DNA of 49,536 nt, counting the filler, from Jimgerdemannia flammicorona (lineage: Eukaryota): NCBI GenBank assembly GCA_003990765.1. It is 2 parts of 2 records of this genome, joined end to end, with 100 filler letters (N's around TTAATTAATTAA, not from the genome) between each part and the next. Parts side by side here need not be neighbours in the genome. Positions count along the whole stretch, not along the records: positions 24,823 to 49,536 come from RBNJ01000937.1; 1 more part is not named here. The stretch is one strand, 5' to 3'. Under the pieces are notes generated by a model that did not search any database, was not told the origin of the DNA, and saw only the letters and a list, made by a program, of their open reading frames with translations. Position 1 is the stretch's first letter, and every line of letters starts with the position of its first letter. This document shows, one piece after another, positions 1 through 49,536 of this stretch. The translations under genes and the position numbers were made by a program.

Positions 1-3000
1 CCAACCCACCCACCATCCAGTCAGCAGATCCCCCAGCAGCCCCTCCCATCTTAACATCTTCTCCTGTAGCCCCAACCACTGCCCCTCCTCAAATACAAAG
101 AGCCAATGTCCTGCCAGACCCACCCATACTGCCAATACCCATCCTACAGTGAGCCAACTATCACTCACCCCACCCACAAGCTGAGATCTCAGGTCCTCCC
201 AGTGCCCCCCCTCCCCCACCAGCCTATGCCCCACACCCAGTCTATCCTCTATTTCAATCCAAAATTCTCCCAAAACCTCACACTCCCCTAGCCAATGTTC
301 TGGCATCTGTATATAGCCCTCCACTCACCCACCATTATAGCACTCCTCACAGTTGAATCATCCACCATCAACCAAATGCCCCATGTGGAAATTCAGCATG
401 ACATTTTTACACAATATTCTCCACCATACCACCCAGAACTTGGGAGGAAGCCACCTCTGCACCTCTGCACTCCAAGATCAGATACCTGCCCAGTCCCACT
501 CCTCACCGATCCCTGCCACCTGCCAGCCACTCAGCCAAAGATCCTGGCCAAGCCCCTGCTGACACTCAACTCTCTCCCCAATATCAATGTAGCCAGTAGA
601 GCACCCCCCAGGAGCAGTCTATCCCAATGCCATATATTAGGCCCCCACACTGCCTCCCCCTCATTGCCTTGCCAGTGCAGGCCAATTCGGTGTGCTCCAT
701 TAGCCACTCCCCACTAAAAGCCCTTGAACTGCAGCCTCCAACTTCTATTTAGCTCCACCAAAGAGAGCAGATCCCCAGTGGACCCTCGAGGGGATGTTCA
801 TATCTCCCACACCTTCTGCAGCAGAGGCACCCAACCACCACCCTGTAGTTCCAAAGCTCTCTTCAACCACCAGGCCCTCAAGCAGTACAGCCTCTTAGGG
901 AAATCCACCAGACCAAGACCTCCCCTAACTACCAGTCTCGTAAGCATATCCCAACTGACCTGGGACCTCCTCCCCACCCAAATCCAGTCCCTAGCCACCT
1001 TTGTCAGCTTCTTCACCATCAATGTTGGGAAGTCAAGGTGATATACCACATGCCACAGCTTGGGGAACCAATATACATTCAGAATTGACACCCACCCAGC
1101 TAGTGAGATATGGCAACCTCCCCAATCTCGAAGGGCCTCCCCCCAAATAATCACCCAGTTCTCCCACTACACTCATGGCAAGATAGAGCCATATACAGAG
1201 AGGAAGATGCCCAGATACCACACCACCTCACCAGAAGGGACAATTGTTCCAATGATGTCTCCACCCACTAGCCCATTCCCTAGCACCATCATCTCACACT
1301 TATGCCAGTTGAGCTTTGCCCCTGAGTGAGCCTCATACCATTCCACAGTCTTCTGGAGAGCCTCTATATCTGCCACTGAGCCAAGTCCAACCACTATATC
1401 ATCAGCAAAGGCCCCCACTTTTTACACTATACCATATATAGAGAGCCCTGCCACCTTCTGGCGAATCCTATCCATCAACGGCTCCAGTGAAAGGGCATAG
1501 AGAATAGGGGACAGAGGGTCCTCCTGAGGAACTTCTCTTCCCAAGGAAAATGCCCTCCCATGGTGACCATTACACAACAGAGCTGCCCAACTGCTTTTCA
1601 GTAGACTCAAAATTGAGGCCCTGAATCTTGGGGGAACACCAATTCAGTCCAATACCTTGCCCAGCCACACCCACTGTACATGGTCATAGGCCTTCTCCTG
1701 GTACAAAAAGACCAACCTTCCATCTAGTCCATAGGCCTGGGCCCCTTCAATGACACCATGAACCCATGCAGTCCCATCTCTTATAAGTCTGCCCCCAACA
1801 AAACCCTGCTGCTCCTCTCCCAGCACCTGTTGGGCAACTTTCTGCAGCCTCATGACAATCACCTTAGTCACCATCTTCCTGTCCATATCCAGAAACATGA
1901 TTGGCCTCCAATTCTTCCAGTCTACCCTCCTCCCCTTGTCTTTGTACAATAAGGCCATCAGCCTGAGGTCCTGCTCTCCAACCCACTCACCACTCTGAAG
2001 GACATGGTCACAGAGAGCAGCCATCTCACCCAAAATACTGGGGACATCTACCATCTTCTTCCAGAAGTCCCATGGCAATCCATCCTCCCCTAGTGCTGTT
2101 CCAAGTGTAGTTGCTGCCAGGACACTCTGGATCTCCTCTCCCTGCACCAGTAAGATCAAGTCACCCAGTCTAGCTACTTGCAGCAGCCCCCACTCTTCTA
2201 GTGTATCCACAATCTCTGTCTCTTCAGCACCCCCTTCTCCCTCACTCCACAAGCCCTGTCATCTCTCCTTCAAAACCCCTAAGATTTGATGCATGCCATG
2301 TACCATATCCCCATCAGCATCCAGGACCCCATCCCACTGATGTCATACCCTCCTTGCTTTGAGAAGTCTTGATAAGTACCTAGTAGGCCGCTCACCCTCC
2401 TCAAGCCCCTGCCACCATAACCTAGCAGCCATACCCTGTATATGAGATTCCTCCTCCTCCCTCAACACCTGTTGTAGTTCCACTATCTCCAATTTTGCCC
2501 TCTCTATCCTCCAATCTTCAACCCCAACAACAGTGAGCAAATCTGCCCACTCCATTTGTAGCCTCCACAGCCTGCTGCAAGCACACCTCATGTGCCTCAT
2601 CCTCTTCCTCCCAGCCTCTCTGCCAGCCCCTCCCCAATAAACCCTCACAGCTTCTTTCAATCACATCCAGTAGACAGCCACAGGCAAACCCTCATGCCTC
2701 CAGATAAGAACTTTTGCCTGAATGTCCTCCACCCACAAATCCCACAACCTCTTCTCAGCCAGCAGAGAGGAGTTAAGGTGCCAATGTCCAGGTCTATCTC
2801 CACTCCCCCCAAACTGCTCCTGCCCCAACAGACCCCAGTGATCAGACCATGGGCACTACTCCACTTCCAATGCTTTCCAAACATCGGAACCCCAGCATGC
2901 CACCATCAGAATCCAGTCAATTCTTATACCCAAGCCATTCACCCAATGGGTGTGGACCCTGGCATCACTCCATCTGGTTCTGCCCATATCCCCCAAGAAG

Positions 3001-3518
3001 CTCAATGTCTCCACCTCCTTCCATATATCCAGACCTCCACTCCTACCCCCAGCACTCCTCCCTCCATCAGTTCTGTCCAGCCACGGATCCCTAACCATAT
3101 TAAAGTCCCCACCGAGAACATCAACCCCTTCCTCCAAGAGAATACCCTCCTCTAGCAGCCCCCTAATCCAAGTAGTCCTCTCACCCCTAGCTGCAGGGCA
3201 GTAGCAAGAACCCACCTTCACCGATTCCCAACCTGGCTGATGCCAATCACCCCAGACCAAGCGATCACCCCAGCTCCTGACACCCCCCAAGTCTCCACTG
3301 CCCTTCCTCACCAGAATCACCACCTTTCCAAACCAAGCAGTAGCCCTACCCCATTCCCTAGTCCACTCTACCCGATCATCCTCATCCTCACACCAAACAT
3401 CCTGTAGTAAAAAGAGATCAGCCTCCAATCCCTTGAGCCAAGTGAAAATGTTCTTACACCACCCAGAGCCCCTCAGCCCATTCACATTCAAGGAAAAAAT
3501 GTTGGTTATACTGTTCAT
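1..3518 (-). pseudogene. LINE ORF2 (APE endonuclease + reverse transcriptase + zf-RVT), fragmented
   Basis: ORF fragments 2856..3563, 2343..2660, 1644..2252, 1422..1610, 1173..1418 and 798..1154 carry EN and RT motifs in the expected order. Confidence 0.9.
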
Positions 3519-3549
3519 AGAAAATAATAATAAATCATGGTTCCACCCT

Positions 3550-5621
3550 CTACAAGTCTGCATTCCGCTCCTCCTGCACTAAGTCTAAGTCATGTTCAGC
3601 AGCTAGTTCCTTCTCCCCAGCTTCCCATGCCACCAACTCTCCCAGAAGTTCAACCATTGCCCCATCTTCATGCTCCTCAAAGTCCTCGCGATACTCCAGA
3701 CAGGCCTCCTGCCAGAGCTGCAGCCCATGATGCTCTGCCCAACAGTAGGCCGCCTGCTCACCCGCAACCACCCCCAGCTCTGCCTTCCTCACCTCATCAA
3801 CCTCATATTCCTCCTCCTCTAGGAAGATTGCCAGAATCTCCACCTTCAATGCCTCCACTATTCCATCACCATGCAGAATCTGTGCCCAATGCTCCTCAGG
3901 CATTGCCCTCAGGTCTACTTCCCCCAAGGCCTCTGCTGCGAGATTATCCATCACCATGTGCATCCACAACAAGTTTCCCACCTCCTTTCCTCCTGGAGTC
4001 CCCAGTCACCCTGCATCCAACATTGTGGTGTCAGCCCCTACACTGGTAGCCTCATCCCACTCCTCCTCAGGGACATCCACCAGCTCATCCTCACCAACTG
4101 CCACCACCTGACCCCCTTGCTCCACATCAGGGACCCCAAAGCGCACCTACTGGGCCCCCTGTATCCATGTATCCTCTATCGGCCCTCTCTTCCCAACTGG
4201 TCCCCTTCTGATAAGTAGGGATAGGGTGGTATCCAACACCAGCTTCTACACTTCAAAGGTACCATCAGCAAAGGGGTTCTTGTCCATCACCTTCCCAGCC
4301 TCTATCTCCTTCACCTCTACCTCCTCTCCTCCTTTACCAGCCCAGACACTGGCCTTAATACCTCCAGACTCCTCAGCTCTAACTGACTTCTTCACCACCC
4401 TTCTGTCATACTTGCCAATAGCTCCCTCTGCCTCTTGCACCCCTGGGCCTACTCCCACTGCTTCTTATCTGTACAGATGTGCTTCCCACCCACAACCTCC
4501 AGGTGTGTCGACTCCTCATACAGTTTTCAGGCCTTCATCCTCTTTGCCACAGTACCACTCAACTCCTCTAGCACCTCCAATAAGTCCTCCTCCTCCTCTT
4601 CACTCCCTTTCACCCTCGACACCTTGCAGATGATGGCTCCCCACATCAGCACTGAGGGCCAGTCACATGTCTTCCCTGTAGCCTCCTTCCCCACCAATCG
4701 AATCCTGACATCCATATCACCTGTCCTGATAGTTGTCCCCTCCCACAACTGAAAGCCAACATCCACCATGTCACCATACTCTACTATCACCTCCTCTACC
4801 CTCTTCCTAGTCTCCTCCTTCATCACCATGGGCACCCCCCTCACCAGGAGTTGCACCACCCTGGGGTCCCACCTTAAGCACCTCACTATGGGGACCACCA
4901 CCTCCCCAACCACCATGCCAGTCTTCATGGCCTCATTCAGTAGGCCTGCCTCCTCAAAGCCCACCTCAACCCCTTCCAGGCCCTTCAAGAACTTAACTGA
5001 GGCCACACCAGCCACCTGCCTCAAGATAAGCCCCAGGACTATCCTCGCTGTCACCACCAAGCCTCTGAAGTACAAGGTAGCCGCAAACTCCGAGATCGAC
5101 TTCTTGAGCAATGGCGCTACCACCAGTCCTGTTATACCATCTGCCAGGTCCTCTTTCCTCATTGGGACCCCCTGCCCCCTCTGACCATCAGCTGTCACAT
5201 CTCTTTTTTTTTCCTGATTCACCATCATGCCCCCATCAGTAGTCCTGCCACTACCCCCAGCAGTCCCTCCACTTCCCCCACCTCCCACCAGCAAAGACCC
5301 AGCTCCCCCAACATCCCCAGCCTTCTGCTTCCCCTTCCCTCCCACCTGATCACTGCAGGCTCCCACCAGCCAACCCCCAGCCCTCAGTATGTCTGCAAAG
5401 CTCCTCCCCTGCTGCCCTCCAGCCCCCCCACCAGTGCTGCCTCTACTACCCAAGCTGCCCAGGCCACTCGAGCCACCAAAAGACCCCACCCCCAGCCCAT
5501 GCCCCCTCCCAACATGCTGCCAATTGAAAGCCCCACATCTATCTGACCTAGTATGCATGTTGGCTTGCTTGCTGCTTGACATCTTCTTAATAACTTTTCT
5601 CTGAGTTGTGTCGAAAACCAT
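3550..5621 (-). pseudogene. LINE ORF1 (Gly-rich N-terminus, RRM-like middle, acidic C-terminus), interrupted
   Basis: ORF track 4527..5621, 4246..4458 and 3550..3981; colinear with ORF1 of copy 2. Confidence 0.8.
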
Positions 5622-5669
5622 TGCTTAAAGTTTTGTGTAATGTGAATTGTACCAGAGAGAGGTGAGCCC

Positions 5670-7415
5670 GGCTAAACTGATTGCCCTATACTGTGCAGTG
5701 AATTTATCTCATCATTGTGGGGATGATCAGACTGATATAACCAGTTGGTGCAGCTTAGAAATTATACTCAGGACCCCTCCTCTCTCAGATATTTTGTCTA
5801 TGTGTATAAGATAGTCCTGAATAGTGAGGTTCAGTATGTGGACCTGGCATCATACACAGCAGCTTTCTGCACTGAAGGCCATGTTTTTCTGTTTGAGACT
5901 GGCTACTAAAACTTTGAAAAATGTTGAGTTGTTTGTGACATTGTCCATCATAATGGCCAAAATCTGTACTTGAAATATTCAGTTGGCAAATTTATGTGAA
6001 AATAAATAAATAACTAATAAAATTTGGTTTGTTTTAGGACCTCCCTCAAAATGCCAACCTGATGGCAAGCCCTTCTTTTTTACCTTGATTGTGACCCCAA
6101 GCTCCCAGATATAACTAATAAAAGCATCTGCGATGTTGTCTCCAGAATGAGGGCCAGCAAGTTTGATGAAGTCAAGAGTGAGAGATTTAAGCTGCCAATT
6201 GAGGTCAATCCAATGACCAGTAATGCTCAGAAATGAAATTGCATTGGGAGATATCTATGTGTCAATTATAAATGAAATTTTGCCTGCCAAATTCTGCTTA
6301 TTAAATGTGAGGTTAAATTGGTGAGTTCTTTTATATAATTCAGCTTACAAAGGTCATGGTGCTGCCCTTATTTTACCTGAAGTGTCTGGCGGAGATTGTC
6401 ATGCTCCTTCCTATAGGTCTCCAGGACATCTTTGTGAATAGTATCAGCACTTGGCAAATATAAATCATACTTGAGGAGACCAAAGATGCTATGCAATTGA
6501 TCACTCTCAATAGTTGTGAATGGCTGGTCTATACACACAATCCAGCAAATGAGCCGATTTTGAAATTCTGCTGAAGAGTATGGCTAAATATTTTTGATTA
6601 AATGGCATTATTGGTATAGAAATGGTTGAGCAATCAGATAAATGTATCCACCATAACTTGGATGTTGATTTTATTTATCTCTATGTTCTTTTTGATTTTT
6701 TCAGAGTACTTGTCTTTTATATATTGATTCATGTTTGAAGTCATACCACCAAGCATTTTGAACTTCTGGCTAGTGCAGTTTATGGGGGTGGGTGAAACAA
6801 TATCATGTATGTATCAAAACAAAAAGTATCAATAGGTGCATCTTAATTTTTTACCTGCAATAATTACAAACAACATCATCTCCTATCTTAGCACAATGTT
6901 GCCAGATTTCAGAGTGAGGATTGCATGGAAGGTGTGGAACTATCAGAGATGTTTGACTTGAAGCATCATTAGTACTGTGAACTATTGAAGACTGATCTGT
7001 CGACATGTGTGTTTGTGTGTTTGCATGTATATGTATATGTGTATATGTGTATTGTGTTTACATGTATATGTATTGTGTTGTGGATACATCCAGCATATGA
7101 GTCATGTGGAGGATTTGGATTGGAGGATTCAGTTGAAGGATTCAGATGAGGATTCAGATTGAAGAATTCAAATTGGAGGATTCAGATTGAGTGATTCAGA
7201 TTGAGTGATTCAGATTGAGTGATTTGGATTGAGTGATTCAAATTGAGTGATTCAGATTGGGGTGGTTCAGATGGATGATTCAGATGGAGTGATTCAGATG
7301 GGGCGATTCAGATTAATCTGAGTTGATTCAGATGGCTTCAGTTGAGATTCAGATCAAACCATCATGTGATGAATTGAATCCAGATTTGATTCGAATTGAC
7401 TCATTCAGAGCACTA
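5670..7415 (-). mobile_element. hAT (Ac-like) DNA transposon, 5' part, copy 1 (heavily C->T mutated); cut by LINE copy 1
   Basis: Aligns to 24972-26852 along its length. Terminus reads TAGTGCTC... on the minus strand at 7415. Decayed transposase motifs (SPNAISFL, HWIDLNW, GPHSGDNIADAF, DN..N) and a subterminal tandem array are present. Confidence 0.88.
7110..7400. repeat. hAT subterminal tandem array, ~14-bp unit GATTCAGATTGAGT
   Basis: Direct tandem units; the CpG-lost version of the GATTCGGATTGAGT array at 26420-26840. Confidence 0.9.
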
Positions 7416-7417
7416 AC

Positions 7418-7804
7418 CCCAAGGCCAAACCCTCAACCAATGCTTACCAAGAAGATATAGAGTATGACCTCTACAGTCTGGAGGATGAACTCATCAAATC
7501 TGGAAGAACACTGATATTCAGAACTAAACTAGCCATGCAGCCACCTCAAGGAACTTATATCCTACTGATCTCAAGGTCTGGACTTGCCAGACAAGGAGTA
7601 ACTATAAAAGGAGAAACCATAGACTCAGAATATATAGGTGAAATTAAGATCATTCTGCACAACAGTAGTATAGAATGGCACTAAATTCTTAGAGGACAGA
7701 AGATTGCTCAAGCAGTCTTCATGAAAGTCAAGACCCCCCAATTATAAGAAGTCTTCAAACTGACTGAAGGAATAAGGCAAGTTAAAGGATTTGGAAGCTC
7801 AGAC
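7418..7804 (+). pseudogene. dUTPase domain within Gypsy A pol
   Basis: One frame shows all five dUTPase motifs in order: EYDLY, SRSGLA, GETIDSEYIGEIKIIL, KIAQ, RQVKGFGSS. Only two stops, both TAA (7682, 7745). Confidence 0.88.
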
Positions 7805-10663
7805 AAGAAGAAAGTATATCTCCTTAAGATCAACCACCGCTCCTCAGCAAGTATATTTCCAATCAGTCAAACTGCATAAGAATCTCATCCTAGAGCTGAG
7901 AGAGCAAACTACCTTCAAAATCTTTGCACCATTCAATTCCAGGAATCTCTTCTTTGAACCCAATGAAGACATCCCAAATCTGGATATTAAAGGATATACA
8001 TTCTCTGACAAGATGAATCCAGTACACTTCTGAGCAACCAACCAGATCTGGAAAAGTATCATCTTACTAAAAGGAACCATCATAGGACAATTGGTGTCCT
8101 TCCTCAACTGAACTCACAGAGAAGTCTATGAGCTAAATCTGTTGGGAAACAGCAAAAGATCTCAGAAGAAAAGAAAGACCCCTCTGCAATCCAGGAAACT
8201 GTAAAGCCTTTCACCAATATTGGAGAAGAATTGACATCCCAGCAATCAACAACTAGTGAAACTTCTCAATAAATATCAAGATATCTTTATCACTGATTAT
8301 GGTAACCTGCTATATAACCCATTATACTACTATAGTATAAATATAGGAAATATAACACCCATCTAGCAGAAATCCTATAAAATACCTCATTATCTAAAGA
8401 TATTTGAAAAGGAGTATATTTGAGAACTCTTAGACAATAGAGTCATCCAACCCTCTCTCAGTCCTTGGGCCAGCCCTATACTTATTGTATCAAAGAAAGG
8501 AGGATAGAGATTTTGTATAGATTACAGAAAGCTCAACTCAGTAATAAAAAAGGATACCTATCTCTTGCCTAGAATCAATGATCTCTTAGACTAGTTACAA
8601 GATGTCAGATACTTCAGCAATATGGACCTTTTTGAAGGATTCTATAAGATTCCCATGAATTCCAAAGATATTCAGAAGACAGCTTTTCTAGCTCTAGGAA
8701 AACTGTTTAAGTATCTCCAAATATCTTTTAGACTTTGTAATGCACCTCCCACCTTCTAGAGAATGATTAACTCAATCTATAGCTCATTGATCTACTACTG
8801 TCTGATTGTATATATGGATGATTCCAATATCTATTCAGCAAATTTCAAGGAATATCTGCACTAATTAGAAGAATTCTTCAAGCTCACCTGTAAGAACTAT
8901 CTGAGACTTAATGCCAAGAAATACTACTTTGGGAAACAGAAACTTAAATTCTTTGAATTTATAGTTTCAAAAGAAGGAACCCATGTAGACCCAAAGAAAA
9001 CCAAGAAGATCAACAACTGGCCAGTACCCAAGACCCCAAAGGAAACTCTATTATTTCTGATGCTAGTGTCCTACTACTGAAGGTTTATTAAGGACTTTGC
9101 CCAAATTGCTGCCCCAATCTGGATTCTTCTCAAGAAAGAAGTACTATATAATAGACAGAATCACAAGCACTAGCTTTCAAGAAACTCAAGCACTATATCA
9201 CTATAGCCCCAATCCTTGTGCATTCCAATCTATAAAAGTCATTTATCTTATATACAGATGTTTCCAAAGATGGTCTTAGAGCAGTTCTATTCCAGGAAGG
9301 ACCTGATCAACAATACTATATGATATCTTATACAAGCTGAGCTATCAATCAGCAGCAGACCAACTATGGTAGCACTAAATTGGAATATATTACAGTCATA
9401 TGAGCTGTAATCCTGTTTAAGTATTATCTTATCAGAAAAAGATTCATCCTGATAACTAACCATACTGCTCTCAAATAGCTATTCAACTGTAAGAAACCCA
9501 CTGAAATCCAAGCCTGCTGGATCTTTATCCTTCAGGATTACAAAATCACAATTATTTATAAAGTAGGGAAAGCTTATAATAATGTTGATATACTTTCCTA
9601 CTAACTCCAATAAACCAAAAGAAGGATGTACCATAAAACTATACCCTAAAGAAAGTGCCTCAGACCATTAAAGCACAAGAAGATCTCATTTAAAAAGGAC
9701 ACCAGAATGCCCACCAAGAATAGACAAATATAGAAGAAAAGCTGCAAACAATATCCAATATTGGTCCAATCTCAGAACATAAGTTCAGGATATATATTCT
9801 TAAGAAATGTGACATCTGCTGGAAGTACTAAGAAAGGAAGAACCATCAAGCACTACTACAATCAATCATACCACCAGACAATATCTTTCAGAGATGGAGA
9901 GTAGATATAATTGGACCTCTACTAGTTACACTAAGAAGAAACAAGTATATCCTTGTATTTGTGAAATATCTAACCAAGTGGCCTGAAGTTTTCCCAATGG
10001 AAATTGCAGTTGTAGGACTTCTTCATGGACTTACACTCAGATATGGACCTTCAGAAGAACTTATCTCTAATTGAGGCATAGAATTCATCAATTATATAAT
10101 TATAAGTTATGCCCAAATTCACAAGATCCATCTTAAACAGACTATATCATACCACCCTCAGACCAATAGTATGGCAGAACAAATGAACTAGACCATTAAG
10201 AAAGAACTTGTCTGAGTCAATCCTACTAACTGAGACCTCTGCTTATCTGAGATCCTATGGGAAATTCAGAACACTCCTATTGTCTCTACTAAACAAAAGC
10301 CCTTTAAGATGATATTTTCCAAGAAAACCAGAACTGCTAACCATAAGAACCTCAGAGACCTCTTCAAGAAGGCAGAATAGTTATATAATCAAGCATAAGT
10401 TCTGATTATCAAGGCCCAAGAGAGACAAAAGAAGTACTATGACCAGAAGCAGAAAGATCAGAAGATCAAGATTGGAGATCAAGTATTAGTTTGAAGAAGT
10501 ATGATTGAAATGAACTTTGCTGCTAAACTGGAACCCAAATGGGAAGAATCTTAACTTATATACAATATCAGAGAAACTAGCATCTATTTAAGAAGCATAG
10601 ATAGACAAACCCTGAGAACATCAGTATATATCAACCACCTCAAGATATATCTCTTTCCATAAT

Positions 10664-11174
10664 ATAAACTAGACAATTGACCACTATCTCTAAACTCTTA
10701 TCCTGAGTTCATTCCAATTACTTCCAGTACTCTTACTACAATTTTACCAAGCCAATAGAAATCCCCTCCAACTAATTCAGACCTATTAGAAGAACCTCCC
10801 TCTGGTCAGACATTTACTATAAGTCTACTAGCTATAGGCCTACTATGTAATTGGAGAGCAGTTATAGAACCTCTAGCCTCAGATATAACCTATATCAGGA
10901 ACTCCACTGGCCTGATCTGAAAAATACCACTGCTGTAGATAGATTATATATAATCTACAAACAAACCACCCCAGCACTGATACAGGCATAGTTCTCTCTA
11001 AATGATATATAATAAATAAATCCTATCACCTATCTGAGTATCATCAACTATATCAAAATCCTGTTTTCAGAGAAAGAAAAAGAACTCATTAAATAGAGTA
11101 ACTCTGATCCAAACAAAGATAACAGTTCAGATATCGATGCCAAAGATGCTTATGCATACTAAGATGATGACTAA
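10664..11174 (+). pseudogene. Accessory ORF (ORF-X family) between pol and LTR of Gypsy A
   Basis: PLQLIQTY*KNLPLVRHLL*VY*L*AYYVIGEQL aligns ungapped to the LTR ORF at 29259. One frameshift near 10870; acidic tail. Confidence 0.6.
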
Positions 11175-11214
11175 AGAATAGTTTGAGGACAGATCATCCT
11201 TTAGTGGATACTGA

Positions 11215-12449
11215 TGTAATGAGCAGCAGAATTGTACTGCCAAAATCATTAATTAGCCACATACAATATCTAGTATACTAAGCAACTAAGACTGCTTTAC
11301 TACACCTATTTGTATAATTAGCCAGAGATATCAGAAATAGTATTTTTATCTGTACCAGTCCCATATACTGTACTCAGTTCACTGTATAAGTCTAGTATAC
11401 TATATTATCCAGGAATACTTGCCATAGATAGCAATCTATAATTAGCCATATAGCAACCAGATAGTAACCACAACTGTATAAAATACCCCAGAGACAAGAG
11501 TGAATAAACCTCAGTCTGAAAAGTTCCAAATAAAAAGACAAGTCTATCTACTATACTTTGAGAGATATGTCTGCTAAAAGCCAATTAATCTAGAAAGGAT
11601 TGCAATACTTAGGAGAAATGCTTGCTCTAAAGCCACTACTAGAAGATTGTGAGCTTTGCTATTTCTACTCCAGTCTACTTTCTGAAAAAAAGAATGAGTC
11701 TATTTTTCAGAAGAAGTCTACTACATTTTTGATTTACTTGCCAGATAAGCCTAAAGAATCTGCATCTTCTGCCATTTTCAAGTTATATACTACCATTCCC
11801 AGAGAGCCTGATCCTTGTCACCAAGTCAGTCTTCTGATACAACTTTGTAATAGAGTCAGTCTATTGATGTAACTCTGTGCAAATGAAGCCAGTCTTTGAT
11901 ATAACTAGCCAGGAATCCACCATCCAAGCTATTTTCCAGAAGCCCACTGATTCAGGAAGAATCTGCATCATCCAAGTTATCTGAGTTATCTGAGTTATCT
12001 GAGTTATCTAAATTATCTGAGTCATTTAAGTTATTAAGTTATCTGATATTCTCAGTAAGCTGCCAATTTAGGAGAATCTGTGCCAAATTGAGTTATCTGC
12101 CAAAATCACATAAGGAAACCACTCACACTATATAGAGATCATCATACAGAAATCACATACTTTTGGAAACAAGATTGTCATGCAGAAATCGCATAAGGAA
12201 CCCATCATGCTATACAGAGATTGCCACCACTCAAGAAGGAAACTACTAAATTGCCAATCACCACTACATCCAGAGAACTTTCCCAATAAGGAAATTGACC
12301 ATTATATCTAGATTAACTATTATACTACTAAACACCAATAAGGAATATTAGAATATTTGATTGCTTTTGATAAAGTAACTGGGGGCTCAAGCCAAACTAT
12401 ATCAATCCCCAACCTTGTAATTTACCTCTATTGAGCTGAGCATATTACA
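11215..12449 (+). repeat. 3' LTR of Gypsy A (~1.24 kb)
   Basis: 6-bp inverted termini TGTAAT/ATTACA; TATA-like GTATAAAAT near 11476; homologous to 12761-14282. Confidence 0.8.
11974..12046. repeat. 9-bp tandem repeat (GAGTTATCT)n inside the LTR
   Basis: Direct inspection. Confidence 0.85.
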
Positions 12450-12760
12450 ATATATATTACTATATTCTTACTAATAGAATTATAAATATATAATAAAGTT
12501 ATAAATTTCTCTAATAATAAAAAGTGTAAATATATAAGCAATAGATAATAAATATAAATTACTTATTAAGAGAGATATTTAGAAACTAATATCTCTATAA
12601 ATATTTCTTTTAATTAATATATATAATATATCTAATATAAATAAGAATAATAATTTATTATTATAGAAATAAAAAAAAAAAGCTAAAAAAATTAAAATAA
12701 CTTTATAAAAATTCAAAATATTTGATCTTAGAGATATATTTTATTTTTTAGGTATATAAT

Positions 12761-14282
12761 TATAATGATGAGCTAGCAGAAATATATACCAAGTTACTAT
12801 CCAAATTAGTCACTATAATTTAGCTATATACTATATCAAGAATACTAGACAATCAGAACTGCCCTATTGTACCAGCTTATATAAATAATCTAGATAGCCA
12901 AAGAAGGAAACATTATGGGACATTTAAGGTCTCCTTGAGACATTGAAGTTCTCCTCAAGATATTGAAGGTCTTCTTGAGATATTGAAGATCTCTCTAAGA
13001 TTATAAAGATTACCTCTCCTTATAAATAGCAATTTATAGTTAGCCACATAGTAATCAGATTGCAATCAATTTGTATAAAATACCCCAGAGATAAGAGTAA
13101 ATAAACCTTAGTTCAAAAAGTTCAAAAGCAAAAGACAAGTCTGCCTACTATACTTCAAGAGATATATCTACTAAGAACTACTTAATCTTAAAGAAAAAGG
13201 ATTATAATACTTAGGAGAAATGCCCACTCTAAAGCCACTACTAGGAGATTGTGAGTTTACTTTCCAATATAGTCCACTTTCCAATACAAAGAAGTCCACT
13301 ATATTTTTAGTTCACTTGTCAGATAAGTCAGAAAAGAAGAGTCCAAAAGATTGAAATATAAATCAAGTAAAAGCCACTAATATTGTAAGCATTAGTTCTC
13401 TTTTCCCCACTCTGGTCTACTTTCTGATATAAAGAACAAGTTCAAGTTCAAGAGTATTAGCCACCCAAGTTCAAGTAAAGAACTTTGCTATCATTTGAAG
13501 AGAAATCTGCTACTTAAGAAATAAGCTGCCATTTTTAAGAAGTTCTTCTTATCATAAAGCCAGTCTACTAGATGTAACTTTGCAGTAAACTTATTCATAC
13601 AAATGAAGTCAGTCTTTGATATAACTTTGCCAAGAAAAGAATTCACACTATTTAAGAAGTCCACCAATTCAGGATGAATCTACATTATCTGCCATTTTCA
13701 AAAAGTCTGCCAGTATTCCAACACAAAGTCAATCGATTCAATATAATATAACAGTGGAGCCAGTCTATGATATAACCCTATATAAACAAAGCCAGTCTTT
13801 GATATAACTTTGCTAAAAATCTATACTATCTGAGTTATTAAGTTATCTGCCATTTGAGTTATCCACCAAAATGAGTTATCTGCCAAGTCATATAAGGAAA
13901 TCTGCTCACAAGATCATTATACTGAAATCACATAAGGAGCTCATTGTACTATATAGAGATCATCCTATATAAGGAATCTACTCTCACTATATAAGATCAT
14001 TATGCCAGAAATTGTATACTTTAAGAGATTATTGCACTATATAAAGATTGTCTGCTATTACTGATTTACATATTACCACTATACCTAAGAACTGTCTCAA
14101 TAAGAAAATCTGCTAGAATTGACCATTATATCTAGATTTAATTATTATACCACTAAATACTAATAAGAATACCTAGAATTATAGAATATTTTGTTACTTT
14201 TTAACAAAGTAACTGAGGGCTCAAGCTAAACTACATCAACTTTCAATCTTGTAATTTATCTCTATTGAGCTAGCATATTATA
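12761..14282 (+). mobile_element. Solo LTR related to the Gypsy A LTR, termini mutated to TATAAT...ATTATA
   Basis: Shares long blocks with 11215-12449 (TGTATAAAATACCCCAGAGA, TACTTAGGAGAAATGC, AAAGTAACTG.GGGCTCAAGC, CTCTATTGAGCT). No internal coding region; no clear TSD. Confidence 0.8.
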
Positions 14283-15340
14283 TTATATATAATTTAAAAT
14301 ACTAGAACAATTTAAAATATTAAAATATAAACTATTACAAATTTATAAATATATTTATAAAACTAAAAATGATTAAAATAATCTCTAAAATAATTAATAT
14401 TTTATACTATTAAAAAATTAACTTAAATTTTATTTTAGAAATCTAACCAGATTTTTTTTATAATTGATAAAGTAATAAAATATTTATTTAATTGTAATTA
14501 TTTTTAATAAATAATAGTTAAATATTTTTTAGATATATTAAAGAAATAATATAGAAATAGATCAAATAATAAAAATATTTAATATATTTTAATTTTTAGA
14601 ACTATATCTCTTTAAATAATTATTGAAATAAAATATAATCTAATTTTTCAAAAGATATTATATTTTTTTAATTTTTATTTTTATTATTATTATTATTTTT
14701 AATTATTAGTTAAAATATTATTCTAATATTGTTTTTATCTAGACTATTATAAATTTTTATGTTTGTAAAATTAATCATTACTATTCTAATATTTTATATA
14801 ACTCTATTAACCTTAATTATAGCTATAATATATCTTAATATACTTTCAAAATAACTCTAAATAGATAACTATATTGTAAAATTATTAGTTATCTAAAGTA
14901 GTAAAAAATACCTATACTCTTAGAGATTAGAAGGTAATTTGTATCTAAATTATAATTCCAAGCAGCAAAGCTATTCATCATTACCTGTCTATATAGTATC
15001 ATATAGTGAGTACTGAGTTCTTCAAATATGTCAGATTATCTTTAAGATATATCTCTTAGATTAACTATAAGTTTGTTATAAACAAGTTCTTATTAGAGTG
15101 TCTTTCCAAGGTCTTATAGTTCTCAAACTTCTTATCTTTAAACTATCTTATTATCTCTTAGATTACTTATGTAGAATTGAGTATAAGTGAACTGAGGGAA
15201 CTGACTTTATTTTGAAGAAAATGAGAGAGATATTTATACAAAATATAATTTAATAGTTGCTAAGATATAAAGCTAAATATAAATTCTAATAACCAAATAA
15301 ATAAGATACTAAAACACAGAAAACATCAGTCATAAGTACA
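14283..15340. other. Extremely AT-rich degenerate sequence (also 12450-12760)
   Basis: Long stretches almost free of C and G, with no ORFs; flanks the solo LTR on both sides. Confidence 0.75.
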
Positions 15341-15589
15341 AATTTGAGTGCCTGTACAAATGGTTGTACAAGTTCAGATACTGATAGATTTCAGTTATAT
15401 AAGAAATGGATGCCAGAAGATTTAGATGTTCAGATAAATAGTTTTACAAAGAACTCAGAGCAGCATGTTCAGGACTCTGGGGGCTTCATCTTTATCACTA
15501 CTAGAGGTCAGGATGTCTTCAAAGGAAATGAGGTCAGTGAACATTTCATCCATTTCATATATATCATACATTTTGCATACTTCACACAT

Positions 15590-18500
15590 ACATATTACCA
15601 ATTAGTGGGATGACATTATTGCCAATGATGTCATCATATTTGGCAATAGTGAGAAGGAGAGCAAGGAGATCTAGGGCTCTCTAATCTATGACATTCTCTT
15701 CTACAAAATAAGAGACAAATGTGGGGTCTTGGGGAGGTCTAATCTGGATACTGGAGCCTTAGAATACTGAGATCAATCCTTACAGAAATTGATCTGGATT
15801 GTTCTGGAGAATGGGATTCCAGAACTCTTCTACCTTATCACTATTAAGAGTGATAGTAGATTGGGCTTCTATAGCCATTATGGCCTCTAGTGCATTTGTA
15901 TGGCAGGCTGACAATTTCTTGAAGTCTGAGACTCTGGTATACTCTAAGTTGGAGATTGACAATAGTGCATATCTGAAGATCTGGTGAATCTTCTTAGCTT
16001 TCCTTATTTCATCTACATCTATGTGAGTGATATCTTGTATCTCTTGGAGACTAGCCTGAGAGAATTTTTAGTAGAGAAAGTTCTCTATTTCATATTTCTG
16101 CTATATTCAGAGACATTCAATAGTGATGGTATTCCTTATTTCTATTTCATAGTGGTAGAGAATAAAGTGATAAGAGTCACCAGTACCCAGGTTGAGGCTA
16201 GAAGTCTTTTTGGTGCAAGTCCTTATGGCTCTTCTGATGTCTTAGAATATCCTTTCTTAGACTTAGAGGTCTTGGTGGTTCCTGGACCTTGAGGTTTGGC
16301 AGATAGCAGACATTTTTTTTATAGTGAGTCTTTGAACTATTTTGGGATTTTGTGAGTCTTGTTTGAGTTGCTGCTGCTGCAGTTCCTTGGTCCTTCTTTT
16401 ATATTCCTTGAGATATCTATCTTATAGTAATGATGACTCATAGTTGATCATTATTGCTCATCATGTAGCCTGGGTGAGTTATGCCATATGATCTTCTTAT
16501 ACTTCATTCTGGTGACTTATAAGGAAAGGCTGTCTTCTGTAATGATGTCACCATTCTGAGATCACTGTTATATCTTCCTTCTAATAAGGATCTTCTCTTG
16601 AACATTCTTATTCATTGGTCCAGTCTGAAAAATTTGCTAATCCTATAATCTCTGGCAGGGAGTCAAAAAGTGGTATTTTAGGCTGACATCTTTCTTATAT
16701 ATTTTGGCATAATAGTGAATGGTCACTCTCTTCATATAGAGCAAGGGCCTAATTCTGATCTTGATCAATCAGATGATGGTTTGAACTCCTCTGGCTTCAA
16801 AAGTCTCATAGAAAAGTAGTTGCTAGTTCTGTATCTCTCAGAGAATAGTCCAGACAGATTGCCTACTGGTCATGAGACATGCTGTTATGATTCATAGTCT
16901 AGAACCTCATGGGTGGTCATTACCTTTTACTTCTCTTATATAGATTTATGGTACTTCTTGAGTCTGTTCCTGTATACTATAGTAGACAGTATAGTCTCTG
17001 AGAGTTTTCTAAGCCAGAAGTTAGTTCCCTTGATATCTTGCATATAGAAGGGTCCTTTCCATTTGAGCTTCAGTTTTTGTAATCATGAGGCTTTTATCAT
17101 ATTTTGATATAGTAGAACCTTTTCTCTAATTTGAATGGATTCTAGGGCCTTATGATTCTTTTCCACATACTTTTGTATTAGTACTTGTAACTTGATGATA
17201 TAATCTTCTGCCTTCTTCCTGATTTGGTATAGTCTCCAGATTTCTGAGTCAATCTATTGCCAAGTTAGGTCTAGATTTGTGGCTGAGGTTCTATCAGAAT
17301 CTTCTTCTCTGAAGAGTAGTTCTCTTGGGGTAAAGTGTGAACTCTGTGACTGTATATCTCAAAAGACAGAGAGGGCAGTTGAGAAGTAGTTATCCCAATT
17401 CTCATATATTTCTGAGATCTTGGCCAGAATGTTCTTGAGGTCTTTCTGTCTGTCCATTTCCTTGAGGGTGATATATAGTAGTCCTAATGTGCTGAATCTT
17501 ATATTTCTGATATATTATCTTATGGAATCTGTTGACAAATTCTGTACTATGGTCTGTAGTGATTTGCCTCAGTATCATGTAGTGGAAGATGATTTCTCAG
17601 TATAGGAAGTCAGCAATAGAGAGAGCATTGGCTTCTTATAATGCTCCTACTTCTATCTATTTGATAAAGAGGTCTACAATAACTATGATATAGCAGTTTC
17701 CTAATAGAGTTACTAGTAGTGGTCCAATGATGTCCATTATGATATAGTAGAAGGGGATAGATTTGATTCTTGATGACTCAGGTACCTGGTCTTGCTGATC
17801 TTATTTCTGCTTTGGTACTTATCATATCCTTTGACAAATTGGTGCAGGTTTTCTTCCATCTTAGGCCACTATATAGTTATTCTTGCCTTGTCATATGTAT
17901 TGATTCCTCTTAGATATCCTTGTTTATATACTTCCTTCATTACTTGATATTTCTTATGTTTAGATATTATAAGCTTTTTCCCTTTTCTGAGTATAATATT
18001 GTTTAGTTTGAATTATTTCCAAGTTTAATTGATAATAGTAATAGTCCTGAGTTTAAGGTGATTGGGCATCTTTTGCTGCTCAAGATAGCTAATTAATCTA
18101 TAGTATAACTCTTTATTCATTTTGGATAGTCTTGATGGGAGTATTTCGGGATATGTTTGAAAGTGCATCAGTATTGACATTAGTTCTTCCTGAGCAGTGT
18201 TTGACAGTACAGTCATACTCTTGCAGTCTGTAGATCCATCTGATATATATTTCTTTGGGATTCGGAGTGTAGAATAGCTAGGTGAGAGCAGAGTGGTCTG
18301 TTTGAATAGTGAAGTACTTCTCAGCTAGATAGTAGTGAAACTTGTCTACTGCCCAGACTACTGATAAGCATAACTTATAGTTCTGTTCTACTTCATAGAT
18401 ACCTCAGCTTATATAAGAGATGACATATTCATATCTATCTTTCTTCTGAGCTAGTATTGCTCCAAGTCCTATAGTATTTATATCTATCTGCAGGATAAAC

Positions 18501-18969
18501 TCTAGGTTCCAATCTGATCTTCTGTAGATGGGTGCTTGGAGCAACCTGGTCTTGAGTTCATTGAAGGTTTCTTGATATTCTTTGGTCCATTTGAATTTGG
18601 TCTCCTTCTTCAGTAGCTTGTAGATAGATACTACAATATTAGAGTATCCTTTGATAAATCTTCTGTAGTAGGAGGCTAGTCAAAGGAAGGCATGGACTTC
18701 TGTAGTTGTTCTTGGTCTTGGGTAGGCTGCAATAGCCTCAATATTCATGGGGTCCATGTGAATTCTAGTCTGGTTGATGATGTATCCTAGGTAGGTGATT
18801 TCTTGAGCTACATACAAACTTATACTTCTTGAGCTTGATGTAGAGGTCATACTCCTTGAGCTTCTTAAGGGCTAGCTGTATATGGTTGACATATTTCCAT
18901 GTAGTGTTGCTGAAGATGATCACATCATCAACATAGATAAAGAGCCATTTTCTGGTAGTATTCTTCATC
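15590..18969 (-). mobile_element. Ty3/Gypsy LTR retrotransposon B (RT C-part, RNase H, integrase, PPT, 3' LTR with internal ORF), decayed; interrupted by LINE copy 2
   Basis: YVDD at 18924-18935, GL.SYYRRFIKGY, RNase H, integrase (MDIIGPL, KWKGPFY), pol end VYRNRLKKYH near 16940. PPT AGAAGGAAGA at 16582-16573, then TATAAC (from TGTAAC). Far LTR end not resolved. Confidence 0.88.
15780..16313 (-). pseudogene. Accessory ORF (ORF-X family) inside the LTR of Gypsy B
   Basis: ATG at 16313 in a single frame: ...ERIF*DIRRAI...KYEIENFLY...ITHIDVDEIRKAKKIHQIFRYALLSISNLEYTRVSDFKKLS. The stops are consistent with C->T or G->A changes. TATAAAAG at 16403-16396. Confidence 0.65.
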
Positions 18970-21900
18970 ACAATTCACATTACACCAACTTCAAGCAATG
19001 GTTTTTGACACAACTCAGAGAAATGATACTACAAAAATATCATCAAGCAAGAGTTCTGACAGGCATGCTGGGTCAGGTGGACCTGGGGCTTTTGGCTGAT
19101 ATGTAGAATGTGGGGAGGGGTTATGGCCTAGGGATGGGGGCCTTTGGAGGGTTGAAGGATAGAGAGGGCTCTGGAGGTGGACCAGTGTCCAGTGGTGATG
19201 GGAGAAGGCCTGGCCCTCTAAGCTTTGTAGACAAGGTGAAGGAGAGTGGGTGGCTGGCTGGGTCTAGGGCTGGTGCTGCTGAGGGGAAGAACAAGGTGAG
19301 CCTTGGGAGGGGGGGAGATACTCAGGTGGGGGGTGGGAGCATAGGGGCTGGAGGTGCTATAGCTGGAGGTGGGACTGCTGATGGAAGTATGATGGGGAAT
19401 TAGGAAACAAAAAGAGATGTGACAGCTGCTAGCAAAGTGGGGCAGGGATTCCTAATTCAGAAGGGGGACCTGGCTGATGGTGTAATGGGGCTGGTAGTGG
19501 AACCATTACTCAGGAAATCGATCTTAGAGTTTGTGGTGACACTGAGCTTCTGGGGCTTAGCAGTGACAGTAAGGATGGTTCTGGGAATTATCTTGAAGCA
19601 GGTGGCTGAGACCACCTTGGTGAAGTTCCTAAAGGGTCTGAAAGGGATTGAGGTGGGCTTTGAGGATGCAGGTCTGCTGGAGGAAGTATTGAAGACTGGA
19701 GTGGCAGTAGAAGAAGTAGTGGTCCCTATGGTGAAGTGTTTGAGATGGGACCCCAGGGTAGTACAGCTGCTGGTAAAGAGGGTGCCTATAGTGATGACAG
19801 CAGAGACTAGGAGGAGGTGATGGCAGAGTATGGTGACATGGTCAATATTGGGTTCCAGATGTAGGAGGGGACTACTTTCAGAACTGGGGATATTGATGTC
19901 AGGATTAGGCTGGCTGAGAGGGAGGCCACAGAGAAGACAAGTGACTGGTCATTGGTGATGTTGTGGAGAGCCTTCATTTGCAAGGTGTTGAGGGTGAAAA
20001 GGAGTGAGGAGGAGGAGGAGGATCTGTTGGAAGCTCTAGAGGAGATGAGTGGAGCAGTAGAGTGGAGGGCAAAGGCTTGAAGGAGGTATGTGGAGTTGAT
20101 ACATTTGGAGATTGTAGAGGGGAAATATATCTGCATAAACAAGAGGTAGTGGGAGAGGGTCCAGGGGCACAAGAGGCAGAGAGAGCTATTGGTGAGTATG
20201 AAAGAAGAGGTAAAGAAGACTGCAAGTAGGACTGTGGAATCTGAGAGCACTGAAGCTATTGTCTGGACTAGCAAAGGGGGAGGGAATGTGGAGGAGAATC
20301 AGGAGGGAACTAGGAGGATACTGAGTAAGGACCCCTATACAGATGGTATGTTTGAAGTCTGGGAGCAGGATTTGGGGGACACTCACCCTCTTATCAGAAG
20401 GGGCCCAGCTGGAAAAAGAAGAGTGGCAGAGGATGTGCAGATGCAGGGTGCCCAGCAGATATACTTTGGAGTCCCTGACATAGCAAAAGGGGGACAGGTG
20501 GTGGCAGTTAGTGAGAACAAGTTGGTAAATATTCCAGAGGAGGAGTGGGATGAGTTGGCAAGTACTGGAGCTAATACTACAATGTTGGATGCTGGAAGGC
20601 CAGTGATGCCAGAAAGAAAGGAGGTGGGGAACCTACTGTGGATGCACTGTATGATGAATGACTTTGCAGCTGAGGAGCTGGGTGAAGTGGACCTGAGTGT
20701 GGTTCCTGAGGAGCATTGGGCCCAGATCCTACATGGGGATGGAGTAGTGGTGGCTCTAATAGGAGAGATGCTAGCAATTCTTCTGAAGGAGGAGGGGTAT
20801 GAGATTGATAAGGAGAGGGAGGCTGAGCTGGCTGTTGTGGCTGGGGAGCAGGCTGCCTACTGTTGGACAGAGCAGCATGGTCTGAAGCTCTGGCAGGAGG
20901 CCTGTCTGGAATATCATGAGGAATTTGAGGAGAAGGAGGATGGAGTGATGGCTGAACTTCTAGTAGGACTGGAGGTGAAGGAGGCTGCAGAGGAGGAATT
21001 GGCTGCAGAACATGCCTTGAATTTGATGCAGGAAGAGAGGAATGTAGATTTGTAGAATATATACTAGATCTTTCTTCTATACATTATTCCCAATAAATAG
21101 TACAACTAACATTTTTTCTATGAATGTGAATGGGTTAAGGGGATCTGGAAGGTGAAAGAATATTTTTACTTGGCTTAAGGGATTAGAGGCTGATCTCTTT
21201 CTGCTGCAGGATGTGTGCTGTAAGGATGAGAATGATCAGATGGAATGGACTAGAGAATGGGGAGGGGCTACAGCATAGATTGGCAAGGTGGCAATTTTGA
21301 CACAAGGTGGTAAAGGAGACCTAGGTGGAATCAGAAACTGGAGTGACTGTCTGGTATGGGGGGAATGACATCCATCTGAGTGGGAGCCAGTGAAAGTTGG
21401 CTCTTGCTACTGCCCAGCAGCTAGGGGTGAGAGGATTATATGAGTCAAGGGTCTGTTAGAAGAGGGTGCACTCTTGGAGGAAGGTATGGATGTTCTGAGA
21501 GGGGACTTCAATATGGTGTGGAATCCTCATTTAGATCAAATGGATAGAGGGAGAAATGCAGGTGGGAGGAGTGGTGGCCTAAATGCATGGGAGGAGATGG
21601 AGACCCTCAGCTCATTAGAGGATATGGGCAGAGCATAGTGGGGGGATAGGAGGATCTATACACACTGGGTGAATGGACTTGGTACATGGATTGACTGGAT
21701 CCTGACATCTGAATACTGGAGACTGAATGTTTGGAAGTTACTGGAGGTAGAGTATTGCTCATGGTCTGATCACTGGGGCATTTTGGGGCAGGGGTAGTTT
21801 GGGGGGAGTGGAGATAGACCCAGACATTAGCATCTTAACTCCTCTCTGCTAGCAGAGAAAGTTTGGTGGGACCCTTGGGTGGAGGACATCCAGACAGAGA

Positions 21901-24722
21901 TTGCTGACTGGAAATGTGAGGGTTTGCTGGTTGGTGTCCAATGGTTGAAGTTGAAAGAGACTGTAAGGGTTTATTGAGGAGGGGCTGGCAGAGAGGTAGG
22001 GAAGCAGAGAAGAAAAAGGGTGTGGTGTGCTCTCAACCAGTTGTTTAGATTGCAGATAGAATGGGCTGATTTATTAAACTCTGATGAGGTCATTGATTGG
22101 AGGTTGGTATGGACAAAATTGGAGATGACAGAGCTATAACAGGTGTTGAGAGAGGAGGAGGAGATGCATATGAGAGGAATGGTAGCTAGACTGCGGTGGC
22201 AGAGACTTGAGGAGGGGGAGAGGCCTACTAGGTACTTGTCATTACTTCTTTAGGCTAGGAGGATATAGCATTGTTGGGATAGGGTCCTGGATGCAGATGG
22301 AGAAATGGTACATGGTATGCATCAGATCTTGGGAGTACTGAAGGAGCAGTTGTGAGGTCTGTAGAGTGAGGAGAAAGGAGGGATTGATGAGGAGGCAATT
22401 GGTGACATACTTGAGGATTGGAAACCACTACTGGTAGAGGGCCTGGATGATTTGATCCTACCAGTCTAAGAGGAGGAGATTCAGAGAGTCCTTACTGAAA
22501 CCAAGCTTGGGATGGTACTAGGTGAGGATGGGTTACCTTGGGACTTTTGAAAGAAGATGGTGAAGGTGCCTGGGGTTTTAGGGGAGATGGCCACTCTCTT
22601 GACCATGTTCTTCTGAATGGCAAGTAGATTGGCAAGCAGGACTTGGGGTTGGTGGCCTTGTTGTACAAAGATAAGGAGAGGAGGGAAGACTAGAAGAACT
22701 GGAGACCAATTATACTTCTGGATATGGACAGGAAGATGGTGACCAAGGTGATCATGGTGAGGTTACAGAGGATTGCCCAACAGGTGCTGGGTGAGGAGCA
22801 GTGGGGCTTTGTTGGAGGCCAGCTTATTTGAGATGGTACAGCCTGGGTCTATGGCATCATTGAAGAAGCATGGGCCTGTGTATTGGATGGCAGACTGGTC
22901 TTCTTAGACCAGGAGAAGGCCTATGACTACATTCAGCAGATATGGCTAGGCAAGGTGCTGGATAGAATTGATGTTCCACTATATTTTTGGGGTTCTGTGT
23001 TGAGTTTATTAGAGGGTAGTTGAGCAGCACTATTGTGTAATAGATACCAGGGTCTGGTATTTCTCTTGGAGAGAGGAGTTCCTCAGAGGGACCTACTGTC
23101 CCCTATCCTTTATGCCCTCTTATTAGAGCTTTGATAGATAGGATATGATGGAAGGTAGCAGGGCTCTCTGTGTATAGTGTGGTGTGGAAGGTGGGGGGGG
23201 CCTTTGCAGATGATATGGTAGTTGGTCTTAGCTCAGTGGCTGATGTTGCAGTACTTTAGAAGACAGTGGAATGGTATGAGGTACATTCTGGGGTGAAACT
23301 CAACTGGTATAAGTGTGAGACAATGGTACTGGGGAACAGGCTGGTGGGTGGGGACATCATTGGAACAATTGTCCCTATAGGGGAGGTAGTGAGGTATTTG
23401 GGCATCTTCCTTTATATGTATGGTTCTGTCCTACTACAAGAGTGGTGGAAAAGGAGAGTGGCCATTTGAGGGGAGATGCTTAGGGGCTGGGGAGGTCACC
23501 ACATCTCCCTAGCTAGCTGGGTGTTGATTCTGAATATCTACTGGTTCCCTAAGCTATGGTATATTGCTTATCACTTGGATTTTCCAGCTTGGGTGGTGAA
23601 GAGACTGATGAAGCTGGCTAGAGACTGGATTTGGACAGGGAAGTGGGCCCAGATTGGTTGGGACACCCTAGCTATGCCAGTGGTTCAGGGAGGGCTAGGT
23701 CTAGTGGACCTTCCTAAGAGGCTGCACTGCTTACAAGCATGGTGGTTGAAAAGAGCTATTGAGTTACAGGGGAGGGGATGGATGCTGCTGATGTAGAAGG
23801 TGTGAGAGATGAGTTCTCCCCATAGAGATCCTCAGAAGATTTGCTATCTCTGGTAGGGCTGGATAGTAGCTGCTGGCTATAGTATAAGAGTTTCTGGTGG
23901 AGAGTGGTAGATGGAGCACACCACATAGGCCTCCACTGGCATAACAATGAGAGGGAGATGTTGTGGGGTCCAGCTATGTAGCAGTGGGACAGATTGCTTC
24001 TGGGGGGTGTTCTGCTTACTGAGTTTAATATTAGACATGGTGTCAAGTATCATCAGGGTCTTGGTCAGGATCTTTGGTCAAGTGGGTGGCAGGTGGTGGG
24101 GATTGGAGAGGAGTGGGACTGGGCAGGAGTCTGGTCATGGAGTGCTGTGGTGCAGAAATGGCTTCCTCCCAAGTTCTGAGTGGTCTAGTAGCAGATGCTG
24201 CAAAGGAATATCATGTTGAATTTCTGTGCTGGACATCTGGTGGATGGTGGCCATTATGATTGTAAGGAGTGTTACAATGTCAGACAAGATGGGGGTTATA
24301 TATAGACACCAGAATATTGTTTGGGGTAGTGTGAGGTTTTGGGGGACTTTTGGATAGCCATAGGTGACAGGCTGGGTGTGGCAAAGAGGTTGGATGGTGA
24401 GAGGGGTCACTGAGAGGATTTGAAAGCTAGGTTGGTGGGTGTGGGCAATGGGTGGCTCACTGTAGAGTGGGTTTTAGCAGTATAGGTAGGGCTGGCAGAA
24501 CATTGGCTCTTTGTTTTTGAGGAGGAGTAACAGATGGGAATGCAGGAGAAGTTATTGAGATGAGAGGGGTTGATGAGTGATCTGCTGACTAGATGGTGGA
24601 TTAGTTGGGGTCCCCAGGGTGGGTGACATCACTATCTGGTGGAAGGGATATGTGAACAAAGTAGTGGGCAGGTAGTGATGGTTAATGACAAAGTGGTCTT
24701 TCATTGGGAGGGGGTGGAGGGG
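18970..24722 (+). mobile_element. L1/Tx1-clade LINE copy 2, 5'-complete, decayed; 3' end lost in the gap
   Basis: Colinear with copy 1 (ORF1 18998-21055; ORF2 from ~21093 with EN and RT motifs). Inserted in the RT of Gypsy B. Confidence 0.93.
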
Positions 24723-24822
24723 NNNNNNNNNNNNNNNNNNNNNNNNNNNNNNNNNNNNNNNNNNNNTTAATTAATTAANNNNNNNNNNNNNNNNNNNNNN
24801 NNNNNNNNNNNNNNNNNNNNNN
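24723..24822. other. Assembly gap / artificial linker N44-TTAATTAATTAA-N44
   Basis: Exactly 100 bp with a six-frame stop linker in the middle. Confidence 0.97.
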
Positions 24823-26852
24823 TTTTAAAATAAATCTTCCATCATCCGAAACAGTTGCTTCAGCCGACTGAAGAAAAAAAGGATGCATACTACAGCAAAC
24901 TCCAGCGCGCGCTGGATCATTACAAATGTTGAGTTCCAACATGTACAGATGTCCAATATAAGCTCTTTCGGGGCTAAACTGATTGCCCTACACTGCACAG
25001 CGAATTTGTCTCGTTATTGTGGGGACGATCGGACTGACACAACCAGTTTGCGCAGCTTGGAAATTATACTCAGGGCCCCTCCTCTCTCGGATATTTTGTC
25101 TATGTGCGTAAGATAGTCCTGAACAGCGAGGTTCAGTACGTGGGCCTGGCATCGCATATGGCAGCTTTCTGCACTGAAGGCCACATTTTCCTGTTTGAGG
25201 CTGGCCGCTAAACCTTAGAAAAATGTTGAGTTGTTTGTGGCATTGTCTGTTGTAATGGCCAAAATCTGTACTTGAAATATTTGGTTGACAAGTTTATGTG
25301 AAAATAAGTAACCAATAAAATCTGGTTTGGTTTAGGACCTCCCTCAAAACGCTGACCTGACGGCAAGCTCCCCTTTTTTACCTTAGTAGTGATCCCAAAC
25401 TCCTGGATATAACTAATAAAAGCATCTGCGATATTGTCTCCAGAATGAGGGCCAGCAAGTTTGACGAAGTCAAGGGTGAGAGATTTAAGCTACCAATTGA
25501 GGTCAATCCAATGACCGGTAATGCCCAGAAATGAAATTGCATTGGGGGATATCCATGTGTCAATCGTAAACGAAATTTTGCCTGCCGAATTCTGCTTATT
25601 GAATGTGAGGTTAAATTGGTGAGCTCTTTTGTATAATTCAGCTTGCAAAGGTCATGGTGCTGCCCTTATTTTACCTGAAGTATCTGGCAGAGATTGTCGT
25701 ACTCCTTCCTATAGGCCTCCAGGACATCTTTGCAAATAGTAACGGCACTTGGCAAATATAAATCATGCTTGAGGAGGCCAAAGATGCTATGCAATTGATC
25801 ACTCTCGATGGTTGTGAATGGCTGGTCTGTGCACATAATCTAGCAAATGAGCCGATTTCGAAATTCTGCCAAAGAGTATGGCTAAAATTTTTGATTAAAT
25901 GGCGTTGTTGGTACAGAAATGGTCAGGCAAATCAGATAAACGTACCCACCACAGCTTGGATGTCGATTTTATTTGTCTCCATATTCTTTTTGATTTTGTC
26001 AGAGTGCTTGTCTTTTATGTGTCGATTCATATTCGAAGTCATACTCCCAAGCATTTTGAACTTCTGGCTGGTGCAGTTCCTGGGGGTGGATGAAACAATA
26101 TCATGTGTGTGTCAAACAATATCATGTGTATATCAAACAAAGTGTCAATAGGTGCGTCTTAATTTTTTACCTGCAATAATTACAAACAACATCATCTCCT
26201 ATCTTAGTACAATGTTGCCAGATTTCGGAGTGAGGATTGCATGGAAGGTGTGGAACTATCAGGGATGTTTGACTTGAAGCATCATCGGTACTGTGAACTG
26301 TTGAAGACTGATCTGTCGACATGTGTATTTGCATGTTTGCGTATGCATGTGTATGCGTGTGTGTGTATGCATGTGTGTGTGTTGTGTTGTGGACGCATCC
26401 GGCATGTGAGTCATGTGGAGGATTTGGATTGGAGGATTCGGTTGAAGGATTTGGATGAGGATTCGGATTGAAGGATTCGAATTGGAGGATTCAAATTGGA
26501 GGATTCGAATTGGAGGATTCGAATTGAGTGATTCGGATTGAGTGATTCAGATTGAGTAATTCGGATTGAGTAATTTGGATTGAGTGGTTCGGATTGGAGT
26601 GGTTCAGATGGGTGATTCGGATGGGTGATTCGGATGGGGCAATTTGGATGGGGCGATTCGGATTGAGTGATTCGGATTGAGTGATTCGGATTGGGGTAGT
26701 TCGGATGGGTGATTCGGATGGGGCAATTCGGATGGGGTAATTCGGATTAAATCCGAGTTGATCCGGATGGCTTCGGATTTGAGATTCGAATCAAACCGTC
26801 ATGTGATGAATCGAATCCGGATTTGATTCGAATTGACTCGTTCGGAGCACTA
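24823..26852 (-). mobile_element. hAT (Ac-like) DNA transposon, 5' part, copy 2 (less decayed), with intron-containing transposase pseudogene
   Basis: Minus-strand exons give a BED-like segment (TSNMNRHIKDKH), DQPFTTIES, FTIDTWISPN, ILAITTDNATNN, RCQAHVLNLAVQ and CWNSTFVMIQRAL, separated by GT..AG introns. Terminus TAGTGCTCCGAACGAG at 26852; inserted in the RNase H of Gypsy C. Confidence 0.92.
26420..26840. repeat. hAT subterminal tandem array, ~14-bp unit GATTCGGATTGAGT / GATTCGGATGGG
   Basis: More than 20 direct units adjacent to the transposon terminus. Confidence 0.92.
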
Positions 26853-29083
26853 CTCTGATCAAATGGTGACCATACCTAGAAGGAGCACACTTCACTATAT
26901 TGACTGACCACAAGTCATTAGTCAACATCAAGACACAGGCTACCCTTTCCCGAAAGCAAGCCAGATGGATGAAAGTCCTCACCAACTTTGACTACGAAAT
27001 CCAGTACTGCCCTGGTAAGGAAAATATTGTTGCTGATGCAATCTTCAGACCCCCAATTGAAGAAGTTATTCAAACTCTGACCTTGGTCACCAACAGTATC
27101 ATGGAACAAATCATCACAGCATGTGTCGATGATAAAGAAGCTCAAGTACTTCGAGAAATCCTGAACAGTGATGATGCTGACAAGTATACCCGGTACAACC
27201 AATACCAACTCAAGAACAATGCTATCTACTACAAGGACAGACTGTATGTTCCAAATAACCGAGACCTCCAAAGGACTATCCTATTTGAATGTCATGATGC
27301 ATCTATAGCTGGACATTTAGAATTTGATAAATGTTATAAAGTTATCTCCTGAAACTTCTATTGGCCCCACATGGCAGATCAGCTCAAAATCTACATTACT
27401 TCCTGTGATACCTGCCAATGAAACAAGTCCTCAACACTAGCAAAACCCAGCTTACTCCACCCTATCCCAGTATTATCTGCAAATTGAGAACAAATCTCTA
27501 TGGACTTTATTGTACAACTACCCCAAACCAAGAATGGAAAAAATGCAATTGTTGTCTTTATGGACTACCTCAGCAAATAAGCCCACTTTGTGCCTACTAC
27601 ATACTACTACTGCAACAGCACCAGACATAGCCACACTCTTGTTTGACAACATCTTCTGCTATCATGGTCTCCCTAAGATCATTGTTAGTGACCAGGATCC
27701 AAAATTCACTAGCCATTTTTGGAAAGCCCTCCATGCACACCTTGGAACAAAACTTGCACTATCCACAGCCTTTTACCCAGAAACTGATGGCCAAACTGAA
27801 AGAATGAACCGAACTCTGGAACAAATACTAAGAAACTATATTTCCTACAGATAAGATGACTGATACATATGAACACCTCACTGTAGTCGAGTTTGCCTAT
27901 AATAATAGCAAGCAAGCCTCTCTCGGAATGACCCCATTCTTTGCCAACACTGGACAAAACCCAAACACCCCTTTGACACTTATCCGAACCACTGAAGAAC
28001 CCTCTACAGTTAAAGCTGTTGAAGAATTCTTACTCTGAATGTATAATTTAAGCCAGATTGCCATCAAGAATTTATTGCGAGCTCAAGAACAACAATCACA
28101 GTATGTTAACCAATACCGCCAAGAAGAAACTTTTGATATTGGAGAAAAAGTCCTACTAGACATCAGAGGATACCGAGTTGACAACCTCAAGCACAGATCA
28201 TCTACAAAGCTAAACAGCAAGTTCATTGGACCATTTGAAGTCATTGCATAAGTCTCCCCAACCTCCTACAAACTAGTGCTACCAGATACCATTAAGATTC
28301 ACTCAGTCTTTAATGTCTAACGTCTCAAGCAATACAATGACAATGATGACAAGCTATTTCCAAACCAGACTACCAAACCACCTGCACCTGTCATTATTAA
28401 TGACCAAGAAGAGTATGAAGTTGAACAAATCCTCAACAAATGTGGCAACAAGAACCATCCTGAGTACCTTGTCAAATGGAAAGATTACTCGATCCATGAT
28501 GCAATCTGGGAACCCAAGACCAATCTTCAGAATGCTACCAACCTAGTTCAGGAATATGATTCCTTGAACAACTAGAACCAAATACTCTGCACCTATCTAT
28601 ACATACTATATATTACCCTCCTGAACATTATAACTATCATGAACCAAATCAAGAACTCAGCAAAACAAGACAAGAATACCGACTCTCTGGAAAAATAGCA
28701 AAACTGAAAGCAAGCCTATTCTCTCTGTACCACTGGTGGGAAATAAGGCATAGATATTTAAGAAGATTCCTTAGAGGAAATTCTCCAGCAGTAAATGACG
28801 TCAGAATCACTTCTAACACATGGCATTGAACATATGACCCTTTAACATGTAAATCCAATGCGTTAGGCAACTATACTACAAGCATGCTACTTTCTGAGAA
28901 AAATGGACTTTACTGAACTTTTAATCTTCCAAATGGTATAACAATACTAGAACAAAATTAGAAGGCTCTGATGAGGATGTCGAAAGCTAAGAAGGGGAGA
29001 GTTGTAAGCACACAACCTCCAAGCCACTGAAATTACATGTGATCTCTGAACAAATCTGAAAATCACCTGCTTGATTACAAAGC

Positions 29084-29189
29084 TGAGTCAAACCGAAGTC
29101 ACAGTACACAAAGCTGAGTCAATATGAAGTCACGGAATACAAGATTTACACAAATAGAATCTTACCAATCAGGACTAAATGCATATATA
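29084..29189 (+). promoter_or_regulatory. LTR promoter: two TGAGTCA (Gcn4/AP-1-type) sites, CCAAT, TATATA
   Basis: TGAGTCA at 29084 and 29115 within a ~31-bp direct repeat; CCAAT at 29165; TATATA at 29184. Confidence 0.55.
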
Positions 29190-29258
29190 CCGAGCACCGA
29201 GATGCGTCGAATCAGAGAACCAAAATAAACAACAACTACAACTTCCAAACACACAAAT

Positions 29259-30023
29259 ATGACCACTAAGATCTACAACCGTATCCATGCTGATATTTGG
29301 AATGCCATTGTCAACCGAGCCACACCCCCTCTGCCCCTTATGAATATCCATAGTCTAGCACCCCTCTACTTTGTGGAAGCCCGATGGAATGCTCTGAACA
29401 TGCTTAGTGAGGCCCACCGAATCGGACAAATCTCAAGCTACTATCAGATCGGCCGCCTCCTGGAAGACATGGTTGAACACTACCATAATACAAACATTAC
29501 CCAGATGTCTCAACACTAGAAGCTCATTGCCCGCAAATATTGAGAACTCTTCTATAAGTATAGCATCATTATTCCCTGCCTCCGAGTTACCACCAGTGAA
29601 ATGGTTACTATCCTATCCTATGGCCAAATTGACGATATGATACAAGAACTCAACCACAAGTACCTTGAGTATGTTGAAACTATAGACAGAACCTTCCTAC
29701 ACTCCAATGATCACATCTTGCAAATGCTCCAAGTTGGATATGCCATGAAGAATATCTACAATATAATCCACTTCAATGAAGATGAAGTAGAAGATAATGA
29801 TCCCTCTGATACTGACATGACCTCTAGCCAAGGATCTCTGCCAACCCTGATCACTCTGCCAACCTTGCCAATGAACTTACAACAGTTCATAACAGCATAT
29901 GAGACTTATTGGGACAATGACCACTGGTACAAATACCAACCTGCATTCACCCCTGATTACTTCAACTACAATGAAGAGACTGGAGAACACAACCTGTACC
30001 TCCAGACAATCCTCGAGACTTGA
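29259..30023 (+). pseudogene. Accessory ORF (ORF-X family, 254 codons) inside the LTR of Gypsy C
   Basis: ORFs 29259..29519 and 29601..30023 share one frame, broken only by TAG 29517 and TGA 29541 (each one C->T from CAG or CGA). AATAAA near 30105. Confidence 0.75.
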
Positions 30024-30468
30024 ACACACAAGAACAATTCTGAATACTTCTCCACAATATCTCTTTACACAACTACTCTTAGTATAGCAATATCATGAAT
30101 AGCAAATAAACCTATTCAATAACCCACAAACCACTCTTAAGTAAACCCACTCCCTGTTAGGTCCCACTCCTAACCCTGTCATGAAATTTCCTAATTGGGT
30201 ATTGTCTGCAGCGATACACCAGTTCAACTAAGCTGGTCTTAGTTTCTTGAACTTCCTGAAATATGAAAAATCCAGAATATCCAGAACTAGTCCGAAAAAG
30301 GACTTTGGTTGAGACGTCAACCCAATCTTGAAATCAATAAGCATAGAGGATGTACTCCATATGAAATTGATCTTGACCATAAGAAAACGGTCTTCCAGAA
30401 TATCCAGAACCTCCAGAAAACCCTTCCAGAACTATGTAATGGTTACCCTAAAAAGCAACCCTCTTACA

Positions 30469-32492
30469 GGAATAGCGAGGGTTCATCAGTGGTCAGTTGA
30501 TTTGAGATGGGACAGCCTGGGTTCATGGTGTGATTGAAGGTGCCCAGGTGACAGGAGTGGATGGCAGATTGGTATTTCTGGACCAAGAGAAGGCCTATGA
30601 TAGAGTGCAGAGGATATGGCTGGAGAGTGTACTGAAATGGATTGGTATCTCCCTGGGGTTCCGAGGATCATTGATCAGTCTCTTAGAGGACAGTTAGGTG
30701 GCATTGGTCATTAATGGCCACAGGGGGGTGACCTTTCTCCTGGGCCATAGGGTACCGCAAGGGGATCCCTTGTCACCCATATTGTATGTCCTTTCCCTGG
30801 AGCCACTGCTGGATAGAATTCGGCATCAGATTGGCAGTTTGGACATTTTAGAGGTTAACTGGAAGGTGGGGGCCTTTGCTGATAATATGGTGGTCAGGCT
30901 GGGCTTCTTGGTAGATGTGGGTGAGCTACAGCGGACTGTGGAATAATATGAGAGGAGTTCTGGCACTAAGCTAAACTGGCACAAGTGTGAGACACTGGTG
31001 CTGGATGCTGGAATTGTTAGTGGTGATATCATTGGGTCAGTGGTATCAGCTGGTGCACCAGTTCGTTACTTAGAGATATACTTCTCGATGTTCGGCTCTC
31101 TTCTTCCCCAGGCATGGTGAGACTGTAAACTTCTAGAGTGGGATAACATTTTGCTGCATTAGGGAGGCTGACATATGTCACTAGCTGGAAGGGTAATGGT
31201 GTTGAATATATACTAGATGCCAAAGCTATGGTATGTTGGGTATTATTTGGATTTCCTAACCTGAGTGGTGAAGGGGCTGTTGAAGATGATGAGGTCATGG
31301 ATTTGGGGAGGGTGGCAAAGCCAGGTTGGTTGGGAGGTGCTCACACTGCTCTTGGAGAGAGGTGGGCTGGGCTTAGTGGACTTTACTAAGTGGCTTCTTT
31401 GTCTGAGAGCCTGGTGGCTGTGAAGGATAAGCAAGCTTAGGGATTAGGAGTAGGTGCCACTTATGTAGCGATTGTGAGAGGTTCAGTACTCCCCATGTGG
31501 TGGCTCTAGTGACCTGCTTACGATAGTGACCATGGAGGAGAGCAAGAGGATATAGTTTATAGGCTTCTAGTGGAGGGTAGTGGATGGTACTAAGAAAATT
31601 GGGCTTCGGTGGCAAGGTGATGAAGCTGAGGAGATTTGGGGCCCACGGATGTGGTGGTGGGACAGACTTCTTCTGGGTGGCATTCTGGTGGAGTACTTTT
31701 AGCTTGGTGAGGGTCTGGAGTGTCTGTGAGGCCTAGGTGGAGACCTTTGACTGGAAGCCTAGCAGAGGGTTGGAATTGGTGAGGAGTGGGATTGGAATGG
31801 CCTCTGGCTTTGGAGTACCCAGGTGAGGCAGTGGCTGCCCCCCAAGTTCTGGGTGGTGTGGTGGTGGGTCCTATGGCAGAATGTGATATTGAACTATCAG
31901 TCGGGATACTTGGTAGATGGTGGGGTATTCAAGTACAAGAATTGTTTCAATATTGGTCAGGAGGGAGGAGTAGTCTAAATGTCTGAACATTGACTTGGTG
32001 AGTATGAGGTTTTGGAGGAGTTCTGGAGATATATTATAGACTGAGTGGGGCTGGGTATCTTGGTGGGAGAGGGAGGGGGGAGATGGGGAGAGCTCCGCCA
32101 GTGGCTGGTGGGTGGGGTCAGGGACGAATGGCTGACCCTTGGTTGGGCTTTGACTATGTGGGTTGGGTTGACCAGGCACTGGGTTCATATCTTTGATGAG
32201 GGGTGTCAGATCAGGGTTGGTGACAAGGTGGCCCATTGGGAATGGTTGCTATTGGACATTTTGAATAGCTGGTGGTAAGGCTGAGGAATGGGTGGGAGGT
32301 ACTGTAGAGGTCTGATGCAATATATATCCTGGAAGAGTAGTGGGAGAATTCAGGTAGTCAGTAATTGGGTAATACTTAGGCAGGGAGAGATTGAAGGGGG
32401 GAAGTTAGGTCCCCGGGGTATTGGTTGAGGGTGGGGATGATGTTGTATTGTTAACACTATAGACATCAGTAATAAAGAGCAGTCCAAGAGAC

Positions 32493-32556
<64 letters not shown>
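30469..32556 (+). mobile_element. L1/Tx1-clade LINE copy 3 (diverged subfamily), 3' half with poly(A) tail
   Basis: DQEKAYDRV, VPQGDPLSPILY and AFADN RT motifs; AATAAA at 32471; A61 tract at 32496-32556. Confidence 0.9.
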
Positions 32557-32557
<1 letters not shown>

Positions 32558-32651
32558 AATCAATAATGTCATTGAACAGCATCCTGGCCACGAGAACAGA
32601 AAAACACGGGCAGAGAAATGCAATAACTGATCTACAAGGCAAATGGATAAG

Positions 32652-32755
32652 ACGCGTCGAATACGTGTTTTGTGTAAACAAAAACAAATTGATTACGTCA
32701 CACGTTCACTTTGTTGCATATATTAAATGTGTGGCTTGCTATTTATTCAACGCGT
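32652..32755. promoter_or_regulatory. Two MluI cell-cycle boxes (ACGCGT) and a CRE-like TTACGTCA upstream of the TOPBP1 homolog
   Basis: ACGCGT at 32652 and 32750; TTACGTCA at 32693; all within 170 bp of ATG 32817. Confidence 0.55.
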
Positions 32756-32816
32756 GATGCAAGTCACATTTTGCCTTTACCTCGCGTTTATTACGAATGA
32801 ACTCATAGTCTCTTAG

Positions 32817-33511
32817 ATGGACAACAGCGTCACCCAGGACGAGGGCACTCACCCCCTAAAGCACTCCTTGATATGTTGCTCTGGTTTCCCAACAGAGGAA
32901 CGCGTATGTCACAGCATTTCCCCTGTCACTCAAACGAAATCAACTTCGGTATGCTGACGGGTTTTCATCTTCGGTTGTCCTCCCGATTCCTTTGCAAATT
33001 CAAATTTCGCAGGATGTCATCTACCAAAAGGTGAGGGAAATGGGAGGGGACTGGCACCCCAACCTCACGCGGGACGTAACGCACCTGATCGCCAATACCA
33101 TCGACTCTGAGAAATACAAGGTGCGTAAACGGGTTTGCAAGCTTCTATTTCCTGGTGCATCCAACTTTCCTACGCCAAGTTGGCAGCTTCCTCCCTCACG
33201 CTGACACGAAAATGGATGTTCGATAGGTGGCTGTGAGGCTATCAATCCCTGTGATGCGAGCAGAATGGGTCCATGCGATGCATCAACGGTGGCTTGCTGG
33301 TGAGGTCGTAGACCTCCAAAAGGTATGAACAGATTTGCCATTATCCTTTCAGTACATGGTAATCCTGCTACCTCTCTAACTCCTGAACCTTCTAAAATAA
33401 TCCCCTCAGTTCTCTGCCGAATACCTTCTTCCCCCATTTCTCGATATCGTCATTTGCGTCACAGGATTCTCCCCCGGTACCTCCACGTTTACGTTCACCC
33501 ATTCGCCTCAT

Positions 33512-33547
<36 letters not shown>

Positions 33548-36500
33548 GCTCACATATCTTCCTCTGCTTTCCAATTTAGAGCAACGCGAAGACATCCGTC
33601 GCCAGACCGAATCTCTCGGCGGCAATTATCACGCCGACCTGAGTAAAGCTACCACACATCTGATCGCCGACGCACCCAACGGAAAGAAGTATGAGTTCGC
33701 CGTCAAGTGGAGAATCCAAGTCGTGTCACTGAAGTGGTTTTTTGACAGCGTGGAGATGCATGGTGAGTAGTAGGCGGGCGGCCTGATGCGGATAGGGTTA
33801 TTGTGTCATTGCGAGGGAATTTTGAGCTTGCTTTTGGTTCTCTGATAATTCTTGCTCTTAAACTATTTAGCCTGTGCAGACGTGGCATTGTATCCTGTTG
33901 GTGCCAACAGCGCCACAAACGACAAATTGTTACCATCCTCCTCCGCAAAATCTGGTAGGCTCAACATCCAAGTGATATCCATCTTCTACGTCTCCTTTTC
34001 GAATCCACATAATCTTCTCATATCAATCACTGCATGGCTTTTTAGATATCACCACCATCAACTTTCTCCCATCCGCCGACCCCTCTCCACCCCCGCTTCC
34101 ACCCCCAATACGTTCCCACTCCCTTCTCTGCGCAACTTCAAATCTTAGCGACATGTACTTGGATGGATGCACCATTTTTCTGAGCGAAAGCTTCAGCGCG
34201 GAGTGTGTGGCACGATTAAAGAAAATTGTGATTGAGGGAGGGGGAACGAGACGCGCGGCGTATCAGCCGAGAGCAGTGACGCATTTTGTGTGTAGAGACA
34301 GAACGTTGGGCAAGGAGTAAGTATATCGTAATATTGATGGAGATGGCAGGGGAGCTTTCTTAATCACGTGCAAACGAAGAAAAATGTTTGTAGCGCCATT
34401 CTTTCTGCCTTTGGAGCCTCACATATCGTTTTCGCTATCACATGTCGTTCAGCGACCTTACCCTTCTCCGTTCAAGACCTCGCCGCCCCATCATCGTCAA
34501 CCAGTTATGGCTACGCGATTGCCACCGCGACTCCACCCTGCATCCGGTAAACCCGTATCTGGTGCATATGCCCGAGGACCAGATTAACGCGTTAGACCCT
34601 GCGCGCAACGCAGAGACTCCATCAAGAACCAGCATTAGAGTGCGACGGCCTTTCCACCCCGAGACTGTAGACGACGGTTTTCGACCGCTTCCTCCCGCCC
34701 GACCGCAACAACAATCCGCCGCCCCCACCACCACCACGCGGTCGCTCGACCCGCCTGTGGCGCTACGTCGGCCGGTGCGCAGGTCATCGGCCGCGGCTCT
34801 TGCGGCCGTGGGGATTGATTATTTGTTGGATGAGCTTGTGCCAGGACAGGATGCTGGGACAGATGGTGATACAGGTCGGGCGGGTAATGTAGTGCGAATG
34901 GCGAGTGCTCGCGCAGTTTCGTCAGCGTCGCGGACTGAGCCTACGATGCAGAGAACTGCATCGCCGCCACCAGTCAATGGGAATGGTGGTGAGACGTTTT
35001 CCACTACTTTTTAATTTCACTTGAGTTATGAATTTTCAAATTAACGTTTACTCGCATCTATCTCATATCCCATGTCCTATATCTGACCCGAGCAGTCTTG
35101 TTCGCCAACCTGAATTTCACGCAGCATGGGTTCCGTTCCGAGCAGATCGACGTTGTAAGGAACGCGATTGTGTTGCAGGGTGGTACTTTTGTCGAGGAAG
35201 AGGCCATATCTGTTGAACCGAAAGAAGGGTGGTACACGGTCGTACCGTTCAAGTCGTGAGTAGCCTAGAGAGGGCGTGAGTGTGGGTAGAAGGGATTTAT
35301 GCCCAAACGGGATTGGTTATGACGTGAAACATATCCGGCAACTCTTTCTAAAACTGCGCAGCTCCCGTGCGACGGTCCCGCCACGCCACGGCGTACTGGT
35401 GACAGATTGTTGGTTGGAAAAGTGCTTAGAGGTCAGTAGGGTTACCTATTGGTTTGTATTTTGTGTGCTTGTTAGCAATGTTTATCGGTGACAAACTTGT
35501 TCTTGTGCTTATATCTTTTTTCCAGGACGCTCAACTTCATTCGCCATCCTCACATCCCGCTTTCTCCCCATTGGAGATAGTGGTTCCAATACTTGGTTCG
35601 TGTTAGTGATGGGGTTTTCCTTCTACTTTCTTATTTACATTGGTCATTCATTACAGAGAAACTAACGATATCCAATAACCTCACGCAGATTTTGAGCGTT
35701 TGGTGATCGGGATCAGCGGTTTCGAAGGGTTAGAAAGGCAACATATAGGGCGACTGGTGAGGTTGCTTGGTGAGTAGGCGCTTTACTGTTGTGGGCCTGC
35801 CGTCTGCGATTTGCGTAGTCATTGTGGGAAATGATTACCTCTCGTACATTAACATTCTATGGCTCTCATACCGTACTTTTTAATCCTGCATTCTATTTTA
35901 GGTGCCGAATTTAGCGAGCGTTTTAACCGACGACATACCCACTTAATTTGCCGCGGCGACGAGGGGTTAAAGCCCTCCAAGGCGCGTGAATGGGGGATCC
36001 CGATTGTGTCGGATCAGTGGATATTTGCGTGCGCGAAACAGGTGGGTTGGAGTGTGCTGATTTTGAACGGCAGTTTTTTGTATGAAATTTAATGTAGCTT
36101 GCAACAAAACCCTCATGGGCATGGTTAATTGGAATTATTGTGTGCGGATTTGATACGTAGGGGAAGATCGCTGACGTTAAGGTCTATGGATCGGCCGGGA
36201 AGAAAATCGCACAGAATTTGTCCGTCGGTGGTGCGTATTTCATATTTTTATATATTGTGCAGTCTCCAAGCGACCCTTGAAGTGTGCTCGAGATTATAGT
36301 CATATAATCCTATCATCTGGTATACGCCATATACATTTAAACCATGACAACAGCTATTACCACCACAACAACTCGACGCCAAACGCCGTTGCCTTTGCGC
36401 TCTCCCGAACTACCGCTTCATACCGCTCCGGTCTTTTTAACCCCTACCGGATCACGCACTTCCAAGCCGGTCACTAGGATGGGTGTCGAGACGCCGCATC

Positions 36501-39365
36501 CAAGAACATTCTTGGGCGCGGGGGCGCAGTTTCGCCCAGAGTTTGATACAAATGCCGTATTGGGGGCGTTGGTAAGCCCTGGTGTGGGTGAGTTGCCATT
36601 TTGATTTATTGATGCTGAAGATGCATACAAGTGATATGAGGAAGGACTCTAGTTATCAGCCCCAATTCCCGTCCTTGAACCAACTGTGTTGTGCTTGGCA
36701 GATGCATCTTCATCGAAGTTCAGACATAAGGCTACTAGCACACCTCTTCCCAGCAGTATCAGGACACCCTTCAACCAAAAACAGATGTCAGGTGTGGTTT
36801 GTTTGTTATTCTATGCTTCAATTTATGTTTCACCCCCGAGTATTCGCTAAAACTCTTGAACCCATCTATTTATATTTCAATCGCAACTAGCTCCCATCAC
36901 AGTCGAGTCTCCTTTGGACGTCTCGTTTGCGCGAAACTTGAGTGCGGCTGCGGGGCGGATTGCGGGCAGCGCTAATAGGTCACGTTTGACACTCGTGTCT
37001 CCTGGGAATGGGGAACCAGAAGGCGATGAAAACGAGGTGGGTTAAAAACTTGGTTGCTGTATCTTCTGAGTTGCTTGTTGTTTCTCGAGCCTTTATGCTC
37101 ACGCGCTCTTGTTGCCGCCGGACGGCCATTCGTATTCATGGCCAACAGGAGCCTGACTTAACAGTAAATGTATCATCAACGATTTTGCGCGGTGTGATGG
37201 TTTATGTGAGCCAACACTTGTCGGTAAGAATCACTTGACATTTCGTTTGAAAACGAGAATCCGTGTAATCCGAAAACTCAAGCTCCGTTTATCTGCTACG
37301 ATATCATCGTACGTTGTGCACGGAAATCATGGACATTCTTTCAGCCTCGGCGCAACGAACTGTTGGAAATGGCGGCGTTGTTAGGTGCCCGTTTTGTGTG
37401 GACATTTGATGACTCGGTGACACATTTTGTGCATCATATCCTTTATTTGATAGCATGTCGAGAATTGTGAGAGATTGAGGAAAATGTGATGATATCATAA
37501 GGCTTTGGGAAAACAGTACTAGCTGTGAGACAATTTCAGCGTCGGGCAATTTTTGTTATCCTCAACCAAGCATTTCGCAACCTGTACAGAGTACCCGAGC
37601 CAACGAAACGTTCAAGGACTTCAAGATTGCGAGACTGCGGGGCAAGCACATTGTTTCACCTCTTTGGTTGCAACAAGTGGGTACAGACAACTTGTTTATA
37701 GTGTCATATCTAACAATTCCTTTGTCCGATGTTTTTACATTTTGGATCGCTTGGCGCATTAGATACCGAACTGATTGTATGTTTCTATTTTCCTGTCTTT
37801 GCTTTTGCACCTCAGTGCAAGCGTGCCAATTGCCGGCTCGAAGAAAGATACTTTCCGCACACCCTACAACCGGGCAAGTTGCTCTCTTTGTCGCTGCCGC
37901 GATCACCTACGGTCATAGCCCATCACACATCCGTCATGAATAAGGAGAACCTGCACCCAAACTCGACCGTGTCGGATGCTGAAGTTACAGCGGCTGCTCC
38001 CGTGAACAAGAATCTCGGCGACGGTACGGCCACACGCTCCCCAAGCAAGTGTGATGTCACTCCTCCATGTTCGCCTTCGACACCGCAGGAGGAACCGCTA
38101 CAACAGGACGAACCGCTACAACAGGAGGAACCACTACAACAGGAGGAACCACTACAGCAGGAGGAGTCGCTACAGCAGGAAGGACTGCTACAACTACAGC
38201 AGGAGGAGCCACTACAGCAGGGGGGTCCGCTGCAGCAGGAGGAGCCGCTGGAGAGACGATTCAAAGTGGACTACACCGCGGCGGTGACGGAGTTAATTGA
38301 GAAGACAAGTCTTGGCATGGTGAGCAAGAATGCGATGATTTATCAATTTTTTATTATGTAAAAGTTGGATGTCAAGTTTGGACGTATGTCTGATAGTGAT
38401 TGGTTGGAAACGTATCGTTTAGCCGCGGCGGCGTGGGCGTGGTACTATTGCTATCCGACGCTCGGTAAGTCCAAGGAATTGCTTGCACGGTCATTACATA
38501 TTGCGTAACGAAGTATGAGAGAATATTTATTTACACTACACTACACTATACACAGCTGAACAATCAAGTAACCGGAAACGATTTGGCAACGAGGGAAGGC
38601 AATGAGGATAATGTAAGCGTTCGATTCGTATATAATAGCAAATTTTGTTTACTTGTTGACAATGATCCAGGAGGTTCATCATCACGCTTGTGGGCAAATG
38701 CATTGCGATATAGCTCAGTTGATCTGATTGCAAGCACATTATACCTTCAGCTTCATCCTGAAAAACCCAATGCACCCCGACCAATGGATTTTGACCAACT
38801 CCCACAACACTCGCAACCGGACGTTGGTGTGGTTTACGACGACCCTGAGGCGCGGTGCGAAAAACGCAAGCTTCTTGACCGACTACAGCGCAACAAAAAA
38901 AGGCGAATCGCGTCTGAAGGCGAGGACGAACAAGACGCATTGGAAGGCAATGGAGTCGCAGGCAACAATGCGGTTGAAGTAGAGATGGTCGACAACGTCA
39001 ACCTTATTCGCTCTGATAGCACCGTGACTATGACTACCCTAGGCAGGTCGGCATCCACGATGTCGACGTGGTCGAACTTGCCTGCTGGACAAGTACCTCC
39101 AGAACAACCGATGCAGAAGGAATCGAATCTTGGGGCGGCGTTGAAAGTGAATAGAATTTTGTCGGACCTTGAGATAACGACGGACAATACGTCGGCAGGC
39201 AATATCATGATCAAGGGGCGCAAACCTCTGAAATTGGGCGGTGGTGGGAAGAATGCGGCTGTAAGGGAATGCGCCCCACCGCTTGCTCGGAGCAAGGGAC
39301 GTCGCGAAAATAGCAAGCCTGTGCCATCCAGTGTGATGGAGCTGGCTGGATCACCCACGTATTGA
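32817..39365 (+). CDS. DPB11: Multi-BRCT replication/checkpoint scaffold, TOPBP1/Dpb11/Rad4(Cut5) homolog; more than 20 GT-AG introns
   Basis: Spliced translation shows six BRCT-like repeats (ICCSGF..MGGDWHPNLTRDVTHLIA..SEKYK; LGGNYHADLSKATTHLIA..GKKYEFAVKW; YLDGCTIFL; LFANLNF; IGISGFEGLER..LGAEFSERFNRRHTHLIC; ILRGVMVYVS..HIVSPLWL) and the motif VVYDDPEAR. Internal exon boundaries were not all resolved; the stop at 39365 is likely. Confidence 0.88.
38086..38250 (+). repeat. Coding 18-bp minisatellite, about 9 x QEEPLQ
   Basis: CAGGAGGAACCRCTACAR units in frame within the TOPBP1-homolog exon. Confidence 0.92.
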
Positions 39366-39712
39366 ATGTTGGTCACGGTTTTATGATCATAGATTCTTCG
39401 GTGAGCGATTGTGGTGGTATTCTGTAGTATTTTTCATTGCTCCTCGATTTACTCCCCTTCCTCCTTTCTTCCTGCCTTTTTACCCCTTTTCTATTTGTTT
39501 GTTTTTCCAATGTATAGTATCTTGCAACTTTGTACAGTGGTATGCATCGACAATAAAAGCGCATCTTTGTTCGCTTTACTAGTTACTTTTTGTGGCATGA
39601 AACAGATCTCGGTGTCGTCATCTTTTGGCATTCAATTGGTCAGTTGTCCTTGCTTTTTGCCCGAAAGGGAATCCAAGCGAGCATTTTTTTATCGCTCGAC
39701 GCGTCTCGTTCC

Positions 39713-44164
<4,452 letters not shown>

Positions 44165-45133
44165 GATTAGTACGATTCCCTGTACTTGAACCTTATGATG
44201 GACTAGAAGTGCTCCAAAATACAACGAGCTCCAGAAGTGGGTCATCACGTAAAAACCTTTGAAATTCTGAGAATCGTATCTGCTGTCTTTGGCATCCCGG
44301 AATAAACGGGCACAAATGGTTTTGATCGTATTTGTCTTTGTCAGCATTCCAAACAATTCTACCCCCAAAGTTCAATTAGATGTTTGTCGTTCAAAAAAAG
44401 ATTCATTGTATTGTCGTTCAAAAATTGTTTTTTTTTTTTTTTTTGTTCTGTTTCTTTGTTTCGTTCAAACATTGTCGTTCTCTTCTTGAGATTTGTCACA
44501 CAATGCATAAATCGCGAGTCGTTCGGAAAGGAAAGGAAGGAAAGGAAGTCGTGCGATCGCAAGCAATCGACGTTCATAGAGCTTATGACATAAAGTAGCG
44601 GAAAGTAGGCGGAGTGAAAAAGTACGAAAAACCAAATACGATCCGCGCGAAGTGAACAAGAAGCGGGTGTCCGAAGTCTATGGAGTAGTATTATATACAA
44701 ACTGCTGGGGTATTAATATTAGGACTCTATGATATGTAAAAACCGCTTTTGTTCGCCGAGCACGAGAAAGTAGAATGGAGATGAAGGTGAGAGAGGAGGA
44801 AAGTTTGCGCATATAGGTGGTTTCTTCTCTTTGTTGCGGTAGTGTGGTGCAACGCAGACGCATAAAGTCGGAGGGTGATGTTTTTGTGTTGATATGGTGC
44901 AGTCTGCACGGGATGTCGTGTGGTGCGCGTGAAATAGTTGCTAGGGGGATTATGTACTCGAGAGAACTTCGGGAGTATTGTTTGGCATTACAAGAGGGTA
45001 TGTATAAAGGTATCGTCGTAGAAATCGAACGAGGCGCGTGGGAACCCGCTCTCGGGAAACTATATGTACAAGTCTATGAGTATTGTTTTGAGGAAGGGTT
45101 GTGTTCTCCGAAATGTAGGGTGCACCAATTCAT

Positions 45134-46170
45134 TTAGAAGGCCGTGTTGCCGAAGGTGGGCGTGATGCAGCCGGTTTTGAGACAGTCGAAGCGCGGTACC
45201 GAGTTGGAGCGCCTCTTGCGAGCGCGCTCGGTCTCCCACTTTTCGCCCTTGGGAGGCGTCTGGAGGAACAGGGGCGTGGGGTTCGACTCCATGGTGAACA
45301 TGATGCTCGAGATCGGGAGCGGGGGCAGATTCACGTTGCGACGGGTGGCGATGTTATCGAAGGTGGGGGAGGTCGGGGCGGAGGAGATGGCCGACATGTG
45401 GGGGTCGGTGAAGGGCTGGCGCGAGATCGGGGGCATCGACGTAGTCCTCGTCATTTTGTCTTTGAGCTGCTGGCGCGCCTTCTCCTTGTATTGGGGCTCG
45501 GAGTCCGAGTCCATCACAGTGCTACCGGAGTAGGCGCTGGAGGCAGCGGACGACAACGAGTCATTGCTGCTGAGAGACGAATTCGACTTATGACTGCGCA
45601 GGGTGCGCTGCATTTCGGACGAAGTCTTCGAGAATGTGCTGTTCGTCGGGGACACGACGGAAGACTTATTGCGGGTCGATTCGAAACTGGGGCTAGAAAG
45701 ATCGAGGCGCTCCAGCCACTTGTCGAGCACGCTGCGGTCGCCGAGACGGCTCTGCAGGGCCTTTATCCACAGGTTCATCTCCTCCTGCGAGTCGGCAAAG
45801 AGCATGTAGGCCCTGTGCTCTTTGGGGGCGCGGGGTTTCAGGACGAATGCGAACGGCGACTTTTTGCATGTCTCGTGCGCAACTGTGGAGTAGTCATTAA
45901 GGTCGATCACGCCATGAGGAATGGGGTCTTCCTGGAAACGTAGAATTGTAATTCAAAGTTAGCCGCGTTGTCGTTGAAATTTTGCTACCAGCGCATTCGA
46001 AGAAATGTCGGTCGGTTTGCGATATTCACCTCAGTCTTATAGTATTTCAGCTCAGATCCCTTCAGGACAAACCACCGCTTGTGGAATGATTTCCTGAAAC
46101 CGCTCGTGGCCTCCTTCTGGAGCCACCCGGCTTGGGATGAGATGGAACGGCTATACGTGTATGCGACCAT
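45134..46170 (-). CDS. PH-domain protein (~312 aa) with Ser/Pro-rich tail; exons 46170-46030 and 45931-45134
   Basis: AGWLQK..FHKRWFVLKG..LKYYK / GVIDL..FAFVL..RAYMLFADSQEEMNLWIKAL; 98-nt GT..AG intron with GCTAAC branch site. Confidence 0.9.
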
Positions 46171-46288
46171 TCAGGATGTGTTGGTGTCGTTACTGTGTCG
46201 GAAAAAGACTGTAACGTACAAGGACGGTTGGATGTTTTGGTGCTGATGTGGAACTATACAACAAAAATTTGGAGGGGTGACGGCAAGG

Positions 46289-46296
46289 TTTATATA
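46289..46296 (-). promoter_or_regulatory. Probable TATA box (TATATAAA) of the PH-domain gene
   Basis: About 120 bp upstream of ATG 46170. Confidence 0.5.
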
Positions 46297-46890
46297 GAGT
46301 TGAGGCCTGGAAAGTCAGAACCAATCAAGTGGGTAACCTGCCTTATCGGGAGGCTCCGTGGTGCCACGGCGCCATGTGGCAATTGTGGAGTATTATTATT
46401 GACGCCGTTTTCGGCCTGGGCAACTTATTGGCGATTCGGGCTATGACGGTCGAGATCGTAGACATTTTGGGCCTCACCGCTGCAGGCGGAAAAGGAAGCT
46501 TGTGGCAAAGGGGGGGGGAGGGCGGAGCCTAAATCCCTGGTGTTCAGTTTAATTTCGCCTTGGAGACCATGGCACCGTCATCTCAAACATTTCAATATGG
46601 CTGGCTAGCGACCCCATAGGGTTAGCATCCACCTCCGCGAGAACGTGGCATTGGAAATTCCATGCCGATTTCGCCACGCTATCTCGATGGTGACGCTATC
46701 CGTATGGTGTATTTCAAACAACAGCCCTCTAGCGTATATCGATCGACACGCAACATCTGCGATAACTAAACTTGTGGTGTCAAGCGGAGACAGTCAGCTT
46801 ACCTACTTAAATTATCATGATAGCAATAATAATAACAATAATAAAACGAATTAAGAAAACAAAAAAGAAGGTATTGCTGACGATGACCCG

Positions 46891-46971
46891 TGATTTTTTT
46901 TTTTTTTGATTTTTTTTTTTGTTTTTTTTTTTTTTTTTTGATTTTTTTTTTTGATTTTATTTTTTTTTTTT
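46891..46971. repeat. Interrupted poly(T) array (G/GA-T10-19)n
   Basis: Direct inspection. Confidence 0.85.
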
Positions 46972-48999
46972 CCAATGGCGTCCTGGAGATCTAAATTTAC
47001 CGCGGAAAATTTGGCAGCGGTCCCGCAGCCCCGCTGGACCCACGCAAGTCGGCTCCTCGGTCTCCGCGCCGTCAAATAATACAGAGAAGGTCTCGTCAAT
47101 TTAACACACGTCCGGATATATCCATAAACGGAGGAATTCGATGATTGTGTGTGACATTCCTGACGTAAAACGTCACGGCTGATTTGTGCCAGTTCCATAT
47201 GCGGCAACCAACATCGTGTACATAATCCCAACAGAAACCCACCACAATCCACTCTTGGCATCAGATCGTGCAGGATTACCCAGTTGGAAAACTCGGGTCG
47301 CTAGCAAGGGTTGCTAGACTGGCTGACCGGAAAAGCGGTTTTCGGGCGCGCAGCAAAGAGCAATGAATGTCGGAGTGTTGCCGGATCTCACCACACAGCA
47401 CCCAGAAACCCCCTCCTTCCTCACCGAAAACGGTCGGCGGTTAACAATGTTGGAAGAGCAGCGAGATTGATAATTTCACTTTTGCGTGCAAAGATTGTAT
47501 TTAATTCTATTCGATGCAGGCGGTTCGTTCTCTATTTTGCACTTGATTCCACCTATTGCGAGGAGCAAAGCACATGTGGGCTGCCATCTCAACTTTCTGT
47601 CAAATTTCTGCTGGGGTCACGTTTGCCACGTTCCACCTAGAAGCCAGGATCGCATGTTCAACAAGACAAAGGGGTAAACAGAAACCGGTACCCATGGCTG
47701 TACGCCAAATAACTCTATTTTGACTCTGCATCAATAAAGCATGCTAGGGAAATCTTGTGGCCATTCATGCAGTGATAGAGACGAATGGAATATTGAGGCC
47801 CATTGACGCCCATTGTACATGATCTCTGTGCCCATTTCTGGCTTACGTGGAGTCGTTGGTTCGTTGCACGAGATCATGTGCCTATTGAAGGGCTTTTGGG
47901 GGGATGGGGGGAGGAGGGGGGGGAAAGGGGAGGCCTCAGTACCTCGGTCGGAGCGAGAGATGTTAGGCTGCCTCCGGTTTCCGGCTTGTGCTAAAAGCCC
48001 GACAATTATTTATAACCACCATTCGATGGTTCATGTTTGGTACGACATTGTGATCAGACGGACTCACTGATGGTAACCAAATGATTATCATTCGGAGAAG
48101 TCTTGAAGAGACGTAGAGCTTTTGACATATCTTGCCTGCCCAGACCTAGAACATTGCGATACGACGGACAAGACGAACCAAGCGGCCGGTAAAGTAGCCG
48201 ATGAATTCACGAAAGCAACAGGTGACGCCCTAACGTCATGTGTAACAGTCCTTCTATGATGTCAGAAATCGAACACAACCGGCCGGCCGAGACCTCATGC
48301 CGACGATCTCTCGGCCTGTCAAAGCCAACGAAGATGCCTAAGACTTTTTCGTCCATGACATCTTGCTATGGCATTCCGACGGGATTATCGTAGGGAGAAA
48401 ACGTGTGTTCAGGATAGGAATCTCACATCAAATGTGGAATTCACGCGTTACAACCAAGACTATCAACAGCTCCGTTGTTACGCATGACATACAGGTTTCA
48501 GGATTTTCATGCTGCCCACAGTACTATACTCCAGAATCGGCCTTCCATCGGCCCCGCCACCGATCACAGATTAAGCCTGACGACATTGAACCTTACAGTA
48601 CATAGATCGTATGATCAGAGGGACTTTTTTTTTTTTGTGCTCAGCATATGAAGGGTTTGTCACTTTAGGGTTGTGTCGTGTGTGGCGGGGTTGTCAGGAG
48701 GCGTAGTAGTACATTGTATCAGATCTATTGGGGAAATGTCGATGAACACTAAACTTAGGGGAGCCAGGAATGGAGGGAGAGTATAAAGGAAGCCTGGAAA
48801 CGCGCTACGCCGACTTGATTTTTTCCTTAAATATGGCATTGAAAGCAATAAAATAATAAGAACGGCGTACACATCAAACTTGAAACTGCATGAATTGGCA
48901 TGGCGTCATGTGGCCACATCATCGAACGTTAGAAACCACGTCCGCTCGGTTTTCGTGTACGTAGTAGTGACTACGCCGTACAGTGCACAAAAGCCCCAC

Positions 49000-49001
<2 letters not shown>

Positions 49002-49052
<51 letters not shown>
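49002..49052. repeat. Poly(T) tract
   Basis: Direct inspection. Confidence 0.9.
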
Positions 49053-49053
<1 letters not shown>

Positions 49054-49536
49054 ACCCTGCATAATTACATGCACAGCGTGTGATAGTTTATTTATGCTTT
49101 TTGAACACGCATGTGGCTCTATCCGTTCTATGGAAACGATTTCACCGCAATGACGGCGGCACACAGCTCTCTCGACCCAACAACCAAGGCGGACCCGTTT
49201 CCACTGTTCTGGTATCACAAATGCGCGCAGTAGGTACACAGCGCACCTACCACCATCCTCGTGATCCCCGCTTGCGCGCTACGAACCCGGTGGAAGCCTC
49301 CGGTAGAACTCTTTTCCTGCGGCCCCGCCGAATGTTCGCTCAGCCCCCCGCTTTCGGAGTGGAATCGTTGGTCGCTGCAAATTTCGCCAATTTGCGGGGT
49401 ACATGCTCCGGACATTGGTTCTGCTGCTTCGAGATTCGAGAAGATTGCTTTTTTTGATGGCTATGCGTCATTGCTGCAACAACGGAGGAAAAGCGTAAGG
49501 GGTATTGGGTCGCCATTTATGCGCAACTAAAAAAAA

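What the first reader, a model, noticed from the sequence alone, without database searches (positions are those of the whole stretch)
15780..16582. Second, different Gypsy element has a homologous ORF at nearly the same LTR position
Seen on the minus strand: PPT 16582-16573, LTR start 16572, perfect ATGAGTCAT (16441-16433), TATAAAAG (16403), and ATG 16313, which is 259 nt from the LTR start versus 256 nt in element C. The proteins align by eye: RIF*DIRRAI vs RIHADIWNAI, and YEI(E/G)NFL vs YQIGRLL. An ungapped block IT-x9-A[KR]K-x4-F-x6-I-x2-L-x2-T-x7-LS is shared (ITHIDVDEIRKAKKIHQIFRYALLSISNLEYTRVSDFKKLS vs ITQMSQH*KLIARKY*ELFYKYSIIIPCLRVTTSEMVTILS). Element B shows no chromodomain after its integrase while C has one, and I see no DNA similarity between the LTRs. 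Inference: the gene and its LTR placement are old and selected, or were swapped as a module between lineages.
Basis: partly seen in the sequence, partly recalled or inferred. Interest (0 to 1): 0.82.

Follow-up and report, generated by a model that had tools for sequence, protein, structure and literature searches.

The report
Decayed gene inside a Gypsy LTR
A dead copy of a jumping gene carries, just after its polymerase gene, the wreck of a real protein gene of unknown function. A second, distantly related jumping gene nearby carries a possibly related gene at the same spot, inside its terminal repeat.

Summary
The ORF is real. Read through its stops, element B's ORF (ATG 16313, stop 15457-15455, one frameshift) matches five proteins from metagenomes at 63-68% identity. 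The longest of them has 271 residues and the same first Met. Element C's ORF (ATG 29259) has two relatives.

For C, the position inside an LTR is supported. The LTR runs 29003-30468 and has TGTAAG/CTTACA ends. Contigs from other runs break off at 29003 and 30466. For B, the LTR start at 16572 rests only on analogy.

BLASTP gives E 0.49, Smith-Waterman z is -0.01, and the 41-residue block is matched by 271 of 300 shuffles. With profiles of intact relatives, however, hhalign picks the same register over 107 columns at P about 0.01, and 1 of 214 shuffles reaches that score. A weak, collinear C-terminal motif adds a little.

Homology is therefore plausible, at about 55%, but not shown. Neither family has a known domain or a confident fold. 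Both window copies are dead, and selection is not shown. No search in print turned up a sense ORF inside the LTR of an LTR retrotransposon. The nearest analogue is the MMTV LTR ORF.

The parts
16930..18980 (-). Element B pol remnant: the C-terminal part of RT, then RNase H, the integrase zinc domain and the integrase core. It is truncated at the 5' side next to a LINE-like element and is full of stops and frameshifts. The ends given are approximate.
   Evidence: Pfam on three read-through frames: RVT_1 E 4e-06, RT_RNaseH E 1.2e-21, Integrase_H2C2 E 4.5e-04, rve E 4.7e-04. No Chromo hit.
16573..16582 (-). Polypurine run AGAAGGAAGA, the putative PPT of B.
   Evidence: Sequence. A purine run of 10 or more followed within 3 nt by T[GA]TAA[CG] occurs 3 times in the window on both strands; two of the three are the B and C sites. 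This pattern was chosen after the fact.
15455..16572 (-). Putative 3' LTR of B, from the inferred start (TATAAC...) to the ORF's stop. The true LTR end lies somewhere between 15455 and 14833 and was not found.
   Evidence: By analogy with C only. 0 CpG against 39.8 expected. No second copy in the window.
16396..16441 (-). Promoter-like motifs: ATGAGTCAT (16441-16433) and TATAAAAG (16403-16396).
   Evidence: Sequence. The TGAGTCA count in the window is at the chance level. Function is inferred, not shown.
15455..16313 (-). Decayed ORF of B, a member of a family of about 271 aa. The frame runs from ATG 16313 to about 15534. After one frameshift the conserved C-terminus lies at 15586-15458. The stop TGA is at 15457-15455.
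   Evidence: Relatives P0002-P0006 at 63-68% identity. Alignment. Family HMM on the six-frame translation: 422 bits plus a second piece, E 7e-06. Nine stops lie before the frameshift: eight fall where relatives have Q, W or R, and one where the only relative has S.
26853..28640 (+). Element C pol remnant: the RNase H end, the integrase zinc domain and core, the Tf2-type SH3 domain and the chromodomain. It is cut at the 5' side by a hAT-like fragment. The end given is approximate.
   Evidence: Pfam: Integrase_H2C2 E 1.3e-17, SH3_Tf2-1 E 3.9e-16, Chromo E 8.5e-14.
28989..29001 (+). Polypurine run AAGAAGGGGAGAG, the PPT of C.
   Evidence: Sequence.
29003..30468 (+). 3' LTR of C, with terminal inverted repeat TGTAAG...CTTACA. 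Compared with other copies it carries an internal deletion at about 30016-30018.
   Evidence: a contig in run X3 fits from exactly 29003 with 174 unlike letters before it. There are loose ends at 29003 and at 30466. Summed contig depth rises at the bin starting 28988 and falls at 30476 in 4 of 4 runs. Another X3 contig joins 28868-29008 to 29073-29205. Termini.
29259..30023 (+). ORF of C: 254 codons with 2 internal stops (29517, 29541), ending at TGA 30021. Relatives run at least 110 residues further.
   Evidence: P0007 is 86% identical over residues 1-128 and has the same Met. P0001 is 61% identical over 115-253 and continues beyond. The two internal stops fall where P0007 has Q and R.
29084..29189 (+). 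Promoter-like motifs in C's LTR: two TGAGTCA sites (29084, 29115) and TATATA (29184).
   Evidence: Function is inferred.

Best explanation
Element B is an old, 5'-truncated Ty3/Gypsy element on the minus strand, heavily changed by C-to-T and G-to-A transitions.

About 350 nt after its integrase lie a polypurine tract and then, most likely, its 3' LTR. Inside that LTR, 259 nt from its start and downstream of an AP-1/GCN4-like site and a TATA box, sits the wreck of a discrete protein gene of about 271 codons. The gene has its own start and stop and is not part of gag or pol.

Element C is a chromodomain-bearing Gypsy of a distant lineage. It has the same layout: a different, longer protein gene starts 256 nt into an LTR whose two ends are verified.

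The two proteins probably descend from one fast-evolving accessory gene that was already in the LTR of a common ancestor. This is the weakest step.

Inferred mechanism: each LTR carries promoter, ORF and a poly(A)-type signal (AATAAA at 15211 in B and 30105 in C). So the ORF is the first reading frame of any LTR-started transcript, and it can be expressed from either LTR.

The relatives of B have a helix-rich N-terminal half that begins with a basic, arginine-rich stretch. Both families have an acidic, hydrophobic tail. My guess is a nuclear helper of the element's own expression, acting in transcription or RNA export. That function is a guess only.

Shown: the gene is real, its limits, the decay of both copies, and C's LTR limits. 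Inferred: B's LTR limits, the homology, the way of expression and the function.
For: The gene is real.
- B's read-through ORF finds 5 proteins at 63-68% identity, E 1.5e-90 to 5.4e-30.
- P0002 (271 aa) starts at the same Met. Four of the five relatives end at the same ...LL, as does B in a shifted frame.
- Of B's 9 in-frame stops, 8 fall where relatives have Q, W or R.
- C's ORF has P0007 (86%, same Met) and P0001 (61%) as relatives.

C's ORF lies in an LTR.
- Termini are TGTAAG at 29003 and CTTACA at 30463-30468, with a PPT directly before the start.
- Loose ends lie at 29003 and 30466, and a contig fits from exactly 29003.
- Summed contig depth steps up and then down at these places in 4 of 4 runs.
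- A contig bridges the junction between the post-pol region and the LTR.

The layout is the same in both elements: 259 against 256 nt from LTR start to ATG, and a shared PPT plus T[GA]TAA[CG] signature.

Homology.
- Only 1 of 106 and 0 of 108 column shuffles reach the observed score.
- Smith-Waterman on intact proteins: P0003-P0007 is matched by 5 of 500 shuffles, and P0002-P0007 by 18 of 500 in the same register.
- A collinear C-terminal motif appears as BLASTP E 0.11, as the second hhalign hit at P 0.22, and in the B profile against P0001, where 94 of 2000 shuffles do as well.
- Pol identity is only about 30%, so 19% in an accessory gene is compatible with common descent.
Against: - The two window ORFs show no significant pairwise similarity.
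- hhalign's own probability is 3.6-4.8%. Reversed controls score 18 against the observed 24-26, so part of the score may be generic helix-to-helix likeness.
- With HMMER, 55 of 2000 shuffles of P0007 score as well as the real protein, so P is only about 0.03.
- Of the ten Smith-Waterman pairs, five have 5% or more of shuffles scoring as high: 93, 35, 36 and 54 of 500, plus 172 and 156 of 500 for the two weakest.
- C's N-terminal half is represented only by the window copy and one 86% relative, so the C profile is thin.
- B's LTR start reads TA, not TG. Its LTR end was not found, and no other copy of it could be fetched.
- Both AlphaFold models are unusable, with mean pLDDT 34.8 and 33.5, so there is no fold evidence.
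- The last 370 nt of C's LTR have 2.5-3 times the summed contig depth of the ORF part in X1, and far more in X3. C's own copy has lost the ORF's end. Many LTR copies may therefore do without the gene, which speaks against strong selection.
- The element of the third Gypsy lineage, A, shows no such ORF.
Confidence: 0.55

Rival explanations
1. The two ORFs are unrelated. Each lineage gained or invented its own extra gene, and both sit about 256-259 nt into the LTR only because that is where the first ORF after an LTR promoter must start. The weak profile match would be likeness between two helix-rich proteins with acidic tails.
For: - Pairwise tests are at chance.
- hhalign probability is 3.6-4.8%, and reversed controls reach 18 of the observed 24-26.
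- HMMER's empirical P is 0.03 and 0.05.
- There is no DNA similarity.
- Neither family has any other relative or domain that could link them.
Against: - Two separate regions, N-terminal and C-terminal, match in the same order.
- The profile alignment spans 107 columns and begins near the N-terminus of both.
- 1 of 214 shuffles reaches the score.
- ORFs inside LTRs are rare, so two independent gains at the same spot in one genome would be a coincidence. This rests on my knowledge and on searches, which found none in retrotransposons.
Confidence: 0.3
2. In B the ORF is not in the LTR. The purine run at 16582 is not the working PPT, and the ORF is a third internal gene between pol and a shorter LTR that lies further downstream or was lost.
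For: - B's supposed LTR starts TA, not TG.
- No LTR end and no second LTR copy were found.
- Purine runs of 10 or more are common: 150 in the window on both strands.
Against: - In C, the element with the same layout, the boundary directly after the purine run is supported by contig breaks and terminal inverted repeats.
- TA in place of TG fits the G-to-A decay seen all over B.
- The promoter-like motifs lie between the purine run and the ATG.
Confidence: 0.12
3. The ORF is the gag gene of a second element copy joined in tandem through a shared short LTR, or a gag that starts inside the LTR as in yeast Ty1.
For: The 250-260 nt from LTR start to ATG is a typical distance to a gag start. The C-family protein is gag-sized, at 361 residues or more.
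Against: - Neither the two window ORFs nor any of their seven relatives has a Retrotrans_gag or zinc-knuckle hit.
- The B family has a fixed stop after about 271 residues in 4 of 5 relatives and in B.
- C's ORF lies between verified LTR ends, and the DNA after 30468 is a LINE-like flank, not pol.
- No TGG-type primer binding site precedes either ATG (read by eye).
Confidence: 0.03

Closest known systems
LTR ORF (sag, superantigen gene) of mouse mammary tumor virus
   Same: It is a complete protein gene, distinct from gag, pol and env, carried in the sense strand of a long (>1 kb) LTR and so present in both LTRs of the provirus. I saw the search listing and the abstract of PMC2118998. The rest is recalled.
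   Different: - It belongs to a vertebrate retrovirus, not a Ty3/Gypsy retrotransposon.
- As I recall, sag lies in U3 upstream of the LTR promoter. Here the ORF lies downstream of the TATA-like box.
- There is no sequence likeness: no Pfam family of any kind was hit above threshold.
brtn, the additional gene of Boty/BcGypsy1 retrotransposons of Botrytis cinerea
   Same: It is an extra ORF of unknown function carried by a fungal Gypsy element. I saw a passage in 10.1101/2021.04.13.439636.
   Different: As I recall (no call shows it), brtn is antisense and is not described as lying in the LTR.
CERV protein of the C. elegans Gypsy-type element Cer1, and Rev- or Tas-type regulators of complex retroviruses
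   Same: These are accessory proteins of retroelements that act in the nucleus on the element's own RNA or promoter. For CERV I saw the abstract in the listing of PMC10309623. The B family's basic N-terminus and both families' acidic, hydrophobic tails would suit such a role (inference).
   Different: This is a resemblance in possible function only, and it is untested. Those genes are not reported inside an LTR, apart from overlaps with U3 in foamy viruses, which I recall. No sequence similarity was found.
Chromoviruses and Tf2-like Ty3/Gypsy elements
   Same: C has RNase H, integrase, the Tf2-type SH3 domain and a chromodomain. B has RT, RNase H and integrase in the same order.
   Different: As far as I recall, known members have short non-coding LTRs. 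Here the LTR is 1.47 kb, longer in copies without the deletion, and holds a gene.

Membership tests
Ty3/Gypsy LTR retrotransposon (element B) | pol domains in the order RT, RNase H, integrase | tested here: met
   RVT_1, RT_RNaseH, Integrase_H2C2 and rve hits in that order on the minus strand.
Ty3/Gypsy LTR retrotransposon (element B) | two direct long terminal repeats with TG...CA ends and a target-site duplication | tested here: inconclusive
   The element is cut in RT, so only one end is present. There is no other copy in the window. The inferred start reads TATAAC. No matching end was found.
Ty3/Gypsy LTR retrotransposon (element B) | polypurine tract directly before the 3' LTR | tested here: met
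   AGAAGGAAGA at 16582-16573. However, such runs are common: 150 in the window.
Chromovirus | chromodomain at the end of integrase | tested here: not met
   B has no Chromo hit in 3 frames at E<=0.01, though decay could hide one. C has Chromo at E 8.5e-14, so C meets this feature.
Gene carried inside an LTR (as the MMTV LTR ORF) | the whole ORF lies between the two ends of the LTR | tested here: inconclusive
   Met for C: the LTR is 29003-30468 and the ORF is 29259-30023, though the ORF's original end is deleted in this copy. For B the LTR limits are inferred only.
Gene carried inside an LTR (as the MMTV LTR ORF) | sequence relation to the MMTV superantigen | tested here: not met
   No Pfam family above threshold for either window ORF or for the 7 relatives.
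Retroelement Gag | capsid-type domain (Pfam Retrotrans_gag or the like) and/or a CCHC zinc knuckle | tested here: not met
   No such hit at E<=10 for the window ORFs or at E<=0.1 for P0001-P0007. No PDB sequence match below E 0.18. The fold could not be tested, as pLDDT is about 34.
One protein family shared by B and C | significant profile-profile alignment over most of a domain | tested here: inconclusive
   hhalign P 0.008-0.012 and probability 3.6-4.8% over 107 columns. Shuffles reaching the score: 1 of 106 and 0 of 108. Reversed controls score 18. HMMER shuffles: 55 and 94 of 2000.

The most novel reading that the evidence does not exclude
An old accessory gene lives inside the LTR of several distant Ty3/Gypsy lineages. 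It lies downstream of the LTR promoter and upstream of a poly(A)-type signal. Every LTR, solo LTRs included, would then be a complete small gene. Its fast-evolving product would be a nuclear helper of the element, a Rev-, Tas- or Tat-like regulator or a blocker of host silencing. This would be the first gene family found resident in the LTRs of LTR retrotransposons.
Probability: 0.3. Interest if true: 0.8.

Novelty: new variant of a known kind. Interest (0 to 1): 0.58.

Why it matters
LTRs of retrotransposons are treated as non-coding control regions. LTR finders and annotation pipelines do not look for genes in them.

Two things would follow if distinct Gypsy lineages carry a conserved protein gene inside the LTR. 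First, solo LTRs, which far outnumber whole elements, could still express a protein. Second, retrotransposons would have accessory regulators of the kind so far tied to complex retroviruses.

The two protein families have no domain, no fold and almost no relatives among billions of proteins, so they are also new proteins to characterise.

The claim that would matter most is common descent of the two genes. That claim is only weakly supported here.

Tried and rejected
- The window's own genome is not held, so no other copies of B or C could be collected.
- Two six-frame Pfam scans of the whole window failed because too much would have been printed. I used shorter references instead.
- The search for related loci found nothing for either family in metagenome contigs or in viral contigs.
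- A megablast of C against phage records was pointless and empty.
- HMMER over 1.84 billion representatives, using the C-family alignment, returned only P0001. The profile covered only P0001's 247 columns, so C's N-terminal half was not searched that way.
- Sequencing runs: no RNA holder is listed. X3 is only guessed to be RNA, so nothing can be said on expression.
- Read laying could be used once. I then laid C only, so B's boundary was not tested.
- AlphaFold2 gave mean pLDDT 34.8 for the B family and 33.5 for the C family. No fold search was run on such models. The predicted helices are collinear under the hhalign register, but I give that no weight.
- ESM Atlas gave no relative. P0002's best score was 0.83. 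P0007's was 0.93, with recognition below the bar. The two neighbour lists share three clusters of mixed kinds, which is a lead only.
- A Parvo_NS1 hit of the decayed B ORF (E 8e-4, below the cut-off) was not seen in any of 5 intact relatives, so it is chance. A DUF5338 hit of C is likewise below the cut-off.
- PDB sequence searches found nothing below E 0.18.
- A search for an inverted copy of each LTR start, allowing 1-2 mismatches, missed C's true end and found nothing for B. C's end was then read directly.
- One script timed out, one timed out on hhalign, and one parsed the wrong column, so its result is void. They were redone.
- Literature searches for an ORF inside an LTR of a retrotransposon gave only MMTV papers and unrelated uses of the words. 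The two papers I checked were not relevant.
Full report
**Setting.** The window is a nest of decayed transposable elements from a eukaryote. No genome is held for it. Three Gypsy-type fragments are present.
- Element A lies on the plus strand from 7416. It has dUTPase, RT and RNase H.
- Element B lies on the minus strand, from about 18980 down. It has the end of RT, RNase H and integrase, and no chromodomain.
- Element C lies on the plus strand from 26853. It has the end of RNase H, integrase, a Tf2-type SH3 domain and a chromodomain at E 8.5e-14.
- B and C pol remnants share about 30% identity over 132 aligned residues, so they are distant lineages.
- All three elements lack their 5' parts.

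**The observation.** Every coordinate in the finding is right.
- The purine run is at 16582-16573.
- ATGAGTCAT is at 16441-16433, and TATAAAAG starts at 16403.
- The ATG is at 16313, which is 259 nt after 16572.
- In C, the ATG at 29259 is 256 nt after 29003.
- The two 3' regions share no DNA similarity.

Taken as they stand, though, the protein matches seen by eye are at chance level.
- BLASTP of the two read-through ORFs gives a best E of 0.49, in another register.
- Smith-Waterman gives z -0.01.
- The 41-residue block scores 14 with 10 identities. That score is reached by 271 of 300 shuffles and the identity count by 106 of 300.
- TGAGTCA is no more frequent in the window than expected, at 11 against 9.3.

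**The ORF of B is a real gene, now dead.** Read through its stops, it finds five proteins from metagenome collections at 63-68% identity, with E values from 1.5e-90 to 5.4e-30.
- P0002 has 271 residues and starts at the same Met.
- Four of the five relatives end at the same two leucines. The fifth, P0006, has a divergent end.
- B carries that same end in a shifted frame, at 15586-15458, with the stop at 15457-15455. So the gene runs from 16313 to 15455, beyond the finding's end at 15780.
- Of the nine in-frame stops before the frameshift, eight fall where relatives have Q, W or R, and one where the only relative has S.
- The region has 0 CpG against 39.8 expected.
- This is the pattern of C-to-T and G-to-A decay.
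- A fixed start and a fixed stop show a discrete protein, not the start of gag.
- Neither the window ORFs nor the seven relatives hit any Pfam family above threshold.

**The ORF of C is real too, and lies inside an LTR.**
- P0007 is 86% identical over residues 1-128 and has the same Met.
- P0001 is 61% identical over residues 115-253 and continues for 110 residues more.

I laid contigs of four public runs on 27500-31200. They gave the following.
- One contig fits from exactly 29003, with 174 unlike letters before it.
- There are loose ends at 29003 and at 30466.
- One contig joins the post-pol region (28868-29008) to 29073-29205.
- Summed contig depth rises at the bin starting 28988 and falls at 30476 in 4 of 4 runs. 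In X1 it goes from 222 to 865 and from 2386 to 244. The tool warns that contig depth is a poor measure, so I lean on the breaks rather than on depth.

The sequence itself agrees. The LTR starts TGTAAG at 29003, directly after a 13-nt purine run, and ends CTTACA at 30463-30468. After that comes LINE-like DNA (repeats D8 and D9).

Loose ends at 30016-30018 show that other copies run on there. Read by hand, they continue in frame with a peptide like P0001's (EPTTPPPEY against EQPTTPLSEY). So the window's C copy has lost the ORF's end through an internal deletion.

**B's LTR.** Nothing here tests it directly. Three things speak for the boundary at 16572.
- The layout is the same as in C.
- The signature of a purine run followed by T[GA]TAA[CG] occurs three times in the window, and two of the three are these sites (the pattern was chosen after the fact).
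- TA in place of TG is what G-to-A decay would give.

The LTR end lies somewhere between 15455 and 14833.

**Are the two genes related?** With profiles of the relatives the picture changes somewhat.
B 19-128 aligns to C 6-113 over 107 columns at 19% identity, with P 0.012, 0.0092 and 0.0083 for three versions of the alignments.
- Only 1 of 106 shuffles of C's columns, and 0 of 108 shuffles of B's, reach the observed score of 23.8. The shuffle mean is about 14 with sd about 2.5.
- Against this, hhalign's own probability is 3.6-4.8%, and reversed profiles score 18. Part of the signal may therefore be generic helix likeness.
- Smith-Waterman on intact proteins gave, for the B-family proteins against P0007, 18, 5, 36, 20 and 156 of 500 shuffles as good as the real pair. 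Against P0001 it gave 24, 93, 35, 172 and 54 of 500.
- A second, collinear match joins the most conserved motif of the B family (P-T-F-V-x-Y-F-V-E-E-N-V-I-D) to the end of P0001. It scores BLASTP E 0.11 and hhalign P 0.22.
- With the B profile in HMMER, 55 of 2000 shuffles of P0007 and 94 of 2000 shuffles of P0001 score as well as the real proteins.
- Together this amounts to P of roughly 0.01. It is suggestive, not decisive. Adding the shared and unusual position, I put homology at about 55%.

**What it may do.** Structure prediction failed for both families, with pLDDT about 34. PDB and Atlas searches gave nothing usable.

The B family has a basic, arginine-rich start, about 170 residues predicted as helices, and an acidic tail with hydrophobic residues. 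The C family has a helical N-terminal half and a long acidic, aromatic tail.

In both LTRs the ATG follows AP-1/GCN4-like sites and a TATA-like box, and an AATAAA follows the stop, at 15211 and 30105. The likeliest reading is an accessory gene that is the first frame of any LTR-started transcript. It could be expressed from either LTR, and it would act in the nucleus on the element's own expression. All of that is inference.

The last 370 nt of C's LTR carry 2.5-3 times the summed contig depth of the ORF part in X1 and far more in X3. Together with the deletion in C's copy, this hints that many LTR copies lack the gene.

**Comparison and novelty.** The nearest known case is the LTR ORF (superantigen gene) of mouse mammary tumor virus (listing and abstract). 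Extra genes in fungal Gypsy elements are known, such as brtn of Botrytis (passage). So are nuclear accessory proteins, such as Cer1 CERV (abstract). None of these is described as a sense gene inside the LTR of a retrotransposon.

Three full-text searches found no such report. That is a statement about those searches only.

I rate the finding a new variant of a known kind. The strongest new fact is the real, conserved gene inside a verified Gypsy LTR (element C), with a likely second case in B. The weakest link is the common descent of the two.

Noticed in passing
window 7436-7801 (+): Gypsy element A encodes a dUTPase domain (Pfam E 1e-22) upstream of its RT. This element shows no hit to either LTR-ORF family profile.
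   Followed up: partly
window 5670-7415 and 24972-26852: Two copies, 86-92% alike, of a fragment that looked like a hAT transposase when I read the translations by eye. Both copies end at the same position, directly against a truncated Gypsy element: A in one case and C in the other. How two different elements came to abut the same end is unexplained.
   Followed up: no
window 1-5600 (-) and 19000-24700 (+): Two LINE-like elements in opposite orientation with extreme GC skew, about -0.4 and up to +0.47. The RT motifs were seen by eye in the translations. A third LINE-like piece flanks C from 30469.
   Followed up: no
window 11424-14832: A tandem duplication. 11424-12457 and 13022-14290 are about 76-80% alike, and each is followed by an AT-rich palindromic stretch (12505-12764 and 14279-14832). 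GC falls to 25% here.
   Followed up: no
window 30104-30475 (+): The last 370 nt of C's LTR carry 2.5-3 times the summed contig depth of the ORF part in run X1. In X3 the figure is up to 1256 against 4-18. Either LTR variants without the ORF exist, or another repeat family shares this LTR end.
   Followed up: no
window 27500-31200: Where contigs of other runs differ from the window, the changes are mostly T>C, A>G, C>T and G>A. In X1, for example, these make up 162, 101, 116 and 68 of 492 listed places. This is a transition-dominated decay. B's LTR has no CpG left.
   Followed up: partly
window 7132-7330 and 26441-26750; 38076-38267: Short tandem arrays: a 14-nt period inside both hAT-like copies, and an 18-nt period (ACAGCAGGAGGA-type) further on.
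   Followed up: no
window 24723-24766 and 24779-24822: Two runs of N, which are assembly gaps, lie between the LINE-like element and the second hAT-like copy.
   Followed up: no

Follow-up and report, generated by a model that had tools for sequence, protein, structure and literature searches.

The 3' long terminal repeat (LTR) of a degenerate Gypsy chromovirus in Jimgerdemannia flammicorona (assembly GCA_003990765.1) encloses a long sense frame, ORF-X, that on the evidence of sequence comparison is a real coding sequence of the element family, because the frame exceeds what chance would produce, because it has two protein relatives (P0003 and P0002) and because other sequencing runs carry a sense C where the copy studied here has internal stops. 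Read together with the position of the frame, these comparisons suggest that ORF-X may well be a lineage-specific accessory gene of this chromovirus family, borne in an unusually long LTR. The window (the whole stretch of DNA analysed, 49,536 nucleotides including filler) contains one copy of the LTR, whose features are collected in Table 1.

Table 1. Positions in the window of the chromovirus remnant, its 3' LTR, ORF-X and neighbouring features
Feature	Position	Strand	Basis or remark
Runs of N	24723-24766, 24779-24822		
End of an unrelated transposon	24972-26852	+	~86% direct repeat of 5670-7415; 14-nt subterminal tandem repeats
pol remnant, RT_RNaseH end and Integrase_H2C2 start	26870-27349	+	PF17917, E 3.7e-08; PF17921, E 1.7e-4 (below cut-off)
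pol remnant, integrase core (rve)	27441-27851	+	PF00665, E 5.9e-05 (below cut-off); frame differs from that of the 26870-27349 piece
pol remnant, integrase SH3_Tf2-1 domain	28039-28248	+	PF24626, E 6.3e-05 (below cut-off)
Chromo, integrase C-terminus	28321-28572	+	PF00385, E 2.4e-15, 56.6 bits (cut-off 25.1); chromovirus hallmark
Polypurine tract AGAAGGGGAGAG	28990-29001	+	Read directly; 12 nt, all purine; one base (T) separates it from the LTR
3' LTR, TGTAAG...CTTACA	29003-30468	+	Ends read directly; 1466 bp in the window copy
Tandem duplication	29077-29133	+	31-nt spacing; one TGAGTCA per unit (29084, 29115)
CCAAT (29165) and TATATA (29184)	29165-29189	+	Motif match; promoter-like
ORF-X, 254 codons and stop	29259-30023	+	Read through two internal stops; relatives P0003 (86%) and P0002 (61%); shuffle test
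Internal stop TAG	29517-29519	+	Gln in P0003; C in contigs of other runs
Internal stop TGA	29541-29543	+	Arg in P0003; mostly C in contigs of other runs
Breakpoint relative to other copies	30016-30018	+	ORF side continues elsewhere as further coding sequence; downstream side preceded elsewhere by different sequence
AATAAA	30105-30110	+	Motif match; poly(A)-signal-like, 3' of ORF-X
Flanking LINE-type reverse transcriptase hosting the insertion	30469-30943	+	RVT_1 at 30698-30943, E 1.7e-06, just below cut-off

The chromovirus remnant and its 3' LTR

The segment 29003-30468 adjoins the 3' end of the element, an RNase H-integrase-chromodomain remnant followed by the polypurine tract. Pfam matches to RT_RNaseH, Integrase_H2C2, rve, SH3_Tf2-1 and Chromo all lie on the + strand, spread over three frames, and several of the pol matches score below their Pfam cut-offs owing to the decay of this copy; the order RNase H to integrase on one strand and the chromodomain at the integrase C-terminus identify a chromovirus. 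The element is cut at 26852/26853, upstream of RNase H, by the end of another transposon, with the runs of N further leftward. No gag, protease, reverse transcriptase, primer binding site (PBS) or 5' LTR of the element is present in the window, where the copy is truncated and thus uninformative about the family as a whole. Self-blastn likewise detected no second LTR copy in the window, since the element is interrupted by the transposon end and the runs of N. The last bases of this transposon, in reverse complement, also form a loose end within the LTR of another copy (at 30162, in run X3, see below).

The segment has the hallmarks of an LTR, namely the adjacent polypurine tract, TG...CA ends and a 6-bp terminal inverted repeat (TGTAAG at 29003 and CTTACA at 30463-30468). 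Inside it, the two TGAGTCA sites are followed by CCAAT, TATATA, a CA-rich leader, the 254-codon frame and AATAAA, and all of these features, together with the tract and the LTR ends, lie where the initial annotation had put them. A further AATAAA occurs at 29224. ORF-X opens at the first ATG past an in-frame stop at 29226; this ATG lies 256 nt into the LTR, and the frame likewise ends within the LTR in the window copy.

Extent of the LTR in other copies

Of the public sequencing runs X1-X20 we set aside those with a small share and compared the window with contigs from four, X1 and X2 (DNA-type) and X3 and X8 (RNA by guess only, so that their depth profile is not taken as evidence of transcription). 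Among these short contigs none spans the whole LTR. By our own averages, the summed depth of X1 is about 250 over the 3' region of pol (28400-28938) and about 961 over the LTR part (29016-30016), and that of X2 increases likewise from about 21 to about 70. Such a 3-4 fold step at ~29000 is expected if an element contains this part in more than one copy. One X3 contig (record 17) crosses the internal-to-LTR junction, and another (record 18) switches context exactly at 29003, where 174 unlike letters adjoin it. At the other LTR end, contigs switch context at 30466-30469 and one of them runs on into a PBS-like string that begins with TGG; this string has three matches in the window at three mismatches, which is not significant against 1.3 expected, and no tRNA genes were found in the window.

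Within the LTR, several contigs part from the window copy at 30016-30018: loose ends from X2 (four) and X8 (255 nt) lie behind 30018, and others from X2 (two) and X3 (173 nt) lie before 30016. Judging from these sequences, the breakpoint is probably a deletion in the window copy. We rejected loose ends as hard boundaries, several of them (for example at 28902, 28955 and 30046) being diverged homologous sequence; because this holds for many, the boundary evidence that they provide is soft.

To the right of the breakpoint, the depth of 30094-30401 exceeds that of the ORF part 2-3 times in X1 and X2, and more than 100 times in X3 and X8, so that either most LTRs are without ORF-X or the true LTR is shorter than delimited here. 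In the latter case ORF-X would be an ordinary sense additional ORF of the internal region, situated after pol and before the 3' LTR; the LTR proper would comprise only ~30046-30468, and the deletion at ~30017 would have removed the real polypurine tract and LTR start. The excess in X1 and X2 is the LTR:internal ratio that such an arrangement predicts, the much larger excess in X3 and X8 and the indications of a deletion agree with it, and a review (PMC7264820) gives the interval from pol to the 3' LTR as the commonest site of additional ORFs in LTR retrotransposons. We nevertheless consider this arrangement unlikely, as TGTAAG, the exact inverse of CTTACA, occurs within 29003-30468 only at 29003, one base past a 12-nt purine run, whereas neither a purine tract nor a matching TG start is found at 30017-30100 in the window or in the consensus of loose ends from other copies. 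Moreover, depth relative to the 3' region of pol is already raised at about 29000, the switch of context falls exactly on 29003, and the enhancer-like and TATA motifs are placed as in a U3. The initial annotation had placed an ORF in the LTR, flanked by a promoter and a poly(A) signal. Both the hallmarks of an LTR and the succession of promoter-like and poly(A)-signal-like motifs fit this description; the depth profile would also accommodate a true LTR that is shorter.

The ORF-X frame and its protein relatives

Searches of libraries of 5.8 and 1.84 billion proteins returned P0002 and P0003 as the only relatives of ORF-X, both of them fragments from contigs of ~1 kb; as these libraries contain open frames only, the intactness of the relatives is partly an ascertainment effect. 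P0003, a metagenome protein of 128 residues and the only shorter form of ORF-X recovered in the protein searches, is identical to it at 110/128 positions, shares its Met-Thr-Thr start and carries sense residues, Gln and Arg, where the window copy has its two stops. A T or A in the window where a C or G yields the P0003 residue explains 14 of the 18 residue differences between the two, and from their sequence we read these 14 as decay of the window copy. P0002 (247 residues, open throughout) matches ORF-X residues 115-253, with 85/139 positions identical and 112/139 similar and a single indel, an in-frame gap of two residues, over the 139 aligned residues. It begins at the residue matching M115, and the N-terminal part of P0002 may be disrupted or lie beyond the contig; at the other end it reaches ~110 residues beyond ORF-X. 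As the relatives diverge at 30016-30018 and one of them continues this far, the stop at 30021 is, by this comparison, probably not the natural end of ORF-X. The 254-codon unit proposed at the outset is thus a genuine coding frame with relatives, but its length is that of a truncated form. No longer or fused form of ORF-X came up in the protein searches, nor did profile searches of metagenome contigs (A1, A2), genome contigs (A1) and viral contigs (A1) yield related loci. An exact 20-mer from 30190-30209 had 0 matches in viral contigs; its sole match in genome contigs (L001) was dismissed as chance, since L001 resembles neither the window nor the proteins elsewhere.

The two stops had been interpreted initially as C-to-T lesions in an otherwise open frame, and the other runs agree with P0003 on this point. 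At 29517 the base is C in all of the depth (1908.4/1908.4 in X1, from 44 contigs; 27.3/27.3 in X2; 5.64/5.64 in X3), and at 29541 it is C in most of it (214/255.4 in X1 and 23.8/23.8 in X2), the single X3 contig having T like the window, which means that this second stop is not private to the window copy. With its lesions and its breakpoint, the window copy of ORF-X is dead and apparently 3'-truncated.

If ORF-X were a functionless passenger, whether a fragment captured from a host gene or a piece that once was coding, its seeming conservation would come from the youth of the copies or from constraint on cis-elements of the LTR. An orphan family with no domain and a poor fold prediction, represented by just two relatives in the protein libraries and by a visibly decaying copy in the window, is what one might expect of such a passenger. 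The manner in which P0002 diverged from ORF-X makes it doubtful. Sequences simulated to drift neutrally down to 61% identity are expected to acquire 2.6-2.9 stops per 139 codons, and only ~5% of the runs remain free of stops, while P0002 is open over its full length. The substitutions are also more conservative than neutral, the 112 similar positions comparing with a simulated average of 101-102 (sd 3.5; p 0.002-0.005), and the sole indel keeps the frame. Furthermore, no protein search gave a homologue of ORF-X outside transposons.

The likelihood of such a frame arising by chance was estimated from dinucleotide-preserving shuffles of the LTR, read in six frames: of 2000 shuffles, 0.15% attained a 264-codon frame containing no more than two stops (p about 0.0015) and 0.35% an open stretch of 159 codons. 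Although the LTR strand is A/C-rich (513 A and 380 C in 1466 bases) and hence stop-poor, open stretches in the shuffled LTR averaging 89 codons, a chance frame is very improbable in view of these frequencies and of two independent homologous proteins that keep the frame, one sharing its start and the other, P0002, too diverged to be a near-identical recent copy of one locus.

Character of the ORF-X protein and comparison with known systems

The predicted product is a soluble, strongly acidic orphan. Its predicted layout is a helical N-terminal part (~140 residues), followed by an acidic linker and a single module rich in aromatic residues (QFIT-YETYW...FTPDYFNYNE), of which intact relatives have a second copy. 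The initial annotation had not recognised the protein as gag, pol or env, and our searches concur. Pfam returned only DUF5338, below cut-off, and no family reaching cut-off; a gag/pol identity was rejected, as no gag domain was found at the Pfam cut-off and the three proteins contain 0-1 cysteine (CCHC knuckle). An env- or sag-like identity was likewise rejected, hydropathy indicating neither a transmembrane segment nor a signal peptide; no hydrophobic segment is present, the highest Kyte-Doolittle mean over 19 residues being 1.28 for ORF-X (P0001), 0.97 for P0002 and 0.57 for P0003. The best match in a sequence search of the PDB had an E of only 0.18, and the ESM Atlas offered no usable match for P0002 and only low-sharing matches for P0003. 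Structure prediction was uninformative (AlphaFold2 on the three-sequence alignment, pLDDT 34.8; Atlas model of P0002, pLDDT 0.39).

A viral parallel in terms of placement is sag of MMTV, which encodes a superantigen and lies in U3 of the retroviral LTR; it resembles ORF-X in that the coding frame is contained in the LTR and is hence found at both ends of the provirus. In sag the product is a membrane glycoprotein, from a mouse retrovirus that may be exogenous or endogenous; ORF-X, by contrast, encodes an acidic protein without a hydrophobic segment, in a chromovirus retrotransposon that has no env. Lentiviral nef and foamy-virus bel/bet are accessory genes with trans-acting roles that extend into the 3' LTR and, as accessory coding sequences reaching into U3, are akin to ORF-X (the placement of ORF-X being in U3 or R). 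They start in the internal region and merely overlap U3, whereas ORF-X starts within the LTR itself.

Among retrotransposons, the additional ORFs (aORFs) covered in the review cited above, whether env-like and sense or antisense as in Grande, RIRE2 and Retand, are like ORF-X orphan, neither gag nor pol, devoid of homologues outside the elements and hosted by Ty3/Gypsy elements, and are conserved in their family, as ORF-X probably is too (PMC7264820); brtn of the fungal chromovirus Boty, going by citations of it, is another comparable aORF. Compared by description only, these aORFs belong to the internal region (upstream of gag or between pol and the 3' LTR) and many are antisense, whereas ORF-X is sense, has promoter-like motifs of its own and lies past the polypurine tract, in the LTR as delimited; it would thus be outside the region where aORFs sit, provided that the LTR indeed starts at 29003. 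On this basis ORF-X would be a variant of the additional-ORF theme, unusual by its location. The LTRs of Cassandra (5S rRNA-like sequence) and of retrozymes (hammerhead ribozymes) also carry an embedded functional unit that is duplicated with the LTR, the cargo there being RNA or promoter and in ORF-X a protein-coding frame. In a full-text literature search and the available part of the review (PMC7264820), we came across no retrotransposon described as having a conserved protein-coding frame in its LTR.

If ORF-X is indeed an LTR-borne accessory gene, an active lineage would keep its frame open, while in the window copy C-to-T and G-to-A decay would have produced the two stops and the deletion at about 30017 would have cost the C-terminal third. 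An mRNA would start from the TATA at 29184, have its first AUG at 29259 and end at the LTR poly(A) signal, so that each LTR, solo LTRs included, would be a small stand-alone gene. Genomic RNA would then either use a second start further downstream, with ORF-X in U3, or include ORF-X within a very long R, an arrangement that would place it ahead of gag on the genomic RNA and is awkward for gag translation. As a guess, the protein would be a trans-acting factor that aids expression of the family or blunts silencing; because it matches no family, fold or motif, any role in anti-silencing or transactivation is purely conjectural. In its most complete form, which we put forward only tentatively and hold to be improbable, the LTR would constitute an entire Pol II gene, with enhancer repeats, TATA, a first-AUG ORF of at least 360 codons and a poly(A) signal, and with a trans-acting, acidic product serving the family. 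There would then be two gene copies per insertion and one per solo LTR, and the product might boost LTR transcription or counter genome defence; such a gene would be to retrotransposons what LTR-borne accessory genes are to retroviruses, a 'public good' that outlives the elements that made it.

Should the placement in the LTR be right, the dosage of ORF-X would double with each insertion, the frame would survive LTR-LTR recombination in solo LTRs, and LTR length and promoter architecture would be coupled to coding constraint. The finding bears on the evolution of shared trans-acting factors in transposon families and on the annotation of 'non-coding' LTRs, and makes ORF-X a testable candidate for a transposon-encoded regulator in a fungal-looking genome with C-to-T decay.

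The chromovirus remnant and its surroundings

The window is eukaryotic and transposon-rich. The pol pieces at 26870-28572, in order on the + strand and spread over three different frames, belong to the decayed 3′ part of a chromovirus; at 26852/26853 this element is truncated by the terminus of a different transposon, with two N runs further left. Beyond them lies the segment at 29003-30468 (+), the putative LTR, which holds the frame ORF-X; TGTAAG occurs in it at 29003 only, and its 3′ flank is a LINE-type reverse transcriptase. Every motif that the initial annotation had listed in this segment (two TGAGTCA sites, CCAAT, TATATA and AATAAA) was found in its place.

Features of the window, with the basis of each assignment
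Feature	Position	Strand	Basis or remark
RT_RNaseH with Integrase_H2C2	26870-27349	+	Pfam
rve	27441-27851	+	Pfam
Tf2-1-type SH3	28039-28248	+	Pfam
Chromodomain	28321-28572	+	Pfam, strong match, E 2.4e-15
All-purine run AGAAGGGGAGAG	28990-29001	+	∼420 nt beyond chromodomain
Segment start TGTAAG	29003	+	one base after purine run
TGAGTCA, two sites	29084, 29115	+	inside tandem duplication, 31-nt spacing
CCAAT	29165	+	motif scan
TATATA	29184	+	motif scan
ORF-X	29259-30023	+	254 residues; TAG at 29517 and TGA at 29541 interrupt frame
AATAAA	30105	+	motif scan; further AATAAA at 29224
Segment end CTTACA	30463-30468	+	read from sequence
Transposon end, first copy	5670-7415		
Transposon end, second copy	24972-26852		
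dUTPase domain	7400-7681	+	Pfam E 2.3e-15
Parvo_NS1-like	15783-16067	-	E 1.9e-4, 21 bits (cut-off 20)
Further Gypsy-type remnant (RT, RNase H)	18407-18974	-	RVT_1 E 4.4e-07, RT_RNaseH_2 E 6.2e-13
LINE-type element	1-5600	-	Exo_endo_phos, RVT_1
LINE-type element	19000-24700	+	Exo_endo_phos, RVT_1
LINE-type element	30469-32500	+	Exo_endo_phos, RVT_1
44-N runs	24723-24766, 24779-24822		reported as assembly gaps
Leucyl-tRNA synthetase region	37479-41972	+	tRNA-synt_1; editing domain E 3.5e-29
18-nt tandem repeat	38076-38267		within leucyl-tRNA synthetase gene region

The two transposon ends are direct copies (∼86% alike) of one end, which, by resemblance, is possibly CACTA-like; each carries 14-nt tandem repeats in subterminal position and the terminus ...GAGCACTA, and the second copy adjoins and truncates the chromovirus. 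In X3, one of the public sequencing runs compared with the window, the reverse complement of this terminus appears inserted in another LTR copy (loose end 30162, a point where a contig runs on unlike the window), and the transposon therefore seems to have jumped into members of this family of LTRs. Directly past the first copy, an open stretch in AT-rich decayed sequence holds a clear dUTPase domain, and the weak Parvo_NS1 (SF3 helicase-type) match sits in very AT-rich sequence (GC 16% at 14001-15000). Near the minus-strand Gypsy remnant, tblastn found no ORF-X-like sequence. The LINE-type elements are extreme in strand composition, with a GC skew of ∼0.45-0.5 toward G on the apparent sense strand; the two N runs lie immediately to the left of the transposon end, so the junction of the LINE with the following sequence is not trustworthy. 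Apparent short introns split the leucyl-tRNA synthetase region, a host gene region, across frames.

ORF-X, its relatives and its decay

ORF-X starts at the earliest ATG following an in-frame stop at 29226. When the 1466-nt segment was shuffled 2000 times with dinucleotides preserved and six frames were scored, a frame of the observed length (264 codons, stop to stop) with at most two stops arose in 0.15% of shuffles, and an uninterrupted 159-codon stretch in 0.35%. Relatives were sought with P0001, the ORF-X translation with X at both stops. A library of 5.8 billion proteins yielded one match comparable in length, P0002 (247 aa; 998-bp contig), and one shorter protein, P0003 (128 aa; 1180-bp contig; annotated at source as ‘hypothetical protein’); a profile of P0001 and P0002, run exhaustively with HMMER against 1.84 billion representatives, returned these two again and no others, and the protein searches found no longer or fused forms. 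P0003 shares the Met-Thr-Thr start and 110/128 residues with ORF-X, and has Gln and Arg at the first and second stop positions. P0002, whose residue 1 aligns with ORF-X residue 115, is identical at 85/139 positions, has a sole gap of 2 residues, in frame, and extends ∼110 residues beyond the stop in the window, across which tblastn found no trace of its last ∼100 residues.

As a stand-in for dN/dS, the 139 codons of the window copy were let drift neutrally in a simulation until 61% of residues remained identical, with transition/transversion ratios set to 2, 4 and 8. Under neutrality 2.6-2.9 stops were expected (∼5% of runs were stop-free), and 101-102 positions (sd 3.5) remained similar as against 112/139 observed between ORF-X and P0002 (p 0.002-0.005). 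Because similarity thus lies above the simulation, P0002 is open across 247 residues and conservation is uneven (the block KYQPAFTPDYFNYNE-TGEHNLYLQT is near-invariant; the acidic linker, which carries the gap, is variable), the comparison argues for purifying selection on ORF-X in an active lineage, with the caveat that protein libraries contain open frames only.

The ORF-X protein matched no Pfam family at its cut-off and no solved structure by sequence (best E 0.18), and the ESM Atlas held no usable neighbours for its relatives. AlphaFold2 on the three-sequence alignment was uninformative (mean pLDDT 34.8), drawing helices over residues 3-141. Since it has no Pfam family, no hydrophobic segment and 0-1 cysteine, ORF-X is not gag, pol, env-like or sag-like, which bears out the initial annotation for the first three. 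The protein is acidic (in P0002, Asp+Glu 46 versus Lys+Arg 10), and P0002 is aromatic-rich (Phe+Trp+Tyr 36/247), with an aromatic module present twice (QFITTYETYW...FTPDYF and QFIPTYYYLNEN...FIDNYF; 12/27 identical, E 0.001 in a small comparison).

Four public runs from four studies (X1, X2, X3 and X8) were aligned to the window at a likeness of at least 80%; at most 26% of the segment's sampled words occur in any public run listed, so none of these runs resembles the source sample. Diverged copies are numerous in all four (2746, 347, 302 and 404 contigs aligned). Position 29517 is C in every aligned contig (depth 1908.4/1908.4 in X1, from 44 contigs; 27.3/27.3 in X2; 5.64/5.64 in X3), and 29541 is mostly C (214/255.4 in X1, 23.8/23.8 in X2), the single X3 contig (depth 2.3) having T as in the window; X8 gave no cover at either position. 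The first stop is therefore absent from the other copies seen, and the second occurs in a minority of them. Moreover, 14/18 residue differences from P0003 fit T or A in the window where C or G yields the residue of P0003, so the window copy has decayed by C-to-T and G-to-A transitions. One deep X8 contig (depth 368.7) omits 104 nt of the ORF at 29853-29958; the ends are CT..AT, not those of a canonical intron, and the contig probably represents a deletion variant.

The frame also appears shortened. Up to 30018, four contigs of X2 and one of X8 are window-like; thereafter they are unlike the window (for 255 letters in the X8 contig), and X2 and X3 contigs (173 letters in X3) are window-like from 30016 onward only. 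Read by eye in the ORF-X frame, the X2/X8 consensus continues Glu-Pro-Thr-Thr-Pro-Pro-Pro-Glu-Tyr, resembling Glu-Gln-Pro-Thr-Thr-Pro-Leu-Ser-Glu-Tyr in P0002. Divergence on both sides, and the C-terminal residues missing from the window, point to a deletion at ∼30017 in this copy, although it is by inference that we place a deletion in the window copy and not an insertion in the others. On this view the stop at 30021 would be a junction accident and the natural ORF-X would have ∼360 codons or more; the 254-codon frame initially annotated is present, but its length is apparently that of a truncated form.

Placement of ORF-X relative to the LTR

Placement inside the LTR is favoured by several observations: (i) a polypurine tract, a TG start and an exact 6-bp terminal inverted repeat occur at 29003 alone; (ii) one X3 contig (record 17) joins the 3′ region of pol to the segment, and a deeper one (record 18) has 174 unlike letters and becomes window-like at exactly 29003; (iii) contigs exit the segment at 30466-30469 into differing sequences, one of them with TGG, with which primer-binding sites begin, a few bases past the segment end; (iv) summed depth rises ∼3.8-fold (X1) and ∼3.3-fold (X2) from 28400-28938 to 29016-30016. 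Against this placement, the loose-end evidence is soft, several loose ends being merely diverged homologous sequence, and no second copy of the segment was found within the window. Moreover, the depth at 30094-30401 exceeds that of the ORF part by another 2-3 times in the X1 and X2 runs and by >100 times in the X3 and X8 runs. Such depth fits a true LTR made of the short right-hand part, with ORF-X an additional ORF of the conventional kind, located between pol and this LTR, but no purine tract or matching TG start lies near 30017-30100 in the window or in the consensus letters of other copies. We think it rather likely that the extra depth instead reflects many LTRs of this family, or of sister families, without the ORF part. 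What stands of the original interpretation is thus a genuine orphan coding sequence at family level, which probably lies within the LTR; the window copy itself is dead and truncated.

Proposed working of the LTR

LTR-borne coding sequence is known in retroviruses, for example MMTV sag, and the fungal chromovirus Boty reportedly carries an antisense internal ORF, brtn. Our literature search on ORFs within LTRs found no retrotransposon case. In the review PMC7264820, additional ORFs of LTR retrotransposons are placed in the internal region, in either orientation and mostly between pol and the 3′ LTR, and are without homologues outside the elements. ORF-X is alike in kind; provided that the LTR start is correct, it differs in where it lies.

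Inside the delimited LTR, enhancer-like repeats, CCAAT, TATA, the first AUG, ORF-X and AATAAA follow in this order. Genomic RNA might start further downstream, which would put ORF-X in U3, a reading we weakly favour; alternatively, R would be very long and would contain ORF-X upstream of gag, whose translation would suffer. As a conjecture, a helical domain with an acidic, aromatic-rich tail is what an activator or a factor directed to chromatin might have. Because a short mRNA would start at the TATA box and end at the LTR poly(A) site, each LTR would act as a small gene.
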